Shown here: positions 1 to 64,000 of the stretch, piece after piece
How positions within the stretch are numbered: position 1 is the first letter of the stretch
Layout: each line of letters opens with the position of its first letter
Origin: Escherichia virus TH47
DNA length: 64,000 nt
Reading direction: 5' to 3' (one strand)
Sequence record: MT446416.1
Program-made: the position numbers and the translations under genes
Notes under the pieces: generated by a model
What the model was told of the DNA's origin: nothing
The model's input: only the letters and a program-made list of their open reading frames with translations
Databases searched by the model: none

Positions 1-562
1 TCATAACGTATGGTATGATAAATCGGTCATACATTTTATGTTCTTTAGCTGGACTCCAATACAATTCTAAATCTAATAGATATGGATTTCGCTCATTCAC
101 ATGATTCAGAACACTAATAAATTCTTGTGGTATTTGCTCTTCTGGTAACGATGCCCATTCCCAGAATGTTTTTGAGTTCGGTGGTAATTCACGAACAGTT
201 ACACGTTGATATAGTTTAGATGCAGTAGTTTCTTGTTCTGCAAAGTCTCCACTATCAACCATTTCTTTAATGTAAAATTTAGCTAGTTCTATTTCCTTAT
301 CCTGTGCACCAAAAGAAATGAGCAAAGACTCCATATCTTTGCTCATATATTTTCCAGGTTGCCACCCAGTTTTTAGACTACAGTTAAAACAGTTATAAGA
401 AACAGAACCATCTGCGTTAAACATATGATTGCCTCGATTTTTAGTATCGGGGCGTGAATGACCACGGAACACACAAGCAGGACAATTGTGATGTGTCCAC
501 ATACCAATTCCTGGTACTGGGTCATTCATGATTTGTGCCATGATGTTTTGTACAGCGTTCAT
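1..562 (-). CDS. 61: DNA primase (gp61-like), partial; ATG at 562, C-terminus runs off the window start
   Basis: Own translation from ATG 562: N-terminal zinc-ribbon motif (HHNCPACVFRGHSRPDTKNRGNHMF...YNCFNCSLKTG) followed by the start of a toprim-like region, as in T4 gp61. Not in the ORF track because no stop lies within the window. Confidence 0.6.
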   Translation of the reverse strand, partial: MNAVQNIMAQIMNDPVPGIGMWTHHNCPACVFRGHSRPDTKNRGNHMFNADGSVSYNCFNCSLKTGWQPGKYMSKDMESLLISFGAQDKEIELAKFYIKEMVDSGDFAEQETTASKLYQRVTVRELPPNSKTFWEWASLPEEQIPQEFISVLNHVNERNPYLLDLELYWSPAKEHKMYDRFIIPYVM

Positions 563-617
563 AATTTAATCCTTGTTATTTCTCACAAATGATTATAGCA
601 CAAACACTTGTTTTGTC

Positions 618-1595
618 TCACCTGCGAATCAAAATTTTAGGAACTGACAGTAGTGGGTCATAGACTTTTCTTACTGCCGCATAGTCATAAGGAACTGGAA
701 CGATCTTAGGATGAATACAAACAACCAATCGCAACCACATGTAATTACCTTTAAAATTAAATGCTTGAATCCCATCTAACGCTTTAGGGAATCCATTTTC
801 ATCAATATCATTTTCGATATATTCTTTACCATCCAATTTAACAATAAACCATTTATAGTTTTCGTTATCAGTTGGTACGTTATTACACAAACATCCTTGT
901 AATTGAATTCTACCAATGAATTTATCAAAGTACATTGCAATAGTACTAAGACCATCAACTAACCCATACTGCATTTGTGCAGGAAGAGGTGATGTTGCCA
1001 TTATATCATATTCACCAATAACACCACGAGCGATTGGTTCATGATACAAGCGTTTGATAGTAGTCCATGCTGGGTTTTTATTAACAGATACTTCAATACT
1101 TGGCACAAACACAGGAGCAGCTTGGTCGGAAATGATCAATTCAGCAGATGCTTCATAGTCAAGACCAGTGTATAAGTACTGTGTTGGTTCAATCAAGGAA
1201 CCATCCATTGTTACTTTAGTAATACTCCATCTATATTTTGAACCAGGACTAGTATCCTGAATTACACCAGCAGGAACAATACATCCATAATATACTTTTT
1301 TACTATTACCTAATGTTTGTCTTGCTTGTCCACTTTCTGATAGCCATGATGGTTTTTGTTTATCCAGAACTACATCGAATAATTTAGTATTGTTTCTAGC
1401 ATCAAAAATCATGAATGTTAGATATTCGTTATCTTTTAGTAATGTATATTTTCCATCAGCGTTGTGCACTGTGAATGATAAATTGTTATTTGCACCTCTG
1501 TATATTGTAAGTTTCTCATTGCTGTATGGCATATTAAAATTGCCCAATGATACTTCTTGGTTATAAGGGTACATAAACACGCCGTGATGAGCCAT
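618..1595 (-). CDS. hypothetical protein (about 325 aa), possibly late-expressed
   Basis: Track ORF 618..1829 trimmed to the Met (MAHHGVF) preceded by AAGGA. A palindromic TATAAATTTATA element lies about 35 nt upstream. Confidence 0.5.
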   Translation of the reverse strand: MAHHGVFMYPYNQEVSLGNFNMPYSNEKLTIYRGANNNLSFTVHNADGKYTLLKDNEYLTFMIFDARNNTKLFDVVLDKQKPSWLSESGQARQTLGNSKKVYYGCIVPAGVIQDTSPGSKYRWSITKVTMDGSLIEPTQYLYTGLDYEASAELIISDQAAPVFVPSIEVSVNKNPAWTTIKRLYHEPIARGVIGEYDIMATSPLPAQMQYGLVDGLSTIAMYFDKFIGRIQLQGCLCNNVPTDNENYKWFIVKLDGKEYIENDIDENGFPKALDGIQAFNFKGNYMWLRLVVCIHPKIVPVPYDYAAVRKVYDPLLSVPKILIRR

Positions 1596-1620
1596 AGTTT
1601 TTCCTTCCATAAATAATAGG

Positions 1621-1634
1621 TATAAATTTATACT
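1621..1634. promoter_or_regulatory. perfectly palindromic GTATAAATTTATAC element between divergent genes
   Basis: 14-mer identical on both strands, presenting TATAAAT to the minus gene (start 1595) and the plus ORF (start 1653). Confidence 0.4.
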
Positions 1635-1652
1635 AATATTTATGGAACTCAT

Positions 1653-2006
1653 ATGAATCAATATAATACTATTCCACCATTTATCACGGTAGTTCAGTGT
1701 GATGGTAAAACTTTCATTGGTATTATCAAGATAAAAAGTAAACAGTATACTACTCTTTACTGCTTTGAAGATATGGATGAACCAATGCAAGATGAATTGT
1801 TGGGTATAGCACATGATTGGTGGTGGCAAAGTAACAGGTCAATTCCAGTCTGTCTATTCTTCCAAGAAGAGATGGAGAAATTTGAACCTTACACACAGAG
1901 ATTCGATACCCCTGCGGTGAATTTCGTTTGTGGTCCAGTAGTTTCTTTAAGTGATTTGCCACAAAAACGCATCAAGCGTCGTAATGTGGCTCTTAAGAAG
2001 AAGTAA
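1653..2006 (+). CDS. hypothetical small protein (117 aa)
   Basis: Plus-strand ORF diverging from the same palindromic TATAAAT element; overlaps only the spurious N-terminal extension of the 618..1829 track ORF. Confidence 0.3.
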   Translation: MNQYNTIPPFITVVQCDGKTFIGIIKIKSKQYTTLYCFEDMDEPMQDELLGIAHDWWWQSNRSIPVCLFFQEEMEKFEPYTQRFDTPAVNFVCGPVVSLSDLPQKRIKRRNVALKKK

Positions 2007-2631
2007 GATGTTCAACTAAAGCGTTAAGTTGAACTACAATCATTAAGCTGTATGCATAAGCATGTGGCTTTTTGAAATATCGTAACTTATTTCCTGCTTG
2101 GTCTGTGCCAATAGTACTGTAATCCCATATAGTGGATTCAACTTCACTCCATGTATTCATACTTTGGCACTGCCTTTTTCCAGGACGAATCATTGCAATA
2201 AACATTGCAAGTTCATCTATGGATTTAGGTTTCCACACATTTAATAATGTAACGTGTTTTTTAATCTGTGAAAGATGTTCAACTATTTCTGGTTCTAACA
2301 GAAGATCCCAATTAGGTTCCTGATTCATTAGTTCTTTTAAATGTGCTCTATCACGAACATACTGGTAAGCCGATTGTGACAGGATATCTACCTTTTGATA
2401 TCCCAAGCGTTCGGCTTCTTTATATTGTATGCTGGCTAAACCAGTGATAGGGTCAATTGGTATATTATCAAAATGAACACCACTGTTATGGGGGATTAAA
2501 CCATCCTCCGTAATTTTTTCTGTACTTCGTACACAAGGAAGCTGTGCAATCACTGACTTACTATCTTTAAAGTCAATGTCGATATCAGTTCGTGCTTTGC
2601 GGTACGAATTAGAATTTGTCGAATCCTGCAT
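1993..2631 (-). CDS. hypothetical protein (212 aa) with weak Pol III alpha finger-like motifs
   Basis: Long ORF in the dense minus-strand early cluster. Motifs YQKVDIL and ELAMFIAMIRPG, spaced about 75 aa apart, resemble the LLKMDFLGL and ALYRPGP motifs of C-family polymerase alpha subunits; this is a tentative resemblance. Confidence 0.45.
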   Translation of the reverse strand: MQDSTNSNSYRKARTDIDIDFKDSKSVIAQLPCVRSTEKITEDGLIPHNSGVHFDNIPIDPITGLASIQYKEAERLGYQKVDILSQSAYQYVRDRAHLKELMNQEPNWDLLLEPEIVEHLSQIKKHVTLLNVWKPKSIDELAMFIAMIRPGKRQCQSMNTWSEVESTIWDYSTIGTDQAGNKLRYFKKPHAYAYSLMIVVQLNALVEHLTSS

Positions 2632-2938
2632 TTTTTATTTGCTCCTGCAATTTGTTTACAGTGTTAGATAATTTGGTTACCTGATTTTCTAACATTGTAC
2701 ACTTTTGTTTAGTCTTTGACAACTCTTGACTTAGACTAAAAAAACGTTCCTCATGCCTTTCAACCATACTGATAATTTTTTCAACACGAACAGGATCGTG
2801 CACCTGAAATGTTTTACCATCAAGTGTGATTTCCGTTATAGAGCCTTGTCTAAGCAATGATAAAGATTTAGATTTATCTGCTTTAGGCACAGGTACATAC
2901 CCTTCTGGTATTTTATTATATATACTTTTTCCATTCAT
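2609..2938 (-). CDS. hypothetical protein (109 aa), predicted coiled-coil C-terminus
   Basis: ORF in the operon-like minus-strand array, overlapping its neighbours by a few codons. Confidence 0.45.
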   Translation of the reverse strand: MNGKSIYNKIPEGYVPVPKADKSKSLSLLRQGSITEITLDGKTFQVHDPVRVEKIISMVERHEERFFSLSQELSKTKQKCTMLENQVTKLSNTVNKLQEQIKNAGFDKF

Positions 2939-3645
2939 AATCCAGCCTCACGTAGCATACTTTTTATTTCATCACATTCCTTTTTGTACTTTATAGTTTT
3001 AACCTCAAAGTAACTAGGATCAATGTATTTAAGTATATACTTGATTTCAGAGTTAGAGAGATTCTTGAAAAACTTATTAGTACTTTCTTTTGGTGCTAAC
3101 CAGATAATCCAAGGTGAAATCTTACCACTCTCAATCCATGCAATTGCACGGGCAGAACTCACATTGGAAAAAAACTTATTCCACTCCAAGTTCAGATTCT
3201 GGCCCCATTCCACCATTGCAACAACACTACGGGAAACAGCGGCGGTGGGAGATTCAGAACGGATACAATCTAATATCCATTCATCCTTTGCTTTATAAGT
3301 ACTCCATTCCATAATAGGACGGTTTCTTACAATTAGACTTTTTACAAAACCATCAATATCTAAAATATCACGGTTGTTCAAATAATAAATTGCAAAATCA
3401 TAAAAATCACTAAAGTACTTTGATTTTATAAAAGCCATTAATGGTTCAACTCCCTTCTTGAAAGGGAAATGGTTTAACTCCATGAATTGCATATAAATGC
3501 GAAAAGCCTCCCTCATGGGGCGGCTATCACGATCTTCGTAACGGTCACGTTTAACACACTTATGTGTGTTAACTGTGTCTTCGCGTTTAAATTCTTTATC
3601 ACAGAACTTACATGTGTATACGGGACTACTTGATTTCTTTGCCAT
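2935..3645 (-). CDS. hypothetical protein (236 aa) with N-terminal Cys/His zinc-finger-like motif
   Basis: Long ORF; N-terminus CKFCDKEF...HKC is zinc-finger-like. Start overlaps the upstream gene. Confidence 0.5.
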   Translation of the reverse strand: MAKKSSSPVYTCKFCDKEFKREDTVNTHKCVKRDRYEDRDSRPMREAFRIYMQFMELNHFPFKKGVEPLMAFIKSKYFSDFYDFAIYYLNNRDILDIDGFVKSLIVRNRPIMEWSTYKAKDEWILDCIRSESPTAAVSRSVVAMVEWGQNLNLEWNKFFSNVSSARAIAWIESGKISPWIIWLAPKESTNKFFKNLSNSEIKYILKYIDPSYFEVKTIKYKKECDEIKSMLREAGL

Positions 3646-4471
3646 ATTTCTTACATTCTTCTTTAAATAATTTCATCATTGATTTCATTTCTTTCTCTTG
3701 CAAACCTATGTCTTCAAGGAAAGACTCGAATGTTTTTTTGTTATATTGCAACAAAACAATTTTATATTCATCTTCGTTCATTTGAGTTGCTATTGAATCT
3801 GGCTGTGTACTTTTAATGAGTTCAAATAATTCATTATTAGCACGCTTGAAACTCTTGGAAAAGTTTAACCAGTTTCGTGGCAATTCCTTACCACCCAACA
3901 TATCATGAACCGAACATAGTAGTTGATATACAAGTTCAGGGTGTTCTTTCATATCCCAGAACCCATCATTAACCATATCATTCAACATAATCAACTGATA
4001 ACGTACAACGTCACTGTCAACCAATGAGATGATCTGTCCACCAGCAATACTAAATTCAGTCATTGCTGCAATCAACTTGTTAGCATCATCATTACTTTGT
4101 ACGGCAAACTTGATACGCCAATCATAGTCACTATGACAGTACTTAGTAACTGATGTTACATTAACACCAGTACTATTGAGTTCTTTGACAAGTTCAGTGA
4201 GTGCTTCTTTACCACCAGCTTTCCACTTACCAAATACGTTTTCCACTTTACTACTAGGGAAAGTTACTTGGAGGGAGTCATCAAGTGAACTTACCCAACG
4301 AAGTACAGTATAAGGCGTAAATTCCTTACGCTCATCTTCGGTCATGTCATTATAGTATTTGTAATCTGCACGGTCAATATGTTTTAGAAATTCAGCAATA
4401 GAAAATGTATGCTGGGTTGGTTTATCGTTTTCGTCTACTGACTTAGCTTTAATATTACTGAAATCTAACAC
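3626..4471 (-). CDS. hypothetical protein (281 aa)
   Basis: Long ORF in the early minus-strand array; no recognisable catalytic motif. Confidence 0.5.
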   Translation of the reverse strand: MLDFSNIKAKSVDENDKPTQHTFSIAEFLKHIDRADYKYYNDMTEDERKEFTPYTVLRWVSSLDDSLQVTFPSSKVENVFGKWKAGGKEALTELVKELNSTGVNVTSVTKYCHSDYDWRIKFAVQSNDDANKLIAAMTEFSIAGGQIISLVDSDVVRYQLIMLNDMVNDGFWDMKEHPELVYQLLCSVHDMLGGKELPRNWLNFSKSFKRANNELFELIKSTQPDSIATQMNEDEYKIVLLQYNKKTFESFLEDIGLQEKEMKSMMKLFKEECKKYGKEIK

Positions 4472-4473
4472 TA

Positions 4474-4971
4474 TTACACTCCTAGATACAAATCTTGAAT
4501 TTTCTCGTTCTCATCTGCAAAGTAAACACAAGGTGGATTGTTACCACTGTGCAGAGGAACACATAGTAAGTTCTTCTTAGGCAGCATAGGGATCTGCCAT
4601 TTAGTAGTGAGTGCGAATACACGCAGCACTTTTACAGGTTCGAACTTAGGATACATTGAACGGATTGGATTGTAAACAAAAGCTTTAGGTTCTTTCATAT
4701 TAAGAATGTTTTCAATAGTACACATCTCAACCATACCTGTCTCTTCATCACCCAACATGATTTGCCAACCCAATGGTACTTGGATAATCTTTTCACCAAT
4801 CTGCAAATCAGCACTGATACTATTAAATGACACAGTGTTTAAAATGTGGCGAAAATAAAAGTCAGAGTCACCGTTTGGACTCAAATCTAAAACACAATAC
4901 ATTTCTGATGGAATGTGTTCAGTTACTAAATCCATATCAAATGAATTATTTTCTGGGGTTAATACGTTCAT
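4474..4971 (-). CDS. hypothetical protein (165 aa)
   Basis: ORF tightly packed between neighbours (3 nt gap upstream). Confidence 0.5.
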   Translation of the reverse strand: MNVLTPENNSFDMDLVTEHIPSEMYCVLDLSPNGDSDFYFRHILNTVSFNSISADLQIGEKIIQVPLGWQIMLGDEETGMVEMCTIENILNMKEPKAFVYNPIRSMYPKFEPVKVLRVFALTTKWQIPMLPKKNLLCVPLHSGNNPPCVYFADENEKIQDLYLGV

Positions 4972-4980
4972 CTCATCTCC

Positions 4981-5409
4981 TTAGTACTGGGAATCTTCAT
5001 CTTCATCGTAGTAATCTTCTTCATCTTCATCTGATGTACCATAGAATTCAAGACCATACGTTTCACACATTTCTTGAATCTTATCAACATCAGTATCTAA
5101 GTAAGAATCAAAATTACCACTAAGACTAACTACATCAATAAACGTTGTAGTATCAGTACTTGCATAGATGATATCATATTTTAATGATTCAACTTTCGAG
5201 TCAATTCTGGTTTGCAATTCATAGATATTAATCCATGAATTAGTGTCAATATTACATCTCCAAACATTAGTATCGTCAGTTTCTAGTTCAGGTATATAGT
5301 CAAGTGAAGATACCATGTCATCCATAATACCATCACCATTCAACAATACATCAATTACATCTAACGTTTCTTGGTCACAGATAAAAGCAATACTAGATCT
5401 TAATTCCAT
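4981..5409 (-). CDS. hypothetical acidic protein (142 aa, C-terminal DEDEEDYYDEDEDSQY tail)
   Basis: ORF preceded by AAGGAAG and by an extended -10 element (TGATATAAT) about 36 nt upstream. Confidence 0.5.
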   Translation of the reverse strand: MELRSSIAFICDQETLDVIDVLLNGDGIMDDMVSSLDYIPELETDDTNVWRCNIDTNSWINIYELQTRIDSKVESLKYDIIYASTDTTTFIDVVSLSGNFDSYLDTDVDKIQEMCETYGLEFYGTSDEDEEDYYDEDEDSQY

Positions 5410-5444
5410 TTTTATTTTACTTCCTTGTTGTTGTCATACGACAC

Positions 5445-5474
5445 ATTATATCATGTACAGCGGGATTATCCCGC
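5445..5474 (-). promoter_or_regulatory. extended -10 promoter (TGATATAAT) upstream of gene 4981..5409
   Basis: Third exact TGATATAAT in the window, about 36 nt before the ATG, adjacent to the hairpin ACAGCGGGAttaTCCCGCTGT. Confidence 0.4.
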
Positions 5475-6950
5475 TGTATTTTCCCAATCCTTAACATCTA
5501 TGATACTATGAGGATATTGTGCTTCCTTATAGTATTGTAAACGTTCACGTAAGTGTTTTGCACTATATTTGTTTGTACCACTGATATCAAAGATTTCCAC
5601 GTGGTCTTTGTCTTCTGCACGACGCAACCCACGACCAATGGACTGTATTGTACGAACGAAGCTTTTTCCTGGTTCGATTAGAACGACATTATACAAACGA
5701 GAAATACTGATACCAGTACTTGCTACCCCATAGGTTGCAATGAGTATTTTGTTATCAGCCCAGCGAATTTCACCATATGAAGATTCACGGTCTTTCTTTT
5801 TGGTTTCCCCACGAACAAATTCTGACTTAGGAATACCCAAAAATTCACAAAGCAATTCACCAGCTTCAAGTCTATCAACCAGTACTAAAGTGTTTCCAGA
5901 TTCTGCTAACGCACCTATCAGTGATGCTACATATGCCATTCTATCACGGTCAGTAACTAAGTACTTTAATTCTTCTGCATATGACGCGAACTTTAAATTA
6001 CTTTTAAGTTTAATACAGTTCACATTACATGTGCTTAGTATTTTTTTATCTTGTAATTCTTTAGCTGTGATTTTAAATATCACATCACCAACGTTACATT
6101 TAATCTTCGCAGCGACAACTTGGTCTTTAGGGATTGTACCAGTTAATCCCCAGCGAAGTGGGACGTTATTCATAACTTTAGAGAGTACTTGAACTAATGC
6201 ATCACCACCAGCACCTTGACACTCATCGACAATCACACAAACCACACCATCAATAAAGTCATGAACGTCTTGTTCAGTCAGTTCAATTTCACCTTTCTTT
6301 GTTTTCTTCCACAAAGAGTTGAATGACTGCCAGGTAGTTATTGTGTGTTGGTGACCAAAGTCTTTCTGTGCACCATAGAACACTCCAGTGTCAAGACCAC
6401 ACATAACATAGTCATCATATGTTTGCTGCACCAAATCAGTACTAGGTACGATAATCACAGAACGTCCATACTCTTGTACCTTCTTGGATAATGCCGCTGT
6501 GATGAGCGTTTTACCAGCCCCTGTAGCTGCTAATAATAAACCATGTGGGTTTGCAAGGCAAGCATTAACTGCGTTCACCTGATGCTCTCTGAGCTTGATT
6601 GACTTACCTTCCATGTGGTGTCCAGCACCAAACACAACATCACTAAAAATATCTTCATCAATTGGTTCAAAATTGAATCCATAATTGACACGATGATCTT
6701 CAAGTTCAATATCAATTTTTGCTTCATCTAAGATTGGCAACAACTTATCCAACATGTGGTAGTAAGTACTGCCACCTAAGTTCATAAACTGTACCTTACC
6801 ATCCCAACGACCAATACGACCAGCAGGGGTGAACTTAGCGTATGGAAGTACATATTCTGTTGCACGAATCATCTTCTGACGAATTGAGGGATCTAGTCCC
6901 TCAAATTTACAATTAACCTCGTCCAGTAAGGTTAGCTTACAAGTTTTCAT
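5466..6950 (-). CDS. SF2 DNA helicase, UvsW-like
   Basis: Walker A LLAATGAGKT, DExx-type box IVDECQGAGG and C-terminal helicase motifs (TGISISRLYNVVL, QSIGRGLR); 494 aa. Confidence 0.65.
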   Translation of the reverse strand: MKTCKLTLLDEVNCKFEGLDPSIRQKMIRATEYVLPYAKFTPAGRIGRWDGKVQFMNLGGSTYYHMLDKLLPILDEAKIDIELEDHRVNYGFNFEPIDEDIFSDVVFGAGHHMEGKSIKLREHQVNAVNACLANPHGLLLAATGAGKTLITAALSKKVQEYGRSVIIVPSTDLVQQTYDDYVMCGLDTGVFYGAQKDFGHQHTITTWQSFNSLWKKTKKGEIELTEQDVHDFIDGVVCVIVDECQGAGGDALVQVLSKVMNNVPLRWGLTGTIPKDQVVAAKIKCNVGDVIFKITAKELQDKKILSTCNVNCIKLKSNLKFASYAEELKYLVTDRDRMAYVASLIGALAESGNTLVLVDRLEAGELLCEFLGIPKSEFVRGETKKKDRESSYGEIRWADNKILIATYGVASTGISISRLYNVVLIEPGKSFVRTIQSIGRGLRRAEDKDHVEIFDISGTNKYSAKHLRERLQYYKEAQYPHSIIDVKDWENTAG

Positions 6951-6965
6951 CCATGAATACCTTTA

Positions 6966-7784
6966 TTAATTAGTTCGAGTATTATATTCGTACTCAAATG
7001 TATATACTAAATCTTTATCACAGTTTGGGTTACTTGCATCAAGGATATCACTATTACTAATCATCCATTCAATATAGTTCAATGGAACAGTTTCCATTGG
7101 TTCACCTTTGTGTTTACCGAATGGCATGAATTTATAACGCATTGGTGTATTACAGAATGTTACTATTTGTTCACCAATGTCACCATTAGGGTCAATATGA
7201 CCACGTTCAATAGCAACTTCAATCAATTTGATTAGAACTTGGTAACACATGAATACGTCATCTTTTGCTGCGTGAGCATTCACTGCACGATGTACGTCAC
7301 GATAGCAACCAAATTTATACCACAAATAACTTAGAGTTAAGTTTTTGAATTCAGTGTCTTCTGCAAACATCTTCTTAGCTAAACGAAGGGTACAAATCCA
7401 TTTATCTTCATCGAGCAAGTACTGCGAAACTGAGTTACGATATTTATATTCGTTATCTACCATCATTCGGCGGTCAAATTGAACGTTGTGTCCAATAAAA
7501 TAATCACGACACCCCATGAGTGCGTCGATGTTTTCTAAGTCATCTTTATAACCAATGCAGTTTGCTACATCTTCAGTACTGATAAAATGCACAGCACTTG
7601 CTTCGGGTGGTATATCTTTTAGTGGTTTATAACGCAAAGTGTAGTTATCAATAGTATCAATATTCTCATGTGCACCGTGAGGATATGAAATACTAAATTC
7701 AATAATATCATCTTCACTTTCGACACCAGTTGTTTCGGTGTCTAGTACTGCTACATTTGATAAAAACGCATCTAATTTTGTCAT
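6966..7784 (-). CDS. DnaQ-like 3'-5' exonuclease (DEDDh family)
   Basis: Exo motifs VLDTETTG, GHNVQFD and HRAVNAHAAKDDV; 272 aa. Confidence 0.65.
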   Translation of the reverse strand: MTKLDAFLSNVAVLDTETTGVESEDDIIEFSISYPHGAHENIDTIDNYTLRYKPLKDIPPEASAVHFISTEDVANCIGYKDDLENIDALMGCRDYFIGHNVQFDRRMMVDNEYKYRNSVSQYLLDEDKWICTLRLAKKMFAEDTEFKNLTLSYLWYKFGCYRDVHRAVNAHAAKDDVFMCYQVLIKLIEVAIERGHIDPNGDIGEQIVTFCNTPMRYKFMPFGKHKGEPMETVPLNYIEWMISNSDILDASNPNCDKDLVYTFEYEYNTRTN

Positions 7785-7795
7785 TTTATTCTCGC

Positions 7796-7824
7796 ATAGA
7801 AAAAGGACGCGAAATGCGTCCTTA
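7796..7824 (-). terminator. terminator downstream of the 7822..8559 endonuclease gene
   Basis: Minus-strand reading AAGGACGCatttcGCGTCCTT followed by tttctat. Confidence 0.55.
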
Positions 7825-8559
7825 TGATATATTTTCTAGAACAATTTGAATATGATCTTCATCGTATTTTATTCTCAACAATTTAATATTATTTTGATTA
7901 CAATAATCATTCTTTATTTTATCATTTTTCTGAGTTAGTTTTAGTTTTTCTTTACCACCCCAACCACATGATTCAAAATGTTGAAGACCATCATATTCAA
8001 TACACATATTAAACGTTGGAAGATAAAAATCAAATCTCAAAGGAAGTATATTTTTACAATCATCAAACGTTTTTTCCATTACACACGATACATTTTTCAT
8101 ATCCAAAATGTTACGTATGTCTTTAACTGCCTTTGACATTTTATCAGATATTGCACATTTAATACAACCCTTTCCTGATAAATGGTCATTTGCTCTTTGT
8201 AAAAAATCACCATGTATTTTACAAGTTATAGTGAGTTTTTGTTTGTTGTTTTTGCCATATACAACTTTATCATAGTTATATCTATCACTATGTATTTTAT
8301 AAGATTCCTCAATGAAGGTTTCAGTTGTATGTTTGGAACGTCTTGAACATTTAGTACATCCAGCACCTCTGTAATGGACTTTAACAAATTGCTCATAATC
8401 ACCATGTATTTTACAAGTTACAATAACTTTTGAATTTACATTCTCATATACTGTTTTATCATATAAGAATATATCACCATAAATTGATTTTGATTTTTCT
8501 ATAAATTGTTCTGTTGTTTGCTTTTTATTATTTGCACCCATAACCGTATCACCTAACAA
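7822..8559 (-). CDS. putative homing endonuclease (tandem Cys/His repeats plus C-terminal Vsr/DUF559-like nuclease fold)
   Basis: Two N-terminal repeats (TTExFIEx...YDKxVY...CKIHGDF...GxGCxKC) and C-terminal FDFYLP...CIEYDGLQHF resembling a restriction-endonuclease-like fold. Flanked by hairpin terminators on both sides. Confidence 0.5.
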   Translation of the reverse strand: MLGDTVMGANNKKQTTEQFIEKSKSIYGDIFLYDKTVYENVNSKVIVTCKIHGDYEQFVKVHYRGAGCTKCSRRSKHTTETFIEESYKIHSDRYNYDKVVYGKNNKQKLTITCKIHGDFLQRANDHLSGKGCIKCAISDKMSKAVKDIRNILDMKNVSCVMEKTFDDCKNILPLRFDFYLPTFNMCIEYDGLQHFESCGWGGKEKLKLTQKNDKIKNDYCNQNNIKLLRIKYDEDHIQIVLENIS

Positions 8560-8592
8560 AAAAGACAGTTTTATATAAAACTGTCTTTTATT
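8558..8592. terminator. hairpin terminator between the UvsY-like and endonuclease genes
   Basis: AGACAGTTTTatataAAACTGTCT flanked by A-run and T-run on both sides. Confidence 0.5.
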
Positions 8593-8601
8593 TAATTTAT
8601 A

Positions 8602-9063
8602 TTAGTCTAGTCGGCTATCTTCAATACCCGCAGCACGTAGTCTCACAATATTGTTTAACTGAAAAGCTTTCATCTCTAAGGATTTAACAATACTGGAATA
8701 TGTGTTACGGATATATGATACTTCATTTATAAGTTCAGATAATTCACAAACTTCTTTATCACCCTCAACATACTTTTTACAGTCAGAGGATGATAGTGCT
8801 CGACGATATGCTTCAAGGAAATATTTAAACTTTTCAGCTTGTAGTTGACGCATTTCAATTTCTAGCATTTCAAGTACAGCTTCAAGTTCTTGAAGCTGGC
8901 TGAGACGTGTCTCATGCCAGCCGGGAATCTCCTGTGCAATCTTCTCAATAATGCCAATCTTCTTAACTTCACGACGAGCTTCTTCAGTTTCTTTTTCGAA
9001 GTACTCAATCATGTCGATAATTTTAGATTTGTCATCTTTGATAATCCAGTGCCAAGGTTTCAT
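8602..9063 (-). CDS. UvsY-like recombination mediator (tentative)
   Basis: 153 aa; immediately downstream of and translationally coupled to uvsX. C-terminal segment IVKSLEMKAFQLNNIVRLRAAG loosely resembles the T4 UvsY C-terminus. Confidence 0.4.
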   Translation of the reverse strand: MKPWHWIIKDDKSKIIDMIEYFEKETEEARREVKKIGIIEKIAQEIPGWHETRLSQLQELEAVLEMLEIEMRQLQAEKFKYFLEAYRRALSSSDCKKYVEGDKEVCELSELINEVSYIRNTYSSIVKSLEMKAFQLNNIVRLRAAGIEDSRLD

Positions 9064-10181
9064 TATTCCTCACTAGTGTCGATATCAGTACCAAATGATT
9101 CATCACCTTTTTCTTCTTCTTTGACGTCTTCAATCAACGGGTGACGTTTGAATTGATTCATAACTAAATCAAGGCAAGAATCTTCGTTACGCATCCATTC
9201 TTTACGATATTTTAGAATCTGTTCACCAGTGTCTATATCAACGTACATTAGACGGTTACCCGATTTAACGATAAGTTCATATTTCTCAAACATATCTAGT
9301 AGACCACTGCGTGGGTCCATACCTTTATCCCAAGGAATTTTAATCTCAACATCTTCAAATGGCTTGTTGTAACGAGTCTTCATGACTTTACATTTAGAAC
9401 GAATACCACTTACATCTGAAGTCTTGTTGCCTTCTTCATCTTCTTTAAGTTTTAGTTTACCCATTGCGATAACCATAGAAGATGCATAAATCAAACCACT
9501 ACCACCAGATACTTTTGGGTCAGGGTTGAACATATCTTGGGATTCATAACTATGGTTTACACAAACCATACCAATGTTAAGTGAACCAATCGAGTTTACG
9601 CAGTTGGTGATGTAAGCTTTAAGCTGTTTAGGTTTGTGACCCATATCACCTTTCAAGTTACCAGCTTTCATCTGGTCATTAGCAACTTCAGTATTCAACA
9701 TACCAATTGAGTCGATAATGAATAATACTTTTTGACGTTCTTCTTTAGGAGTATTTTCGTATTCTTTACGATACCCTTCGATGAACTCATAGGTAAATTT
9801 AGCAACATCACCAATCATACCCATGTTTACTTTTAGTAGTTTTTCTTCTGAAGTGTCTACGCCTAGTGCTTGTAGCCAATCTGAATCCAATGCGTTCTCG
9901 GAATCAATCATAACAACAAAGATACCTTGTTGTTGTGCTTCACGGGCGATGTTTCCAGAAACGATAAATGATTTACCAGAACCAGATTCACCAGCAAACA
10001 TTGTTACTTTACCTAGTGGAATACCACGGTCAAAATAACCACTAATACGATAGTTCAAAGCAAAGTTACCAGTACTAATCCATGTATCAGGATCATGAAA
10101 GCCTACACTAACACCAGTATTCTTTTTAACACTACCAGTACTATTTTTTAGAATGTTTGCAAAACCACTTGTCATTTTCAT
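9063..10181 (-). CDS. uvsX: UvsX, RecA-like recombinase
   Basis: Walker A GESGSGKSF, Walker B-like VVMIDS and overall RecA/UvsX layout; 372 aa. Confidence 0.9.
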   Translation of the reverse strand: MKMTSGFANILKNSTGSVKKNTGVSVGFHDPDTWISTGNFALNYRISGYFDRGIPLGKVTMFAGESGSGKSFIVSGNIAREAQQQGIFVVMIDSENALDSDWLQALGVDTSEEKLLKVNMGMIGDVAKFTYEFIEGYRKEYENTPKEERQKVLFIIDSIGMLNTEVANDQMKAGNLKGDMGHKPKQLKAYITNCVNSIGSLNIGMVCVNHSYESQDMFNPDPKVSGGSGLIYASSMVIAMGKLKLKEDEEGNKTSDVSGIRSKCKVMKTRYNKPFEDVEIKIPWDKGMDPRSGLLDMFEKYELIVKSGNRLMYVDIDTGEQILKYRKEWMRNEDSCLDLVMNQFKRHPLIEDVKEEEKGDESFGTDIDTSEE

Positions 10182-10204
10182 AATTCGCTCCTTGAATTTT
10201 ATGA

Positions 10205-10233
10205 AATAAAACGGGGCAAACTCCGTTGCCCCT
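10205..10233 (-). terminator. terminator between gene 32 and uvsX
   Basis: Minus-strand reading GGGGCAAcggagtTTGCCCC followed by gttttattt. Confidence 0.55.
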
Positions 10234-10250
10234 TAACTTTTCAAATACTA

Positions 10251-11318
10251 TTACTTACCTTGTTGTTTCAAACGAGCAACTAGTGCAGATGCAGAAAGTT
10301 GTTCTTTTGGAGCTTCAGCTACTGGTGCTGGTGCAGTAGCTACTGGTTCAGCAGCAGGAGTAGGAGTAGCTACTGGTGCTTGCGGTGCAGGAGTTTGTGC
10401 AGGAGCAGGTTGTTGTACTGGAGCTTGTGGAGCAGGTTTGTTTTCACTAATAGTACCAGTTGTTGGTTTTTGTACACCTGCTGGACGGTAAGCGAAAGCC
10501 CAACGTGCAGGGTCATAAGGTTTACCATCAACAGATGCTTCGAACATTTCTTCGATAGCTTTTAGTTCTTCTGGAGTTGGTTGTTTTGGCATAAAATCAT
10601 TTAGATTATATAGACCAAACTTTTCAATCGCTGCTAGTTCTTCTTCATTGAGTGGACGCTCGGACATGGAGAATTGAGACATGTCATAGCTATTGTAACC
10701 ACCACCATTCTTAGTTTTAACAATACCAAAGTCACGACCATGAATATAGTGAGTTGGTAGTTCTTTGATGCCTGGATTTAGCAGGATAGATTTAACTTTA
10801 TCAAAGATATCTTTGTTAGCTAGGATACGACGGATTGGGTTTTCTGGAGCAATATCGTCTTTTACTGCTACGCTATCAGGAGCAACGAAACATTGCATTA
10901 GATAGGTTTTCTTTTTCCAGTAACGACCAGCCATTGCTTTCAGTTCTTCGTTTCCAGTTTCATTCGCACTTTGGAACCATTGACGTACTTCTTTAAGAAT
11001 TGGACATGATTTAGGAACCCACATTTCGTTACATGGTACTTGAACGGTAACTTTATCAGTGTGCATACCAACAATACCTTGGAACGTTAGGTTGATCATA
11101 TCACGTTCACGCCAGAAGAATGGGTTAGACTCATCAGCATCTGGTAGAAAACGTAGGTTTAGTGGTTCATTGTAAGGGACATTCCAGAAAGCTAGGAAAG
11201 AATCGGCTTTACGGTCGCCTGTAAATGTACCATTCTTCTGTGCTTCTGCTTTTTCTTGTTCAGCTTTTAGTTTTGCACGAATTTCAGCTAGAGTTTGCAT
11301 ATTGGGCTTCCTTGTCAT
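10251..11318 (-). CDS. 32: gp32-like ssDNA-binding protein with Pro/Ala-rich C-terminal tail
   Basis: N-terminal LNLRFLPDADESNPFFW resembles the T4 gp32 core (IRFLPSKNDEQAPF); His/Cys cluster HTDKVTVQVPCNEMWVPKSCP; strong AAGGAAG SD. C-terminus is a PAPQAP-type low-complexity linker. Confidence 0.75.
   Translation of the reverse strand: MTRKPNMQTLAEIRAKLKAEQEKAEAQKNGTFTGDRKADSFLAFWNVPYNEPLNLRFLPDADESNPFFWRERDMINLTFQGIVGMHTDKVTVQVPCNEMWVPKSCPILKEVRQWFQSANETGNEELKAMAGRYWKKKTYLMQCFVAPDSVAVKDDIAPENPIRRILANKDIFDKVKSILLNPGIKELPTHYIHGRDFGIVKTKNGGGYNSYDMSQFSMSERPLNEEELAAIEKFGLYNLNDFMPKQPTPEELKAIEEMFEASVDGKPYDPARWAFAYRPAGVQKPTTGTISENKPAPQAPVQQPAPAQTPAPQAPVATPTPAAEPVATAPAPVAEAPKEQLSASALVARLKQQGK
10290..10440. 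repeat. imperfect short tandem repeats (GCAGGAGNN / GCTACTGGT units) encoding the Pro/Ala-rich tail of gp32
   Basis: Repeated gctactggtgct, gcaggagtaggagta and gcaggagcaggt units on the plus strand, within the 3' end of gene 32. Confidence 0.6.
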
Positions 11319-11387
11319 TAGTTTGTTTGTTAAGTTTTAACGGGCTATTAACGTTGATTTGTCTTCATTGACTCATCAACAATTTAC

Positions 11388-11417
11388 ATTATATCATGGG
11401 ATTTTTAACCGTCCCAA
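11388..11417 (-). promoter_or_regulatory. sigma70-like promoter (TTGGGA - 18 nt - extended -10 TGATATAAT) upstream of gene 32
   Basis: Minus-strand reading ...TTGGGAcggttaaaaatcccaTGATATAAT..., about 70-95 nt before the gene 32 ATG. Confidence 0.5.
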
Positions 11418-11462
11418 GGTTTTTTACTCTGTTTGTCAAGGCTCATTGCCCTGACAAACATC

Positions 11463-16718
<5,256 letters not shown>

Positions 16719-16722
16719 GATT

Positions 16723-16806
16723 TGATAAATAATATCATAGAGATCAGGGAATATTGCCTTAAATTTAAATGTGGTTTATATTTTTTGATAAATAATATTA
16801 AGCAGG
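16723..16806 (+). promoter_or_regulatory. two GATAAATAAT boxes upstream of the Ala-rich gene pair
   Basis: ttGATAAATAATatcata at 16723-16732 and ttGATAAATAATattaag at 16797-16806, the latter about 35 nt before the ATG at 16841. Confidence 0.45.
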
Positions 16807-16840
16807 GTGTTCCTGCACAAAATTTGACAAGGAGATTTTT

Positions 16841-17440
16841 ATGAGTCTTAATTCTTTTAACCGTAACTATGGTATGTCTGCTACTGCTCGTGAATACTGG
16901 GGTGGTAACAATGGTTTCGTAACCATCGTTGTTGATCTACCAGCAGATGTTGAAGTTGGTACTACCGCTGTTACTTCTGACGGTTCCGAAATTCAAGATG
17001 AAGCACTACAAACTGCAATCAGTAATGCTCAATACAACCAATTCATGATTACCCAACTACTACAACAACGTGCAGTACTAGTTACTACTTCCGTACTAGC
17101 TCTAGACACCGCTGTTGTTATCCCTGCTGACTTTAAAACCGTTGGTGGTAACGTAATCGCGTTTGGTACTAGTGGTACTGATGTTGCAGGTGGTGCTGGT
17201 TCTGTTGCTCTAACCTTCATCTGTGAACGTCAAGACGTATTTGACAAACAAGAAGTTCGCCCAGGTGCTGCTTACTCTGTTCCAGTTGATCCAACTGTTG
17301 AACTAGCTAAAGCAATTGCACAAGCTAAATTCTTCCGTACCAAATCTTATGTTGCTCTAGGTACTGATGGTGTTGGTGATGCTGCTGCGGCTGACGCTGT
17401 TGCAATTAAAGTTCGTGCTGCTCTACCAGTACAACTATAA
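16841..17440 (+). CDS. Ala/Val/Thr-rich protein (199 aa), paralog A of a tandem pair, unknown function
   Basis: Strong SD (AAGGAGA); shares QQRAV(L/I)(V/I)(T/A)TS and (L/V)TF(I/L)(C/V)ER(Q/A)(D/N)VFDK blocks with the next gene; on the opposite strand to all flanking genes. Confidence 0.7.
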   Translation: MSLNSFNRNYGMSATAREYWGGNNGFVTIVVDLPADVEVGTTAVTSDGSEIQDEALQTAISNAQYNQFMITQLLQQRAVLVTTSVLALDTAVVIPADFKTVGGNVIAFGTSGTDVAGGAGSVALTFICERQDVFDKQEVRPGAAYSVPVDPTVELAKAIAQAKFFRTKSYVALGTDGVGDAAAADAVAIKVRAALPVQL

Positions 17441-17455
17441 TAGGGGGACTACAAT

Positions 17456-18145
17456 ATGTCTAATACTAATACTTCTTTTGAACGTATCAATGGTTATTCC
17501 TTTGATAAAATTCTAGGTTACTTCTGTGGTAAAAACGCCCTAGCATCTATCGCAATTAGTAAAATTGGTAATGTTAACGTGCGTGTTACTGGTGCAGTTG
17601 GTTCTTTCGCTGGTCTACAACGTTTCCTAAACACTGACGTAGCTGATGAAATCGTTGCATATCTAAACGAAAAAGGTATCATCCGTATCGATGGTACTCC
17701 ATTTGAAGCAGCAACTCTAGAAGCTGATTATAACGCTGCTTACGCTGCACAAACTAACGTTAAACGTATCGTTGATGTTGTTCAACAACGTGCAGTTATC
17801 ATCGCTACTTCCGAAATCGCTGGCAACGACGCTGAGCCATTTGCAGTTACTGGTTTTACCAACGCTGCTGACGGTATCCTAAGTGTTGGTGCTGTTGATA
17901 TCGCTAGTGCTTCAGTAGTTACTTTCCTCGTTGAACGTGCTAACGTATTTGATAAAGATATTCAATCTTTCCAAGGCGTTCCGAGTACTGAGATCGAAGA
18001 AGGCCGTCTACTAATTGATGACCTAACCGCAGTTCCACTACTCGCTAAAGATGGTGTTACTGAAGTTGTTCTACGTTCCCAAGCTGCTGATGCTGCTGGT
18101 GACTTCGGTATCAAACTATTCAAATTCATCCCAGCGATGGTTTAA
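17456..18145 (+). CDS. Ala/Val/Thr-rich protein (229 aa), paralog B of a tandem pair, unknown function
   Basis: SD AGGGGGA 8 nt upstream; paralogous to 16841..17440; followed by a bidirectional hairpin terminator. Confidence 0.7.
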   Translation: MSNTNTSFERINGYSFDKILGYFCGKNALASIAISKIGNVNVRVTGAVGSFAGLQRFLNTDVADEIVAYLNEKGIIRIDGTPFEAATLEADYNAAYAAQTNVKRIVDVVQQRAVIIATSEIAGNDAEPFAVTGFTNAADGILSVGAVDIASASVVTFLVERANVFDKDIQSFQGVPSTEIEEGRLLIDDLTAVPLLAKDGVTEVVLRSQAADAAGDFGIKLFKFIPAMV

Positions 18146-18162
18146 TAAATTAAAGATAAAAG

Positions 18163-18193
18163 AAAAGGAGAGCTTTTGCTCTCCTTTTTTATT
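18163..18193. terminator. bidirectional rho-independent terminator
   Basis: aaaaGGAGAGCttttGCTCTCCtttttt: 7 bp GC-rich stem flanked by an A-run and a T-run, between convergent genes ending at 18145 and 18189. Confidence 0.7.
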
Positions 18194-18914
18194 TGTATGA
18201 ACGGAACCCTTCAGGTAAACCAGGTAGATTCTCTAACCCTTCGTTCGCATTCACTAGCTTTACGTCATAATCATCACTGAAATCATCCGTAGCTAGTTTA
18301 CGCCCCATGTCTCTAACGAAGTTGTCAATAATTTCTTCTTCGTCATTACCTGGATGACCTTCCGCTTTTAACTTTTTCCAAAAGTATTCATTATAATCAA
18401 AAACAAATTCAACTTCATTTGTTTCTGGATTAAGTACTACATCCAAATCAATCCAAGGTTCTTTACGTAAAGTAAAGATTTCCTTTGAATACTCTTGTTG
18501 TGTAATCTCTTCATAACGATATGCAAACTCGATAGCTTTAAGACGTTTGTCATCACCATCAGGCATTAGTTCGATTACTTCCATATCATACTCTTTTTGA
18601 GTAATTGCACCAGTACTCAATTTGGCATCAAGTAATTTTACATTATACTCATCACGGGTAATCTTGGAATACTTCAATTGTACATCTGCCTGTGCTATTA
18701 GATAATCAAGAGTTTCTAATACATTGTATTTCTTTTTGATATCCAACTGTGCTACATCAACTTCATATGGTGTTAGATATGTAAGTTCTGCAACTAACAT
18801 ATCAGCTTCATAATCATCGTTATAGTAGTATGCTTTCGCAATCTCTTTCGCTTTTCCAGAAAGTCCCCAGTGAGCGGGGACCATCCAGAAAGGAATAAAC
18901 CTTTTTTTAGCCAT
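18189..18914 (-). CDS. hypothetical protein (about 241 aa)
   Basis: Track ORF begins at a TTG; first ATG (MAKKRF) is at 18914 and overlaps the stop of the upstream GroES-like gene by 8 nt. Confidence 0.5.
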   Translation of the reverse strand: MAKKRFIPFWMVPAHWGLSGKAKEIAKAYYYNDDYEADMLVAELTYLTPYEVDVAQLDIKKKYNVLETLDYLIAQADVQLKYSKITRDEYNVKLLDAKLSTGAITQKEYDMEVIELMPDGDDKRLKAIEFAYRYEEITQQEYSKEIFTLRKEPWIDLDVVLNPETNEVEFVFDYNEYFWKKLKAEGHPGNDEEEIIDNFVRDMGRKLATDDFSDDYDVKLVNANEGLENLPGLPEGFRSYK

Positions 18915-19209
18915 TTGATTTCTTACCAAAAATTTCTTCAATTTTCATCACATAATATGTGTCTTCACCACCACCAAGATCTTCAGTGATAGGAGTGTTT
19001 AGTGATGAACGACCGAATACAACCATATCACCAACACAAATATTATGTTCTGCAATTTGTCCATTAGGTAGTACTTTACCTTCACCAACTGAAATCACCA
19101 TACCAACACATGGTGGTTCAACGTTTCCTAGGATAATACCACCAGTACTTTTATTCTGTGCTTCAATTTGACGAACCAGTACATAATCGTTAATCATTTT
19201 AATTTTCAT
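18907..19209 (-). CDS. GroES-like co-chaperonin (Cpn10 family)
   Basis: About 100 aa with Cpn10 pattern: YVLVRQIE...STGGIILG...GMVISVGEGKVLPNGQ...VGDMVVFGR. Start MKIKM at 19209 with GGAGG SD. Confidence 0.6.
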   Translation of the reverse strand: MKIKMINDYVLVRQIEAQNKSTGGIILGNVEPPCVGMVISVGEGKVLPNGQIAEHNICVGDMVVFGRSSLNTPITEDLGGGEDTYYVMKIEEIFGKKSNG

Positions 19210-19210
19210 A

Positions 19211-19417
19211 TCAGTAACCTCCAGTGTTTGCAAACCATTTACCACGGAAATAAAGATTAGCACCTTTATCACCTGGGGTAAAAACTTCCAACTTCATAGT
19301 CTTCTCACCATTACATTGTGGACAATCATGAGGTTCTTCACGATTGGCAATTTTTACAATCTTTTCTAAACTGTGTTTACATTCTTCTTTTTCACAACGA
19401 TATGTATATAATGGCAT
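19211..19417 (-). CDS. zinc-ribbon protein (FmdB-like CxxC...CPxCxG)
   Basis: 68 aa; YTYRCEKEEC...HDCPQCNG. Preceded by a TATAAATAAT element and a hairpin. Confidence 0.5.
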   Translation of the reverse strand: MPLYTYRCEKEECKHSLEKIVKIANREEPHDCPQCNGEKTMKLEVFTPGDKGANLYFRGKWFANTGGY

Positions 19418-19449
19418 TTTTTTGTCTTCCTTTACTTATTTTTAAATCA

Positions 19450-19482
19450 AAAATTTGGGGAACTCCATGTTCCCCATTATTT
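19450..19482 (-). terminator. hairpin (terminator or attenuator) between the clamp-like and zinc-ribbon genes
   Basis: Minus-strand reading GGGGAACatggaGTTCCCC followed by aaattttt. Confidence 0.4.
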
Positions 19483-19486
19483 ATAT
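19477..19486 (-). promoter_or_regulatory. late promoter-like box TATAAATAAT upstream of the zinc-ribbon gene
   Basis: Minus-strand reading gctaaTATAAATAATgggg, immediately after the clamp-like gene stop and before a hairpin. Confidence 0.4.
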
Positions 19487-20217
19487 TAGCAACCAGTTAC
19501 GTAAATCTTGTATACCGCAATACCAGTGTCTAGAGTTACGTTTAGCATACCAGTTTTGGTAATACCTAGGGTAACAGATTCTGCGTTAGAAACGCGAGAT
19601 AGAGCTTGTAGAACACGGTCAATGTTATAACCAAAACCAAGACCTAGTTCACCTTCAGTTTTAGAGAATGCTAGTGCACCAACGTGGTTACTTTTGTTCT
19701 TCTCACCAACGTGGAAGTAAAGAGTATCACCTTCAGTGTATGGAGTTACTAGAGAACTGAAAGATTTAAACACACCAGAGAAGCTTTTTAGTTCCTGAAC
19801 TTTAGCTGCACTAGGTGTAACCTGTACGTCATATGGTTGTTCGTGGAAACGAGGCTGGGCTGGAATTAGTTTTTCTGGTTGAACCATGAAAGTAGTACTT
19901 GCATCTTCTGCTTTGAATGCTAGGCTCTTAACTGCACCATCTTTCAAATTAGAAGTGATAGTAGTTCCTTCAGTACTATAAGTTTTTAGAGACATTAGAC
20001 CCTGTAGAAGACCTAGGTTACCAAGACCAAAACGACCTTGAACTTCTGGTACGTTTTCTTTAGTGTGAGCACGCATAACTAGGGTGCGGTCATCGGTGTA
20101 TGCTTCCATGTAAACACGCTGTCCATCACCACGGTCTTCACTGCTAACTGCGATACAAGAAAAGTCGATGCCGTTGGTAGTGTTAACTAGGTCACGTAGT
20201 ACGTTGCGTAGATCCAT
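19486..20217 (-). CDS. possible sliding clamp (gp45-like), tentative
   Basis: 243 aa, similar size to T4 gp45, with loose N-terminal resemblance (VLRDLVNTTNGIDF vs LLKNFATINSGIML). Preceded by a TTGAGA-N18-TATAAT promoter and GGAG SD. Confidence 0.35.
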   Translation of the reverse strand: MDLRNVLRDLVNTTNGIDFSCIAVSSEDRGDGQRVYMEAYTDDRTLVMRAHTKENVPEVQGRFGLGNLGLLQGLMSLKTYSTEGTTITSNLKDGAVKSLAFKAEDASTTFMVQPEKLIPAQPRFHEQPYDVQVTPSAAKVQELKSFSGVFKSFSSLVTPYTEGDTLYFHVGEKNKSNHVGALAFSKTEGELGLGFGYNIDRVLQALSRVSNAESVTLGITKTGMLNVTLDTGIAVYKIYVTGC

Positions 20218-20284
20218 TATATAATTCTCCGTTTTATTTGTTAATCAAAAATGTTTTTGTATGCTTCAGATTACTACAAGCACC

Positions 20285-20314
20285 ATTATATCTCGTGAAT
20301 GATGCTTGTCTCAA
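20285..20314 (-). promoter_or_regulatory. sigma70-like promoter (TTGAGA - 18 nt - TATAAT) upstream of the clamp-like gene
   Basis: Minus-strand reading TTGAGAcaagcatcattcacgagaTATAAT, about 68 nt before the ATG at 20217. Confidence 0.45.
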
Positions 20315-20321
20315 TTTTTTA

Positions 20322-20624
20322 TCAGTATTTTGTGTTCCAACGTTTAAGGTACGGCTTATCAGAGTTTGCACCTGCACCAATGTTGAATTTGTAACGTAGA
20401 TGTTCTAAGTCTTTTAACGTGTTAACATCTTCAACAATGACAACTTTGCGTTTCTTTTCAATAGAATAGACGTCAACAATCTCACCGTCAATTTCAACAG
20501 AACCAGTTCTGGTGAAACCAGCAGACATTAGAACAACTTCATCATCATTATTGTATGCAAGTACTGAATTTACGATAGTACTATCTTCCAGTACTGCACC
20601 AACACGCTTATAGATATTTTCCAT
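20322..20624 (-). CDS. hypothetical protein (about 100 aa)
   Basis: Start moved to MENIYK (AGGAG SD 7 nt upstream); lies between polymerase and the clamp-like gene. Confidence 0.45.
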   Translation of the reverse strand: MENIYKRVGAVLEDSTIVNSVLAYNNDDEVVLMSAGFTRTGSVEIDGEIVDVYSIEKKRKVVIVEDVNTLKDLEHLRYKFNIGAGANSDKPYLKRWNTKY

Positions 20625-20625
20625 A

Positions 20626-20766
20626 TTACTCTCCTTGGGATGCACTCCATAAAACGTACTGTTCCCACGCCTCGTTAACACTGTCCTCAGACAGTGCTAG
20701 TGATTCATCAGAGAATACGTCATTTACTTCGTCATATTTTAGTTTAGTTTCGTCTGCAATAATCAT
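20626..20766 (-). CDS. hypothetical small acidic protein (about 46 aa)
   Basis: Start MIIADET at 20766 (AGGAA SD), just downstream of the polymerase stop. Confidence 0.3.
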   Translation of the reverse strand: MIIADETKLKYDEVNDVFSDESLALSEDSVNEAWEQYVLWSASQGE

Positions 20767-20776
20767 AATATTTTCC

Positions 20777-23700
20777 TTACCAGGTGAAGAATCCGTTATT
20801 AACGGCTGCTGTACTTTTCTCATGAATACCAATATCCATATCCAGAATACCAAAAATGTTTTCTAATTTTTTAGTTAGAACTATTTCTTCCATTTTCTCT
20901 GTATCAAATGGTAGTTCTAAGAACCATTCAGGTAGATATTCCACACAGTCAATTGGATAACCTACTGCTTTGATACCCATCGGGTTATCTTTTAAGTTAC
21001 ATACAATTACTTTTGTACCATCAGTTACTTCAGGTACAGATTTGTCATCATATACTTCACGTAGACGGTTCCATTGAATACCTGCTAATACGTGACCAAC
21101 TTTACATTTACCAGAAACTTCATATTCTGCTTCTAAGTTGGTATAGTTCTTAACAGTTTTTGGTGAACCCTTTTCGTGTACTGGCATGTCTTTAAATACC
21201 TCTTTAAAGTCACGTACACGCTGTTTAAGTTGAGCCTCAGACTCACCCACCAGCAATGCAATTAGAGTCTCTTCTAGGAAGTTCTGGATGTATTTTGGTG
21301 TGTCTGAACGTTTAATTTCAAGACCCATCGCTTTAATTTCACCAGGCTTACCATCAACATCTTTACGGAAACCATCTTCCCAGTACTTGAGAATTGCATA
21401 ACGCTTTTTCTTCAGGAATAGACCACGGGAACCGACCATCTCTAGGTCTGCACCAACAATCTTACCTTTCTCAATACCAGTATTGAACATTTCGTTCATG
21501 AATGAAGGGAATGATTCACCAACTTCATCACCGATTTTGATATACATGTCAACGATTTCTTCTTTAGAAAGATTATATGGAATACCTTGTTCTTTCAGGT
21601 AATGAGTTACACTGAAATAAACGGAGTCGGTATCACCGTAAATCACAGAGCCACCTTGGTGATTATAAACGCCAGTAGTGATTTCATTGATACGGCTTGC
21701 CATATGTTTAGTCATAGAACGACCAGTTAAGGTAACGGACTGACCTAAACGCTTATCAAAGAAACGTGAACCTTTGTTCAATAGTGCACCATATAGACTG
21801 TTTAGAAGAATCTTACGAATTTGCTGGTTCTGTTTCCAGAATGCACTTTGCTGTTTGAAGTAATTCTTATCTTCCGTTGCACAGAAAATACGACCATCTT
21901 TTAGTACTAAACCATTTTCAACAATGAGTCTTGCAACTTCTTCCCATTGACCTTTGCCAATAGCAATACGTAATAGATATACAGGGTCATTGTCATGTAA
22001 GTTTGTACGGAACATTGTACCACTTGTGTAGTTAGATAGCAAAGGTTCAACCTTCTCAGAACCATTGAATTCCCACCCATCACTATACATGTGTTTGTAG
22101 TCGATTACCATTTTTTGTTGTGCTTTACGCTCAGAATACCATTGAGTAAGAATATCTGGGATTACACCATACTTAGACTTATCAAAAAGTGTTCCGTTAG
22201 CACTTAGTACAATAGTACTGTCTTCAGCAAAGATAATATCATACAATTCTTTACCAGTTGCATTGAACGAACTACCATCTTCTAAATCAACAATCAAAGT
22301 TTTGTCTGATTTTTCATGAACCATTGTAAATTCTACAGCAGCAAATAAACCATGCCATGCGGCGGTCCAATCAGGTTCAAACGCTTTAGATTTGGATTTA
22401 GCTTTTTGTTCTTGTACTTTAGCAGCAAGATATGCATCAGTGTAATCTTGACGAAGTTGACCAAGAATACATTCAGTACTCATGCCAAGTGTACGTAGTA
22501 CAGTTGGATACAATGAGTTAAAGTCTGTACATCCCAAATCGCTAACAAGGCCAAGAACTGGATCTTGAACCCATGCACCAGCAGCTTTTGCACTGATTTT
22601 CTCATCTTCTTCATCACCTTCTTCACCATAGTACTCCATCTCTGGATCTAACTCAATGTCATCTTTCGGTGCTTTGTTAAAAACAACTTCACCGCGACTG
22701 TGAGCAAGGTTGATGATAGCAGTGTCGATTAGTGCAACCGAACCCATTGTAGTACTAATTAGTACACATTCTTTATGTGCAAGACGGTTATGCAGGTTGA
22801 TAAAGTCACATTTAGCATCAATTTTCTTTAGAAGAATACTATCCTGCTTAGAATAACGCAAGAATGTAATGTAATCTTCGCGGTATAATTTATCCAAAGA
22901 ACCTTCATAGGATACTTTGTTTTCTTTAGTTACCTTTTCAGCAATATAATCTAGTTTGTACGACTGTTCAACTTGACCAGCATGTTTCTTATAAAGAGCA
23001 AGATAGTCTAAGTGTACACGACCAATAAGATCATATGTTACTACAGTTTTACCAAAGTTATCAGCTTCACGAGCATTTGGTTTTTTATTCCACAAGCACC
23101 AACGAGCAGTAGTTGCTTCGTTGAAGATTTTCTTGGTACGGTTTACCATATATGGAATATCAAAGAATTCACTGTTCCAACCTGAAATTACATCAGAGTC
23201 ATCGATTAGACTAAAGAACTCCATAAACATTTCTTTCTCATCCGTATAAAGGATGACAGTACTGTTAGGGTCGTTAGTTTCTTCGTTTAACTGACGAACA
23301 ATATCTTGTGCTTCGTACATTTCCATATCAGTTGGTGGCAAAGTCAATACATAATCCTTACCAGTCCATGATTGATAGAGAGAAATTGCAGTTACACGGT
23401 TGAATGGATCTGATGGTGGAGCATAACCAAACTTCTTATGGAAGTCGGTTTCGATATCGAAAAATGCTACGTTCAAATCCGGCGATCCTTTACCCATGTA
23501 TTCTCTAGCCAACGTTTTGAAGGTAATGTTGCAATCACTTTCAAAAATACGTAGACCTTCATTTTTATGTTGCTCAACGCTTTTATTCATCTGTGATTGA
23601 GTTTCAAACTCCAAATGCTTTGCGTTGGTTCCATAAATTGTTTTGTGTTCACCAGTAGGAGATTCAACATAATATTCATATACTGGGTCCAACTGACGTA

Positions 23701-23782
23701 GAATACGTTTACCGTTTTTACGTTCTGCTACGTGCAAAATATCACCAGTACGTTTACGTTCCATATAAGCATCGATATACAT
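20777..23782 (-). CDS. 43: DNA polymerase, family B (gp43-like)
   Basis: 1001 aa; pol motif C YGDTDS (VIYGDTDSVYF), motif A-like (DFNSLYP) and an N-terminal exonuclease-like FDIETD. Confidence 0.9.
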   Translation of the reverse strand: MYIDAYMERKRTGDILHVAERKNGKRILRQLDPVYEYYVESPTGEHKTIYGTNAKHLEFETQSQMNKSVEQHKNEGLRIFESDCNITFKTLAREYMGKGSPDLNVAFFDIETDFHKKFGYAPPSDPFNRVTAISLYQSWTGKDYVLTLPPTDMEMYEAQDIVRQLNEETNDPNSTVILYTDEKEMFMEFFSLIDDSDVISGWNSEFFDIPYMVNRTKKIFNEATTARWCLWNKKPNAREADNFGKTVVTYDLIGRVHLDYLALYKKHAGQVEQSYKLDYIAEKVTKENKVSYEGSLDKLYREDYITFLRYSKQDSILLKKIDAKCDFINLHNRLAHKECVLISTTMGSVALIDTAIINLAHSRGEVVFNKAPKDDIELDPEMEYYGEEGDEEDEKISAKAAGAWVQDPVLGLVSDLGCTDFNSLYPTVLRTLGMSTECILGQLRQDYTDAYLAAKVQEQKAKSKSKAFEPDWTAAWHGLFAAVEFTMVHEKSDKTLIVDLEDGSSFNATGKELYDIIFAEDSTIVLSANGTLFDKSKYGVIPDILTQWYSERKAQQKMVIDYKHMYSDGWEFNGSEKVEPLLSNYTSGTMFRTNLHDNDPVYLLRIAIGKGQWEEVARLIVENGLVLKDGRIFCATEDKNYFKQQSAFWKQNQQIRKILLNSLYGALLNKGSRFFDKRLGQSVTLTGRSMTKHMASRINEITTGVYNHQGGSVIYGDTDSVYFSVTHYLKEQGIPYNLSKEEIVDMYIKIGDEVGESFPSFMNEMFNTGIEKGKIVGADLEMVGSRGLFLKKKRYAILKYWEDGFRKDVDGKPGEIKAMGLEIKRSDTPKYIQNFLEETLIALLVGESEAQLKQRVRDFKEVFKDMPVHEKGSPKTVKNYTNLEAEYEVSGKCKVGHVLAGIQWNRLREVYDDKSVPEVTDGTKVIVCNLKDNPMGIKAVGYPIDCVEYLPEWFLELPFDTEKMEEIVLTKKLENIFGILDMDIGIHEKSTAAVNNGFFTW

Positions 23783-23812
23783 CGTTTGTATTCCTTTACG
23801 TTTATTAAGTTA

Positions 23813-23845
23813 AAAATAAAGCCCCCATTCATTGGAGGCTATAAA
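23813..23845 (-). terminator. terminator upstream of the polymerase gene
   Basis: Minus-strand reading AGCCTCCaatgaatGGGGGCT (one G-U pair) followed by ttatttttaa. Confidence 0.5.
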
Positions 23846-23864
23846 GTTTAGTTTTTAGTACTTA

Positions 23865-24170
23865 TTAGTAATCGTCATCTGCTTGTGGCAAATTGTTAGT
23901 AACACTTAGGATAGTTTCGATGTTATCGAGTTTGTTTTGTTTATCAAAGTAATCGCCTTTGTAGATACGTTGAGCGGCTTGTTTGATATCGGATGCATCA
24001 ATACCTAGTTCATCAGAGATGGAACTAATGAAATCTGCATAGGATGCTTTGGTGTCGTCAATAAAAGTAAGTTGTACTACTGCGTTGTTTAGTGCATCAC
24101 CTAGACGTTTACGTTGTTCATCATTTAGGTCACGAATTTCAACTTTAACTTCTTTTTTAGCTTTTGCCAT
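23865..24170 (-). CDS. hypothetical protein (about 101 aa)
   Basis: Start moved to MAKAKKEV (GGAGA SD); the track's longer N-terminus overlaps a terminator hairpin. Confidence 0.45.
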   Translation of the reverse strand: MAKAKKEVKVEIRDLNDEQRKRLGDALNNAVVQLTFIDDTKASYADFISSISDELGIDASDIKQAAQRIYKGDYFDKQNKLDNIETILSVTNNLPQADDDY

Positions 24171-24193
24171 TTGTTTGCTTCTCCATGTGTTTT

Positions 24194-24229
24194 GAAAAAA
24201 TGTCATCTCACAACCGCTGTAAGATGACT
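24194..24229 (-). terminator. terminator downstream of the tail fibre / 24269..24787 pair
   Basis: Minus-strand reading GTCATCT - 13 nt loop - AGATGAC followed by attttttc. Confidence 0.45.
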
Positions 24230-24268
24230 ACATTGTATCACTACTTACGATTTTGTTCCAAAAAACTT

Positions 24269-24787
24269 TTAAACAGGTTTAACAGGGAACGAAAACTTCT
24301 TCTTACTAAATTCAGATGTTGTTAGAGATGATAGCTCAAGAACATATGCTTTCAACTTAGGAAACAGTTCTATTTCATAATCAGTTGCTACCTCAAGATC
24401 TATCGCCATCTTAATGTTATTCAACTCATTAATTGCTACAGTTCTTAATTCTTGGTGCTCAGATGATAGACGTTTGATCTTTTCATCAGTAGATTCAACA
24501 TAATCAGAAATTTTACTTCCATCATAGATTTTACCAACTACTTCATCTTCATCTCCATCATGCTCCAACTCAGAAACACTGTATCCATACGGTACTAACA
24601 ATGTTACATCATATGATGCTTGTGCAATATAACCATCGTCAGAGTACTGAACTTTTAAAGTATCTTGTCTGAATTCGTTTTGACAATCATACCAGTCAAT
24701 ACCCTCATCTGACAATAGATAAAGAACATTATCTCCATGTTTTTTTTCTACTGGTATATATTTTTTGAAATTTGTATACGTTTTCAT
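24269..24787 (-). CDS. hypothetical protein; possible tail fibre assembly chaperone by position only
   Basis: 172 aa, start overlapping the stop of the upstream tail-fibre-like gene; followed by a hairpin terminator. No diagnostic motif. Confidence 0.35.
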   Translation of the reverse strand: MKTYTNFKKYIPVEKKHGDNVLYLLSDEGIDWYDCQNEFRQDTLKVQYSDDGYIAQASYDVTLLVPYGYSVSELEHDGDEDEVVGKIYDGSKISDYVESTDEKIKRLSSEHQELRTVAINELNNIKMAIDLEVATDYEIELFPKLKAYVLELSSLTTSEFSKKKFSFPVKPV

Positions 24788-24788
24788 A

Positions 24789-26417
24789 TTAAGACTCCAC
24801 TACTACGTTAGTCCATACACCATTTACAAGTTTTTGTGTATATCTCCAACTCAAACCTTCAACGTGTGTACCTGAACTACCATTTACTGAAATAAACAAC
24901 CCATCAAGTGTAGCACCTTCAGGTACATAGTTCCAAGAAGAATCAGGAACACTTCGCGTAGTTGTTCTTTTACTTAAACGAACATCTTGTACAGCACCTA
25001 GTGTTAAAGTTACGTTACCGTTTACATCAGCGTTGTTACCGTTAATAGATCTTACGATGTTTTTACTGGCAACAGTTGCAGTGTTTCCAGAAATAGACAA
25101 TGATGCACCAGTAACTGATGGGGCATAAAGTACACCAGATGAGTTAATTGTAACTTCCGAACCACCATTACTTCTCAAACGTAATGTATTTGTTGATGAA
25201 CTATGATAAATTGCTGCACGTTCAGTAGTTCCTGCCGCGTTACGGAAGTAAAGTACCAAAGATGTGTCGTCTGAACGAATTGTTGCACTGTTAGCAATAG
25301 TCAATGAACCAGTCATTACATCACCAGTTTTCAGTACATAACGGGTGTTTGCAACTTTTTCACTCAATGCAACGTTAGACTCAGCAATGTTATATAAGTA
25401 TGCCACATTAAAGTGTGGTACGTCAATATTGCTAATTCCGTGGGTATGTGCTTGTCCACTACCAACGGTATTGGTTGAACCACTGAATCTATGCACGTGA
25501 TCAGGTGCTTCGTTAATGTTATTAATTACAGTTGGAATACCATTATCTCTACTCGATGTTATTGCATTTAGACCACTACGGTCATTACCTTTTAGTGCTT
25601 GGCTATGACCATGACGACCAGCAGCACCAGTAGTTCCACTGAAACTAAATGAGTGCGGTGGAAGTTGATCAATTGATATCGCAGTACCACTAATTGATGC
25701 ACTACTTGCAATCACACTATCAGTTTTAGTTACGCCTGATGTGGTAATGCCTTTCAAGTATGCTTCTTGGTTAAGATTTGGAACTTGTTTAGTGATTGTA
25801 CCATTTTCACCAACCCATTGCCACCACATTCCATCAGCAAAACACCAACCATCAGAAGTTTTCCACGGAGAACCTTGTGAACCATTACGACCACTTTGAC
25901 CATTAGTTGCTCCAGACATCTGTTCACGAATACTAGCAACAGTTTGTCCAGAAGTCAATGAGTACTGGGTAATTGCACCAGGCTTCATTGAAGTGTAAAG
26001 ACCTGTTGGTCCAGTACCGCTACTTGATTGAGTAGGGAATACGATATTTAAATTCGTACCACTAATGCTCGCACTTGGGACAGCACTACTACTATATGTT
26101 ACTGTTTCAACTTTTAAATTCAATTTACGGTTCACTTCATCGAGTGAAATACGGATTGGTTCAAGAATTGTATCAGTATCATATACTGCAATCCAACTTG
26201 TACCGTTGTGGTATTTTAACACCAACTCATTTCTATCAAATACCATAGCACCTTGCTCACCTGCTGGCAATGCCTGTACGGGTAAAATGACAGAAGATGA
26301 ATTAAAACGAATAGGTCTTGGATTAGTTGGTGTACCACCAAGCACTATTAGTTCTAAAGATCCATTAGCACCAGTACTAGTCATAGTATCCAGTGGGTTA
26401 TTAAAACTTATGCTCAT
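24789..26417 (-). CDS. tail fibre-like protein
   Basis: 542 aa, Gly/Ser/Thr/Asn-rich with collar-like N-terminus and His-containing segments (HGHSQ, HVHRFSGSTNTVGSGQAHTHGISN) reminiscent of T4 fibre metal-binding repeats. Confidence 0.5.
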   Translation of the reverse strand: MSISFNNPLDTMTSTGANGSLELIVLGGTPTNPRPIRFNSSSVILPVQALPAGEQGAMVFDRNELVLKYHNGTSWIAVYDTDTILEPIRISLDEVNRKLNLKVETVTYSSSAVPSASISGTNLNIVFPTQSSSGTGPTGLYTSMKPGAITQYSLTSGQTVASIREQMSGATNGQSGRNGSQGSPWKTSDGWCFADGMWWQWVGENGTITKQVPNLNQEAYLKGITTSGVTKTDSVIASSASISGTAISIDQLPPHSFSFSGTTGAAGRHGHSQALKGNDRSGLNAITSSRDNGIPTVINNINEAPDHVHRFSGSTNTVGSGQAHTHGISNIDVPHFNVAYLYNIAESNVALSEKVANTRYVLKTGDVMTGSLTIANSATIRSDDTSLVLYFRNAAGTTERAAIYHSSSTNTLRLRSNGGSEVTINSSGVLYAPSVTGASLSISGNTATVASKNIVRSINGNNADVNGNVTLTLGAVQDVRLSKRTTTRSVPDSSWNYVPEGATLDGLFISVNGSSGTHVEGLSWRYTQKLVNGVWTNVVVES

Positions 26418-26458
26418 GTATAAATCCCTTTAATGATTAATATATACTATATTTATTA

Positions 26459-26782
26459 CTATAGCAAGTCGTTTTCCATATCGTCAAGAACAGAATCGAC
26501 GATGTTCGCTGCTATCTTCTTAGGCATCTTGAACCACTCGGTGTTAGGTTGCCTTACTGCGTTCATTTGTTTTAGTCTTTTGTGAATTTCTTTCTCTGCT
26601 AAACGTGCATCTTCAAAGTGTACTTCATGGTATACCACAAAATCTCTAAAAGGTGTAGCAGTTTGATATGTCCTTAAACGTTCTGTCATTTCAGATTTAC
26701 TGGTAAATCCTATCTTAACATAATCAGGCCATGCATCATTTACTATAACATAACATATCTGTGACATAGAAAATATCTCCAT
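26459..26782 (-). CDS. T5orf172 / GIY-YIG-like domain protein (freestanding)
   Basis: ICYVIVNDAWPDYVKIGFT...ERLRTYQTATPF...EIHKRL...EWF fits the T5orf172 domain pattern. A shorter start (MSQICY, 26767) has a better SD. Confidence 0.55.
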   Translation of the reverse strand: MEIFSMSQICYVIVNDAWPDYVKIGFTSKSEMTERLRTYQTATPFRDFVVYHEVHFEDARLAEKEIHKRLKQMNAVRQPNTEWFKMPKKIAANIVDSVLDDMENDLL

Positions 26783-26806
26783 CAGTAATATGAAGATATT
26801 TATTAA

Positions 26807-27166
26807 TCAAGTAATTCGGAAATTTACCCCAGCATCAATTAGGCGTTGGAATGGGTTTTGTGGCTCGAATTCAGAAGGAGTTTTTGAAATGTTCAGTACT
26901 GGAGCATCAGCATGTAACTTTGACATACGTTCTTTGTACTTATCTAAGTATTCTTCATACAACATATCTTCAGTGTTACTATTAAGTATGTCTTCGATAA
27001 ATGAATCAATACTATAGTCCAGTCTATCATCATTATAATACAAAGTTTCACTAGCTTCATCATAACCAACTAAAGTTCCGTATGGAACATTAATCTCAAT
27101 TTTTGAGTACTGACTCTTTAAGTACTCTTCTTTCTTAAAAATGTATACAGTTAACATCCGTGTCAA
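26807..27166 (-). CDS. hypothetical protein (119 aa)
   Basis: ORF within the accessory island between the tail fibre and capsid genes. Confidence 0.45.
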   Translation of the reverse strand: MTRMLTVYIFKKEEYLKSQYSKIEINVPYGTLVGYDEASETLYYNDDRLDYSIDSFIEDILNSNTEDMLYEEYLDKYKERMSKLHADAPVLNISKTPSEFEPQNPFQRLIDAGVNFRIT

Positions 27167-27180
27167 CTCCTTATGGTTGT

Positions 27181-28179
27181 TTACTTAGTTTTCCATTCTT
27201 TTATCATGGTTAGTACTAAATCCAAATCTTCTTCATTGAAAGTTTCAGTGTATCCATCTGGAAAATCTTCTTTTTCAACAACTTTATTAGTTATAGTACC
27301 TTTTATTTTTTGTTCGAGATCTTGTGCTTCTCTTCGTGTTTCAAAGTCCTCAATTAACAAAACATCGTGTTCAGTATGAGCATAATGTTTTTGTTGACTA
27401 ATTCTACGGTTGATATCATTAGTTACACCCAATTTATAAAATACACCTTTTGTTGGGTGAGTTATTTTTTGTACATATAAAGTTGATGGCTCACGCATAG
27501 TACCTTCACTTTCGTTACATACTGGACAATGTTCTCTATCAGTTTTTCTGAAATTCGCTAGGGTTTTATGTATTTTTACATCTTTATGTAGTGTGCATCC
27601 AAAAACACATTCAGTATGGTGATAATCATAAGTTTCGTCATACTGAAAATCATCATAGGTGTACTTGTCACCATGAATTTTCTTCAACTCTTTCGTTATA
27701 TCATTAGCATCTTTTCGTTTGGAAGAAATCGTTCGTTCTTTACCACACTCATAACATCCACTAAACCTACCTAAAAATTCATCAAATGATAAGACGAAAT
27801 GCTTCTTATGTTTTTTACAATTAAATTCAACATCGGATTTTTTCTTACCTATAAATTTAACTACTTGTACGAATTCCCAAGGTTTGTTCTCATTTGCTAT
27901 CCTAGTTAAACATGCGTGTTTGTATTGGCTGGCAGTTTTTGGGACACTAGTTCCATTTTGTTGTTTCATTATACCACAATGTTGACATTTTTTTCTCGAT
28001 GAAAAGTTGTCTATACTACATGACAATATAGAAGACTTACAATCCCAGCATGTGTATGAAAAATTACTTTTGGCATTTTTAAAATTAATTATTTTATGAA
28101 ATACAATGTTTAAGTTATTAGTTTTTATTATGTTAAGTATCTTATCCACATAATGTTGTTCATCTAATTTTGAAGCCAT
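27181..28179 (-). CDS. putative homing endonuclease-like protein (Cys-rich repeats plus C-terminal T5orf172-like domain)
   Basis: 332 aa with several CxxC pairs, a KKIHGDKYTYDD repeat like that in 7822..8559, and C-terminal YKLGVTND...GYTETF as in 39092..40114. Confidence 0.5.
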   Translation of the reverse strand: MASKLDEQHYVDKILNIIKTNNLNIVFHKIINFKNAKSNFSYTCWDCKSSILSCSIDNFSSRKKCQHCGIMKQQNGTSVPKTASQYKHACLTRIANENKPWEFVQVVKFIGKKKSDVEFNCKKHKKHFVLSFDEFLGRFSGCYECGKERTISSKRKDANDITKELKKIHGDKYTYDDFQYDETYDYHHTECVFGCTLHKDVKIHKTLANFRKTDREHCPVCNESEGTMREPSTLYVQKITHPTKGVFYKLGVTNDINRRISQQKHYAHTEHDVLLIEDFETRREAQDLEQKIKGTITNKVVEKEDFPDGYTETFNEEDLDLVLTMIKEWKTK

Positions 28180-28244
28180 AATTAAAATCCTCGGTTACAA
28201 TAAAATAATAATATCACAAAATGATGCACACCACAAGTATATTT

Positions 28245-28275
28245 ACAAAAGAAAAGGGACTCCGAAGAGTCCCTA
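28245..28275 (-). terminator. rho-independent terminator downstream of the capsid gene
   Basis: Minus-strand reading GGGACTCttcgGAGTCCC followed by ttttcttttg. Confidence 0.65.
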
Positions 28276-28317
28276 TTGTTTTTAATTTCTTGATTAAATC
28301 TTTTAAATCTATTACAA

Positions 28318-29493
28318 TTACATGAAAGTAACGTTTTTGATAGCGATTTTGCTGTAGTAGTCAGCAGCATTACCAAGAGATGAAGTACTGTCGGTTAGCT
28401 GAACGTAGCCATAGCGTGTTAAAAATGTCGTGACTAGCTCACCAGTGTTAGGGTCCATTACAGTACCGGAAGCCATTAGTGGGATGTATGGGCAATAGAA
28501 CACACCAGCATCAGTTTCAGCATTACCTTTATAACCAATCAAAATGTCCTCGACATCGCTGGCATACGTGTCTACAAAAATACGCATGGTGCTGTTTAGA
28601 GTACCAACAAATTTAACGTTAGTTGGAGCTTCGAAAGTACCTTCAGTAGTACGTGCAAAACTAGAAGTAGTTGCAGACTGTAGAATGGTTAGAGCGGTTG
28701 GAGAAACAACAGCCCAGTTCGCAGCACCACGTTTGGTACGACGAGCAACTTCGTTCGCTTGACGGTTGATTAGGGTAGCTAGAGCAGCGTGCTCGTCACC
28801 AACGAAGGTCGCAACACCAGTAACTTTAGATTGGTCATAAGTTACAGCAGCAGCACCAGGTAGTGCACGTAGACGGCTTAGTAGCTCTTGGTCGATTTCA
28901 ACGGTAACTTCTTGAGCGATTGCAGCCATTAGTTCAGCTTCAACGTCGATACCATGTTGGGATTGTGCATCTTGTGCAGATTCAACAGTCCAACGTGCAG
29001 ATAGACGACGAGATTTCGCTTCAACAGTTTCACGTAGAATACGGATGTTAACGCGACGACCCATAGTACCTTCTAGTTGACTAGTAGGAGCAGCTTGTGG
29101 GTTGCTGTTGTCTGCGTTTAGGTCACCAGTATAAGACTTAGCGATTTTGTATGGAGAAAGCATTTCTTCACCAGCGATAACACCAGGAGCGTTGTCAGCA
29201 TATTGAACACGTAGGGTGTGGATCTGACCAACTGGGCCAGTCATTGGCTGAACACCGATGATTTCGTTAGCGATTACGGTTGGCATAACACGACGCATAA
29301 TTGGTAGAATCACTTTGTTTAGAGTAGCGATGTTACCAGCGGTGGTTGCACCAGAAGTAGCAGATTCGTTTAGCATTAGTTTACGATGGTTATCAAGTAC
29401 GGTTTCCATTACGGACTTACGAGTACCTTGTAGACCTTCAACTAGTTTCTCTTTAACTGCTACCCATTTGGATTCATTTAGTAGTTGTGACAT
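28318..29493 (-). CDS. 23: major capsid protein, gp23 family (compact, 391 aa)
   Basis: IANEIIGVQPMTGPVGQIHTLRVQY and VEAKSRRLSARWTVESAQDAQSQHGIDVEAEL match T4 gp23 blocks; TATAAATA about 45 nt upstream; terminator downstream. Confidence 0.9.
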   Translation of the reverse strand: MSQLLNESKWVAVKEKLVEGLQGTRKSVMETVLDNHRKLMLNESATSGATTAGNIATLNKVILPIMRRVMPTVIANEIIGVQPMTGPVGQIHTLRVQYADNAPGVIAGEEMLSPYKIAKSYTGDLNADNSNPQAAPTSQLEGTMGRRVNIRILRETVEAKSRRLSARWTVESAQDAQSQHGIDVEAELMAAIAQEVTVEIDQELLSRLRALPGAAAVTYDQSKVTGVATFVGDEHAALATLINRQANEVARRTKRGAANWAVVSPTALTILQSATTSSFARTTEGTFEAPTNVKFVGTLNSTMRIFVDTYASDVEDILIGYKGNAETDAGVFYCPYIPLMASGTVMDPNTGELVTTFLTRYGYVQLTDSTSSLGNAADYYSKIAIKNVTFM

Positions 29494-29537
29494 TATTATC
29501 TCCTTAAAGATGTTATATTCGTTTTTCAGTATGATAT

Positions 29538-29545
29538 TATTTATA
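29538..29545 (-). promoter_or_regulatory. late promoter box TATAAATA upstream of the major capsid gene
   Basis: Minus-strand reading tttttcagttcTATAAATAatatcatact, about 45 nt before the capsid ATG at 29493. Confidence 0.55.
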
Positions 29546-29583
29546 GAACTGAAAAATTTGATTATTAAAATGCTTTAAAATGT

Positions 29584-30699
29584 TTATTTTTTATTGATAC
29601 CAGAAAGAACATCGAGTTCTTTTAGGAATGCCATATCGTCAGCGGTCATTTCTTCGCTTTCAACAATAGCCTGACGGTTGCCAGTGATTACTTTACCTTC
29701 TGCAAGAGTTCTCTTAGCGGAAGACTGAACTGCTTGACGAGTGGTAGCAGATTCATTTACTTTAGTACCGTTAAGTACTGACTTATGGTACTTGCTGAAA
29801 TCGTCTTTAAGCTTTTCTGTAGGAGAAGTAGCTAGAAGGGATTCCATAATTTGTTTCTGTTGTGTAGTTAGTGGCTTAACTAGTTCAGACATAATCGCAT
29901 TACGAGCTTGTGAATCTTCCATAATACGTAGTTTGGTTTTAGCAGCTTTAACTTCACTTACAGTTTCATTTAGTTCTTTCTTAACTTGAGCAATTTCGTC
30001 TTCTTTAGACTTGATTGATTCAGTTAGGGAACGTAGTAGTGAATTCTCATTAAATTGTTTGACATTAAACTCTTGAGCAAATGCTTCAAAGATTTTACGA
30101 CCAAACATATTTTGTTTTGCTTCAACAAGATCTTCTTTCAAAGCGTATAGGTTTTTCTGAGTAGTTTCTGCAATATATTTAGCAGCACTTTCAGATGTAC
30201 GTTTGATGAAGTTGTTACGTGCTTCAGCAATTTGACGGGAGCCTTCAGCTAGTAGTTTAACGCGAGTTTCAACTAGTTGACGTTTCTCGATGTGGAATTC
30301 TTTTAGCTCTTCTGCTAGGATACCGTTAGAGAAATTAACGAATTTACCCATGCATTCTTGAAGATGCTTACGTTCTTTACGCATTTGTTTAACTTCTTCA
30401 GCCAAAACAGAGTTAGAAAACGCAGAGAAATTACTTAGGGTTTTGCGGAGAGTTACACGATCTTCTACAAGACGTTTTTTCTCTTCATATACTGCACCCA
30501 TTTCTTCAGCGATAACTTGAGTAACCATAGTATTTAGACCTTCGGTTAGCTCAGACAAATCTTGTTTGTAGCGGCCTTTCATTTCTTCACGCATTTCTGC
30601 GGCAAGTGTGTTTTTTTCTTCATTCCATGCTTCCTGAATTAGCTGTTTTGCCTCATCAGAAAGAGATGATTCTTTTAGAAGCTTTTCTAATTTAGACAT
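29584..30699 (-). CDS. 22: prohead scaffold / core protein (gp22-like)
   Basis: 371 aa, highly charged coiled-coil composition; sits between the protease and capsid genes as in T4; TATAAATA upstream. Confidence 0.7.
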   Translation of the reverse strand: MSKLEKLLKESSLSDEAKQLIQEAWNEEKNTLAAEMREEMKGRYKQDLSELTEGLNTMVTQVIAEEMGAVYEEKKRLVEDRVTLRKTLSNFSAFSNSVLAEEVKQMRKERKHLQECMGKFVNFSNGILAEELKEFHIEKRQLVETRVKLLAEGSRQIAEARNNFIKRTSESAAKYIAETTQKNLYALKEDLVEAKQNMFGRKIFEAFAQEFNVKQFNENSLLRSLTESIKSKEDEIAQVKKELNETVSEVKAAKTKLRIMEDSQARNAIMSELVKPLTTQQKQIMESLLATSPTEKLKDDFSKYHKSVLNGTKVNESATTRQAVQSSAKRTLAEGKVITGNRQAIVESEEMTADDMAFLKELDVLSGINKK

Positions 30700-30746
30700 T
30701 CGTTCTCTCCTTTAAGTACTGAAATATCTGTACTTCAACATACAAA

Positions 30747-30754
30747 TATTTATA
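30747..30754 (-). promoter_or_regulatory. late promoter box TATAAATA upstream of the scaffold gene
   Basis: Minus-strand reading aaaaaTATAAATAtttgtatg about 50 nt before the ATG at 30699. Confidence 0.5.
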
Positions 30755-30765
30755 TTTTTAAAATG

Positions 30766-31386
30766 TTAACCTTTTAATTTCTTGAAAAAATCGTAAATTT
30801 CAGAATCTACATTATTTACTGTTTTAGATTCTGTGATTTTTTTAGGACTATTACAAGGTGATCCGTACTTACTCATCAGAGATTCAAAAACCGCAGTAGG
30901 GTATGCCTCTGGAGCACTAGGTTGAGCAACAATATCAATTGTGATAATTTCAAAATCAGAAACTATTCCATTGTAATCCACGTTACCGGAACCACGAGAA
31001 CTTACACCAAGTTTCACACCAGCTTCTAGCATTTTACGAATATTAGTACCATGAGCAGTATCAAGTAGTTTGATTTCTGCCATGCCGTTAGCACCTTCCA
31101 TCCAGACCTTAGTAATCATTGCTGCTACACGGTCAAGGTTAATTGTTAGTGTTTCGGGGTGGTCACATTCAACTAGAATACTTTCACCTTTAGCCAAACG
31201 TTGAGCCATATTATTAACAGCTTTAGTAATTTCGGCTAAAGGGTAAATTCTCTCATTTAAATTTCTTTGGTCGGCTTGAATAGCAATACCACGAAGATAG
31301 CAATCACGCCCACCAAGTCCATTATCACGATGTTCCAAAACAACTTTAGAATCATTGAATGAAGACCATTCACGAATCATACTCAT
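30766..31386 (-). CDS. 21: prohead core protease (gp21-like)
   Basis: 206 aa; VECDHPETLTINLDRVAAM...DTAHGTNIRKML...GVSSRGSG pattern consistent with the gp21 family, in the T4 position. Confidence 0.8.
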   Translation of the reverse strand: MSMIREWSSFNDSKVVLEHRDNGLGGRDCYLRGIAIQADQRNLNERIYPLAEITKAVNNMAQRLAKGESILVECDHPETLTINLDRVAAMITKVWMEGANGMAEIKLLDTAHGTNIRKMLEAGVKLGVSSRGSGNVDYNGIVSDFEIITIDIVAQPSAPEAYPTAVFESLMSKYGSPCNSPKKITESKTVNNVDSEIYDFFKKLKG

Positions 31387-31417
31387 AATGATCTCCTTTC
31401 CTTTTCTTTATTTAGTG

Positions 31418-32224
31418 TTAGATTTTTGGTTGTGATTTTGGTAGTGGAGAGCGAGATTTAGAAGCAGTATTTTTTGGCTTCGCAACATCTTTCATTTCGC
31501 CACGAGCATTTTTACCTAGGTCTTCATCAGTGTGAGACATAGCATCTTCGTTTTCAAAATCATAATCTACTTGTTTTTCGGAAGCTTTAGCGAATTTCAC
31601 TGGAGCAACACCTTGAACTGGAGATTTAGCTTCTGGAGCAACTGGAGACTTGGTATTAACGCCAGCTTTTTCTTTCTTATCAACCGCAGCAACTTGCTTA
31701 AGTTTGAAAGACTCACCAACTTTCTCATCACCGAATTGTACATCAGCAAATTCGTCTTCAGATTCTTCACCATCAGCACCAACTTCAACTTCGTCTTCAG
31801 AACCTAGGTCAACTTCATCACCGCCGATTTCGTCAAACATTTGTTGTAGGCCACGGAAAGCATCTTGAATAGATTCCCATTGGTCTTCGGAAGGAACTTC
31901 TGCACCAACTTCTGCTTCAGCGTCAACTTCTTCGCCATCAGCATCAGCAGAGAATTCAACTTCTTCTTCTGCACTTTCATCTTCTTCACCTAGGGTGTAT
32001 TCGATTTCAGCATTTAGACCTGCGTCGGGTTGAACATCAAAATCTTCGTCAAGTTTTTCTTCGTCTTTGACTTCACATTCTTCTTCGTCCATGCTTTCTT
32101 CTAGTTCTTTATTGATTTCTTGAGCTTGCTCAACAAAGTACTTACGCATTTTTTTATCAGCAACATCTTGTTCGCCGTTTGCAAACGCTTCAATTGCTTC
32201 TTGTAGTAGTTTTAAATTCGCCAT
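31418..32224 (-). CDS. acidic prohead core protein candidate (gp67/68-like by position)
   Basis: Very acidic low-complexity protein between portal and protease. Start moved to MANLK (GGAGGA SD); TAAATAAT motif upstream. Confidence 0.5.
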   Translation of the reverse strand: MANLKLLQEAIEAFANGEQDVADKKMRKYFVEQAQEINKELEESMDEEECEVKDEEKLDEDFDVQPDAGLNAEIEYTLGEEDESAEEEVEFSADADGEEVDAEAEVGAEVPSEDQWESIQDAFRGLQQMFDEIGGDEVDLGSEDEVEVGADGEESEDEFADVQFGDEKVGESFKLKQVAAVDKKEKAGVNTKSPVAPEAKSPVQGVAPVKFAKASEKQVDYDFENEDAMSHTDEDLGKNARGEMKDVAKPKNTASKSRSPLPKSQPKI

Positions 32225-32324
32225 TATATCCTCCATAGATATATTACATTCATATAAAGTATGATATTATTTAGTACTGAAAAATTTCGCCATTTTTAAA
32301 AGCTTTAAAAAGTGCGATTTTTGT

Positions 32325-32555
32325 TTACATTAATCCTGAACCATCACCGGATGGTGCTGCTGCTGCATAAACAACAGCGACAACATTTTTGCGTCGTTGT
32401 TCTTCATTAGCTTTAAATTCACGGTACTTTCTTAAATTATTAAGTACTTGTAATGTTAGTTTTGGTTTTCTGGAATCAGTAATTTTATATACGTTCTGAT
32501 CATCTTCAGGGTCGTATAAAGAATCACTGCTAGATTCAAAGATGTCCTTTAACAT
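32325..32555 (-). CDS. hypothetical small protein (76 aa), possible prohead core component by position
   Basis: Small ORF just downstream of the portal gene; ATAAATAA and TATAAT elements upstream. Confidence 0.4.
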   Translation of the reverse strand: MLKDIFESSSDSLYDPEDDQNVYKITDSRKPKLTLQVLNNLRKYREFKANEEQRRKNVVAVVYAAAAPSGDGSGLM

Positions 32556-32628
32556 TTCATCTCCTTTGAATATGCATTATAATGAGGGCAACTAATGTAC
32601 CCTCATTCTTATACATTGTTATTTATGA

Positions 32629-34365
32629 TTAAAAAGAATCGCCTAAATTATTCGGGTTAAAACCTGCACTTCCTTGTTGTTCTTGGTATTCAGCATCGGC
32701 ACTTTCTAAGTTACCGTCACCATCAATACCCAAATCCATACCAGGATCGTTAGGAGCATCTATACCAACAGATTGCAACCCAGCAGCATCTTCTTCACCA
32801 CTTGACGGAGCGGAACCATCTTGTGGATTTTCTTGGAGCCACATTTGCTCATTCTTAACAATATCAGCTTTAGAGAAGCCCATTTTTTCAAGAATAGTTT
32901 GTTTTGCCATATATGGCAGATCGTTAAGTGGGAGATAGGTGTTAATTAGTTTAGCATCTAGTTCCGCTTTACGATAAGAAGCCAAGTTAATAGGTGGATT
33001 CATAATTACTTCAAAAGATGAAGTACTAATGTTATATCCATTTTTAACCATAAAACGTTTAAATTCTGCATCAAATAGTTTTGCAACCAAACGTTGATAA
33101 CGCATACATTGGTTATTAAAACGTAATTCACTTGCCATTGCTTGTGTTGCACCATCACCAAATAGTGATACACCACCATCATCTGGACCTTGCGGTAGAT
33201 ATGAAGCTGGGATTTGCAATCCACGAATCAATTTATTGTTGAAGTAACGCAAGTCATCAATCTGACCTAAGTTATCACCACCAGGAAGTGTTTGTACATC
33301 TGAACCACGACCTTCAGAAGTTTGTGGGAAGAAGTAATCTTCTAGAATACTTAATGGATTATATGCTGCATCCATTAGAGAAGTACTGCCACCTTTATTT
33401 GAAGGAATACGTCTTTGGTGAATTTCATTTTTGAATCGTTCTACGTATGCCATTGCTTGGTGAGTTTGCATATCACCAACGTCAATTTTAAATACACGAC
33501 GCTCTGGAGCACGTTGAACACGATAGATAATAATACTATCTTCAAGTAATTCTTTTTGTTTATAGACTTTGAAAACATCTTCAAGTATACTAGTACCGAA
33601 AGGCCAAACTCCATCTTGTCCTGTATTTAGGGTTAGATGAATTACGTGTTCTGCACCAACTGGAATAACATCAAGACGACCGTTAGTACTGAATGGGTCA
33701 GCAGAGTTTCCTTGGTTAGTAAAGCCAGATGCACCACCTGCTGCCACTGAACCACCGCCACCTAATGTGGTAGGGATTGCACCAGGGTATGCAGTTTTAT
33801 CAAATCCAACTTGTAAGTTACTAAACACTTTATCTTTAAGATTCAAAGATACGTCACGAATATAATAAATTACAGGGGTTTTTCCGGTTGCTTCGTTAAC
33901 GAATACTTGTTCAACGTTTTTTGGGCTTACCCAGTACCAGTCAAATGTTTCTGGGTCACGAATGAAGAATTGGTCACCGTATTTTAATAGGCCACGTACA
34001 ATTTCATACATTCGGGTTTTAAAATCATTTTGTTCAGTCCATGCATCCAAACGGTCTTCAATAGTAGAAACTTCGGTATCACCAATATCATCTTTGTATT
34101 TGATTTTATATGGAAGACCGAAATCTTCAGTACTTTGTGTACAGAAGTCAGCAATGATATTAAGTGCTGTTCTAATTTCAGGGTCTTGGTCCATCTGGTC
34201 ATACTGACTATAACGTTCAGTACGGTTAGCTAAACCATTGTATACTACTGGAAGATAGGAAGCGAAATTTGATTTCGTTCCTATTGATTTGTTGCTATTA
34301 CTGGACTGATTTGGGACGACCGATAATTTCGATCTCCCCATTGTCATATGTCGTTTCCAACTCAT
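32629..34365 (-). CDS. 20: portal vertex protein (gp20-like)
   Basis: 578 aa ORF upstream of the core/protease/scaffold/capsid genes in T4 order; size and position fit a portal. No single diagnostic motif. Confidence 0.7.
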   Translation of the reverse strand: MSWKRHMTMGRSKLSVVPNQSSNSNKSIGTKSNFASYLPVVYNGLANRTERYSQYDQMDQDPEIRTALNIIADFCTQSTEDFGLPYKIKYKDDIGDTEVSTIEDRLDAWTEQNDFKTRMYEIVRGLLKYGDQFFIRDPETFDWYWVSPKNVEQVFVNEATGKTPVIYYIRDVSLNLKDKVFSNLQVGFDKTAYPGAIPTTLGGGGSVAAGGASGFTNQGNSADPFSTNGRLDVIPVGAEHVIHLTLNTGQDGVWPFGTSILEDVFKVYKQKELLEDSIIIYRVQRAPERRVFKIDVGDMQTHQAMAYVERFKNEIHQRRIPSNKGGSTSLMDAAYNPLSILEDYFFPQTSEGRGSDVQTLPGGDNLGQIDDLRYFNNKLIRGLQIPASYLPQGPDDGGVSLFGDGATQAMASELRFNNQCMRYQRLVAKLFDAEFKRFMVKNGYNISTSSFEVIMNPPINLASYRKAELDAKLINTYLPLNDLPYMAKQTILEKMGFSKADIVKNEQMWLQENPQDGSAPSSGEEDAAGLQSVGIDAPNDPGMDLGIDGDGNLESADAEYQEQQGSAGFNPNNLGDSF

Positions 34366-34377
34366 TATTGTTCGTCC

Positions 34378-36579
34378 TTAACTGTTTCTCTCACCTTGGG
34401 TGTTTTCAGAGATAGTTCTTAGATAATTATTTGTCTGTTGTACAGCAGATAGTGATTGTTCATTAACATCGGCAAGCTTTTTGAGTATTTCTTTCATTTC
34501 ATCAGAAATCGGTGCTGGTGGACCAGTTCTCGATGTCACTGCACTACCATTATTTATCATCTTCTTAATTGCCTCTGTATCGTCAGGTTTTGGTGGAACT
34601 GGTGGTTCACCTGGTGCCCATGCAGTTTTATCAAAATCTTTACGAGATACAGTTATTTCTGGAGCAACGTTATTTGTTTTTTCAATAACAGGGCGAATGC
34701 GTTCTACACCTGGACGGTTGAATAAACTGTCAGCATAGTCAGATGGTAGTGGTGCTGGTTCTTTGTAGTTACGTGCGGTGTTCCATTTATTGAACTTATC
34801 CCACATTCCTGCAAAATAATCACTAACACTATTTACTCCATTGTCAATGATGCTGTTTACGCTTTCTGCTGGGGTTTCAGTACTGTTATTGAGTTTTATC
34901 TCATTATCAGAACCACCACCGAACCAACTTTTAACAGAATTCCATAGGTTACCAGGTAAATCCATTAAGTTATTCATAAAGGTATCAAATGCTTCTGACA
35001 CTTTAGTGTAACCTGAACCGAATATATCTGCACCCAATCCATCCAACCAAGCTGTAAATTCAGCACCAATACGATCAAGGTAAGCAATTGCATCTTTAGC
35101 AATAGGTACTAACCCAAATCCATCAAGAGCCAATTCCCCAATAAACTCCCATGCACCATCAGTTCTGTCTGCAATGTCAGAAAGATAATCCACAATTGAA
35201 TTTTGTGTATTAGCATACATTATATTAAATGGTTCAGTGAATTCTTTACTAATCCACATATTGAAGCGGTTGGTAAATTGAGTTAATTTATCAGCCGGAT
35301 TATTTTGTGCAGCATTGAATCTGGATTCTGCGGCTAGAAGTTCTTTAATTGCAGCAGCAGAAGCAGCCCCTTCAGAACCACGTTGTTGTTGATAATACAA
35401 CTCCATTTCCAATTCACTTTTATTCTTCTTGGTATATTCCATTATTTTGCGTTGTAAATCAACGGAACTGGTCCCAGATCTAACAAGTTCAGAAACGTAA
35501 TTACTAAGATCGAACAATTCAGGAGCTAATATATCATCAGGAAGTGCTCCAGTTGTGATTTTGGAGTTTACTATGCTTAGAAGTTTTGGTCCAAAGTCAC
35601 CCATTGCTGCGGAAGCTTCAACTATATTCTTTGCCGCAGTTGCTGCTGCATCAGAAGTTAGTCCACCTACATGTTCAAGTGATATTGCAATTGATTTTGC
35701 GTCAAGTGAATCATCAAGAGAACTAGTTTTATTCAACAGTGAATCTACCGACTCACCCATTGCTTTACTGAAAGTGGTTATTGTTTTTATAAATTGTTCA
35801 GTACTGCGTTCTTGGTTAGAACGCTGTAGTAATTCTTTACCACCCAATATTTTTTGAACTTTAATATTCCTAGCAGTGAGATCAATTAGTGTTTTTTGAG
35901 ATATGCCATATAAACCAAGTTCTTTCTGTGCAAGTTGGACATTACCAACTAAGTTTGCGAATGCCATTGTTCCATCGCCATACAACGCACCCAACTGGTT
36001 TACTGCTTGGGCATGAACTGACACTGCCTCAGAAAACTGATCAACACTCATCATCGCTGCACCAGCACCTTTCAGTACTGAACCATAACCTTCAGCCAAT
36101 GCAACACCAGCACTGTTAATTCTGGTGTATACTTCCAATTGTGCATTAAGGGCATTGTATACAGCAAGACCAGCACCAGTAACGAGTTTAAATGCTGCTG
36201 CCGCTGCACCAATTGGACCTGGCATCATTGCTAATGAACCAGCAAATGAGGATGCACTAACGCCTAATGAGTTTACTACAGTACTTACGTTGTTACTGGA
36301 GTTCATCATTGTTTTGCTTACATTAGAAACTTCAGAAGATAGTGATTTGAACAATTTACCAAATGCTTTCCCGTCATCGGCTTGTGCACTTCCACGAGTT
36401 CCACGATTACTGGAAGAACTGGAACTGGAACCATTCTTTTTACTATTTGAACCTGATTTTTTCTTATCATTCTTTATATTTTCAGCTAATAACTCACGGA
36501 TAGCAGTCAAACTATCATTGTTATCTTTAGTTTGATTAACCAACTGCTGTAGTAGGTAATCACTTGTATTGACAGCCAT
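34378..36579 (-). CDS. large Ala/Gly/Ser-rich predicted helical virion protein (about 733 aa); tape-measure-like or internal protein, uncertain
   Basis: Start moved to MAVNTSDY. Poly-Ser stretch, long Ala-rich helical core (GAAAAAFKLVTGAGLAVYNALNAQ...), Pro-rich C-terminal part. Confidence 0.55.
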   Translation of the reverse strand: MAVNTSDYLLQQLVNQTKDNNDSLTAIRELLAENIKNDKKKSGSNSKKNGSSSSSSSNRGTRGSAQADDGKAFGKLFKSLSSEVSNVSKTMMNSSNNVSTVVNSLGVSASSFAGSLAMMPGPIGAAAAAFKLVTGAGLAVYNALNAQLEVYTRINSAGVALAEGYGSVLKGAGAAMMSVDQFSEAVSVHAQAVNQLGALYGDGTMAFANLVGNVQLAQKELGLYGISQKTLIDLTARNIKVQKILGGKELLQRSNQERSTEQFIKTITTFSKAMGESVDSLLNKTSSLDDSLDAKSIAISLEHVGGLTSDAAATAAKNIVEASAAMGDFGPKLLSIVNSKITTGALPDDILAPELFDLSNYVSELVRSGTSSVDLQRKIMEYTKKNKSELEMELYYQQQRGSEGAASAAAIKELLAAESRFNAAQNNPADKLTQFTNRFNMWISKEFTEPFNIMYANTQNSIVDYLSDIADRTDGAWEFIGELALDGFGLVPIAKDAIAYLDRIGAEFTAWLDGLGADIFGSGYTKVSEAFDTFMNNLMDLPGNLWNSVKSWFGGGSDNEIKLNNSTETPAESVNSIIDNGVNSVSDYFAGMWDKFNKWNTARNYKEPAPLPSDYADSLFNRPGVERIRPVIEKTNNVAPEITVSRKDFDKTAWAPGEPPVPPKPDDTEAIKKMINNGSAVTSRTGPPAPISDEMKEILKKLADVNEQSLSAVQQTNNYLRTISENTQGERNS

Positions 36580-36715
36580 AACATTCCCTTTTAATAGATG
36601 TATTATAGAAATATTTATGAATCTATAACGAATAAAAAAGACCCATCTATAACATTTGTCCCATTTTTTGGTAATAAATACTACAGAGACATTTATTACA
36701 TGGAGATTTAATAAA

Positions 36716-37552
36716 ATGGCAATGAACCCACTAGCTAAGTATACTAAAATTGAAGAACTTGGTACAAAATTGGTCACAAATGGCGTGATTCCTTATAAAG
36801 AAGGAGTTCTTGGCTCTAAAGGTATCAAATGTGGCATTTGTGCTCGTAGTGCACGTGATGAAATGACACTCAATACACCAGATATGCTTCTAAATGGTGA
36901 TGCAATTGCTCGTGTTATTGAAAACTGCGTACCTAACGTACTTGATGCAGATGAACTTTATGTAAATGACGTAGAGCTACTACTTATCGCTATTAAAGTA
37001 GCTTCTAAAGAAGAATCATATGATATTAATGTGACATGCCCTGAATGTAACAAAGAAGGCCGTTTTGAGCGTAGCTTATCATATCTACTAGAAACAGCAC
37101 AAACTTTCAGTGAAGTTCCTACTGTGCAATTGGATAATGGACTAAGTTTAGAGTTTAGACCACTTACTTGGAAGGAATATTCTAACTTCGCAGAAAGAAT
37201 GTTTACAGAACAACAAAAAACTAAATTCCTTGAAACTGCCGAAATGGAGCAGGAAGAAAAAGTTAAAGTGTTTGGTGAAGTATTTGAAAGTATGGCACAA
37301 CTCAACTTTGATATGATCGCAGGAGTTATTGCTAAGGTAATTACACCTGAAGGTGATGAAGTAACTGAAAACGAATTCATTTCTGAATGGCTAGGTCAGC
37401 AGTCCAAAGGAACACTTAAAATAATTCGTGAAAAAATGGATGAAGTACTTGAAATTGGTGTTTCCCATACTATGGAAGTTGAATGCAGTGACTGTAATCA
37501 TCAATGGGAAATTAATGGACTGAAATATGACCCAAGTCATTTTTTCGCATAA
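36716..37552 (+). CDS. hypothetical Cys-rich protein (about 278 aa; CGIC, CPEC, CSDC pairs)
   Basis: Start moved to MAMNPL (GGAG SD). Three CxxC pairs suggest zinc binding. Diverges from the 733 aa gene. Confidence 0.55.
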   Translation: MAMNPLAKYTKIEELGTKLVTNGVIPYKEGVLGSKGIKCGICARSARDEMTLNTPDMLLNGDAIARVIENCVPNVLDADELYVNDVELLLIAIKVASKEESYDINVTCPECNKEGRFERSLSYLLETAQTFSEVPTVQLDNGLSLEFRPLTWKEYSNFAERMFTEQQKTKFLETAEMEQEEKVKVFGEVFESMAQLNFDMIAGVIAKVITPEGDEVTENEFISEWLGQQSKGTLKIIREKMDEVLEIGVSHTMEVECSDCNHQWEINGLKYDPSHFFA

Positions 37553-37761
37553 TGCTTCTCCACTCATCTCCTGAAGAAATACAAGAAGTACTTAAGGAAT
37601 TTGAGTTGAATAAGTCAGATATTAAAACTGCATTAATGGAGTGTTCTGTTTATATGGAAAGTGTTGATTACGGAACACTACTTAATATGCCACTAATTGA
37701 TAGAGACTTATTAGTTAAGTCTTTTAATAAGAAAATTAAAAAACAAAACGAGAAGCACTAA
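37552..37761 (+). CDS. hypothetical small protein (69 aa)
   Basis: TAATG stop/start overlap with the upstream gene; followed by a strong terminator. Confidence 0.4.
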   Translation: MLLHSSPEEIQEVLKEFELNKSDIKTALMECSVYMESVDYGTLLNMPLIDRDLLVKSFNKKIKKQNEKH

Positions 37762-38600
37762 CTCACAAGGAGCCAGCACATTGTTGCTGGTTTTTTTTTT
37801 GGTTTTAAACTACAGAATTGATTGAATTGAATTTTGAAAGGAATTAATTATTTTATAGTGAACTCATCTAACTCATTTCATTCGTTAGCTGAAGAATATT
37901 CGTTACTACGTAACTCATATTCATTTCTTATAATTAATTATAAAGAACTTTAAAAGATTTAATACTTGACGGGATTTGTTGAAGACATTTTCATCCCCCC
38001 GCAGGGGAATGAAGACAATAAAAAAGAGACAATTAAGTCTCTTAATTCTTGACGCTGATGGTTTCAGCATTTATTGTATTGCGAATTTCTTAAAATTCAT
38101 TAAGAACGAAAGCGGGTTGCTCTGTTTCTCTCTATCGCAGTCATGTGCAACGGTCGTCAGTCTTAATCATCCTGACACTCACCTGAAAGTCTATACAATC
38201 AAACTTCAGGCTGTTTATTAAATCACTTAATAAACTCCCTTAGCAAATCTGGTAAGGTGCGATCCTTATACATCTATCGAGGAACTCTCTGTATGCTTAT
38301 CGGAGTTCTTTATTGAGCCGTGTCGCCGTGAGGGGTTCAAACTATGCCCACATCTAACGGGTTTCTTCTGCTCATCGCACTGTTGAACTGCTCATCTGCC
38401 ATCTACATTTTCGATAGGATCAGGTTCTAATTTATATGCATTTCTGCATTCAACAGGATTGTCATCACTACAATTAACATTATAGCACCAAATTCAAAAG
38501 TGTCTCACTATTATGGTAAAAAATTTATAAAAAGTACATAATTCTTGTTATCTGAAGTAACGCATAAATATTTTGATAAGAATTAGTTTAGTGGGGATTT
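37762..38600. other. about 840 bp noncoding, iteron-like region with hairpins (candidate origin, regulatory region or ncRNA locus)
   Basis: No plausible ORF (only a 81-codon TTG-initiated ORF without SD). Contains AACTCAT x3, ATTCGTTA x2, TTGAATTGAATT, CTGCTCATC x2, two TTGACG boxes and strong hairpins near 37989-38012 and 38283-38307. Confidence 0.5.
37770..37802 (+). terminator. rho-independent terminator
   Basis: CCAGCAcattgtTGCTGG followed by T11, just after the stop at 37761. Confidence 0.7.
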
Positions 38601-39095
38601 ATGAAGAAAAGATTAAAAGATAGTAAAGAAGCTGCAAACTATCGAAATGAATTACTAAAGAAGCAAAAAGGAATTGATCCTATAATTAAGGAACCAATAA
38701 CTAAGCCAGTACTTGATCACTATCACTTCGAGAATCAACACTGTCGCGGGGTACTCCAGAATGAGATAAACGCCTTTGAGGGTAAGGTTTCCAACGCATG
38801 GAACCGATATGGAAAGCATTTAACTGATATGCCATTACATGAAGTACTAAGAAATCTGGCAGATTATCTTGAAAAGAACAATAACATTCCACCTGAAGAG
38901 CAAGTCATACATCACACTGCACTAACTGTGGATGTTAATAAGTTTAAAAGGCTTCCAGCAACACAGCAAAACGCGATTCTGGAAGGGTTAGGAGTTGTCC
39001 CTGGTAGTAACGTCAAGGAGAGAACTAAGCAAGCCAGAAGGCTCATTAAGGACGGTAAATTAAATATGGTAGATGTAAAAAGAGATACAAAATGA
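38601..39095 (+). CDS. 49: endonuclease VII-like protein (gp49 family), lacking the canonical zinc-ligand Cys pairs
   Basis: LDHYHFENQHCRGVLQNEINAFEGKVSNAWNRYG...LHEVLRNLADYLEK aligns with T4 endo VII HLDHDHELNG...VRGLLCNLCNAAEGQMKHKFNRSG...YLEWLENLLTYLK; 164 aa versus 157 aa. Confidence 0.65.
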   Translation: MKKRLKDSKEAANYRNELLKKQKGIDPIIKEPITKPVLDHYHFENQHCRGVLQNEINAFEGKVSNAWNRYGKHLTDMPLHEVLRNLADYLEKNNNIPPEEQVIHHTALTVDVNKFKRLPATQQNAILEGLGVVPGSNVKERTKQARRLIKDGKLNMVDVKRDTK

Positions 39096-40114
39096 AAATA
39101 TCATTACCAAACGAAATAAACTTAAAACACATAAATTACAATACAAAAATGCCACAAGAATATTTTGATGATTTAAGTAAGAGATTATCAAAATATGACA
39201 TTATTTTTAATGGATTTATAATTGAAGATGAATGGAAAGGTAATAACACGTTAACTTCTATAGAATGTGAAGGAAACCTCTACAACAACTATCGAATTAA
39301 TAAATTATACAGATATATTAAACGTATGGATACAAAAGGATATCAGAAACCTAAAGGTTTTAACTTAACCCCTGAACTATTGGTACAAAACGTCAACGAT
39401 GAATGTATAAAACGTGGTGGTAAGATTGAATTTATTGGTTATAAACAATTTAATGGTGCAAAAACATATTTGGAATTGAAATGTAATGATTTGGAATCAC
39501 ATGATGAACCATATGAGTGGTGTTCAACGATTTATGATAGTTTTGTCGGAAACAATAGACATTTGAATGGTTGTCATAAATGTTCAGGTAGATATCATTA
39601 CACTATAGAAGAACTTAACAATAATATAAATTATTTTTGTGAAACACGTGGATTCGTAAACCCAGTATTGATAACTAATGAAACTATGAATGGTGTTAAT
39701 AGTATTGTTTCATTCACCTGTCATTGTGGTGAGAAAGCAACGATGACATATGATAGTTTATCACGTGCTCGTTTTTGTATATTATGCAGCGAAGGTAGTT
39801 ATAAACAATATATTCCTGGTTCATTGTATGTATTAGAAGTATATAAAAATGATAAACATGTGGCATATAAATTTGGTATATCAAACTATGTCCCAAAACG
39901 CCTCATGGAATATGGAAAATCTCCATGTAATGTTAAGATTATTCATCAATATGATTTTGAAGATGGTTCTATTCCATATAAAATTGAAAATAAAATAAAA
40001 AACTCATTACCAATCAGATATCTTACCAAAAATGAGTTCGGTGTAGGATATACAGAAACGATAGATACAACTTTATACGAAGATTTAATTAATATTATAA
40101 AAAAGGGAGCATAA
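39092..40114 (+). CDS. putative homing endonuclease-like protein (Cys-rich N-terminal region plus C-terminal T5orf172-like domain)
   Basis: 340 aa; C-terminus YKFGISNYVPKRLMEY...GYTETI parallels 27181..28179 and the T5orf172 pattern; multiple CxxC pairs; stop lies in the loop of a bidirectional terminator. Confidence 0.5.
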   Translation: MKISLPNEINLKHINYNTKMPQEYFDDLSKRLSKYDIIFNGFIIEDEWKGNNTLTSIECEGNLYNNYRINKLYRYIKRMDTKGYQKPKGFNLTPELLVQNVNDECIKRGGKIEFIGYKQFNGAKTYLELKCNDLESHDEPYEWCSTIYDSFVGNNRHLNGCHKCSGRYHYTIEELNNNINYFCETRGFVNPVLITNETMNGVNSIVSFTCHCGEKATMTYDSLSRARFCILCSEGSYKQYIPGSLYVLEVYKNDKHVAYKFGISNYVPKRLMEYGKSPCNVKIIHQYDFEDGSIPYKIENKIKNSLPIRYLTKNEFGVGYTETIDTTLYEDLINIIKKGA

Positions 40115-40126
40115 GCTCCCTTTTCT
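40100..40126. terminator. bidirectional terminator between convergent genes
   Basis: aaaaaGGGAGCataaGCTCCCtttt; the stop codon of 39092..40114 lies in the loop; gp46-like gene ends at 40131 on the other strand. Confidence 0.6.
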
Positions 40127-40130
40127 GTTA

Positions 40131-42278
40131 TTAATAGATATCATCAATTGTACAGTAACTTATAGTACTAAAACCATCTTCTTTAGTTACTTTAAGTATA
40201 TGTTCAGTCTTAGAAACTAGTTCTTCTCTATGAGAGATGATATATACATTTTTATTTCTGATAGCAGCCATGTCATTGAAGATTGACCACACTTTAACAA
40301 CACCACTTGAATCAAGACCAACATCACAAGCTTCATCTAGTGCTATTAGATTGATACTTTGGTATAATGACTCATATGTATCACGGAAAGCACATGATAA
40401 AGCAATGTTTACCCTTGTACGCTCACCACGACTAAGCTGTTTATAGTCAAAGTACTGACCACTTTTCTCAATTTCTACACTCAAATCATTCAAGAACACA
40501 ACATTATGTTCAGAACCACACATATCAATGTAATATTGAAGACGTGTATTCAGATACGAAATGTTTTGTTCAATAATACGCTTACGGACATAAGAATCCT
40601 TGTTTAACAACAATTTAACCAAGAAATCTTGGTGATTTGCCATCTTATCAAGGTTATTATAGTCACTATAGTCGATTGGTACTAATGAATCGGTAGTAAG
40701 TGTATTAATTTGTCCAATAAATGTGTTAGTAGTTTTCAATTCACGATCTAATTGCTGTGATAATGAAGTTACTGTCATTTCTAACTCTTTTACTTCAGAT
40801 TTATTCAATGTATCTGGTACTTCTTGAAGAACATGTGCGTTCAGTTCTTCATATGATGACATAAGTTCATTAGCATAGATGTTAATTTGCTCTTCTTCAC
40901 TCTTTTTAATAAGTTCTTGAAGCTTATGCTCATGCATTTGTGCTTCAGTTAGTGTAGAATAGAATGTCACAGGCTTAGGTGGCATATCAAAAATCTCAAT
41001 ACTATCAATTTCCTGAAGTATTGTTTCAATTTCAGAAGTGGAACTATCAATTTTCGATTGAAGTTCATTAATAGTATTTTGAATTTTATCTTTAATAGAC
41101 GAAGTATGTTCATTATGTTCTAATTCGGACATACAAAGTGGACATTTACTACTCTCCACTGTTGCTAATTTGTCCACCTCAGCACGTAACGAACTCTCAT
41201 GACCATTTAAAGCCACCTTTAATGCGTTAAGTTTTTGTTCTTTGAAACGTTTTTGGTTATTATTCTCTTTTAGAATACCCTCCAATTGTTTCCATATCTC
41301 CAACTCATTGTGATTTTCTAATTCAGTACTGATATCAATAGTTTTTAGCTTATCAATACTTACATTTAATGCTAATTTTGCTGTTGCTAGTTCACGGTCA
41401 TATGCATCATACTTCAAAGCTAACTCTTGCACACGTCTTTCTATTTGATCACGAGCAGCATTATGAATAAGAGCTTTCTCTTTCACTTCTGCCAAATCAT
41501 AGAGATCGTTGAAGTCTAAAGTTTTGTAGATATTCAATTCTTCAGTCAACTTAGATACTCTATTATTTTTATCAATCTCAAATTGGTTAGCTTGTTCTTG
41601 TAATGATTCAATACTTTTTTGAATACGTTCATTACTTGCAGCCACAGTTTCAATTTTGAACTTTTCTTGTTCAGCTAAACGTTTAGAATCTTTATACATA
41701 TCCTTTAATAGTTCAGCTTTCTCTGTTAATTGTGTGATGCCCAGAAGTTCCTCAATCATATCACGTTGTTTCTGTGATGATAATGCAAGAAACGGCTCTA
41801 CGTTAGCATTAAGTACTACAATATGTTCAAATAGTAGTTGAGAAATCCCAAGAATCTCGTTTAGATCTTCTTGTGTATCTTTCTTCTCCCCTCTTGACTC
41901 ATCTTCGACCTTATTATCTTTACCTAATGTAATAAAGTTGAAATACGTGGGACTTCTCCCACGCTCGACGAGATATTGTACACCATCTTTCTCGAACTCA
42001 ACAGATACTTCACAGTTTTTAGCATTAGTTTTATTAACTAAGTTTGGAATTTTGATATCGTTACCAATACTTTTTCCAAACAAACCAAAAACTAAACCTT
42101 GAATGATGGCACTTTTACCAACACCATTACGGCGACCGGAACTATCACCACCTTCAATAACTGCATCATTGTTTTGACCAAGAACTAACGATATATCAGC
42201 ACCAGACAAATCAATTACTTGTGGTGCATTGCCAAATGAAAAGAAGTTCCTCATTGATATACGTGTAATGTTTAGCAC
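40131..42278 (-). CDS. 46: SbcC/Rad50-like recombination ATPase (gp46-like)
   Basis: N-terminal Walker A GRRNGVGKSAI, long central coiled coil with CPLC zinc hook, C-terminal signature/Walker B region (LDEACDVGLD). Confidence 0.85.
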   Translation of the reverse strand: MLNITRISMRNFFSFGNAPQVIDLSGADISLVLGQNNDAVIEGGDSSGRRNGVGKSAIIQGLVFGLFGKSIGNDIKIPNLVNKTNAKNCEVSVEFEKDGVQYLVERGRSPTYFNFITLGKDNKVEDESRGEKKDTQEDLNEILGISQLLFEHIVVLNANVEPFLALSSQKQRDMIEELLGITQLTEKAELLKDMYKDSKRLAEQEKFKIETVAASNERIQKSIESLQEQANQFEIDKNNRVSKLTEELNIYKTLDFNDLYDLAEVKEKALIHNAARDQIERRVQELALKYDAYDRELATAKLALNVSIDKLKTIDISTELENHNELEIWKQLEGILKENNNQKRFKEQKLNALKVALNGHESSLRAEVDKLATVESSKCPLCMSELEHNEHTSSIKDKIQNTINELQSKIDSSTSEIETILQEIDSIEIFDMPPKPVTFYSTLTEAQMHEHKLQELIKKSEEEQINIYANELMSSYEELNAHVLQEVPDTLNKSEVKELEMTVTSLSQQLDRELKTTNTFIGQINTLTTDSLVPIDYSDYNNLDKMANHQDFLVKLLLNKDSYVRKRIIEQNISYLNTRLQYYIDMCGSEHNVVFLNDLSVEIEKSGQYFDYKQLSRGERTRVNIALSCAFRDTYESLYQSINLIALDEACDVGLDSSGVVKVWSIFNDMAAIRNKNVYIISHREELVSKTEHILKVTKEDGFSTISYCTIDDIY

Positions 42279-42290
42279 AATAAATTTCCC

Positions 42291-43322
42291 TTATAGTGAT
42301 CTGTAAATTTGGATTAGAAGATTTTTATCGAACATAGGTGAATCAATTTCCATGATTTGTTGTAACACAATCTCATCAACTGACTCAGTACTTTCAAAGC
42401 TTTCACCATCTTCAATAAGTTCTTTGATACTTTGCTTGCTAGTAACAACGTTAAACTCACGAATGTTATAAAGTTTAGTAAAAGTATCACGAATAAAACT
42501 AATCTCATCAGTAGTGATAGCAATATCAACTTGAACCTTTGAAATAGTATTGTCTTGAAGATAGTAACTTGGATCTGTTAATAGTTCTGAAAGTGTAAAT
42601 GTTCTATATTTTGGTGCTTCTGACCAAGAATGGAAAGTTGGTTCTTTACCATGTTCTAAAATCATCACACCTCTTGCATCATCCCATGTATCAGAAAAGT
42701 TATGTGGGAAACAGTTACCTGTGTAAATTACACGAGTTCCTTTAGATGTTGTTTTTGCTTGTCTCTTGTGGAAATGTCCACTAAAAACATACTCACAACC
42801 ACCAAAAGAACCTTCAGTCTCTTTACCATGATCTGGCATCTCAACCATTTTATTGAGCAAGTATCCAGGTAACTCTAAGTGACCAAAAACATACTTACTT
42901 TTAAGTTGAGGTAGAACTTTGTATTCATCTTCAATCATAAATGGAATGAAAGTACAATCATCAAATGTTGTGATTTCATTAATGAACTCGATGTTCTCAT
43001 AAACTTGTGCCATATTAATACTAGTAATGTCACGTTTATTTTTATGATACATGTCATGGTTCCCAACTAAGAAGTAAACCTTATCGAAGTTGTCATTTAG
43101 TAATTGTAGAATTTGTAAACCATAGTTTAATGTTTGAATGTTAATATTACTGCGGTTATGGAAGTAATCTCCCATAAACACGCATACAGTAATACCATTT
43201 TTCTTAGCAAGTTCAATCATAAACTTGATGAAGTTCAAACAATCTTCGTTGTGCTGCTTGCTGTTATTCTTTAATCCTAAATGAATATCAGTAAATGTAA
43301 TTGCTTTATCAAATAGAGCCAT
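42291..43322 (-). CDS. 47: SbcD/Mre11-like nuclease (gp47-like)
   Basis: Phosphoesterase motifs DIHLG, GDYFH, GNHDM and GHFH. Start moved to MALFDK (AAGGA SD); the track ORF begins at a TTG. Confidence 0.85.
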   Translation of the reverse strand: MALFDKAITFTDIHLGLKNNSKQHNEDCLNFIKFMIELAKKNGITVCVFMGDYFHNRSNINIQTLNYGLQILQLLNDNFDKVYFLVGNHDMYHKNKRDITSINMAQVYENIEFINEITTFDDCTFIPFMIEDEYKVLPQLKSKYVFGHLELPGYLLNKMVEMPDHGKETEGSFGGCEYVFSGHFHKRQAKTTSKGTRVIYTGNCFPHNFSDTWDDARGVMILEHGKEPTFHSWSEAPKYRTFTLSELLTDPSYYLQDNTISKVQVDIAITTDEISFIRDTFTKLYNIREFNVVTSKQSIKELIEDGESFESTESVDEIVLQQIMEIDSPMFDKNLLIQIYRSL

Positions 43323-44148
43323 CTTCGTTTTTCCTTTCAATCATGTTCATTTCAATTTCGATTTGACGAGTGTGTGATGGTGTAAAACCATGCATCTCAA
43401 GTAAATCGTCTCGGATGTTACGAACATTTTTCTCACTATTAAGAATCGAACGGAAACTATTGTTAACGAACGAAGTATAGTAAGAGAAAGGATTCAACTG
43501 TACTGCTGGTTTATCTTTTTTGTAAAGAATACTCTCTTTAAAGAGAAGTGCGTTTTTAACTAATTGTATTCTGGCATCACCCATCATTTCATCCAAATAT
43601 GTATAGTTTCTATAGTTGGATTTGTGTGAGATTTCCTCTGCCAGTTTAATGAACATTTTACCTAGTTCATTAGTGATTTTACCATGAACAGTACTGAATT
43701 CTCCGTCTTCAAGATCACCTTTCCAGTGAGAACGAACAACTTCGTACAGAATACCTTCTTCATCTACAATGTAATGTTTGAATGGTTCAAAATTAACTCT
43801 TGTATCTGCTGGGATATGATCATCGGTAATTACACGAATAACCACCTCATCGATAGGTACATCAGTCAGTACTAAATTGTGCTCATCTGCGTATTCCTTC
43901 GCTTTCTTCGCACTCATACCTTCTTTTTCACGAATTGCATCAAGCATTTCATTGTTGAGACGTTTAATACGTGCTGCTTTAGCTTTATCTAAAAGTTCTG
44001 CTGTAATTTCGGATTCATCAAAAACTATATAATCATACATACTGTAGCACTTATCAAGTAACCAGCAATATGAGATTTTACTTTTTTGTATCTCACGAAG
44101 TAAATCAGCATTGTTAAGATACTTTTTACGCTTCGGCCTATTTGTCAT
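43309..44148 (-). CDS. 55: gp55-like late sigma factor with C-terminal extension
   Basis: N-terminus KRKKYLNNADLLREIQKSK resembles T4 gp55 [20 protein letters not shown]; sits after 46/47 as in T4. Start moved to MTNRPK (GGAGAG SD). About 280 aa versus 185 aa in T4. Confidence 0.5.
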   Translation of the reverse strand: MTNRPKRKKYLNNADLLREIQKSKISYCWLLDKCYSMYDYIVFDESEITAELLDKAKAARIKRLNNEMLDAIREKEGMSAKKAKEYADEHNLVLTDVPIDEVVIRVITDDHIPADTRVNFEPFKHYIVDEEGILYEVVRSHWKGDLEDGEFSTVHGKITNELGKMFIKLAEEISHKSNYRNYTYLDEMMGDARIQLVKNALLFKESILYKKDKPAVQLNPFSYYTSFVNNSFRSILNSEKNVRNIRDDLLEMHGFTPSHTRQIEIEMNMIERKNEDGSI

Positions 44149-44235
44149 TATTTCAACTCTCCATGTTTTAAATCCAATAGGTACATTCCTTGTACCATCA
44201 ATGTTATTATAGCACCAAAAACGTCTTTGTCCCAC

Positions 44236-44243
44236 GTATAAAT
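44236..44243 (+). promoter_or_regulatory. T4-type late promoter box TATAAATA
   Basis: Exact TATAAATA about 37 nt upstream of the ATG at 44280, in the divergent region next to the gp55-like gene. Confidence 0.55.
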
Positions 44244-44279
44244 ACATCAAATGTTCCCTTCTTATGGAGAATCAAAAAG

Positions 44280-45011
44280 ATGATTGATCGTAGAATCCGA
44301 TTAAGACCTAAAACCGCAGGTGCTAACTATGTGTATGGTGATTTTGGCAACAGTTCAGAACCAACATTGCTATCGTTTCTGCGTCCAACAAATGGTTTGG
44401 TTTGGACTGTAACCCCAACTGTAACTGAACAAAGGTCTGTTCAATATGAAACACAGTCCCCTATACATACTAACAGTAACTATAACAACTACAAGAATAC
44501 AACAAACACTGTTTTCACTATCCAAGGTGAGTTTTATGCGAACACTGCTGCTGAAGCAATGTATGCATTGGCTTGTGTTCATTTTATTCGTTCCGTGTCC
44601 TTAATGGACTTTGGTCGTCAAGCAGCATCTGCTAATAATCCCGAACTAGCAATTGCAGGTGCACCACCACCAATTTTACTATTAAGTGGGTATGGTCGTT
44701 ATACATATAATGATATTCCTGTTATTTTGAAAGCATATAATTTTACATATCCAAATGATGTGTCTTACATTCAGGTTCCATTGGATAGTAGTGATAGTAC
44801 TTTTAATTTATCTGATATGGATAGTCGTAAATTCTTCGAACAGCTTAGAAGTACTGGATATATGAATCCACAAGATGAGGTATGGGTTCCACAGAAAATA
44901 TCGGTAACGCTTCAACTTGAAGAACAACCAACATCTGATTACATGACTAAAAAGTTCAACCTAAATGCATTTAAGCGTGGTGAACTATTACGTAATGGAG
45001 GATTTATCTAA
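44280..45011 (+). CDS. putative virion/baseplate structural protein (243 aa)
   Basis: Start moved to MIDRRIR (GGAGA SD); perfect TATAAATA about 37 nt upstream; first gene of the plus-strand baseplate cluster. Confidence 0.5.
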   Translation: MIDRRIRLRPKTAGANYVYGDFGNSSEPTLLSFLRPTNGLVWTVTPTVTEQRSVQYETQSPIHTNSNYNNYKNTTNTVFTIQGEFYANTAAEAMYALACVHFIRSVSLMDFGRQAASANNPELAIAGAPPPILLLSGYGRYTYNDIPVILKAYNFTYPNDVSYIQVPLDSSDSTFNLSDMDSRKFFEQLRSTGYMNPQDEVWVPQKISVTLQLEEQPTSDYMTKKFNLNAFKRGELLRNGGFI

Positions 45012-45325
45012 TGTCCAATTATAGTCAATACTCTCCTTATGCAAAGGTTAAACAAACGTGGTATCTTGGTTACAATTTACCACGTGATATGGTTCCTGCT
45101 GATACTGACGACTTCTATGTAATTCCATTGAAGTATGAGCATCAACCTTGGCGTTTAGCATACGAAATGTATGGTAATGAACGTCTGTATTATGTATTTG
45201 CCCTATTGAATCCTGATATATTAGGAGAAGACCCAATATACAATTTTAATAGTGGTATCACAATTCGTGTTCCCTCAAATCAACGAGTGCAAAACTATTT
45301 GAACGGTACTCGTAACATAGGTTAA
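45011..45325 (+). CDS. LysM-like baseplate protein (gp53 / P2 gpX-like), tentative
   Basis: 104 aa; WRLAYEMYGNERLYYVFALLNPDI...GITIRVP resembles the tail protein X / LysM-like pattern; translationally coupled to the upstream gene. Confidence 0.4.
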   Translation: MSNYSQYSPYAKVKQTWYLGYNLPRDMVPADTDDFYVIPLKYEHQPWRLAYEMYGNERLYYVFALLNPDILGEDPIYNFNSGITIRVPSNQRVQNYLNGTRNIG

Positions 45326-45336
45326 TGGAGTAAAGT

Positions 45337-47592
45337 ATGGCAGATTTACAAAGTTCTGTTGATAATTTTAAAAATGATATTTCAAACATCACAAGTTCTG
45401 CAAAGGCAGCAAAAGAAACTGCAACAAGTACTATTGAAAGCTTAAAAGCCACTGCTAATACTTTGCAAAATGATCTTGAAAAAGTAAAAAACAATTTTAA
45501 AGCTAAGGTTAGTAACGTACAGTCTTTACCAAAGCAAAGTGCAAGCGTTGACCAAGTGTATGAAGACTTGGATCTAAGTGAGTTTGTTATTCCTTATGAC
45601 AATAAATTGTTAAAGTATGACAATCCAACTTGGCACTTTTCCCTTTTCGCATTAGACAAGGATGATTTCAAAAACTTCTGGCTTTACCCAGATGCTGAAG
45701 TTCAACGTCATGTCATCTCTGAAAGTGGTGTAACTGGAAAGTATAATATCACAAGTGTTCAGATGACGCAAGCTGGTCCTTCAACTCCAGGGATGACAAC
45801 CAACTATTGCTTCAACACAGCAGTACTGAACCTTTCAGAAAACAATAGTATGAGTTTATATGATGAACTAATTTCTTTAAGTAATAAACTAAGGTATCAT
45901 AAGTTCATGGACTTACCTTTAATATTAGAATTGAAATTTATTGGATTCAATACTAATGGTGTACCTGAAACTATACCAGAAACAACTCGTAAATGGTCCG
46001 TGAAGATTAACAGTGTTACCGCTAGTGCATCACAAAGTGGTAGTACTATGATGTATTCTATGAGTCTTGTTCATAACCGTACTGCTCTAGTGGATAACGT
46101 TGAATGGACTCTTAAAGAACCATTTAACTGCACAGCAGAAAACTTTGGTGATTTTTGTTTTGATTTGGAAGATAAATTGAATCAAATGGCAGACCAACAA
46201 TATGGTTATTTGCGTTATAAATTTGGTGAGTTAGCAGAAGGGAAGTTCTTTGAATTTAAAGTTGCACCAGATTTACAGGATTTGTTTATAAACTATGATT
46301 CTAAACAGATGGCAGAAGCTGGAGCTACAAAAAGTGGTGCACAGGGTTCTAAAAACTTTTCATGGAATCCAAGTACTCCAATTTCTCGAATTATCGATGA
46401 CGTAATAGATACCTGTACTGTACAGGCTGATGATAGTACTAGTGTTCGTCAATTTGTTAATATAATCCCACTTAAACAGTATGTTGGATTTGATAATTAC
46501 CGAAACACGTCAGTTTATAAAGTTGTTTTCTATATAGTTCGTTTTAAAATTGGTGATATTGTTCATGAATCCGATTTACAGCCAGAAAACTTTACATTTG
46601 AGTATTTCTTTGAAAATGCCGAGAAATATGTAGACCCAAATGACCAAAAACCAAAGATTAACATGAAAACTTACAATTATCAGTTTAGTGGACTCAATAG
46701 TGAGATTCTAGACCTTGATTTGAAGTTTGACCAGCAATTCTTTGTGGCTACAACTCGTAACCCTGGGCCAATACAGGATGTTGCTAACCACGCTGGTACT
46801 CATACCTCCCAAGAATTGAATATACAAGGGGTTCAGTACAACAGTATACCAGATGCATGGGCAAAAACAAGTGATTTACGCGTTACACGTGATCTTGGTG
46901 GTATGTTAACACAGGCTCAGGAACAACTACTCAATCAAGTTGAAACTTTAGCAAAAGAACAAATGCAAGTTGGTAATGCTGAAGAACAGGATCGTTATAA
47001 TAACTATCAAGTAAACGTTCTACCACAGTATATTGAAGATTATCTAACCACATATGAAGAAAATGACGGTGGAACCGATGGAATTGGTCATCGATATGGT
47101 GAAGTATTCACAATGCCAACTGAAGCAACCAATAATGAAACAACATTATCTGCATCATTGAACGATAACAGTAGTACATATGAAATGGACCGCCGTAAAA
47201 TTCGTGACAACTATTACAATCGTCCATTCTTGTGTAAATTGGATATGCGTGTAGTTGGTGACCCATATTGGTTAGGTTGGAGTGATTATCCATATATCCA
47301 ATATCTTGAACAGGTAATTAATGGAGAAGATATGGAAATTAATCCAGAAGATTACCATGTAGCAAACTACATTACATCTGAAGCATATCTTTTATTGAAA
47401 TTACAACCTGTAGTTTCTATAAATGATAACACTGGTGTTCTTGATATTAATACCCCAACTACATTTAACCAAACTGTTTATCGTGTAAACAAAATTGTTC
47501 ATGATTTTGGTGCAGGTGGTTCATTTACACAACAAATTCAGGCTGCAATTGTAATTCGTGCACTCAAACGTCACGATAGTATAATTGAATAA
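45337..47592 (+). CDS. putative baseplate/tail structural protein (751 aa)
   Basis: Long ORF with GGAG SD, N-terminal coiled-coil-like segment, immediately upstream of the gp5-like spike gene. Confidence 0.5.
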   Translation: MADLQSSVDNFKNDISNITSSAKAAKETATSTIESLKATANTLQNDLEKVKNNFKAKVSNVQSLPKQSASVDQVYEDLDLSEFVIPYDNKLLKYDNPTWHFSLFALDKDDFKNFWLYPDAEVQRHVISESGVTGKYNITSVQMTQAGPSTPGMTTNYCFNTAVLNLSENNSMSLYDELISLSNKLRYHKFMDLPLILELKFIGFNTNGVPETIPETTRKWSVKINSVTASASQSGSTMMYSMSLVHNRTALVDNVEWTLKEPFNCTAENFGDFCFDLEDKLNQMADQQYGYLRYKFGELAEGKFFEFKVAPDLQDLFINYDSKQMAEAGATKSGAQGSKNFSWNPSTPISRIIDDVIDTCTVQADDSTSVRQFVNIIPLKQYVGFDNYRNTSVYKVVFYIVRFKIGDIVHESDLQPENFTFEYFFENAEKYVDPNDQKPKINMKTYNYQFSGLNSEILDLDLKFDQQFFVATTRNPGPIQDVANHAGTHTSQELNIQGVQYNSIPDAWAKTSDLRVTRDLGGMLTQAQEQLLNQVETLAKEQMQVGNAEEQDRYNNYQVNVLPQYIEDYLTTYEENDGGTDGIGHRYGEVFTMPTEATNNETTLSASLNDNSSTYEMDRRKIRDNYYNRPFLCKLDMRVVGDPYWLGWSDYPYIQYLEQVINGEDMEINPEDYHVANYITSEAYLLLKLQPVVSINDNTGVLDINTPTTFNQTVYRVNKIVHDFGAGGSFTQQIQAAIVIRALKRHDSIIE

Positions 47593-47605
47593 GGAATAAT
47601 TTAAG

Positions 47606-50272
47606 ATGGCAGATACAAGTAAGAAATATGCCCAACAACAGTTGGGTCGTTTTGACCCTTCGTATCCACAACTAGCAACCGTGATGGATAACCGTGACCC
47701 AACTAAATCCGGTAAGCTAAAAGTGTGGATTCAAGGTTCACAAAGTGATAAAAATTCAAAAGAGTCATGGATTGAAGCATCATACATGTCTCCATTCGCT
47801 GGTAAAACTCCAGGGATACCAAGTGCTGATGCTTATGGTCAATATCCAAAGGGATATGGTTTTTGGGCGGTTCCACCTGATGTCGGATGTACTGTTGTTG
47901 TTATATTTGCACAAGCAAGAACATTCCAAGCGTATTGGATTGGTTGTGTTTATGACCAACGTATGAATACGATGGTTCCTGGAATGGCTACTGAAATAAG
48001 CAACTATGCTGGTACTGATATGCCATTACCCGTAACTGATTATGACCGTAATACAATTTCTACCAGTACACAAGACAAATATGCAAACGTTCCAATTATT
48101 GCAGGTCTGAAAAAACAAAACTTACTTTATGATGAGGAAGCGGGTGTTGCTAACCGTAGCAGTACTCGCCAAACTACCAGTACGGTTTATGGTCTTTCAT
48201 CACCTCGTGGTAACAGTTTTATTATTGATGATGGTTACACAGAAGAAGAATTAACAGCACCTACATGGGATCAAGATCCAGATGGTTATCAGGATACACA
48301 ATTCAATAACCCAGTAAACGATACTCGCGTTGGTTCTCGTAAAAATGAAGGCGTTGTAATTAAAACACGTAGTGGTGCACAGTTGTTGTTATCTGAAGCC
48401 TCTGGTGATGTTCTTTTAATTAACCGTGATGGTACTGCACGTATTAAATTCACTGGTGAAGGTGACATTGAAATGCACTGTGATAAGAATATTAACATTC
48501 GTGCAGGACAAGATATTAACATGGTTGCTGGTCGCTCATATAATATTGAAAGTGGAGCAGACTTCAATGCTCGTGTTGGTGCAAACACTAAACTAGATTT
48601 GGTTGGTGCATTGGATGCTAAAGTTGGTGGTCAGGTTGTTATTAACGCTGGGGCAGATTTACGTTTAGTAACAGCAGCTTCATTACGTATGCAAAGTGGT
48701 AGCAGTACTGATATAACTGCTGGTTCTAATGCGTCAATCTCTGCTGCTACCAGTGCTAATCTTATTGGTTCTTCATCAGCTATTATTAGTGGTGGTGGTC
48801 AAACTCTTACTGTTAACAGTGGTGGTAATAGTGGTACTGCTGAATTTAATGCACCAAACTTCCGCACCCCATCTGCTGGCTTGAATGAACATATACATGA
48901 TATATCGGCTTGGGTTGATGCAGAGAATCACGGCAGTACTGTTGAACCTCCACGTCAAGGTGGTGGTAGTGGGAATAGTGAATCCCCAGTTCAACCTGAA
49001 CCTGCTAATGATGTAGCTCCAACTTTAGCTCCAGTACAGGACACTGAAGCAATTCAATATGTAAATTATACAACAGAAACAGAACAAGTTCAAACACAAG
49101 ATTTAATGACTTCTGATCCTGGCATGGCTGGTTATAGCATTACGTATGAAGGTCTTCATATGTTCATGCCGTGTAGTGGAACCATTCGCCAATACGGTTA
49201 TTGGGGGAAAGGTGTCCCGACTAGTGGTGGTGGTAAAGCTGATAGAAGTGGCTGGGAAATACAGTGCAAGGGTGATGTTGTAGCTCCAGATGGTGGTGTA
49301 GTTGTTATCACGAATGGTGCTTTATTGGTTCAACATAAGTCTGGATATAAATCTGTATTTTATAATATTCAATCAGATTTGCTCAATAAAGACGTTGTTC
49401 AAAAAGGACAAGTACTGGGGAAAGCTAATGGTGTTATTCAATTTGAAATAAGAGTTACCTCTGCCAACGTACTGGGATTTAGTGGTTCAGTTGACCCTGG
49501 ATTATTCTATGCATCGCAGACTGGTACAGGTTCTGAAGCGGGAAATAAAACATTAATTGCAGGACAAGCAACGAACCAAGCAGCACCGAAAGCTGTTGTT
49601 CAACCTTCTGTTGATAGTGATGAATTAGTTGTCTCCACTAAAATTAAAACCATCGGTACTGGATATTCACAACGTGGTTCTAGGCATGTCCCTCGTCGTA
49701 GAAGAACACAACGTTCAGGTGGTAGTACCGCAGCACCAACTGCACAAGAATCATACAATGTTGGTAATGTTGACAAGACGGCAATTGACTGGAAAGTTGT
49801 TCCTGGTGATTCACAATTTATTTCCGAATTGAAAGAATATGAAGGGACAATGGCGTATCAACAAGCTAAAGGATATTACCGAAATGGTAAATTCTGGAGA
49901 TATTTAGACAGTCGTGGGTTCCCAACCATTGGTTACGGACACTTGATTGTTGGTGGAGAAAACTTCTCTGGTGGTATTACCGAACAGGAAGCCAATGATA
50001 TGTTAGTTCGTGATAGTAGTAAAGCTATATATGATGCCAAATCAATCTACGCTTCTTATAAGATGAAAACACCTTACATGGCACAACAAGTCCTATGTCA
50101 AATGGTCTTCCAGATGGGTAAAGGTGGAGTAATGAAATTCAAGTCAATGCTATCTGAAATGGCGAAAGGAAACTATAAGCAAGCTGCTGCTCAAATCCGA
50201 AATTCTGCTTGGTATCGCCAAACAACTCGTCGTGCTGAATTAATGGCACGAAGATTAGAGGCATGTCAATAA
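47606..50272 (+). CDS. 5: baseplate central spike (gp5-like): OB-fold N-terminus, beta-helix-like repeats, degenerate M23-like segment, C-terminal GH24 lysozyme
   Basis: N-terminus GKLKVWIQGS...GFWAVPPDVGCTVVVIFAQARTFQAYWIGCVYD (gp5/VgrG-type OB fold); repetitive Gly/Ser/Ala middle; M23-like segment with HxH replaced; C-terminal EYEGT...PTIGYGHL...FQMG...WYRQT lysozyme. Confidence 0.75.
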   Translation: MADTSKKYAQQQLGRFDPSYPQLATVMDNRDPTKSGKLKVWIQGSQSDKNSKESWIEASYMSPFAGKTPGIPSADAYGQYPKGYGFWAVPPDVGCTVVVIFAQARTFQAYWIGCVYDQRMNTMVPGMATEISNYAGTDMPLPVTDYDRNTISTSTQDKYANVPIIAGLKKQNLLYDEEAGVANRSSTRQTTSTVYGLSSPRGNSFIIDDGYTEEELTAPTWDQDPDGYQDTQFNNPVNDTRVGSRKNEGVVIKTRSGAQLLLSEASGDVLLINRDGTARIKFTGEGDIEMHCDKNINIRAGQDINMVAGRSYNIESGADFNARVGANTKLDLVGALDAKVGGQVVINAGADLRLVTAASLRMQSGSSTDITAGSNASISAATSANLIGSSSAIISGGGQTLTVNSGGNSGTAEFNAPNFRTPSAGLNEHIHDISAWVDAENHGSTVEPPRQGGGSGNSESPVQPEPANDVAPTLAPVQDTEAIQYVNYTTETEQVQTQDLMTSDPGMAGYSITYEGLHMFMPCSGTIRQYGYWGKGVPTSGGGKADRSGWEIQCKGDVVAPDGGVVVITNGALLVQHKSGYKSVFYNIQSDLLNKDVVQKGQVLGKANGVIQFEIRVTSANVLGFSGSVDPGLFYASQTGTGSEAGNKTLIAGQATNQAAPKAVVQPSVDSDELVVSTKIKTIGTGYSQRGSRHVPRRRRTQRSGGSTAAPTAQESYNVGNVDKTAIDWKVVPGDSQFISELKEYEGTMAYQQAKGYYRNGKFWRYLDSRGFPTIGYGHLIVGGENFSGGITEQEANDMLVRDSSKAIYDAKSIYASYKMKTPYMAQQVLCQMVFQMGKGGVMKFKSMLSEMAKGNYKQAAAQIRNSAWYRQTTRRAELMARRLEACQ

Positions 50273-50284
50273 ATATTTCAGTAC

Positions 50285-50292
50285 TATAAATA
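50285..50292 (+). promoter_or_regulatory. late promoter box TATAAATA (tttcagtacTATAAATAata) upstream of lysozyme
   Basis: Exact TATAAATA embedded in the cagtaCTATAAATAAT context shared with the capsid and core-protein upstream regions. Confidence 0.5.
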
Positions 50293-50309
50293 ATAATGAG
50301 GAAATCTTT

Positions 50310-50798
50310 ATGAGTAAATGGGAAATCAAAAATACCGACGAACAATTTTTTAAAGAAATTAAAGAATTTGAAGGTACTATTGCGTATCAGAAAAAACTTG
50401 GTTATTTTAAAAATGATAAGTTTTGGGTATATAAAGACAGTCTAGGTCTTGATACCATTGGTTACGGTCACCTTGTACTTAAGGGTGAAAGTTTCAAAAA
50501 TGGACTCACTGAAGCAGAAGCTGATGCTCTCCTTATAAAAGATGCTCAGACCGCTTACAATGACGCAAAATCAATCTATGATCAATTTGGAATGACTGCT
50601 CCAGTACAGGTTCAGCGTGTATTGTGGTTTATGGTGTTCCAAATGGGTAAATCAAAAGTTTTAAATTTCAAAAAAGCGATGGCTGCTCTTGGTCGTGGTG
50701 ATTATAAAACTGCTGGTAAAGAAATGCGTGATAGTACGTGGTACAAACAAACCACATCCAGAGCGGAGAAGATGGCTCGAATCGTCGAATCCGTATAA
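50310..50798 (+). CDS. e: T4-type lysozyme (GH24, gene e-like endolysin)
   Basis: EFEGT...YKDSLGLDTIGYGHL...FQMG...WYKQT matches T4 lysozyme catalytic Glu/Asp/Thr positions; TATAAATA about 20 nt upstream. Confidence 0.85.
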   Translation: MSKWEIKNTDEQFFKEIKEFEGTIAYQKKLGYFKNDKFWVYKDSLGLDTIGYGHLVLKGESFKNGLTEAEADALLIKDAQTAYNDAKSIYDQFGMTAPVQVQRVLWFMVFQMGKSKVLNFKKAMAALGRGDYKTAGKEMRDSTWYKQTTSRAEKMARIVESV

Positions 50799-50813
50799 TA
50801 AAGGAAACACATA

Positions 50814-51209
50814 ATGGCAATTGTTTTTAAAGGTTTTTCAACTCCAGTAGTTGGAAGAACTGAAACATTGTATGACAGTGAATTGGTTCGTCAGGATTTA
50901 ATGAATCATTTCAATACAAAAAAAGGTGAACGTGCATTTGATGCTGATTATGGGTTCATTGCGTGGGATTTGCTATTTGAATTGGATGGTTATAATACAA
51001 TCAACCTTTTGGAAGCAGATGCCCGTAGAATTATTAGCTTGGACCCACGTTTAAGCTTAAAGAAACTTCAAATATCAAGAATTGAGTACGGTTATCAGAT
51101 GGATATAGTACTTGAATATGTTGTTCTCAATACTCTTGAAGAATTAACTATAGTTTTTGATGCAAGAAGTAACAACAGAATGGCTACCTATTCTGTATCA
51201 TCTTTGTAA
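50814..51209 (+). CDS. 25: baseplate wedge protein (gp25 / gpW-like)
   Basis: 131 aa; KGERAFDADYGFIAWDLLFE resembles T4 gp25 KGSRPFDPEFGCDLSDQLFE; followed by a UUCG-loop terminator. Confidence 0.7.
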   Translation: MAIVFKGFSTPVVGRTETLYDSELVRQDLMNHFNTKKGERAFDADYGFIAWDLLFELDGYNTINLLEADARRIISLDPRLSLKKLQISRIEYGYQMDIVLEYVVLNTLEELTIVFDARSNNRMATYSVSSL

Positions 51210-51215
51210 ATTATA

Positions 51216-51246
51216 AAAGCACTCTTCGGGGTGCTTTTCTTTTTGG
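51216..51246 (+). terminator. rho-independent terminator with UUCG tetraloop
   Basis: AGCACTCttcgGGGTGCT followed by ttttcttttt, after the gp25-like gene. Confidence 0.65.
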
Positions 51247-51279
51247 ATAAATATTTCTATATAATTCATGGAGTGATGT

Positions 51280-51987
51280 ATGAAAAGTTATTATGGTTTC
51301 ATTTATCAATGGGAAGATAGCACCAATGGTATAAAATACATAGGTTCTCATTATGGAGCAACAGATGACAATTATGTGTCATCTAATGTTATAGTTAATA
51401 GAATTTATAAGGGAAGACCACAGGATTTATCAAGAACAGTTTTAGAATATATTATAGTTGATGATAAGAAATTTTTATTGGAGAGAGAACAAAAATACTT
51501 AGATTTGATATTACCCTCTGAATTGTACACGAGTTTAAACAGAAAAAATAAAACCGTGAAATATTACAACATGAAAAGGAATGCATGTGGTGGTAACGGT
51601 GGTGTAGGAAGTAATGGTATGTTGAAAAATAAAATAAAATATTTTAACAAACATACATTTGAACAAAAATTCTTTAGTAGTACTGACATTATACCAGATG
51701 ATTGGGTTAAAGGTGTACCATCCTCAAAGGTTAGCTGTACTGGAAGCACTTGGTATCTGAATATCAAAACTGGGGAAAATAAAAGATTTAAGAATAATCC
51801 AGGTATTGAATGGATTGAAGGTAAACGTAATATTTCAACAACACCAAAAAAAGTAAACACTCCGTATGGAATTTTTGAAAGTGCATCTGAATGTGGTAGA
51901 CAGACTGGGATAAAACAAGCAACTGTAACGTTTAGGTGTCGTTCAAAATCATCTAATATGGCAAATTGGTTTTATATAGAGGAATAA
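51280..51987 (+). CDS. GIY-YIG homing endonuclease (Seg-like)
   Basis: N-terminal YGFIYQWEDSTNGIKYIGSH...EREQKYL is a GIY-YIG module; freestanding gene between gp25-like and gp6-like genes. Confidence 0.7.
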   Translation: MKSYYGFIYQWEDSTNGIKYIGSHYGATDDNYVSSNVIVNRIYKGRPQDLSRTVLEYIIVDDKKFLLEREQKYLDLILPSELYTSLNRKNKTVKYYNMKRNACGGNGGVGSNGMLKNKIKYFNKHTFEQKFFSSTDIIPDDWVKGVPSSKVSCTGSTWYLNIKTGENKRFKNNPGIEWIEGKRNISTTPKKVNTPYGIFESASECGRQTGIKQATVTFRCRSKSSNMANWFYIEE

Positions 51988-51990
51988 ATT

Positions 51991-54900
51991 ATGTCACAAC
52001 AAAAAAGACAATCCAATTTATACGCGGGGGAAGATTGGACCCAGGTATATGAAAGCTTTTACAAAATCAATCTCACGGCATTTGATTACGATACCATTCG
52101 TCAAAGTATGATAGACTATCTCCGAACTACATATCCAGATTCGTTTAACGACTGGATTGAGAACGACCAGTTTATTTTTATTCTAGATACAATATCTATG
52201 CTGGGGCAGAACTTAGCGTTTCGTATGGATCTTAATACACGCGAAAACTTTTTAGATACTGCAACTCGTCGTGCATCCGTACTGAAACTCGCAAAAATGA
52301 TTTCTTACTTTCCACGCCGTTCATATCCAGGTCGTGCAGTTGCTAAATTAACAGAAATAAAAACCAACCAAGACGTTCGTAATAGTTTTAACGAATCACT
52401 TAAGGATAAAATCATTCGTTGGAATGACCCAATGGACACAAACTGGTATGAGAACTTCATTCTAGTTATGAACAGTTCATTTGTCAGTACTAACCAATTT
52501 GGTAATCCGGTTAAACGTATCGATATCAATGGTGTTTCTCGTCATCTATATCGCATGAATACAATTCCAATGTCAGCCCCAAGTCTCCCATTCACTGCTA
52601 CAGTTAATGGTGAATCGATGACATTTGAAGTTGTCAACCCTGATATTACGGCAGTTGGTGTTGAAGAGCGTCACCCCGAACCACAAGAGCAAAAATATAT
52701 AGTTTATCAGAATGATGGTAATGGATTTAGTTCACCAAATACTGGTTTCTTTGTTTATTTTGTTCAAGGGACATTGACATACCAAGATTTCCAATATAAT
52801 ATTCGAGAAGAAAACCGAATTCAAGATATCAATGTTGATAATATCAACGAAACTGATGTTTGGGTTCAGGAAATCAACGAAGATGGTATTGTTCGTACTA
52901 AATGGACCAAAGTTCCATCTATGGAAAGTATCGCATACAATACTGTTAACCGTCAACTAAAAACAATCTTTGCTGTCACAACTCGTGATAAAGACCAGAT
53001 TACTATTAAGTATCCTGATTCTCGTAGTGGTGTTGTTCCTCGTGGGACGTATCGTGTATGGTATCGTGTTAGTAATGGTGAAACATACAACATTAAAACC
53101 TCTGAAATCCAGAACAAAAGTGTAAAATACACCTATAGAACCAAAACACAATCAAGCTACGAATCCAGTACTTTGGATATTCGTTTCACATTGCAATATG
53201 AGTCAGATCGTGCACAAAGTGCAGAAACAATTGAACAAATTAAGGCTCGTGCTCCACAAATGTATTATACTCAAAACCGTTTTGTTAACGGAGAAGACTA
53301 TAACATTGCTCCGTTGAGTTTGGGTAACACAGTTCTTAAATCTAAAGCAATTAACCGTTTATATAGTGGTCAGTCACGATTTATTGATATTAATGACCCA
53401 ACTGGTAAGTATCAAAACACTGATGTGTTTAGTGATGATGGTTCAATGTATCAAGAAAAAACACAATTTAATAAATCATTACAATTACCAACTACCAAAA
53501 CAAATGCTAGTATTGCAATTGATAATATTCAGCCATTGATTGGTGAGAATGCTGTAATACAACGTTATCAAGCATATCCACCGAATACAATTGGTATTGA
53601 AATTCAACAAAAATGGACACCTGAATACAATTCTAATTACGCAACTAATACGTATGGTCGTATTATGGGGGCAACAGGTAACGTATTCGTAAATTATCAA
53701 GTTGGTACGTTGATTAAGTTTTCAAATGCTGGAACTACTGTGTGGGCTAGTATTGTTAGTGTTCTTGATAATGGATATTACGTTCTAAGTACTTCAGTTT
53801 CATCAAATATGCAAGCACAAGAGTACATTTTACAATACAGAACACGTTTTAATAGTGTCGAAGTACAAGCAATCTCTGCAATGCTTGATAAAAAGACAGA
53901 TTTTGTTATTATTCATGATAAAGAAACAACTTCTTGGCTTCCATTAGAAATCAGTACTGATGAAGATACTATTTCTTATAATGGAAATGAAGTTCTTGTT
54001 ATGATTAACATCAAATATACTGCTGAAACATGGGAATTTTATGCGAATGGCGTTGAATATGTGTTCGTTGGTGGTGATAAAGTTCGTTTTTACTTCGTTT
54101 CTTCTAAAAAGATAACTGATATTAGTACTGGTAGTGTTCAGAGTGACAAAATTGAAATTTTATCATCAAATACCACAAGTAATAGTAATGCTGGGTTGAC
54201 AAGTAACATAGATTTCCAAATTTATGACACAATTCAACAAGAAAACGGGTATCTTGATGGTTCTCGTGTGGTTATCACCTCTGAAAACGTTGATAGTAAT
54301 GGAATCCCACTAGAACCTAATCAATTCAGAGAAATTGTACCAAATTGGACTGGTGAAGATTCAGTTAAATATGGTGGTATATTGGTTTTCCAAGAAAATG
54401 ATGATTTCACTATATCAGTACTGTCATTACCGAACGATACTTTCACTATTCTTGATTCTTCATGGGCTTATACAATGGAACAGGCACTTGCAGAAACTAA
54501 TGCGTATAAGAGAAGTGAATTTGTTCGCAACAATGCTATTCGCTCAACAACATTGAGTGGTATCTATAGTAAAGGTTCAGGCTTTATGGTTGGCTTTAAA
54601 TACGATGGTAAATATTACTTTATAGAACAAACTGTTGGTAATAATAATGATCGTTTAAACCAATTAATTGAGAACTTGACCTATTCTGATGACACAACTG
54701 CTGCAACTCCTGAACTTGCGTTTTATCGTGCTATTGTTAATATCGGAACTAATGCTGATGCTAACCAAAAGTTAGATTATTATGGTTATAAAGATGTAAC
54801 TTCACAATATACAGTAAAAACGAATGCAAGAACTGGTATTGATTTCCACTGGAAACATTATGCACCAGATGATAATCGCATTGACCCAAGTAGAACAAAC

Positions 54901-55452
54901 TTGATTGACATGTATGTATTAACCAATTCATACAAAACTGAAGTTGATGTATGGTTGAAGAATGGAACACAAGGTAATATGCCTAAGCCTCCAACATCTG
55001 TTGAATTGAAAGACATTTTTAAAGAAGTTGAACAAAAAATAGTCATCAGTGACAGTATTATTTGGCATAGTGCAGAATATCTACCATTATTTGGTGCGAG
55101 TGCTGATGAAGATTATAAAGCAGATTTCAAAGTCGTCAAATTGCCTAACAGTACAATGAGTGATGATGAAATTCGTCAAAATGTCGTAGCACTAACTAAC
55201 GAGTATTTTAATGTTGACAACTGGGATTTTGGTGAAAGTTTCTATTACACAGACTTGTGTACATACATTCACTCCCAATTAGGACGACATATTAGTACTA
55301 TTGTTATCGTAGCTCAAAACCCTAACTCTAAATTTGGCTCACTATTTGAAATCCCTTCACGTTCTGACCAGATTTTCTTAAGTACTGCATCAGTTGATAA
55401 CGTACAGATAGTCAATTCCTTGGCTAAGAGTAACATTAACATTGGTTCATAA
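51991..55452 (+). CDS. baseplate wedge protein, gp6 / gpJ-like (1153 aa)
   Basis: N-terminal FDYDTIRQSMIDYLRTTYPDSFNDW...ISMLGQNLAFRMD...FLDTATRRAS resembles the Baseplate_J pattern; followed by a UUCG-loop terminator. Confidence 0.6.
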   Translation: MSQQKRQSNLYAGEDWTQVYESFYKINLTAFDYDTIRQSMIDYLRTTYPDSFNDWIENDQFIFILDTISMLGQNLAFRMDLNTRENFLDTATRRASVLKLAKMISYFPRRSYPGRAVAKLTEIKTNQDVRNSFNESLKDKIIRWNDPMDTNWYENFILVMNSSFVSTNQFGNPVKRIDINGVSRHLYRMNTIPMSAPSLPFTATVNGESMTFEVVNPDITAVGVEERHPEPQEQKYIVYQNDGNGFSSPNTGFFVYFVQGTLTYQDFQYNIREENRIQDINVDNINETDVWVQEINEDGIVRTKWTKVPSMESIAYNTVNRQLKTIFAVTTRDKDQITIKYPDSRSGVVPRGTYRVWYRVSNGETYNIKTSEIQNKSVKYTYRTKTQSSYESSTLDIRFTLQYESDRAQSAETIEQIKARAPQMYYTQNRFVNGEDYNIAPLSLGNTVLKSKAINRLYSGQSRFIDINDPTGKYQNTDVFSDDGSMYQEKTQFNKSLQLPTTKTNASIAIDNIQPLIGENAVIQRYQAYPPNTIGIEIQQKWTPEYNSNYATNTYGRIMGATGNVFVNYQVGTLIKFSNAGTTVWASIVSVLDNGYYVLSTSVSSNMQAQEYILQYRTRFNSVEVQAISAMLDKKTDFVIIHDKETTSWLPLEISTDEDTISYNGNEVLVMINIKYTAETWEFYANGVEYVFVGGDKVRFYFVSSKKITDISTGSVQSDKIEILSSNTTSNSNAGLTSNIDFQIYDTIQQENGYLDGSRVVITSENVDSNGIPLEPNQFREIVPNWTGEDSVKYGGILVFQENDDFTISVLSLPNDTFTILDSSWAYTMEQALAETNAYKRSEFVRNNAIRSTTLSGIYSKGSGFMVGFKYDGKYYFIEQTVGNNNDRLNQLIENLTYSDDTTAATPELAFYRAIVNIGTNADANQKLDYYGYKDVTSQYTVKTNARTGIDFHWKHYAPDDNRIDPSRTNLIDMYVLTNSYKTEVDVWLKNGTQGNMPKPPTSVELKDIFKEVEQKIVISDSIIWHSAEYLPLFGASADEDYKADFKVVKLPNSTMSDDEIRQNVVALTNEYFNVDNWDFGESFYYTDLCTYIHSQLGRHISTIVIVAQNPNSKFGSLFEIPSRSDQIFLSTASVDNVQIVNSLAKSNINIGS

Positions 55453-55458
55453 CACATT

Positions 55459-55486
55459 AAGGCGTTCTTCGGAACGTCTTTTTTAT
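55459..55486 (+). terminator. rho-independent terminator with UUCG tetraloop
   Basis: GGCGTTCttcgGAACGTC followed by tttttt, after the gp6-like gene. Confidence 0.65.
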
Positions 55487-55532
55487 ATCATAAATAAATC
55501 AAATGAATGAACGAATTATATGGAGTCCAAAA

Positions 55533-58500
55533 ATGACTAATAATTTTAAGTTTCAACCTACACAGATGGCTGAAGCAGTACAGAAGAAGCTTTTCATAAA
55601 AAGATTGCCTGAGTGGATGCAAGGCTTAGAAGATATTCAGAAAGTCAGTGATGATGTTATCCAACAATGGTTTAATCCGGCTGAAAACGAATTAGTTGAC
55701 GGCTACATTGGTGACATGGGTTCTCCGGCAGCAGCAGGGAACATCTTCTTACACGAGTCAACAGTCGCACGTCAACTATATCAGTTGTCCACTGCGTATG
55801 TCTCAAGAAATAATGACTCCAGCATTCGTTCAATTCAATTTTATGATGATCTAGTTGGCTATATGAATCATTACGGTGCACTAACCGAAAATGAAAGCCG
55901 TTTGTTTAATGGTAAGTTCTATTCATGGACCCCACCAATTAACCCAAATAAAATGAACAACTACAGTTCATACCTATGGGATTCCAAGAATAGCTATAAT
56001 ATCACAACTCCAGATTATATTGTTATGGAACGTGGTGCAGAAAATGGTAACACTTGGTCACTACAAAACTTCTGGTACACATTAGGTGAAACTTTAGAAG
56101 ATGGTACTATCCTAACTGAAGAACTAATGCAAGATTCCCGTTTTGTTCGTGCTCGTGCACCAATTATCGAATACAATAAAAATATCGAACTAATGAACTA
56201 CGGTACTAAATTCCGTGGAACAGTTGATTTGTTCTCTGATATTATTAAACCAGAAGATATCGTACAAAAAGATATTAACAGCGGTATACGTATCGATGGT
56301 ATTATTCCACAAGATGGTATGCGTATACTTTTCACCAGTATTGGTAACAATGGTGAAAACAACAGAATTTATAAAGTATATGTTAAACGTATGCAAGATG
56401 GAACACGTGTGTATGGTCTAGCATTAGATCCAGACGAAGAATCTGAAAGCCGTCCGAGTGGTGAACCACAAGATGGTGACGTAGTTCTTATTATCAAAGG
56501 TAATGAATTTGGTAACAGTTCCATGTATTGGAACGGTTCTCATTGGATTCAAGCACAGTCTAAAACTTCTGTGAACGTATTTCCACAATTCCAATTGTAT
56601 GACCGTAATGGTGTTAAACTAAACAACACTACTACCTATCCATCAAGTACTTTTACTGGTTCTTCACTATTTGGTTTTAAAATTAACTATAATTATGCAA
56701 CTGATAGCGTTTATGGTTATAACATTGAACTAGGTGATTACAATTATTACACATATGAGAATTTCCTACAATCAACTCGTTATACTTACGAGCATTTGGG
56801 TGTGGAAGTTGAAATTGATGGACTATATTACTATAACGTAATTGGTGAAGGTAATACAATGAACCTAGAAACTGATTGGGTTCGTAGTACTGAATACTCC
56901 AAACAATATGTTAAACAAACTCCACAGGTTGAACGTACAGTAATGTTTCGCGTGTTCAGTACTGTTTATGACATGGAAAGTTTCAAAGATCCAGTTGAAG
57001 GAATGTATGCTTATGTAATTGAAGTTGATAGAACATATCAATATTACAAAGCAGAACGTGAAACATATCTTGATTGGCATGTTATCGTTGGTGATGGTGT
57101 ACAAAGCGTTAAGTACAATCACACATTTGAATTGGCACAAAAAGTACTAGATAATTCTGATGATATTATTGAACTAGTTGTTGATGGTGTGGAAATAAAA
57201 GAATACACCAAAACTGTAGTTAATAATCAAGTACAAAGTATTACAATTGATAGCTCTGTTGATTTGGATGAAGATTCTGTTGTACAAATCAGAACTTATA
57301 GTAGCACTATCACTCCAAATAAAGAATTGGGTGCATATGAAGTTCCAATTAACCTACAAAATAACCCATATAATTCAAACATTGAATACATCAACCAAGG
57401 TGATTACACCCAGCACTTCCAAGATATTATTCAAAAGAATATTACATCTGGTTCTGCTGATGACTTTAACAATTACGAAGAACGTTTGGCTTCTGGTTTG
57501 GTTAATAATGGTGTAGGCACTAAAATTATTCAAAACGAAGCGTCCATGTTACCACTAATGGCACATACCGCTAATGAAGATATTGATTTGTTTGAATCAA
57601 TCATGTTTATGCAAGCAGAATACTTCCGCTTCATTAACAAGTTCAACACTCAAATGCTTCGTTTGTATGAAGAAGATCCAAGTGCTTTTCTTGGTAATAG
57701 TGCATCAAACATCGTAGATGCGATTCTAACAGCTATTAATATGGGACGTGATAGTACATTCCCATTCTACTATGACAACGTTGCAAGCACTGCTGGGTTT
57801 ATTCGTGCATTTGTCCCACCAACTCCACAGTTCTTGGGTATTTTGCAAGCTTATACACCACAAAAAGCAACATTCTTAACTGCTGGTAGTAAATCTAGCT
57901 GGTATAATATCAGTCATACTGGTATTATTTCAAAAGCATACCGTGTTATCAATGGTGTTGATAAAATGGATGACGTTGTTTTCGAATTGGAGAATCGTAT
58001 CTTTAATAGTATCGATCTTACTTTCAAGGATATTGATTATAAACCAGTACTAAACAGTGAAGATCTATTCCCAACTCCATATTTCACTGGTACTGATTAT
58101 AGTGCAGAAGAAAAGAAAACTCTATTGCTACGTGGTTACATTAACTTCACAGCAACCAATGGTATTAGTAACAGTACTCATGATTATGATGCAAATAACT
58201 GGAGAACTTGGAACTATACTGGTAGTTATTATGTTGTTGATGGTCAACGTACTGAAATTCCTGCTCGTGGTTCATGGCGTGCAATCTATACTGACCAATA
58301 CGGCACATATCGTCCAGCAACCCATCCGTGGGAAATGATGGGCTTCTCTCAACGTCCTACTTGGTGGAACCAAGAATACGAACCAACCGCAGTTCAAGTT
58401 GGTGAACGTGAAGGTGATGTTGTTTATGTGTATGAAGCACTAGTAATGAATGAAAGTGGTGATTTGGTCCCAAGTGGTTTGTGGGATATTGATGGTACTA

Positions 58501-61500
58501 TCGGTGACAGCAGTACTGGTACTATTTTGTCAGGTGAACGCCGTGGTCAATATGACAAATACAAGCGTTTCGGTGTACAGCCATTTAAAATCACTAAGAC
58601 TGGCGAGAAAACCAGCACTGGTATTGATATTTGTGAAGTTGAGTATATTGCACCTGAAGTTTTAGGTCTTGTTAGTGGTAATTTGGATCATCGTGCAGAA
58701 CCGTGGGCTTATGGTGACATGGGTGACATGGAATTCACTTACATGAACACTGCGATGTTTGCTTATGACCAAATGCTTCTTCTATACAAAGCAAAACCAG
58801 CACAGTTTGCAAACTATTACTGGGATACCCGTAATGATAACCTTAAACCAGTTTATACTGATGGTTCACAGTTCCTTTATGGTGAAACCCGTAAGCGTCT
58901 AAACTTTGACAGTACTACATTAGTACATGGTGAGAAAAATACCCGTACTATCGGTTATCAAATGTTTGTTAGTGACTATTTGATGTATCAGAACAAGAAC
59001 ATTACCACCAAATACGGTGACGTTGTTCGTTCTTCTTATGTCAATGTCGCTCACAAAATTGGTGGCTTTACTAAAGCAGACCAATTGACATTCACTGCTA
59101 AATCTTTCGGTTTGATTTCACAAGAAAACCAAACTATCGGTCTAGTTCGTTCCAATAACATTCTCGATGAGCAAATGAGTGCAGTAAAAATTACTTGGAA
59201 TGGTAGTGCATATCAAATTGATGGTTATGATTTAGTTGGTGCTAAATTTAAATATAAAATTCCAGTTAAAAATGGAAGAAAAGTAACTCTTAAATTGGAA
59301 GACAGAACTGTTGTTCATTACAATGAATGGAAATCTGAAGGTACATTAGAATATGGTAAAATATTCAATACATACCAAGAAGTTTATACTTTCATTTGTG
59401 GATATGGTGAATATCTAAAAGAACATGGCTGGATTTTTGAAGATGTAAATGATAGTGGTGCTCAACAAGACTGGACAACTATTGCTAAAGACTTTGTTAT
59501 TTGGAGTCAGAATAGTTTAAGTACTGGCGAGTTCATCTCCTGTACTCCAAGTGCAGCTAATGCTAAATTTGGTGCAGATTTTGGTTCAGTTCAATCTGTT
59601 ACACAGAACAGTGGTGGTGTTTGGTCATTACTTGATGATGAAAACCAAGGTATCCGTCAATATGAAATCGAAACTTCGCGTATCGGTAACGTATTCACAG
59701 TGAGAACTACATCCGAATCACAAAAACGTATGGCGTTGATTCGTTTGAGCCTAAGTTCATATGAACACGCAGTTGTTTTTGATGATAAAACTATCTTTGG
59801 TGATTTCATTTACCAACCAACTTATGGTGCTATTCAAGAATTGATTAAAATGTATGGTTACATTACTGGGTCATGGACTGGTCGCCTACAAGCACCTGGT
59901 TTCATTATCCTAGAAGCAGGAACTTTACCATCATTTGAAAAATTAGTAACTGATTTTGATTTATATTATAATAGTGAAACTCCTGTGAGTGATGTTCAGC
60001 TTCAAGAGTTATCAAATCACTTGATTGGCTATCAAACTCGTGATTATCTACAACGTATGATTAGTAGTGATGTTAGTCGTGTTGATTTCTATAAAGGATT
60101 CATTCATGACAAAGGTACTAACCAAGTAATGGAAAAAGTACTACGTGTTTCTAAATCTTACGACACTGATGAATATAAAGCACTTCAGGAATGGGCATTT
60201 AAGATTGGTACTTATGGTAATATCAATGGTAAGAAAAATCTACAATTTAAACTAATCAATGACCAATTTAAACAACAACCACAGATGGTTTCGTTTGATG
60301 TTAATGCTACATCAAATGGTACTGGTAATGGTATTGTTTATTACGGTGAACAAGGGGTTGACCCACGCTGGATTACTCGCCCAAATGGTAAGTTTTCATT
60401 CCCAATGCGTAGTGGAAGAAGTGAGAACATTCAACTTCCAGACATTGGCCCTGTAACACTAGATGAAATTTCATATGTTACTAAAGATTTCAGTACTGCA
60501 TATAATGATCGTATCAATTATATGAATAACAGTGGTGAAATCCCAGATTCTGTATGGATGTTTAAAGATGGTAATGATTTGTGGAATATTTTCGAACTAG
60601 TAGACACTGAAGTTGAGATGCTCTCTATCGTTCCAATTGAAAATACCGATGTATATGCAGAACAATTCTGTAAAGTAACTCTAAGTGATGATATCCCACT
60701 AAATGATGGTGATTATTATTACTTTGTTGATGAAACTAACTTTATGCCAGATACATTGACTATAGAAAGTCAATATTATACTGCGGGTAATGACCCTAGA
60801 GTTATGGTAGTTCCGTTTGACACTTCAATCACTATTGACTTCACTGATCCTGATACTCGCCCACGCTTGTATCGTTATGTTTCACGATTCAGTACTGAAG
60901 AGATGCGTCAGGAATACATTGACAGAAAATATAGTTTTAAAGCTCCACAAAGTACTTTGTTTGACCGCCCAACCACATATGATGAGCGTACTAACATTAC
61001 TGCGTTGTACCTAAACGTGTTTGACCCAATCAACGGTGTTATTCCTGGTGCAGCGATGCAGAACGTTACCTACACATCTCCAGTTGACCCAGCACAATAC
61101 AACAGCAATGGTGAATTGATTCAAGCATGGGGTGCTGATAAAGTTGGTCAGGTTTGGTGGAACACCAGCACTGCTTTCTACTTAGATTACACTCGTGCAA
61201 TCTATGATGCTGATGGTAATGTGGATGTTGATGCAACAAATGAATATAAACGTTATAACTGGGGCAGATTGCTACCGCACAGTACTGTTGATGTTCTTGA
61301 ATGGGTATGTTCGCCAGTTGAACCATATAACTGGGACAAATACTGCAAAGACGTTGCTAACAAAAATAAAAACAACACTATGTACCTACCAAGCGGAACC
61401 GCATTGGAAGATAATTATAGTACGTTCTTAGAATATGATAGCACAACTGATACTTATGTTACAAAATACTATTTCTGGGTGCGTGATACAATCTATGTGC

Positions 61501-64000
61501 CACCATTGCATTCCAGAACTAAATCTTGTACTGATATTGCTCGTATTATTAAAGAACCAGCACAGCTTAACATTCCTTGGTTTGCACCAATCAATGAAAG
61601 CTCGTTCATTCTAAGTAATATGCAATTTGAAGTCAACGATGACACAAGTATTTTAACTGTTTCTTATTACATGGATAATACTGAAGTTATTAAACATGAC
61701 CAGTATCAATTATGTAAAGAAGGTGATAGCTATAACTTCAATCCATCAATCTGGACTTCTATGTGGAATTCTATGATTGGTCAAGAAACTACTGAATCAG
61801 GAACTGTTATTGATTTACTATATCCTTTAGTACCAAACGGTTTAGGTTCTAATAAGACTTGGTTCCAAGATGTAATTGAAGCTCGTAGAAACTTTGTAGA
61901 AAGTGCAAATAACTATTATCGCTCACAGAATATAACAACTAACACTGTTCTAATGGACGAAGTGTTTAATGTTAAAACTACTGAAGTTAACCCGAATGAA
62001 GTATCATATCGTGTACTAACTTACAATAGTGAATTAGTCATTGCACCTGAAAGTGACAAGTTCAAAGAAAACGACGCAGTACTAGTAAGTACTAGTGGTG
62101 TATTACCTAACCCACTATCAACTAGCTCTGTATATTTTGTGCATATTGATGCTAATGGTTATATTCATCTAATGAATAGCCCATCAAGTGCTGGTAGTGT
62201 GGTTACCATTACATTGGAAAACCGTGGTGAAGGTCAACAGAAAATGATTAAACAATCAGACTATGTTGAAGCACTAGGAACTTCATTGGACATGACCCAG
62301 TACTGGTCACTAGCAGATTGGTATGATATTGGCTACGATAAAAATACTGCATATACACAAGAATCCAGCCTAGAAGATGCAAACACTAAGAACTATCAAG
62401 TTGGTGACATTATCAGAATTACAGATGTTGATGGCATCTGGACATTGTACATTAAAGCACAATCACGTGATTCAGTTTACTGGAAAGCAATTGGTCGTGA
62501 AAATAGTACAGTTGAATTGAATGATATGTTATACGCTGACTATACAGTTCGTGATGCTAATGGTTCGTTGAGTAATCGTGAGATTAACGTTCGTAAAGCA
62601 CTAGCTTTATTGAAGAACTCATTCGATTTACATCAGAGTGAAATTGTGTTTGATATGGTTAAGTATGTTCACGTAGAACAAAGCGTTGTTGATTGGGTAT
62701 TCAAAACATCTTACATTTATATTGTAGGTTTAGAACAATCATTAGTACAGAACTATTCCAACGACAACTTGATTAATCAAATCGTTGAGTACTTTGAAGA
62801 AGTTAAACCATATAGAACTAAGATTCGTTCCCAGATTGAACAGAAAACTTCAGATGATGATTTAATTAAAGGTTTGTGTAATGATTTAGATCCTAATGGC
62901 TATATATTTGCAGATGGGACTTGGGTTAAAACGGAAAAAGACATTTGGGATTATGAATATGCTCAATTCAATGAGGTAACTCAACGTTGGGAGCAAGTTG
63001 GTGAATTGCCAAGTGATTTCGTAACACCTAATCGCCGTTTCCAAGAAATTGATGTTATCATGCACTACGACAACACTCAATGTAAACCAAATGATAATTT
63101 GGCAAGTGTTGATGTATTGGAAGAAGTGAATAAAAAATATCAATCTAATGCACAAGATGTTGTTAGTGATTTTGAATTACAACGTTACAAATATACATTC
63201 CCAGAATACAGTGATGAAGATTTCGACCTATTGGTTGCTTATCAGATGCAATTGTATTACCCAGAATTGAACGTAACTCTAGGGATTGCTTATGGTGTTA
63301 ACCAATGGTATGCAGAACATGCAGATGATTTGGTAGCAACCGCAGAATTCACAGAAACGTTGAATCGTGTATATAAAGAATCAACACAGAATGAAATGTT
63401 TAATGACGTAAATCATTATGTTCAGTATAACACACTCTCTAACCGTTTGAAATTGTACACAGGTGCAGATGATGAAGTAATTCATGATGAGGTTGGATGT
63501 GGATTTAGTGGGTTAACTTACGATGATAATCCAAGCACCAGACTACCGTTTGGTTACGCATCCAGTACTGATTATAACTTTGGTTACTTTGAAGTTAGTA
63601 GTGAGTTGTATAATAAGTATGTTTCTTTAATTAAAGAAAACAATACTACTGCAACTGATGATGAAGTTAGAATTATACTTGAAGTTGAATATGGTGTTTA
63701 TTCATATCGCCATGTAGATGAAGATGGAAATCAACGATTCTACAATGACGCAATTCATGTATTGTCCGGTATGCGTGGTTTGTATGACAAAGATGCTACC
63801 GACCATTATGAAAAGGCTGAAGAAATACTAAGTAGAATGCCTATTGATATTCATGCATTTACTATGATGCCACGAAAATATGTTTATGTTAATGTTAATG
63901 GTGTATACGAGAGTATCCCAGATGACCAAAGCATTGATGATTTCATGGAAGACAAATTCATAACTGACGGTCAACTAGTTCAATTGGCAGAAATAAATCT
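55533..64000 (+). CDS. giant virion-associated protein (at least 2822 aa, C-terminus beyond window), function unknown
   Basis: ATG at 55533 with GGAG SD; frame spot-checked open at 56193, 57000, 60000 and 63000. No in-frame stop through 64000 and no competing plus-strand ORFs in the track across about 8.5 kb. Confidence 0.6.
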   Translation, partial: MTNNFKFQPTQMAEAVQKKLFIKRLPEWMQGLEDIQKVSDDVIQQWFNPAENELVDGYIGDMGSPAAAGNIFLHESTVARQLYQLSTAYVSRNNDSSIRSIQFYDDLVGYMNHYGALTENESRLFNGKFYSWTPPINPNKMNNYSSYLWDSKNSYNITTPDYIVMERGAENGNTWSLQNFWYTLGETLEDGTILTEELMQDSRFVRARAPIIEYNKNIELMNYGTKFRGTVDLFSDIIKPEDIVQKDINSGIRIDGIIPQDGMRILFTSIGNNGENNRIYKVYVKRMQDGTRVYGLALDPDEESESRPSGEPQDGDVVLIIKGNEFGNSSMYWNGSHWIQAQSKTSVNVFPQFQLYDRNGVKLNNTTTYPSSTFTGSSLFGFKINYNYATDSVYGYNIELGDYNYYTYENFLQSTRYTYEHLGVEVEIDGLYYYNVIGEGNTMNLETDWVRSTEYSKQYVKQTPQVERTVMFRVFSTVYDMESFKDPVEGMYAYVIEVDRTYQYYKAERETYLDWHVIVGDGVQSVKYNHTFELAQKVLDNSDDIIELVVDGVEIKEYTKTVVNNQVQSITIDSSVDLDEDSVVQIRTYSSTITPNKELGAYEVPINLQNNPYNSNIEYINQGDYTQHFQDIIQKNITSGSADDFNNYEERLASGLVNNGVGTKIIQNEASMLPLMAHTANEDIDLFESIMFMQAEYFRFINKFNTQMLRLYEEDPSAFLGNSASNIVDAILTAINMGRDSTFPFYYDNVASTAGFIRAFVPPTPQFLGILQAYTPQKATFLTAGSKSSWYNISHTGIISKAYRVINGVDKMDDVVFELENRIFNSIDLTFKDIDYKPVLNSEDLFPTPYFTGTDYSAEEKKTLLLRGYINFTATNGISNSTHDYDANNWRTWNYTGSYYVVDGQRTEIPARGSWRAIYTDQYGTYRPATHPWEMMGFSQRPTWWNQEYEPTAVQVGEREGDVVYVYEALVMNESGDLVPSGLWDIDGTIGDSSTGTILSGERRGQYDKYKRFGVQPFKITKTGEKTSTGIDICEVEYIAPEVLGLVSGNLDHRAEPWAYGDMGDMEFTYMNTAMFAYDQMLLLYKAKPAQFANYYWDTRNDNLKPVYTDGSQFLYGETRKRLNFDSTTLVHGEKNTRTIGYQMFVSDYLMYQNKNITTKYGDVVRSSYVNVAHKIGGFTKADQLTFTAKSFGLISQENQTIGLVRSNNILDEQMSAVKITWNGSAYQIDGYDLVGAKFKYKIPVKNGRKVTLKLEDRTVVHYNEWKSEGTLEYGKIFNTYQEVYTFICGYGEYLKEHGWIFEDVNDSGAQQDWTTIAKDFVIWSQNSLSTGEFISCTPSAANAKFGADFGSVQSVTQNSGGVWSLLDDENQGIRQYEIETSRIGNVFTVRTTSESQKRMALIRLSLSSYEHAVVFDDKTIFGDFIYQPTYGAIQELIKMYGYITGSWTGRLQAPGFIILEAGTLPSFEKLVTDFDLYYNSETPVSDVQLQELSNHLIGYQTRDYLQRMISSDVSRVDFYKGFIHDKGTNQVMEKVLRVSKSYDTDEYKALQEWAFKIGTYGNINGKKNLQFKLINDQFKQQPQMVSFDVNATSNGTGNGIVYYGEQGVDPRWITRPNGKFSFPMRSGRSENIQLPDIGPVTLDEISYVTKDFSTAYNDRINYMNNSGEIPDSVWMFKDGNDLWNIFELVDTEVEMLSIVPIENTDVYAEQFCKVTLSDDIPLNDGDYYYFVDETNFMPDTLTIESQYYTAGNDPRVMVVPFDTSITIDFTDPDTRPRLYRYVSRFSTEEMRQEYIDRKYSFKAPQSTLFDRPTTYDERTNITALYLNVFDPINGVIPGAAMQNVTYTSPVDPAQYNSNGELIQAWGADKVGQVWWNTSTAFYLDYTRAIYDADGNVDVDATNEYKRYNWGRLLPHSTVDVLEWVCSPVEPYNWDKYCKDVANKNKNNTMYLPSGTALEDNYSTFLEYDSTTDTYVTKYYFWVRDTIYVPPLHSRTKSCTDIARIIKEPAQLNIPWFAPINESSFILSNMQFEVNDDTSILTVSYYMDNTEVIKHDQYQLCKEGDSYNFNPSIWTSMWNSMIGQETTESGTVIDLLYPLVPNGLGSNKTWFQDVIEARRNFVESANNYYRSQNITTNTVLMDEVFNVKTTEVNPNEVSYRVLTYNSELVIAPESDKFKENDAVLVSTSGVLPNPLSTSSVYFVHIDANGYIHLMNSPSSAGSVVTITLENRGEGQQKMIKQSDYVEALGTSLDMTQYWSLADWYDIGYDKNTAYTQESSLEDANTKNYQVGDIIRITDVDGIWTLYIKAQSRDSVYWKAIGRENSTVELNDMLYADYTVRDANGSLSNREINVRKALALLKNSFDLHQSEIVFDMVKYVHVEQSVVDWVFKTSYIYIVGLEQSLVQNYSNDNLINQIVEYFEEVKPYRTKIRSQIEQKTSDDDLIKGLCNDLDPNGYIFADGTWVKTEKDIWDYEYAQFNEVTQRWEQVGELPSDFVTPNRRFQEIDVIMHYDNTQCKPNDNLASVDVLEEVNKKYQSNAQDVVSDFELQRYKYTFPEYSDEDFDLLVAYQMQLYYPELNVTLGIAYGVNQWYAEHADDLVATAEFTETLNRVYKESTQNEMFNDVNHYVQYNTLSNRLKLYTGADDEVIHDEVGCGFSGLTYDDNPSTRLPFGYASSTDYNFGYFEVSSELYNKYVSLIKENNTTATDDEVRIILEVEYGVYSYRHVDEDGNQRFYNDAIHVLSGMRGLYDKDATDHYEKAEEILSRMPIDIHAFTMMPRKYVYVNVNGVYESIPDDQSIDDFMEDKFITDGQLVQLAEIN

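What the first reader, a model, noticed from the sequence alone, without database searches (positions are those of the whole stretch)
26459..28179. Accessory island (T5orf172 protein, unknown ORF, Cys-rich T5orf172 fusion) inserted between the tail fibre and major capsid genes
A 1.7 kb block of three small minus-strand genes interrupts the structural cluster just after the capsid gene terminator. Two of them carry T5orf172 / GIY-YIG-like domains and none has an obvious structural role. This looks like a hotspot of mobile-element insertion; the 119 aa middle ORF is uncharacterised cargo and could be an accessory function such as anti-defence.
Basis: inference. Interest (0 to 1): 0.4.

Follow-up and report, generated by a model that had tools for sequence, protein, structure and literature searches.

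The report
Homing-endonuclease slot beside jumbo-phage capsid gene
Only one of the three genes, a zinc-finger/T5orf172 homing-endonuclease gene just after the capsid gene of a 121Q-like E. coli jumbo phage, is mobile; the other two are fixed genes of the whole RaK2-like phage group, so this is an ordinary though very clean example of a known kind of selfish phage gene.

Summary
Three minus-strand ORFs lie at 26459-28179, between the tail-fibre gene and the gp23-like capsid gene, just after the capsid terminator. Two carry T5orf172 domains.

- The small T5orf172 gene (ORF107) and the middle ORF (really 116 aa, ATG at 27157) sit at this position in every relative examined, across five named genera plus the unclassified Munch group. 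RaK2 lacks ORF107. Both are under purifying selection (dN/dS 0.04-0.13). They are lineage core genes, not cargo.
- Only about 1.06 kb (27188-28245) is variable. In near-identical phages this slot is empty or holds 300-, 305-, 332-, 365- or 368-aa alleles. More distant relatives add an unrelated 552-aa nuclease and a 77-aa remnant.
- The window's occupant has three zinc-finger modules and a C-terminal T5orf172 nuclease domain. This is the homing-endonuclease class described by Barth et al. 2023.
- Next to the slot, the last ~290 nt of the capsid gene carry 60 almost purely synonymous variable sites, against 7 in the first 780 nt. The haplotype blocks partly track the endonuclease allele, as expected of a co-conversion tract.

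The middle ORF belongs to a tiny family with no sequence or fold relative, and its function remains unknown. Verdict: new member of a known kind, modest interest.

The parts
27181..28179 (-). HEG332: free-standing homing-endonuclease-like gene. It has three N-terminal zinc-finger modules (aa 44-68, 121-145, 195-221) and a C-terminal T5orf172 (GIY-YIG superfamily) nuclease domain (aa ~235-329).
   Evidence: Pfam T5orf172 E=1.3e-5, weak CapR E=0.025. phrog_681 'endonuclease' E=4e-40. Zinc-finger modules and retained Tyr/Gly/Arg/Glu motif positions. Distant homologues are annotated as ICP1 'tcgB putative homing endonuclease'. Presence/absence and allele polymorphism. dN/dS 0.12-0.15.
27188..28245 (.). 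The variable block (the actual mobile cassette): HEG332 plus its 5' leader. It is bounded on the right by the capsid terminator and on the left by a 30-bp junction (27158-27187) shared with the 365-aa allele cassettes.
   Evidence: blastn breakpoints at 27157/27187 and 28246-28249 against nine relatives. Base-level junction alignments A1 and A2.
28255..28274 (-). Intrinsic terminator of the capsid gene (AGGGACTC-TTCG-GAGTCCCT plus T-run). It is conserved in all relatives and forms the right border of the slot.
28351..28609 (-). Synonymous-polymorphism (co-conversion-like) tract in the 3' end of the capsid gene, gene nt 885-1143. It probably contains or flanks the endonuclease target.
   Evidence: 60 variable sites here against 7 in gene nt 1-780 among nine near-identical phages. 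Codon differences are 25-36 synonymous against 0-1 non-synonymous. The terminal haplotype block is shared by all 365/368-allele carriers, including the divergent 121Q. Variable-site density is 19.3% against 0.8%, Fisher p=6e-29.
28318..29493 (-). Major capsid protein gene (gp23-like): the essential gene next to which the endonuclease gene sits.
   Evidence: PF07068 E=9.5e-90, phrog_138.
26807..27157 (-). It is not part of the mobile cassette.
   Evidence: phrog_15724 E=3e-53. Found in 66 phage records, all RaK2-like jumbo phages. Only 23 representatives among 1.84 billion proteins. dN/dS 0.10-0.13. AF2 model pLDDT 79.5 with no fold neighbour. pI 4.4, no Cys.
26459..26782 (-). ORF107: a conserved stand-alone T5orf172 protein with no DNA-binding domain. 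It is not part of the mobile cassette.
   Evidence: Pfam T5orf172 E=3e-13. 66-69% aa identity to GAP32, BF and XbC2 orthologues at the same position. dN/dS 0.04-0.05. Tyr, Lys-Gly-Thr, Arg and Glu motif positions conserved.

Best explanation
The finding contains two different things.

(1) Window 27188-28245 is a free-standing homing-endonuclease cassette. It sits in the short intergenic space between the capsid-gene terminator and the next conserved gene. Its product, HEG332, is inferred to use three N-terminal treble-clef-type zinc-finger modules to recognise a DNA sequence and a C-terminal T5orf172 (GIY-YIG superfamily) domain to cut it.

During co-infection with a related phage that has an empty slot or a different allele, the enzyme is inferred to cut the rival genome in or near the 3' end of the capsid gene. 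Recombinational repair would then copy the cassette, plus a few hundred bases of adjacent capsid-gene sequence, from the carrier genome. This is 'intronless homing' as shown for the T4 Seg enzymes. It would explain the allele turnover in the slot and the patchwork of synonymous changes in the last ~290 nt of the capsid gene.

Shown here: domain architecture, presence/absence and allele polymorphism at one precise site, purifying selection on the alleles, a degenerate remnant in GAP32, and the co-conversion-like tract linked to allele type. Inferred only: nuclease activity, the position of the cleavage site, and homing itself.

(2) ORF116 and ORF107 are not cargo. They are fixed, vertically inherited genes of the RaK2-like jumbo-phage lineage. 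ORF107 is most likely a domesticated stand-alone T5orf172 nuclease with intact motif residues. ORF116 is an acidic protein with a beta-rich domain followed by a helix, no known relative and no known function. My weakly held guess is that they are expressed together in the late period and that ORF116 is a protein-binding partner or modulator, not an enzyme.

The confidence given (0.75) applies to the two main claims: one mobile endonuclease cassette, and two conserved core genes. My confidence in the specific guesses about what ORF107 and ORF116 do is much lower, about 0.25.
For: Identity of the phage and genes
- The window is an Asteriusvirus-like phage.
- Domain calls.

The slot
- Breakpoints are sharp at 27157/27187 and 28246.
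- Among close relatives (flanks 97-100% identical) the slot is empty (fEgEco12, CMSTMSU) or holds 365 aa (vB_Ec-M-J, Turkey3, WPEC3), 368 aa (BF17), 305 aa (Ecwhy_1, WPEC5), 300 aa (EC.P1) or 332 aa (window).
- Further out it is empty (PBECO4, PHA46, BF, XbC2, fHe-Yen9-03) or holds 365 aa (121Q), 304 aa (Munch), 207+373 aa (SE_PL), 408 aa (RaK2), an unrelated 552-aa DUF7487/REase nuclease (UE-S1), or a 77-aa C-terminal HEG remnant (GAP32).
- HEG332 is only ~30% identical to the 365-aa allele of phages whose flanks are 98% identical.
- Its nearest copies (86% and 77% aa identity) are in the same slot of the more distant SHEFM2K and JNE01.
- HEG332 is itself a mosaic: dS is 0.13 in the nuclease half and 1.26 in the zinc-finger half against SHEFM2K.

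The capsid-gene tract
- 60 of 67 variable sites fall in gene nt 885-1143, and almost all are synonymous.
- Fisher p=6e-29 for the 3' 300 nt against the rest of the gene.
- The terminal haplotype is shared by all five 365/368-allele carriers, including 121Q.

Literature
- Zinc-finger + T5orf172 genes are a described class of putative phage HEGs; 31% of their neighbourhoods contain capsid genes (PMC10448857).
- T5orf172 nuclease activity has been shown for ICP1 Odn, and the E180A mutant is inactive (PMC8263062).
- Free-standing HEGs cut at a distance from their insertion site and leave co-conversion tracts; T4 segD lies between genes 23 and 24 (PMC2988022).

The conserved pair
- Synteny across five named genera plus the unclassified Munch group.
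- dN/dS 0.04-0.13.
- Variable-site density of only 0.9-2.0% in the close clade.
Against: - No T5orf172 HEG has been shown experimentally to home; Barth et al. say so explicitly. Nothing here shows cleavage.
- The capsid 3' tract is polymorphic in empty-slot phages too. Apart from the 365/368 group, the haplotype-to-allele match is imperfect: fEgEco12 (empty) shares a block with the 305-allele carriers, and PBECO4 (empty) with SHEFM2K (332). The tract could therefore reflect a general recombination hotspot next to the terminator.
- No sampled phage carries the window's exact middle haplotype or a >90% identical copy of the whole HEG332, and IMG/VR holds no close relative. The donor has not been seen.
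- There is no comparable tract on the ORF116 side. That fits a one-sided target but was not tested.
- For the conserved pair, RaK2 keeps ORF116 while an unrelated 244-aa ORF replaces ORF107. This argues against an obligate partnership.
- The function of ORF116 is a guess.
Confidence: 0.75

Rival explanations
1. One reading: the whole 1.7-kb, three-gene block is one accessory island inserted between structural genes, and the middle ORF is its cargo (for example an anti-defence gene).
For: All three genes are non-structural by annotation and lie between two structural genes. G+C is low (28-33%) across the block. Two of the three carry a nuclease domain typical of mobile genes. ORF116 is acidic (pI 4.4), as some DNA-mimic anti-restriction proteins are (own knowledge).
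Against: ORF116 and ORF107 are present at the same position in all examined relatives, across five named genera plus the unclassified Munch group. The homology breakpoints enclose only 27188-28245. Purifying selection and divergence that tracks the phage phylogeny indicate vertical inheritance. ORF116 has no PADLOC, Pfam or fold match.
Confidence: 0.05
2. HEG332 is no longer (or not only) a mobile endonuclease. It is a domesticated DNA-binding regulator of the neighbouring late genes, for example modulating capsid-gene or ORF116/ORF107 expression. The satellite protein CapR, derived from the zinc-finger domain of T5orf172 HEGs, represses the ICP1 capsid operon in this way, and I-TevI autorepresses.
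For: HEG332 lies directly next to the capsid gene and its terminator. It has CapR/DUF723/DUF4379-type zinc fingers. The CapR precedent is documented (PMC10448857). The alleles are under purifying selection (dN/dS 0.12-0.15), which selfish genes in decline often are not.
Against: Close relatives thrive with an empty slot, so it is dispensable. The nuclease-motif residues are retained. Alleles of ~30% identity replace one another at one site, and an unrelated nuclease family also occupies the slot. This fits selfish turnover better than a conserved regulatory role. The co-conversion-like tract also fits turnover.
Confidence: 0.1
3. ORF116 and ORF107 are the two halves of an ancient homing endonuclease that split. 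ORF116 would be the former N-terminal DNA-binding part and ORF107 the T5orf172 nuclease. The pair would still act as a two-subunit site-specific nuclease, or as a domesticated derivative.
For: The gene order ORF116 then ORF107, 24 nt apart on the same strand, mirrors the N-terminal binding domain / C-terminal T5orf172 order of the HEG class. ORF107 lacks any DNA-binding domain yet keeps the catalytic motif positions and is under strong constraint. Barth et al. describe a frameshift-split HEG in ICP1, gp115/gp116.
Against: ORF116 has no Cys and no zinc-finger or other DNA-binding signature. It is acidic (pI 4.4) and matches nothing in Pfam, PHROGs (other than its own family), PDB or BFVD. RaK2 retains ORF116 without ORF107. 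ORF116 evolves far faster than ORF107: 33% against 67% aa identity to BF.
Confidence: 0.12
4. The cluster of synonymous variation at the capsid-gene 3' end has nothing to do with the endonuclease. It reflects a general recombination hotspot or relaxed synonymous constraint at the gene end.
For: Empty-slot phages are polymorphic there too, and the haplotype-to-allele association is perfect only for the 365/368 group. The tail-fibre gene also shows 4% variable sites.
Against: The density is 24-fold higher than in the rest of the same gene and starts abruptly ~290 nt from the slot. Between more distant phages, synonymous differences are spread along the whole gene (per-bin counts), so the 3' end is not intrinsically less constrained. 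Block-wise sharing between otherwise divergent genomes (121Q and vB_Ec-M-J) indicates imported segments. Empty sites are expected to carry such tracts after HEG loss or after selection for cleavage-resistant targets (PMC2988022).
Confidence: 0.12

Closest known systems
T5orf172 homing-endonuclease genes with N-terminal CapR/DUF723/DUF4379 zinc-finger repeats (ICP1 gp165/gp174-type, 'tcg' genes; Barth, Dunham & Seed 2023, PMC10448857)
   Same: HEG332 has the same architecture: repeated zinc-finger modules followed by a C-terminal T5orf172 domain. It shows direct though distant sequence similarity to ICP1 'tcgB' (24.5% over 89% of the length, E=2e-11). Its position next to a capsid gene, its variable presence among close relatives, and the intragenic shuffling between the binding and nuclease halves also match.
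   Different: The host lineage is different: an E. coli RaK2-like jumbo phage, which that study does not mention ('jumbo' and '121Q' each occur 0 times in it). Pfam scores for the zinc-finger models are below threshold in HEG332 (CapR E=0.025). Several allele lineages and an unrelated nuclease compete for one slot.
T4 free-standing GIY-YIG endonucleases (SegA-G), especially segD between genes 23 and 24; 'intronless homing' (Edgell, Gibb & Belfort 2010, PMC2988022)
   Same: It is a free-standing endonuclease gene in an intergenic space directly downstream of the gp23-type capsid gene of a T4-related myovirus. It belongs to the GIY-YIG superfamily. A co-conversion tract in the neighbouring essential gene is the signature shown for SegG, SegF and SegB.
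   Different: Seg proteins carry the GIY-YIG domain at the N-terminus and the DNA-binding domain at the C-terminus; here the order is reversed and the nuclease is of the T5orf172 subfamily. segD is antisense to its neighbours, whereas HEG332 is co-oriented. There is no detectable sequence homology to Seg proteins.
ICP1 Odn (gp88), a T5orf172 nuclease with an acquired RepA_N DNA-binding domain (Barth et al. 2021, PMC8263062)
   Same: It shares the T5orf172 catalytic domain with conserved Arg and Glu. Odn is the biochemical proof that this domain cleaves DNA.
   Different: Odn is a domesticated anti-satellite weapon with a different DNA-binding domain. Nothing suggests that HEG332 or ORF107 targets a satellite.
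T4 endonuclease II (DenA), a stand-alone GIY-YIG-family nuclease (comparison for ORF107; from my own knowledge, not tested here)
   Same: It is a small stand-alone GIY-YIG-superfamily protein without a separate DNA-binding domain, fixed in a T4-related lineage.
   Different: No sequence similarity was tested or found. ORF107 is of the T5orf172 subfamily and sits among late structural genes. Its activity is unknown.

Membership tests
T5orf172-type homing-endonuclease genes (Barth et al. 2023 class) | C-terminal T5orf172/MUG113 (GIY-YIG superfamily) domain | tested here: met
   PF10544 E=1.3e-5, 26.1 bits (cutoff 20), aa 235-329. MUG113 E=3.8e-4, 21.4 bits, just under its 22.3-bit cutoff.
T5orf172-type homing-endonuclease genes (Barth et al. 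2023 class) | N-terminal zinc-finger DNA-binding module(s) of the CapR/DUF723/DUF4379 type, often repeated | tested here: inconclusive
   Three CxxC/H...CxxC modules are evident in the sequence, and phrog_681 matches over aa 5-330. The only Pfam hit is CapR at E=0.025, 15.2 bits, below the 24.2-bit cutoff. Sister alleles in the same slot do pass or approach the cutoffs: DUF4379 27.4 bits in the 121Q allele, CapR 42.6 bits in the SE_PL allele.
T5orf172-type homing-endonuclease genes (Barth et al. 2023 class) | Retention of the catalytic Arg and Glu of the GIY-YIG core | tested here: met
   The alignment of T5orf172 domains shows invariant Tyr, Lys-Gly-Thr, Arg and Glu columns in HEG332, its sister alleles and the ORF107 family. 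The correspondence to Odn E180 is inferred from the motif, not from a direct alignment with Odn.
Homing endonuclease gene (functional definition) | Variable presence at one precise site among closely related genomes | tested here: met
   The slot is empty or holds 300-, 305-, 332-, 365- or 368-aa alleles in phages with 97-100% identical flanks, with identical junctions.
Homing endonuclease gene (functional definition) | Co-conversion of flanking markers with the gene | tested here: inconclusive
   There is a strong, one-sided, synonymous mosaic tract in the capsid-gene 3' end, with perfect linkage for the 365/368 allele group. Linkage is imperfect for the other alleles, and the evidence is observational only.
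Homing endonuclease gene (functional definition) | Site-specific cleavage of the gene-less allele and super-Mendelian inheritance in crosses | not testable with these tools
   This needs biochemistry and phage crosses. It has not been shown for any T5orf172 HEG according to PMC10448857.
Homing endonuclease gene (functional definition) | Degenerate copies at the same site, as expected from the invasion-decay-loss cycle | tested here: met
   GAP32 gp251 (77 aa, in the slot) aligns with the C-terminal 51 residues of HEG332 at 45% identity, E=1e-12.
Mobile accessory island / cargo (as claimed for ORF116 and ORF107) | Patchy distribution among relatives and boundaries that enclose the genes | tested here: not met
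   Both genes are present and syntenic across five named genera plus the unclassified Munch group. Breakpoints exclude them. dN/dS is 0.04-0.13.
Known anti-defence or defence protein families (for ORF116) | Sequence or fold similarity to a described family | tested here: not met
   No hit in PADLOC or Pfam. The best PDB Foldseek hit has E=0.82. BFVD returns only its own orthologues. No dedicated anti-defence library was available, so this covers only the libraries at hand.

The most novel reading that the evidence does not exclude
The conserved ORF116-ORF107 pair may be a domesticated module. In this reading a T5orf172 nuclease with no DNA-binding domain, descended from a homing endonuclease that once occupied this locus, has been fixed for a lineage-wide function in RaK2-like jumbo phages, such as degrading rival or host DNA or processing DNA around head filling. 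ORF116, from a family with no known relative, would be its targeting or inhibitory partner. The adjacent slot would then be a natural arena in which at least five endonuclease lineages compete for one target in an essential gene.
Probability: 0.2. Interest if true: 0.55.

Novelty: new member of a known kind. Interest (0 to 1): 0.3.

Why it matters
Practical points:
- Annotators of Asteriusvirus and other RaK2-like genomes, several of which are candidate therapeutic phages, can label the capsid-proximal gene as a putative T5orf172 homing endonuclease. They should not treat the two small genes as accessory.
- Capsid-gene phylogenies or typing schemes that use the 3' end of the gene will be misled by the mosaic tract.

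Scientific point: homing has never been shown experimentally for T5orf172 endonucleases. This locus offers a favourable test system. The phages are culturable E. coli phages that are nearly identical apart from an empty slot or one of several alleles, and built-in synonymous markers lie in the adjacent essential gene.

The ORF116 family is a small, well-conserved family of unknown function with a confident predicted fold and no relatives.

Tried and rejected
ORF116 homology:
- Pfam and PADLOC found nothing. PHROGs found only its own family.
- The word-indexed search found 13 proteins, all close. The exhaustive HMMER profile search found 23 representatives, all small proteins of the same family.

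ORF116 structure:
- The first AF2 run, with 11 close sequences, was poor (pLDDT 55) and was not used.
- A second run with 17 more diverse sequences gave pLDDT 79.5.
- Foldseek found no PDB neighbour (best E=0.82) and, in BFVD, only its own orthologues.

Other searches that found nothing useful:
- PDB sequence searches with ORF107 and HEG332 gave only chance-level hits.
- A search for a closer donor of HEG332 in IMG/VR found nothing.

Ideas considered and dropped:
- The low G+C of the block as evidence of foreign origin. Neighbouring core genes are similarly AT-rich, and only the capsid gene stands out as GC-rich.
- The sigma-70-like promoter hit inside the end of ORF107 as a reason for retaining ORF107. 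Such hits are no more frequent than in shuffles (9 against 11.2 expected), and strong protein-level constraint explains retention better.
- Exact TATAAATA motifs are not enriched in the window (6 against 7.9 expected), so statements about late promoters remain suggestions.
- ORF107 as a degenerating HEG remnant. This is rejected because dN/dS is 0.04-0.05 and identity across genera is 66-69%.

One paper search failed on a too-short term.
Full report
**What is there**

The window comes from an Asteriusvirus-like (121Q/PBECO4 group) E. coli jumbo myovirus. A 6-kb query around the finding matches 72 phage records. The best are vB_Ec-M-J, Ecwhy_1, WPEC3, fEgEco12, CMSTMSU, BF17 and EC.P1, at 97-98% identity over 81-82% of the query.

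All genes in this stretch are on the minus strand (Pfam and PHROGs). In order of transcription they are:
- scaffold, 29584-30699
- gp23-like major capsid protein, 28318-29493 (PF07068, E=9.5e-90)
- ORF332, 27181-28179
- the middle ORF, 26807-27166
- ORF107, 26459-26782
- tail fibre, 24789-26417 (phrog_13229)
- tail-fibre assembly protein
- a ~100-aa protein
- DNA polymerase

ORF107 is a bare T5orf172 domain (E=3e-13). ORF332 has T5orf172 at aa 235-329 (E=1.3e-5), and phrog_681 'endonuclease' matches over its whole length (E=4e-40). The middle ORF matches only its own PHROG family.

It lies on the minus strand at 28274-28255, with an 8-bp stem, a UUCG loop and a T-run. One correction applies: the conserved start of the middle ORF is the ATG at 27157, giving 116 aa, preceded by AAGGAG.

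**Synteny splits the 'island' in two**

I retrieved the homologous region from 21 relatives. Homologues of ORF116 and ORF107 lie between the capsid gene and the tail-fibre gene in every Asteriusvirus examined. The same is true in:
- Salmonella phages Munch, SE_PL and PHA46
- Cronobacter GAP32 (Mimasvirus)
- Xanthomonas XbC2 (Mimasvirus)
- Serratia BF and Yersinia fHe-Yen9-03 (Eneladusvirus)

In Klebsiella RaK2 (Alcyoneusvirus) ORF116 is kept, but an unrelated 244-aa ORF stands where ORF107 would be.

By tblastn the ORF116 family occurs in 66 phage records, all RaK2-like jumbo phages. ORF107 orthologues are 66-69% identical even in GAP32, BF and XbC2.

Nei-Gojobori estimates within the genus:

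| Gene | dN/dS |
|---|---|
| ORF107 | 0.04-0.05 |
| capsid gene | 0.02-0.05 |
| ORF116 | 0.10-0.13 |

These two genes are therefore vertically inherited core genes of the lineage. They are neither an insertion nor cargo.

**The variable part is one gene-sized slot**

blastn breakpoints against nine relatives are sharp. Homology stops at 27157 in empty-site phages and at 27187 in phages carrying another endonuclease allele. It resumes at 28246-28249, at the terminator (base-level alignments).

Slot contents among phages whose flanks are 97-100% identical to the window:

| Slot content | Phages |
|---|---|
| empty | fEgEco12, CMSTMSU |
| 365 aa | vB_Ec-M-J, Turkey3, WPEC3 |
| 368 aa | BF17 |
| 305 aa | Ecwhy_1, WPEC5 |
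| 300 aa | EC.P1 |
| 332 aa | the window |

Slot contents further out:

| Slot content | Phages |
|---|---|
| empty | PBECO4, PHA46, BF, XbC2, fHe-Yen9-03 |
| 365 aa | 121Q |
| 304 aa | Munch |
| 207 + 373 aa | SE_PL |
| 408 aa | RaK2 |
| 552 aa, a different nuclease type (DUF7487 + REase_MTES_1575) | UE-S1 |
| 77-aa fragment | GAP32 |

The GAP32 fragment aligns with the last 51 residues of HEG332 at 45% identity (E=1e-12). It is a decayed copy.

Most occupants share the zinc-finger (DUF4379/DUF723/CapR) plus T5orf172/MUG113 architecture. They fall into distinct lineages. The 332 type is only 26-31% identical to the 365/368 type (36-37% to the 305 type, over a shorter alignment), and the 365/368, 305 and 300 types are 59-75% identical to one another.

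The window's allele is found elsewhere only in SHEFM2K (85.5% aa identity) and JNE01 (77%). It sits in the same slot in both, but their flanks are only about 83-87% identical to the window. Hence the slot content of the window was acquired by exchange and did not diverge in place.

HEG332 is itself a mosaic. Against SHEFM2K, dS is 0.13 in the T5orf172 half and 1.26 in the zinc-finger half (see also the identity profile). Barth et al. describe this kind of domain shuffling.

**A co-conversion-like tract in the capsid gene**

Against its close relatives the window is ~100% identical on both sides of the slot, except in 28300-28600, where identity drops to 84-95%. The capsid genes of nine near-identical phages were compared directly, since all are 1176 nt with no gaps. 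There are 7 variable sites in gene nt 1-780 and 60 in nt 885-1143. Between the window and each relative, 25-36 codons differ synonymously and 0-1 non-synonymously.

Variable-site density in the close clade:

| Segment | Variable sites |
|---|---|
| capsid gene, last 300 nt | 19.3% |
| capsid gene, rest | 0.8% (Fisher p=6e-29 against the last 300 nt) |
| ORF116 | 2.0% |
| ORF107 | 0.9% |

The variants form blocks shared in a patchwork. The block nearest the slot is identical, bar its last site in BF17, in all five 365/368-allele carriers, including 121Q, whose capsid gene otherwise differs throughout. The window's nearest block matches SHEFM2K (332 allele) and PBECO4 at 14 of 15 sites.

This is what repeated double-strand-break repair from divergent donors would leave, and it is one-sided. 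Free-standing T4 endonucleases cut hundreds of bases from their own gene and drag flanking markers along, which is called intronless homing or marker exclusion. T4 itself has segD between genes 23 and 24 (PMC2988022).

The caveats are these:
- The association is imperfect outside the 365/368 group.
- Empty-slot phages are also polymorphic in the tract.
- The window's middle haplotype has no sampled donor.

**Mechanism and what is known**

HEG332 has three CxxC/H...CxxC modules (aa 44-68, 121-145, 195-221), and each is preceded by a helix-like segment. Its T5orf172 domain keeps the Tyr, Lys-Gly-Thr, Arg and Glu positions shared with its sister alleles and with ORF107.

Literature on the domain and the class:
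- T5orf172 is a GIY-YIG subfamily. Its nuclease activity and its dependence on the conserved Glu were shown for ICP1 Odn (PMC8263062).
- Zinc-finger + T5orf172 genes are a described class of putative phage homing endonucleases. They are frequently next to essential genes, with 31% of neighbourhoods containing capsid genes, and they are variable between isolates with shuffled domains (PMC10448857).
- Those authors note that homing has not been shown experimentally for this class.

HEG332 is distantly but significantly similar to ICP1 'tcgB putative homing endonuclease' (E=2e-11).

I therefore file HEG332 as a new member of that class, in a lineage that paper does not mention. The zinc-finger Pfam scores are sub-threshold in this allele, so that one defining feature rests on sequence motifs and on the sister alleles.

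**The conserved pair**

ORF116 belongs to a family of only 23 representatives among 1.84 billion proteins. It is acidic (pI 4.4) and has no Cys.

With a diverse alignment AlphaFold gives a confident model for aa 1-80 (pLDDT ~90). The model has six short strands and two helices, a disordered linker, and then a short C-terminal motif (NPFQRLIDAGVxFxI) that is strongly conserved in Asteriusvirus and its nearest relatives. Foldseek finds no PDB neighbour (best E=0.82) and, in BFVD, only its own orthologues. PADLOC finds nothing.

Its function is unknown. The lack of invariant polar residues across the family argues against an enzyme, so I guess it is a binding or modulating protein.

ORF107 looks like an intact stand-alone T5orf172 nuclease fixed in the lineage. 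It may be a domesticated descendant of an endonuclease at this locus. The idea that the pair is a split endonuclease is attractive on gene order, but nothing in the ORF116 sequence supports it, and RaK2 keeps ORF116 alone.

A conserved ATAAATA motif, an exact TATAAATA in the Yersinia phage, lies just after the ORF107 stop and upstream of the tail-fibre gene. Exact TATAAATA motifs precede the capsid and scaffold genes. This hints at T4-like late promoters, with the small genes forming the end of a late transcription unit. The motif is not statistically enriched in the window.

**Verdict**

The mobile element is a single ~1.06-kb homing-endonuclease cassette of a known class. The middle ORF is not its cargo. 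Interest is modest: this is a textbook-type phenomenon, shown here with an unusually clean population signature, and it offers a possible experimental system for a homing class that has never been tested.

Noticed in passing
window 38601-40114 (+): Two further putative free-standing endonuclease genes lie on the strand opposite to the adjacent Rad50/gp46-like gene (40131-42278, minus). One is a 164-aa Endonuclease_7-like ORF (38601-39095, E=0.0034). The other is a 340-aa ORF with a C-terminal MUG113/T5orf172 domain (39092-40114; 29% identical to the HEG332 C-terminus, E=7e-10).
   Followed up: partly
window 7822-8559 (-): A 245-aa ORF has a weak DUF723-type zinc-finger match (E=0.007) and weak tblastn similarity to the zinc-finger part of HEG332 (E=0.3-0.5). 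It may be a relative of the endonuclease DNA-binding domain that lacks a nuclease.
   Followed up: no
window 24247-25004; L005 (Turkey3) and L021 (WPEC5): In Turkey3 and WPEC5 the tail-fibre C-terminus and the separate tail-fibre assembly gene are replaced by a single 1710-nt tail-fibre gene, while the flanks stay 95-99% identical. This looks like a host-range module swap two genes away from the endonuclease slot.
   Followed up: no
L013 (GAP32) 4183-4416: GAP32 gp251 (77 aa), in the slot, is a C-terminal remnant of a T5orf172 endonuclease (45% identity to HEG332 aa 279-329, E=1e-12). It is currently annotated as a hypothetical protein.
   Followed up: yes
L006 (UE-S1) 3655-5313: In phage UE-S1 the same slot holds a 552-aa protein of a different nuclease type (DUF7487 E=1.8e-12; REase_MTES_1575 E=7e-5) that is unrelated to the T5orf172 alleles. 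Unrelated selfish nucleases therefore converge on this site.
   Followed up: partly
L012 (RaK2) 4913-5647: RaK2 has an unrelated 244-aa ORF (ORF097, no Pfam hit, no similarity to ORF107) where all other genera have the small T5orf172 gene. ORF116 is kept.
   Followed up: partly
window 29538-29545 (-), 30747-30754 (-), about 26440 (-), 28240-28247 (-): Exact TATAAATA (the T4 late-promoter consensus) lies ~45 nt upstream of the capsid ATG and ~48 nt upstream of the scaffold ATG. 7/8 variants lie upstream of the tail-fibre gene (core ATAAATA conserved across genera) and directly after the capsid terminator, at the right edge of the variable block. The motif is not enriched overall (6 against 7.9 expected).
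   Followed up: partly
window 27158-27187: The 332- and 365-type cassettes share the stop-codon position and a 30-bp 3' junction that supplies the AAGGAG ribosome-binding site of ORF116, although the proteins are only ~30% identical. Empty-site phages have a different sequence there (GGAG site). Whichever form is present therefore provides ORF116's translation signals.
   Followed up: partly
L007 (PHA46) 3528-3783: In Salmonella phage PHA46 the ORF116 homologue is annotated as two short ORFs (168 and 96 nt). This is either a frameshift or truncation or a sequencing error. It is the only case seen of possible loss of ORF116.
   Followed up: no

What the first reader, a model, noticed from the sequence alone, without database searches (positions are those of the whole stretch)
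29521..29560. Recurring late-promoter-like motif ATAAATAAT (T4 TATAAATA variant) with a conserved flanking context
Exact TATAAATA boxes lie 20-50 nt upstream of the capsid, scaffold, lysozyme and first baseplate genes (29538, 30747, 50285, 44236). ATAAATAA(T) variants precede the acidic core gene (32265-32275), the small post-portal gene (32619-32628), the zinc-ribbon gene (19477-19486), gene 11473..12777 (12806-12815), the Ala-rich pair (16723, 16797) and the giant ORF (55487-55496). Three share the extended context tttcagt(a/t)cTA(T)AAATAATAtcatact, suggesting extra recognition determinants. This fits a gp55-dependent late programme.
Basis: partly seen in the sequence, partly recalled or inferred. 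Interest (0 to 1): 0.45.

Follow-up and report, generated by a model that had tools for sequence, protein, structure and literature searches.

The report
T4-type late promoters, jumbo coliphage
The recurring ATAAATA box is a real, strongly conserved T4-style late promoter in front of the virion genes of a Rak2-like jumbo coliphage; it has already been predicted for sister phages, so it is solid but ordinary.

Summary
The window comes from a Rak2-like jumbo coliphage, 98% identical to phages Turkey3, WPEC5 and fEgEco12.

The 8-mer TATAAATA is not over-represented (6 found, 7.9 expected). The real core is the 7-mer ATAAATA, with CTAAATA as a minor variant.
- 19 of 21 ATAAATA copies lie 17-109 nt upstream of a gene start, all in sense orientation, mostly before virion genes.
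- Density is about 50 times higher in intergenic than in coding DNA.
- In 198 kb of fEgEco12, ATAAATA is the top-ranked upstream 7-mer and is purged from genes on both strands.
- The box is invariant before orthologous head and baseplate genes in at least four genera while the flanks diverge.
- There is no -35 element, and a purine sits 6 nt downstream of the box.

The window also encodes a gp55-family sigma (43309..44148) and a PCNA-fold sliding clamp (19486..20217). This supports the gp55-type late-programme reading.

The "extended context" is not general. Two promoters share it in full and a third shares only the upstream half. At the capsid promoter it is a conserved inverted repeat with compensatory changes, whose function is unknown.

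The CBB paper reported the same motif in CBB and says it was also predicted in GAP32. No transcript 5'-end data were found.

The parts
29538..29545 (-). TATAAATA box (core ATAAATA 29538-29544), 44 nt upstream of the major capsid gene start (29493). The predicted +1 is A at 29532.
   Evidence: The core is invariant in 13 distinct relatives from at least 4 genera and in Vibrio phage 2.275.O.
29548..29556 (-). Left arm (TTTTTCAGT) of the inverted repeat that encloses the capsid promoter box.
   Evidence: Compensatory changes occur in relatives.
29522..29530 (-). Right arm (ACTGAAAAA) of the same inverted repeat. It lies at about +3 to +11 of the predicted late transcript.
30747..30754 (-). TATAAATA box 47 nt upstream of the scaffold-like gene 29584..30699. 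A conserved hairpin (TTTGTAT..GTACAGA) follows it directly.
31409..31415 (-). CTAAATA variant box 22 nt upstream of the prohead protease gene 30766..31386.
   Evidence: The orthologous site is ATAAATA in fENko-Kae01 and EJP2.
32268..32274 (-). CTAAATA variant box (ACTAAATAAT) upstream of the core/structural gene 31418..32221.
   Evidence: The orthologous site is ATAAATA in fENko-Kae01, EJP2, GAP32, CBB, XbC2 and Yen9-04.
32620..32626 (-). ATAAATA box 64 nt upstream of the small post-portal gene 32325..32555, followed by a hairpin.
36612..36618 (-). ATAAATA box 35 nt upstream of the virion gene 34378..36576. It is one of a divergent pair.
36674..36680 (+). ATAAATA box 35 nt upstream of the baseplate-hub gene 36716..37552. 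It is the other half of the divergent pair.
38564..38570 (+). ATAAATA box 30 nt upstream of the endonuclease VII gene 38601..39095. Read-through RNA is predicted to pair the ribosome-binding site, and the late transcript frees it.
44237..44244 (+). TATAAATA box 35 nt upstream of the gp48-like baseplate gene (start 44280). It lies back to back with the promoter of the sigma gene.
   Evidence: The box is invariant in 15 distinct relatives.
50269..50275 (+). Upstream ATAAATA box of a tandem pair before the lysozyme-domain gene 50310..50798. It overlaps the stop codon of the preceding gene.
50285..50292 (+). TATAAATA box 17 nt upstream of the lysozyme-domain gene, preceded by TTTCAGTAC.
51247..51253 (+). 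ATAAATA box 26 nt upstream of the homing-endonuclease-like gene 51280..51987. It follows a terminator hairpin.
55490..55496 (+). ATAAATA box 36 nt upstream of the giant ORF (true start 55533). It follows a terminator hairpin.
26450..26456 (-). ATAAATA box 32 nt upstream of the tail-fibre gene 24789..26417.
26797..26803 (-). ATAAATA box 29 nt upstream of the T5orf172 nuclease gene (start 26767). The box and the next 7 nt are predicted to pair with the Shine-Dalgarno sequence in read-through RNA only.
19478..19485 (-). TATAAATA box 60 nt upstream of the zinc-ribbon gene 19211..19417. The predicted +1 lies inside the left arm of the hairpin GGGGAAC..GTTCCCC.
16788..16794 (+). ATAAATA box 46 nt upstream of the virion structural gene 16841..17440.
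16725..16731 (+). ATAAATA box 109 nt upstream of 16841. This one is ambiguous: its reverse complement is TGATATTAT, an extended -10-like element facing the minus-strand gene 15643..16629.
12807..12813 (-). ATAAATA box 29 nt upstream of the structural gene 11473..12777. It overlaps the end of the terminase gene.
14503..14509 (-). CTAAATA variant 48 nt upstream of 14110..14454, a terminase segment. This is a weaker candidate.
1609..1615 (+). ATAAATA box 37 nt upstream of gene 1653..2006. It is one of a divergent pair within a 43-bp near-palindrome.
1637..1643 (-). ATAAATA box 41 nt upstream of the virion structural gene, whose true start is 1595.
43309..44148 (-). Gene for a gp55-family late sigma factor (279 aa), next to the gp46/gp47 homologues.
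   Evidence: phrog_12791 'sigma factor for late transcription', E 4e-152, and phrog_234 (T4 gp55's family), E 1e-16. T4 gp55 hits phrog_12791 in return. BLASTP against T4 gp55 gives 25% identity over 121 aa, E 2e-4. Synteny.
44206..44214 (-). Extended -10 element TGCTATAAT with an upstream TGGGACA. This is the non-late promoter of the sigma gene.
   Evidence: The architecture is conserved in nearly all of 15 distinct relatives.
19486..20217 (-). Gene for a sliding clamp with a PCNA/gp45-type fold.
   Evidence: AlphaFold2 pLDDT 91.8. Foldseek matches PCNA with TM about 0.7, E 1e-10. No match at sequence level.

Best explanation
The (A/C)TAAATA boxes are the late promoters of a Rak2-like jumbo myovirus.

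Proposed mechanism, by analogy with T4. Host RNA polymerase core carries the phage's gp55-family sigma (43309..44148). It recognises the box as a -10-type element, with no -35 element, and starts about 6 nt downstream, usually at an A. This drives the head, baseplate, tail-fibre and other virion genes, plus a few late nucleases, on either strand. Activation is probably coupled to the phage sliding clamp (19486..20217).

Shown here:
- the position, orientation, enrichment, purging from genes and cross-genus conservation of the box;
- the absence of other conserved promoter elements;
- the presence of the sigma and the clamp.

Inferred:
- that this sigma reads this box;
- the start-site position;
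- clamp dependence.

Its upstream T-run comes from terminator tails. At the capsid gene it forms one arm of a conserved hairpin. The downstream CATAC is the conserved start region of the capsid and core promoters.
For: 1. Nineteen of 21 ATAAATA copies lie 17-109 nt upstream of a same-strand start, all in sense. Fifteen are intergenic, against 3.3 +/- 1.8 expected. The density ratio is about 50.
2. In 198 kb of fEgEco12 (98% identical), 31 of 37 copies are promoter-like and almost all precede virion genes. ATAAATA is the top 7-mer in sense upstream DNA (32-fold, p 6e-28) and CTAAATA is third.
3. Codon-shuffle test within genes: 6 copies against 23.8 expected in sense, and 2 against 50.5 in antisense (z = -6.6). 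Most same-composition 7-mers are less depleted (0.4-1.1 of expectation).
4. The box is invariant before the capsid and scaffold-like genes, and kept (as ATAAATA or the shorter TAAATA) before the core and small post-portal genes, in Asteriusvirus, Mimasvirus, Alcyoneusvirus and Eneladusvirus, and invariant before the baseplate gene in 15 distinct relatives, while the flanks diverge.
5. The position matrix carries information only in the 7-mer. There is no -35 element and no TG. The base 6 nt downstream is A in 22 of 31 sites and a purine in 27 of 31. This matches T4 geometry as reviewed in PMC2988020.
6. No sigma-70-type promoter is found on the gene strand across the head cluster.
7. A gp55-family sigma is encoded in the window, and so is a PCNA-fold clamp.
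8. At the endonuclease VII and T5orf172 nuclease genes, the predicted start site removes the 5' arm of a hairpin that pairs the ribosome-binding site. T4 uses the same design for genes 49, e, soc and I-TevI (PMC3014915).
9. The CBB paper reports the same motif for CBB and says it was also predicted for GAP32 (PMC5259590).
Against: - No transcript 5' ends or timing data were found for this phage or its close relatives.
- The sigma is only remotely similar to T4 gp55 (25% identity). It carries about 100 extra N-terminal residues and is missed by Pfam and NCBIfam.
- No gp33 homologue was found, but the tblastn test used cannot detect even the sigma, so the result says nothing.
- T4's first T is not conserved here.
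- One site (16725) could equally be the mirror image of an opposite-strand extended -10 promoter.
- Some boxes precede genes of unknown function, so calling them 'late' is an inference from neighbouring genes.
Confidence: 0.85

Rival explanations
1. The boxes are promoters, but they are read by host sigma-70 as a weak -10-like element, or by a different phage sigma, rather than by the gp55-like protein. Relatives carry a sigma-70-family factor (CBB_513; fEgEco12 Gp519).
For: TATAAA resembles TATAAT. Relatives encode additional sigma-like proteins. No experiment links this sigma to this box.
Against: - There is no -35 element and no TG.
- As a sigma-70 -10 hexamer, the box lacks the critical -7 T or -11 A. 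This argument rests on established knowledge of sigma-70 promoters.
- Clear sigma-70-type extended -10 promoters (TGnTATAAT) exist in the same window, but before replication genes and the sigma gene itself, not before virion genes.
- The scan finds no sigma-70-type promoter on the gene strand of the head cluster.
- Gp519 is absent from phage Ecwhy_1, which keeps the same head-cluster DNA at 98% identity.
- A sigma with region 4 would be expected to need a -35 element.
Confidence: 0.08
2. The motif acts in RNA rather than as a promoter. It could be a processing or stability signal, or part of the terminator and leader structures that crowd these short intergenic regions.
For: - Many boxes sit next to, inside or just upstream of hairpins.
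- AU-rich single-stranded sites are typical RNase E targets (established knowledge).
- The capsid box sits in the loop of a conserved hairpin.
Against: - The motif is purged even more strongly from the antisense strand of genes, 2 copies against 50.5 expected. Such copies never enter the mRNA, so this points to a DNA-level signal.
- Divergent pairs occur in regions that start transcription units in both directions: 1609/1637, 36612/36674 and the sigma-baseplate region.
- The hairpin association is not general. Only 2 of 31 sites exceed shuffled controls.
Confidence: 0.05
3. The pattern is a by-product of AT-rich intergenic composition and has no function.
For: The 8-mer TATAAATA is not over-represented in the window as a whole. 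Intergenic DNA is AT-rich.
Against: - Dinucleotide shuffles of the intergenic DNA itself give 3.3 +/- 1.8 copies against 15 observed.
- All 19 promoter-like copies are in sense orientation.
- The box is invariant across genera in otherwise diverged spacers.
- It is depleted in genes.
- It ranks first among all 7-mers.
Confidence: 0.02

Closest known systems
Bacteriophage T4 late promoters (TATAAATA at -13 to -6; gp55 sigma, gp33 co-activator, gp45 sliding clamp). Reviewed in PMC2988020; structure in PMC7892883.
   Same: - A single AT-rich box in the -10 position and no -35 element.
- AT-rich DNA just downstream and a purine start 6 nt after the box.
- The box precedes virion genes on either strand.
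- A gp55-family sigma is encoded next to the gp46/gp47 homologues, and a sliding clamp is encoded.
- Late promoters sit inside inhibitory leader hairpins of nuclease genes, as at T4 genes 49 and I-TevI.
   Different: - Only 7 positions are conserved, and T4's -13 T is free (A10 C7 G8 T6 in 31 sites).
- C is tolerated at -12 (CTAAATA), as in the Aeromonas phage Aeh1 consensus.
- The sigma has 279 aa against 185 in T4 and is 25% identical.
- The clamp is recognisable only by its fold.
- No gp33 homologue was identified.
- Nothing has been tested experimentally.
The predicted 'ATAAATA' late-promoter motif of Pectobacterium phage CBB and Cronobacter phage GAP32 (PMC5259590, citing Abbasifar et al. 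2014).
   Same: The same phage group, the same 7-mer, the same A/T-rich downstream context and the same association with structural genes. The orthologous head-gene promoters align directly with those in the window.
   Different: - That work was a motif search in Mimasvirus genomes only.
- It reported no gp45 homologue, whereas a PCNA-fold clamp is found here.
- It did not report the CTAAATA variant, the depletion from genes or the capsid-promoter inverted repeat.
T4 genes e, soc, 49 and I-TevI: a late promoter placed inside the 5' strand of an inhibitory RNA hairpin (PMC3014915).
   Same: At the endonuclease VII gene (38601) and the T5orf172 nuclease gene (26767), read-through RNA is predicted to pair the ribosome-binding site. 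The mean probability that it is unpaired is 0.19 and 0.26. The transcript from the box frees it (0.68 and 0.47).
   Different: At the capsid promoter the hairpin does not reach the ribosome-binding site, and predicted accessibility barely changes in any lineage. That repeat therefore does not fit this scheme.

Membership tests
T4-type late promoter / gp55-dependent late transcription | A conserved AT-rich box (T4: TATAAATA) as the only promoter element, in the -10 position. | tested here: met
   ATAAATA is invariant in 31 sites and all other positions carry less than 0.6 bit. It is the top-ranked upstream 7-mer. T4's -13 T is not conserved and C is tolerated at -12.
T4-type late promoter / gp55-dependent late transcription | No -35 element. 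| tested here: met
   No informative column lies upstream of the box. The only upstream signal is a T-rich tract that coincides with terminator tails.
T4-type late promoter / gp55-dependent late transcription | Transcription starts about 6 nt downstream of the box. | not testable with these tools
   Indirect support only. The base 6 nt downstream is A in 22 of 31 sites and a purine in 27 of 31. Hairpin arms at two nuclease genes end where this start would cut them off.
T4-type late promoter / gp55-dependent late transcription | Precedes late (virion, lysis, some nuclease) genes, on either strand. | tested here: met
   The downstream genes include the capsid, scaffold-like, core, baseplate, tail-fibre, tail-sheath and tail-tube genes, structural proteins and endonuclease VII. 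Replication genes instead carry TGnTATAAT promoters. Timing itself was not measured.
T4-type late promoter / gp55-dependent late transcription | The phage encodes a gp55-family sigma. | tested here: met
   Window 43309..44148 matches phrog_12791 (4e-152) and phrog_234 (1e-16). T4 gp55 matches both families. BLASTP E 2e-4. Pfam, NCBIfam and the PDB sequence search are silent.
T4-type late promoter / gp55-dependent late transcription | The sliding clamp (gp45) acts as activator. | tested here: inconclusive
   A PCNA-fold clamp gene is present. Its role in transcription and any clamp-binding tail on the sigma could not be tested. The sigma lacks T4's C-terminal LDFL motif.
T4-type late promoter / gp55-dependent late transcription | A gp33 co-activator. 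| tested here: inconclusive
   tblastn with T4 gp33 found nothing significant in the window or in 198 kb of fEgEco12. The same test also misses the sigma, so it lacks sensitivity, and 47% of the genome was not searched.
Sigma-70 -10/-35 or extended -10 promoter | TTGACA-like -35 element at 16-18 bp, or TG one base upstream of a TATAAT hexamer with A at -11 and T at -7. | tested here: not met
   No -35 element. G at the TG position in 3 of 31 sites. No sigma-70-type hit on the gene strand in 28-33 kb.
T4 e/soc/49/I-TevI-type leader hairpin containing a late promoter | Read-through RNA sequesters the Shine-Dalgarno sequence or AUG; the late transcript lacks the 5' arm. | tested here: not met
   Not met for the capsid promoter, which is the finding's locus: predicted accessibility is essentially unchanged in 10 lineages. 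Met in silico for the endonuclease VII and T5orf172 nuclease genes.

The most novel reading that the evidence does not exclude
The capsid late promoter sits in the loop of a sense-strand hairpin: TTTTTCAGT, 17 nt containing the box, then ACTGAAAAA.

Evidence that selection has kept this hairpin:
- It is present in Asteriusvirus, Mimasvirus, Eneladusvirus and Alcyoneusvirus. An unrelated-sequence equivalent occurs in Vibrio phage 2.275.O.
- There are two fully compensatory pair changes (A-T to T-A, and C-G to T-A).
- G-T wobbles occur only on the sense strand.

Only read-through transcripts can form the hairpin, because the late start site lies between the arms. It would then be a regulatory structure with no described T4 counterpart. 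It might set the scaffold-to-capsid mRNA ratio by processing or stabilisation. Alternatively, as extruded DNA, it might help open the strongest late promoter.
Probability: 0.3. Interest if true: 0.45.

Novelty: already known. Interest (0 to 1): 0.2.

Why it matters
It gives a reliable map of late transcription units for a 350-390 kb phage in which most genes have no known function.
- A gene preceded by the box can provisionally be called late or virion-associated.
- Box positions corrected several start codons: 618..1595, 43309..44148, 55533 and 26767.
- The result extends the T4 late-transcription paradigm (a single -10-type box, a gp55-family sigma and a clamp) to the Rak2-like jumbo phages. 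It also removes a reported gap, the supposedly missing gp45.

As a discovery it is confirmatory. The motif was already predicted in sister genera and resembles a textbook system.

Tried and rejected
- RNAalifold on a MAFFT alignment of 12 capsid-promoter regions predicted no structure. MAFFT put the left arms out of register, so I counted pairs on a hand-registered alignment instead (two rows, L012 and L020, were corrected by eye).
- I tested whether 'box in a hairpin loop' is a general feature of late promoters. It is not: 2 of 31 sites beat shuffled flanks, combined p 0.27.
- I tested whether the capsid hairpin hides the ribosome-binding site as in T4 gene e. This was not supported in 10 lineages.
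- I considered that ATAAATAATATCA is the mirror image of an opposite-strand extended -10 element (TGATATTAT). Rejected for the capsid site, because the TG/-10 reading is lost in GAP32 and RaK2 while ATAAATA is invariant. It stays open for site 16725.
- I considered TTTCAGTAC as a protein half-site. Rejected, because in Mimasvirus only the two capsid arms change together, while the other TTTCAGTAC-like sites do not follow.
- Pfam, NCBIfam and PDB sequence searches for the sigma and the clamp found nothing.
- tblastn for gp33 was uninformative.
- Literature searches for 5'-end or RNA-seq data on Rak2-like coliphages found none. PA5oct RNA-seq reports only sigma-70-like motifs. One search was too broad to be useful.
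- Only 53% of the fEgEco12 genome was fetched, so the genome-wide figures are for 198 kb.

Full report
**Identity of the window.** The head-gene region is 97-98% identical to Escherichia phages Turkey3, WPEC5 and fEgEco12, and 87-90% identical to PBECO4 and 121Q (Asteriusvirus). It is 72-76% identical to GAP32, CBB, RaK2 and Yersinia phage fHe-Yen9-04. The window therefore comes from a Rak2-like jumbo myovirus of 350-390 kb. The fEgEco12 annotation and PHROG matches identify the following genes:
- major capsid protein, 28318..29493(-);
- prohead protease, 30766..31386(-);
- portal, 32629..34365(-);
- baseplate genes, 44280 onward (+);
- gp46/gp47 homologues, 40131..43322(-);
- next to them, a 'putative RNA polymerase sigma factor'.

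**The observation.** Three qualifications apply.
- The 8-mer TATAAATA is not over-represented in the window: 6 copies against 7.9 expected.
- The 'acidic core gene' site is ACTAAATAAT, not ATAAATAA.
- The full 27-nt 'extended context' occurs only once, even allowing three mismatches. With a 2-nt gap it is shared by the capsid and core promoters. The lysozyme promoter shares only the upstream TTTCAGTAC.

**What the recurrent unit is.** The unit is the 7-mer ATAAATA. I corrected several start codons using relatives, ribosome-binding sites and PHROG alignments: 618..1595, 1653..2006, 15643..16629, 26459..26767, 31418..32221, 34378..36576, 36716..37552, 43309..44148, 44280.. and 55533... With these gene models:
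- 19 of the 21 copies lie 17-109 nt upstream of a same-strand start, all in sense, and only two are internal to genes;
- fifteen are fully intergenic, against 3.3 +/- 1.8 in dinucleotide shuffles of the intergenic DNA itself (maximum 10 in 300 shuffles);
- density is 5.0 per kb in intergenic DNA and 0.098 per kb in coding DNA.

**A larger sample.** I assembled 198 kb (77-275 kb) of fEgEco12.
- Of 37 ATAAATA copies, 31 are promoter-like. They precede the tail sheath, tail tube, capsid, baseplate, tail fibre and many 'virion structural' genes. The 50-kb block of small early-type genes has almost none.
- An unbiased ranking of all 7-mers in sense upstream segments puts ATAAATA first (24 of its 37 genome-wide copies in 9.5 kb; 32-fold; p 6e-28). 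CTAAATA is third (12 of 24 copies, none antisense).
- The box is therefore (A/C)TAAATA. CTAAATA corresponds to the Aeh1-type late consensus, with C at -12, described in the T4 review (PMC2988020).
- In the window, CTAAATA precedes the protease and core genes and one terminase segment.
- Shuffling codons within genes shows that the motif is purged from coding DNA. There are 6 copies against 23.8 expected in sense and 2 against 50.5 in antisense (z = -6.6). Most 7-mers of the same composition are less depleted, at 0.4-1.1 of expectation.
- Depletion in the orientation that never enters the mRNA argues for a DNA-level signal, as expected if stray promoters are harmful.

**Anatomy.** A position matrix of 31 sites carries information only in the seven box positions.
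- The position of T4's first T is unconstrained (A10 C7 G8 T6).
- There is no -35 element and no TG.
- The two bases after the box are A/T-rich and never G at the first.
- The base 6 nt downstream of the box is A in 22 of 31 sites and a purine in 27 of 31. This is where T4 late transcripts start.
- A T-rich tract 8-12 nt upstream of the box coincides with the tails of terminator hairpins that often precede the box.
- No sigma-70-type promoter is found on the gene strand across 28-33 kb.
- Clear extended -10 promoters (TGnTATAAT) do exist, but before replication and recombination genes and before the sigma gene.

**Conservation.**
- The box is invariant upstream of the capsid and scaffold-like genes, and is kept (as ATAAATA or the shorter TAAATA) upstream of the core and small post-portal genes, in PBECO4, A4, fENko-Kae01, SE_PL, EJP2, GAP32, CBB, XbC2, Serratia phage BF, Yen9-04, RaK2, K64-1 and several uncultivated relatives. 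The surrounding spacer diverges.
- Vibrio phage 2.275.O also has TATAAATA before its capsid gene.
- More distant relatives, with 64-69% capsid identity, have only a short spacer and no box there.
- In the divergent region between the sigma and baseplate genes the box is invariant in 15 distinct sequences. In nearly all of them the sigma gene keeps a TG(G/C/A)TATAAT element with a TGGGACA, TGAAACG or TGGAACG motif upstream. This is the 'second promoter' class of the CBB paper.

**The machinery.**
- Window 43309..44148(-) (279 aa, start corrected) matches phrog_12791 'sigma factor for late transcription' (4e-152) and phrog_234 (1e-16).
- T4 gp55 is a member of phrog_234 and also matches phrog_12791.
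- Direct BLASTP against T4 gp55 gives 25% identity over 121 residues, E 2e-4.
- Pfam, NCBIfam and the PDB sequence search are silent.
- The protein annotated as a sliding clamp (19486..20217) has no match at sequence level. A confident AlphaFold2 model (pLDDT 91.8) matches PCNA clamps with TM about 0.7 and E 1e-10.
- The clamp that the CBB paper reported as undetectable in that group is therefore present.
- A gp33 homologue was not found, but the tblastn test used cannot detect even the sigma, so the result is inconclusive.

**The extended context.** It has three separate explanations.

*1. A capsid-specific inverted repeat.* At the capsid promoter, TTTTTCAGT (29548-29556) and ACTGAAAAA (29522-29530) form a 9-bp inverted repeat with the box in a 17-nt loop.
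- The repeat is kept in every Rak2-like lineage examined.
- It carries a fully compensatory change: CAGT/ACTG becomes CTGT/ACAG in Mimasvirus and Eneladusvirus. A second occurs in one uncultivated relative (C-G to T-A).
- G-T wobbles occur only on the sense strand.
- The Vibrio phage has an unrelated 10-bp repeat at the same place.
- The hairpin appears in the minimum-free-energy fold of all 10 lineages tested. It is weak: the hairpin alone is about -5 to -7 kcal/mol in most lineages, and whole-spacer folds are -8 to -12 kcal/mol.
- It does not change predicted accessibility of the ribosome-binding site.
- The arrangement is not general: only 2 of 31 late promoters have a flanking repeat better than shuffled controls.
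- Its function is unexplained.

*2. A shared upstream segment.* The capsid and core promoter regions share about 55 nt of similar sequence in Asteriusvirus. In other genera the upstream part of the core promoter differs.

*3. A conserved start region.* The downstream 'CATAC', 4-5 nt after the box, is conserved at both promoters in nearly all lineages examined (not in RaK2/K64-1). It includes the predicted start site.

**A T4-like design elsewhere in the window.** Read-through RNA of the endonuclease VII gene (38601) and of a T5orf172 nuclease gene (26767) is predicted to pair the ribosome-binding site with sequence upstream of, or overlapping, the box. A transcript starting 6 nt after the box lacks that arm. 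The mean probability that the site is unpaired rises from 0.19 to 0.68 for endonuclease VII and from 0.26 to 0.47 for the nuclease. T4 uses this arrangement at genes 49, e, soc and I-TevI (PMC3014915). This indirectly supports the inferred start position.

**Comparison with what is known.** The system works like T4 late transcription. It meets the testable membership criteria: the box, the absence of a -35 element, the gene class and a gp55-family sigma. Start sites and clamp dependence cannot be tested here, and gp33 was not found. The same 7-mer, with A/T downstream and before structural genes, was reported for CBB (35 sites), and that paper says it was also predicted for GAP32 and likens it to the T4 late promoter (PMC5259590). 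The fEgEco12 paper does not mention promoters. PA5oct RNA-seq work reports only sigma-70-like motifs. I found no 5'-end mapping for this group.

**Verdict.** The finding is already known in kind. Interest is low (0.2). The one open item is the covarying inverted repeat around the capsid promoter.

Noticed in passing
window 29522-29556 (-): The capsid late-promoter box lies in the 17-nt loop of a 9-bp inverted repeat. The repeat is conserved across at least 4 genera, with two compensatory pair changes and G-T wobbles only on the sense strand. Vibrio phage 2.275.O has an unrelated 10-bp repeat at the same place. Function unknown.
   Followed up: yes
window 592-600, 5445-5453, 11388-11396, 11463-11471, 16690-16698, 24232-24240, 38479-38487, 44206-44214 (all -): A second promoter class, extended -10 TGnTATAAT, precedes replication and recombination genes and the sigma gene. 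At the sigma gene a TGGGACA/TGAAACG/TGGAACG motif lies about 12-17 bp upstream (12 bp in the window, about 16-17 bp in the Mimasvirus-type relatives) and is conserved in relatives. This is the 'divergent RpoD-like' promoter of the CBB paper.
   Followed up: partly
window 618-2006: The long ORF 618..1829 (annotated in full in fEgEco12 as g383) is really two divergent genes, 618..1595(-) and 1653..2006(+). The PHROG profile starts at residue 79, and the plus-strand ORF is a full-length member of phrog_11637. The 57-bp spacer is a 43-bp near-palindrome carrying two divergent ATAAATA boxes.
   Followed up: yes
window 19486-20217 (-): This protein has no Pfam, NCBIfam or PDB sequence match and falls in a PHROG of unknown function. 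It folds confidently as a PCNA-type sliding clamp. The CBB paper had reported that no gp45 homologue was detectable in that group.
   Followed up: yes
window 38540-38610 (+) and 26760-26810 (-): The endonuclease VII and T5orf172 nuclease genes have leader hairpins predicted to sequester the ribosome-binding site in read-through RNA only. The late box lies within or next to the 5' arm, as at T4 genes 49 and I-TevI.
   Followed up: partly
window 27181-28179 (-) and 39092-40114 (+): Two genes encode proteins with C-terminal T5orf172/MUG113 nuclease-type domains. The gene 27181..28179, just downstream of the capsid gene, is absent at that site from fEgEco12 and PBECO4, so it is probably a mobile homing-endonuclease-like insertion.
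   Followed up: partly
window 16725-16735: The ATAAATA box on the plus strand overlaps, as its reverse complement, a TGATATTAT extended -10-like element facing gene 15643..16629. That gene also has a perfect TGCTATAAT at 16690-16698. Which strand uses the site cannot be decided here.
   Followed up: no
window 19419-19485 (-); fEgEco12 record positions about 252360-252440 and 235280-235350 (inside L090): Some late boxes lie inside or directly upstream of terminator-like hairpins. The predicted late start then falls within the hairpin. This could let late transcripts escape a terminator that stops transcripts coming from upstream.
   Followed up: no
window 43309-44148 (-): The gp55-like sigma has about 100 more residues than T4 gp55, mostly N-terminal to the conserved domain. 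It lacks T4's C-terminal LDFL clamp-binding motif and ends ...RDDLLEMHGFTPSHTRQIEIEMNMIERKNEDGSI.
   Followed up: no

What the first reader, a model, noticed from the sequence alone, without database searches (positions are those of the whole stretch)
34378..36579. 733 aa Ala/Gly/Ser-rich helical protein next to the portal gene, where T4 encodes tail tube and sheath
In T4 the genes after portal are tail tube (19) and sheath (18); here there is one long low-complexity helical protein with a poly-Ser stretch and a Pro-rich C-terminus, and no sheath or tube gene in the window. The composition resembles tape-measure or ejected internal proteins, implying rearranged module order.
Basis: inference. 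Interest (0 to 1): 0.4.

Follow-up and report, generated by a model that had tools for sequence, protein, structure and literature searches.

The report
Probable tail tape measure protein
The 733-residue helical protein next to the portal gene of this Rak2-like jumbo coliphage is most likely the tail tape measure (the functional stand-in for T4 gp29), which is an ordinary and expected part of a contractile-tailed phage.

Summary
Window 34378-36579 (-) encodes a 733-aa protein rich in Ala, Ser and Gly, predicted to be all-alpha, with a Ser7 run and a Pro-rich stretch at aa 601-700. It ends 12 bp before the portal gene. T4 gp18 and gp19 detect no sheath or tube gene in the window.

The window is a Rak2/121Q-like jumbo coliphage, 98% identical in DNA to phage Turkey3. 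The protein belongs to PHROG 14121, "virion structural protein". Its orthologues were detected in CBB and phAPEC6 virions.

It has no detectable similarity to T4 gp29 (PF25671) or to any solved tape measure. I still read it as the tape measure, for these reasons:
- It is transcribed divergently from a gp26/gp51-family hub-assembly gene. This pairing was kept in 7 of 8 contexts examined, including very distant relatives.
- The rest of the hub set is present nearby, including a 751-aa protein shown here to have the gp27/VgrG fold. Only the ruler is missing.
- Relatives range from 600 to 1415 aa, and some carry VanY or lysozyme domains.
- About 10 of 56 distant relatives touch PHROG tape-measure families.
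- 733 aa x 0.15 nm is about 110 nm, which fits tails of about 94-123 nm.

A capsid-internal or ejected protein is not excluded. Interest is low: some GenBank records already call it a tape measure.

The parts
34378..36579 (-). CDS of the 733-aa virion protein, the probable tail tape measure; stop codon at 34378-34380
   Evidence: Searches give the ORF and start. PHROG 14121 matches full-length at E=7e-238. It is 98.8% identical to Turkey3 and WPEC5 and 63% to 121Q gp597.
36475..36579 (-). aa 1-35: conserved N-terminal helix (MAxxxSDYLLQQL..ND.L.A.RELL)
   Evidence: Alignments A1 and A4; conservation profile.
36355..36474 (-). aa 36-75: variable low-complexity linker rich in Lys, Ser, Gly and Asn, containing the Ser7 run (aa 51-57 = 36409-36429)
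   Evidence: Length and composition vary between homologues.
35830..36279 (-). aa 101-250: conserved stretch with a hydrophobic Gly/Ala-rich segment (aa ~101-150, ...LAMMPGPIGAAAAAFKLVTGAGLAVY...) followed by the YGDG...GLYGxSQ motif. It is the best-conserved part of the ~aa 100-400 core shared with the most distant relatives.
   Evidence: Kyte-Doolittle maxima of 1.2-1.5 at aa 101-145; highest information content; region matched by the distant hits.
34480..34779 (-). aa 601-700: variable Pro-rich segment holding 15 of the 25 prolines
   Evidence: This is the least conserved part of the family.
34381..34479 (-). aa 701-733: conserved C-terminal helix ending in LRTISENTQGERNS
   Evidence: Invariant in A1. 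N726 and T727 are invariant across the 26 sequences of A4.
36612..36619 (-). CATAAATA, a 7/8 match to the T4 late-promoter octamer TATAAATA, 33 nt upstream of the ATG
   Evidence: Sequence. Exact octamers sit at comparable distances upstream of the capsid, scaffold, gp48/54-like and lysozyme genes. This is inference only.
36716..37552 (+). Divergently transcribed gp26/gp51-family baseplate hub assembly gene (278 aa from the ATG; the mechanical ORF starts at TTG 36656)
   Evidence: Pfam PF12322 E=8e-24; PHROG 150 E=4e-32. PF12322 contains both T4 gp26 and gp51.
32629..34365 (-). T4-type portal gene, co-directional with the target and 12 bp downstream
45337..47592 (+). 751-aa gp27/VgrG-like central hub protein (context for the hub inventory)
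   Evidence: AlphaFold2 pLDDT 64, pTM 0.60. Foldseek hits to T4 gp27 (1k28_D, 2z6b_D), phi812, Mu, P1 and VgrG hubs, E 1e-7 to 1e-3.
47606..50272 (+). gp5-like hub spike with a C-terminal lysozyme domain (context)
   Evidence: PHROG 13211; Pfam Phage_base_V and Phage_lysozyme.
44190..45325 (+). A PHROG 12050 virion protein labelled gp48 'baseplate tail-tube protein' in fEgEco12 (44190-45011), and a gp53-like wedge protein (45011-45325) (context)

Best explanation
The gene most likely encodes the tail tape measure protein of a Rak2/121Q-like jumbo myovirus, the functional counterpart of T4 gp29.

Inferred mechanism, by analogy with T4 gp29, lambda gpH and T5 pb2. None of these steps is shown here:
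- A few copies (3-6) of the largely alpha-helical protein are anchored by one conserved terminus in the central hub, which is built from the gp27-like and gp5-like proteins with help from the neighbouring gp26/gp51-family protein.
- The tube initiator and tube subunits polymerise around the protein.
- Polymerisation stops when the tube reaches the other conserved terminus, which fixes the tail at about 25 sheath rings.
- On contraction the protein leaves the tube ahead of the DNA.
- Its conserved hydrophobic Gly/Ala-rich segment (aa ~101-150) may then insert into the envelope to line the DNA path.

Shown here or in cited papers: it is a real, conserved, late-type gene; its orthologues are virion components; it is predicted all-alpha; its gene neighbourhood is conserved; and the other hub proteins are accounted for nearby.
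For: - **Virion component.** The orthologue CBB_251 (orthology checked) gave 29 peptides and 50% coverage in purified virions (PMC5259590). phAPEC6 gp231c (63% identical) was also detected (PMC7247149).
- **Gene context.** The target shares a 136-bp divergent intergenic region with a PF12322 (T4 gp26/gp51 family) gene. In T4, gene 29 lies in the same divergent unit, 26 <- -> 51-27-28-29. The PF12322 pairing was found in 7 of 8 contexts examined: the window, L007, L008, L010, L014, L015 and L016, but not in L009.
- **Inventory by elimination.** Homologues of gp25, gp53, gp5 and gp6, a protein that a relative's record labels gp48, and a gp27-fold protein shown here are all within 20 kb. No gp29 homologue is found. 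The other large virion proteins of the lineage are not helical rulers. These are the 751-aa hub, the 3300-aa giant, phAPEC6 gp323c and phAPEC6 gp158c. Three have beta-rich or globular composition, and the hub has a gp27 fold.
- **Architecture.** The prediction is 74% helix with no strand. Both termini are conserved, there is a conserved hydrophobic segment, and there is a variable Pro-rich stretch. T4 gp29 has the same overall layout.
- **Variable length.** Family members range from 600 to 1415 aa around a shared core, as expected for a ruler.
- **Cell-wall hydrolase domains.** Some long relatives carry VanY or tail-lysozyme domains, as many tape measures do.
- **Weak links to tape-measure families.** About 10 of 56 distant relatives also match PHROG families named 'tail length tape measure protein' (best E 4e-17). 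In the two cases inspected, the matched region overlaps the family core.
- **Fold search.** After family members, the named BFVD Foldseek hits are mostly tape measure or minor tail proteins. This is weak: E 1e-3 to 0.5, TM about 0.1.
- **Length.** 733 aa x 0.15 nm is 110 nm. phAPEC6 has a 94-nm, 25-ring contractile section. CBB has a 123-nm tail that includes a 7-nm collar and a 15-nm baseplate.
- **Existing annotations.** Some GenBank records already call the orthologue a tape measure: vB_Ec-M-J, pEa_SNUABM_12 and pEa_SNUABM_50.
Against: - There is no detectable homology to any characterised tape measure:
  - Pfam PF25671 and all other Pfam families are negative.
  - BLASTP and hhalign against the T4 gp29 family are negative.
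  - Three profile searches of PDB sequences returned only designed helical bundles and apolipoproteins.
  - NCBIfam tape-measure models are negative on 56 relatives.
  - Foldseek against the PDB found nothing.
- The structural model is low-confidence (pLDDT 45), so 'helical' rests on a weak prediction.
- The PHROG and BFVD tape-measure hits could reflect shared helical, compositionally biased sequence rather than common descent.
- The gene is co-directional with the portal/head-morphogenesis operon and 12 bp upstream of it, so position alone also fits a head protein.
- The CBB mass-spectrometry signal (29 peptides, with no portal entry in the stretch of the table retrieved) is high for a 3-6-copy protein.
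- The residue-to-length ratio is only roughly right: this protein is 24% longer than gp29, but by my recollection of 23 sheath rings in T4 the tail has only about 9% more rings.
- PHROGs files the family under 'head and packaging'.
Confidence: 0.65

Rival explanations
1. It is a capsid-internal or ejected protein. It would be packaged in the head, for example as part of the 91 x 18 nm inner body seen along the portal axis in phAPEC6. It would be ejected through the portal and tail with or before the DNA, and its hydrophobic segment would help form a trans-envelope channel.
For: - The gene lies 12 bp upstream of the portal and is co-directional with the portal, core, protease, scaffold and capsid module.
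- This adjacency to the portal is conserved in distant relatives.
- PHROGs places the family in 'head and packaging'.
- phAPEC6 has an inner body whose proteins are unidentified.
- CBB_251 gives a strong mass-spectrometry signal.
- Hydrophobic segments and cell-wall hydrolase fusions also occur in ejection proteins such as T7 gp16 (own knowledge).
Against: - phAPEC6 gp231c gave 1 peptide and 1.4% coverage, against 9 peptides for the portal and 14 for the capsid protein. That is too little for a bulk inner-body component.
- The N-terminal I-R-E and L-A-E motifs that could be T4-type prohead-protease sites are not conserved in the family; the Glu is replaced by D, T, Q or K.
- The phAPEC6 authors point to RCC1-domain proteins as inner-body candidates.
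- This reading would leave the phage with no tape-measure candidate among its large virion proteins.
- The pairing with a hub-assembly gene is equally conserved.
Confidence: 0.15
2. It is a tail or baseplate-associated structural protein that is not the length ruler. Examples would be a hub plug, or an anchoring scaffold for the unusual tail-hair and fibre network of Rak2-like phages.
For: - It is a virion protein next to a hub-assembly gene.
- Rak2-like tails carry extra fibre rings and decoration proteins that have no assigned genes.
- AlphaFold2 gives a moderately confident folded helical region at aa ~180-425 (pLDDT 55-87) rather than one long rod.
Against: - The family is also present in very distant phages, on contigs of 133-312 kb. 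It is therefore not tied to the Rak2-like group, the only group in which tail hairs have been reported.
- A two-fold length range around a fixed core is unusual for a fixed structural part.
- A ruler would still be missing from the genome.
Confidence: 0.12
3. It is an assembly-only scaffold or chaperone that is absent from mature particles.
For: It is a helical, low-complexity protein next to the head-morphogenesis genes.
Against: The protein was detected by mass spectrometry in purified virions of two relatives. NCBI RefSeq labels the orthologues in 121Q, RaK2, GAP32 and K64-1 'virion structural protein'.
Confidence: 0.03

Closest known systems
PHROG 14121 'virion structural protein' (121Q gp597, CBB_251, phAPEC6 gp231c, RaK2 orthologue)
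   Same: The match is full-length, E=7e-238. Identity to these proteins is 31-99%. All have the same flanking genes.
   Different: Nothing differs; the target is a member. The family has no experimentally established function, and its annotations conflict: hypothetical, structural, tape measure, pore-forming pb2, and even major capsid protein.
T4 gp29, baseplate hub subunit and tail length determinator (Pfam PF25671 T4_Tape_measure)
   Same: - Both come from contractile-tailed phages with T4-type portal, protease, capsid and hub genes.
- Both genes lie in a unit divergent from a gp26/gp51-family gene.
- Both are long proteins with conserved termini, an internal conserved hydrophobic segment and Pro-rich variable stretches.
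- The ratio of residues to tail length is comparable.
   Different: - No sequence or profile similarity is detectable.
- The target is 733 aa against 590 aa.
- The hydrophobic segment is near the N-terminus (aa 101-150) instead of central (aa 226-250).
- The target is adjacent to the portal, whereas T4 gene 29 is followed by genes 48 and 54.
T5 pb2 (pore-forming tail tip protein, the T5 tape measure) and lambda gpH
   Same: All are long helical proteins with hydrophobic segments. Relatives of the target carry peptidoglycan-hydrolase domains (VanY, lysozyme), as pb2 carries a muralytic domain (Boulanger 2008, listed in the references seen). The fEgEco12 record labels the orthologue 'pb2'.
   Different: No tape-measure chain of any phage appeared in three profile searches of PDB sequences. 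The window protein has no hydrolase domain. The host phage is a myovirus, not a siphovirus.

Membership tests
PHROG 14121 (Rak2-like virion structural protein) | Full-length match to the family profile | tested here: met
   E=7.2e-238, residues 1-733 against profile positions 1-745 of 745.
T4 gp29 tape measure family (Pfam PF25671) | Significant match to PF25671 | tested here: not met
   No hit at E<=1. Positive control: T4 gp29 scores 1389 bits.
T4 gp29 tape measure family (Pfam PF25671) | Profile-profile similarity to an alignment of gp29 homologues | tested here: not met
   hhalign probability was 0.3% with alignment A1 and 7% with A4, over 26 columns only. BLASTP best E was 0.26.
T4 gp29 tape measure family (Pfam PF25671) | Gene lies in the hub gene unit next to a gp26/gp51-family gene | tested here: met
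   The PF12322 gene is divergent, 136 bp away.
Tail tape measure proteins (functional class) | Long, predominantly alpha-helical virion protein | tested here: met
   74% helix with no strand in the AlphaFold2 model, at low pLDDT 45. Orthologues are in virion proteomes.
Tail tape measure proteins (functional class) | Length matches tail length at about 0.15-0.17 nm per residue | tested here: inconclusive
   The prediction is 110-125 nm. Relatives have a 94-nm contractile part (25 rings, phAPEC6) and a 123-nm whole tail (CBB). The range is compatible, but the known relatives vary too little in size for a real correlation test.
Tail tape measure proteins (functional class) | Sequence similarity to any curated tape-measure model or solved tape measure | tested here: inconclusive
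   The target itself shows none. About 10 of 56 distant relatives hit PHROG tape-measure families. NCBIfam models are negative.
Tail tape measure proteins (functional class) | Only candidate ruler among the large virion proteins of the genome | tested here: met
   The other large virion proteins examined are a gp27-fold hub, a gp5-like spike, a gp6-like wedge, a beta-rich giant, and beta-rich gp323c and gp158c of phAPEC6. The whole genome was not scanned, and only part of the phAPEC6 proteome table was retrieved.
Tail tape measure proteins (functional class) | Occupies the tube lumen and sets tail length | not testable with these tools
   This needs cryo-EM or length-variant genetics.
Capsid-internal / prohead-protease-processed head proteins (T4 internal proteins, phiKZ inner body) | Conserved N-terminal targeting or cleavage motif ((L/I)-x-E for S77-type proteases) | tested here: not met
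   I-R-E at aa 27-29 and L-A-E at aa 31-33 exist in the window protein, but the Glu is not conserved across alignment A4.
Capsid-internal / prohead-protease-processed head proteins (T4 internal proteins, phiKZ inner body) | Located inside the capsid | not testable with these tools
   Only whole-virion proteomes are available.

The most novel reading that the evidence does not exclude
The family may not be a simple ruler. It could be the ejected, membrane-inserting conduit or inner-body-associated protein of the Rak2-like and allied T4-superfamily jumbo phages. It would be encoded in a conserved three-gene cassette (gp26/51-like, this protein, portal) that couples hub nucleation to the head vertex. 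In that case tail length in this clade would be set by a still unidentified protein or mechanism.
Probability: 0.12. Interest if true: 0.5.

Novelty: new member of a known kind. Interest (0 to 1): 0.2.

Why it matters
- Naming this gene completes the tail and baseplate parts list of the Rak2/121Q-like jumbo phages, where most genes are still 'hypothetical'.
- It would clean up contradictory public annotations. The same protein is labelled hypothetical, structural, tape measure, pore-forming pb2 and even major capsid protein.
- It shows that a large, mostly metagenomic branch of the T4 superfamily uses a tape-measure family with no detectable similarity to gp29. This family always sits between a gp26/51-like gene and the portal, which makes it a handy positional marker.
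- None of this changes how we think tails are built.

Tried and rejected
**Direct homology to T4 gp29.** BLASTP, the Pfam PF25671 model and hhalign with two family alignments were all negative.

**Homology to solved tape measures.** I searched PDB sequences with three profiles: close relatives (A1), the wider family (A4) and the core of distant relatives (A5). They returned only designed helical repeats and bundles and apolipoproteins, which I treat as compositional noise.

**NCBIfam tape-measure models.** They were negative on 56 relatives.

**Foldseek of the target model against the PDB.** Nothing reached E<=0.001. The model is too poor for this to count against any reading.

**The 751-aa neighbour as an alternative tape measure.** The Atu_ph07 paper places a 'tape measure gp701' near the lysozyme hub. 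I rejected the neighbour because its predicted fold is gp27/VgrG-like. I could not map Atu_ph07 gp701 onto the GenBank record, because the record carries no such labels. None of the seven Atu_ph07 baseplate-region proteins I tested matches the target family HMM.

**Other large virion proteins as rulers.** The 3300-aa giant protein and phAPEC6 gp323c and gp158c are beta-rich or globular by sequence.

**The 'pore-forming tail tip protein pb2' label.** It appears in the fEgEco12 record, but the fEgEco12 paper says nothing about it and I found no supporting similarity.

**The late-promoter octamer.** It is suggestive but not over-represented: 6 found against 7.9 expected.

**RNA features.** Rfam and tRNA scans of the window found nothing.
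Full report
**What is there**

The mechanical ORF is 34378..36777 on the minus strand. All homologues begin at the ATG at 36579 (MAVNTSDYLLQQL...), which follows an AAGGGA Shine-Dalgarno-like element.
- Ala, Ser and Gly make up 28.8% of residues, against 19.4% in the other long ORFs of the window.
- There is a Ser7 run at aa 51-57.
- 15 of the 25 prolines lie in aa 601-700.
- AlphaFold2 with a 9-sequence alignment predicts 26 helices, 74% helix and no strand. Confidence is low: mean pLDDT is 45, and only aa ~180-425 reach 55-87.
- The T4-type portal gene (32629-34365, minus strand) starts 12 bp downstream.
- T4 has the order 18-19-20. tblastn with T4 gp18 and gp19 finds nothing in the window.

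**Where the window comes from**

The protein is 98.8% identical to proteins of Escherichia phages Turkey3 and WPEC5. It is 81% identical to the BF17/fEgEco12 group, 63% to 121Q, PBECO4 and phAPEC6, and about 31% to Klebsiella phage RaK2. Window DNA is about 98% identical to Turkey3, apart from two insertions. This is a Rak2/121Q-like jumbo myovirus.

The protein matches PHROG 14121, 'virion structural protein', over its full length (E=7e-238). It matches no Pfam family. Public annotations of the orthologues disagree: hypothetical, structural protein, tape measure, 'pore-forming tail tip protein pb2' and, wrongly, major capsid protein.

**Is it in the virion?**

- CBB_251 is the orthologue. It is 722 aa and sits between the gp26-like CBB_250 and the portal CBB_252. 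It gave 29 peptides and 50% coverage in CsCl-purified CBB virions (PMC5259590).
- phAPEC6 gp231c (79.7 kDa) gave 1 peptide and 1.4% coverage (PMC7247149).

So it is a virion protein, but the two data sets disagree on abundance.

**Neighbourhood**

Upstream, across a 136-bp divergent intergenic region, lies a 278-aa protein of Pfam PF12322 (E=8e-24). PF12322 contains both T4 gp26 and the hub-assembly protein gp51. In T4 the tape measure gene 29 lies in the same kind of unit: 26 <- -> 51-27-28-29-48-54.

Further upstream in the window are:
- endonuclease VII and gp46/47-like genes;
- a sigma-factor gene, as annotated in the relatives' records;
- a PHROG 12050 virion protein that the fEgEco12 record labels gp48 'baseplate tail-tube protein';
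- a gp53-like protein;
- a 751-aa 'virion structural protein';
- a gp5-like spike with a lysozyme domain;
- a second lysozyme;
- gp25-like and gp6-like proteins;
- a giant protein of about 3300 aa.

I modelled the 751-aa protein (pLDDT 64, pTM 0.60). Its fold matches central hub proteins: T4 gp27, the phi812, Mu and P1 hubs, and VgrG (E 1e-7 to 1e-3, probability 1.0). The hub set is therefore complete except for the ruler.

**Relatives and their contexts**

An exhaustive HMMER search found 128 representative clusters. There are full-length relatives of about 680-740 aa. More distant ones of 600-1415 aa share the core, roughly aa 100-400.

In seven of the eight contexts examined, a PF12322 gene lies at most three genes upstream on the opposite strand. 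A T4-type portal follows wherever the contig extends far enough, then an S77 protease and Gp23. These contexts are the window and six metagenomic loci, including contigs of 133, 182 and 312 kb. The eighth locus, L009, has no PF12322 gene.

Some long relatives carry VanY or tail-lysozyme domains. About 10 of 56 also match PHROG families named 'tail length tape measure protein'. In the two cases I inspected, that match overlaps the family core.

**Tests of homology to known tape measures**

All were negative for the window protein:
- PF25671;
- BLASTP and hhalign against a gp29 family alignment;
- three profile searches of all PDB sequences, which returned only designed helical proteins and apolipoproteins;
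- NCBIfam;
- Foldseek against the PDB.

Foldseek against BFVD lists family members first. The named hits after them are mostly tape measure or minor tail proteins, at weak scores and a TM of about 0.1. That is resemblance by class, not proof of descent.

**Interpretation**

I favour a tape measure, at about 0.65. The reasons are:
- the protein is in the virion;
- the predicted architecture is all-alpha with two conserved termini, a conserved hydrophobic segment and variable Pro-rich spacers, which is also the layout of gp29;
- the gene is coupled to a gp26/51-family hub gene across very deep divergence;
- length varies two-fold around a fixed core;
- relatives carry hydrolase fusions;
- every other large virion protein I could check is something else;
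- the length fits: 733 aa x 0.15 nm is 110 nm, against 94 nm for the 25-ring contractile part of phAPEC6 and 123 nm for the whole CBB tail.

The mechanism is inferred from T4, lambda and T5, not shown here. It comprises anchoring in the hub, templating of tube polymerisation, termination at the far end, and ejection ahead of the DNA with possible membrane insertion of aa ~101-150.

**Rivals**

A capsid-internal or ejected protein (about 0.15) is kept alive by three facts: the gene runs straight into the portal/head operon, CBB gives a strong mass-spectrometry signal, and phAPEC6 has an inner body of unknown composition. Three things count against it:
- phAPEC6 yielded only a single peptide;
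- the putative (L/I)-x-E protease sites near the N-terminus are not conserved;
- the phage would then lack any ruler candidate.

A non-ruler tail or baseplate protein (about 0.12) and an assembly-only scaffold (about 0.03, contradicted by the proteomes) are the remaining options.

**Comparison and novelty**

The protein is a member of PHROG 14121. It works like T4 gp29 but fails the sequence tests for membership of PF25671, so I file it as an analogue, not a homologue. Some GenBank submitters have already labelled orthologues as tape measures, and nobody has tested this. The finding is an ordinary structural gene of a known phage group.

The modest additions from this work are:
- the conserved gp26/51-like, tape measure, portal cassette across a large metagenomic clade;
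- the identification of the 751-aa neighbour as the gp27-like hub;
- the demonstration that the family is unrelated in sequence to gp29.

Interest is 0.2.

Noticed in passing
window 39085-40098 (ORF 39092-40114, +): A 340-aa endonuclease gene (PHROG 681; Pfam MUG113/T5orf172, GIY-YIG-like) is inserted between endonuclease VII and the gp46-like gene. It is absent from the 98%-identical phage Turkey3 and from fEgEco12 and 121Q, so it looks like a free-standing homing endonuclease.
   Followed up: partly
window 51264-51979 (ORF 51280-51987, +): A second insertion relative to Turkey3 is a 235-aa homing endonuclease (PHROG 314, with a weak I-TevI DNA-binding domain). It lies between the gp25-like and gp6-like baseplate genes.
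   Followed up: partly
window 45337-47592 (+): The 751-aa 'virion structural protein' (PHROG 11190, no Pfam hit) has a predicted gp27/VgrG-type central hub fold with about 350 extra residues. It is not annotated as a hub in any relative record I saw.
   Followed up: yes
window 50310-50798 (+) and 47606-50272 (+): A stand-alone 162-aa lysozyme is a paralogue of the C-terminal lysozyme domain of the adjacent gp5-like spike. It matches PHROG 13211 positions 727-885.
   Followed up: no
window 37762-38600: About 840 bp carry no ORF of 82 aa or more, between the 69-aa gene and endonuclease VII. The stretch is bounded by terminator-like hairpins at 37755-37796 and 38024-38068. There is no Rfam hit, and the region is unannotated in Turkey3.
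   Followed up: partly
window 29538-29545, 30747-30754 (-); 44237-44244, 50285-50292 (+): Exact T4 late-promoter octamers TATAAATA sit about 18-52 nt upstream of the capsid, scaffold, gp48/54-like and lysozyme genes. The target has the 7/8 match CATAAATA at 36612-36619. Overall the octamer is not enriched (6 found, 7.9 expected).
   Followed up: partly
window 55503-64000 (+), runs off the window: This is the start of the giant virion protein of about 3300 aa (382 kDa in phAPEC6), which follows the gp6-like wedge gene. It is aromatic-rich and globular in composition. Its function is unknown.
   Followed up: no
L008 (JGI 3300050213 contig, gene 10001-13684) and other distant loci L010, L014, L015, L016: Distant family members of 1100-1415 aa keep the same flanking genes. 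Some have acquired VanY-type peptidase or lysozyme domains, which suggests cell-wall hydrolase modules were gained repeatedly within this family.
   Followed up: partly
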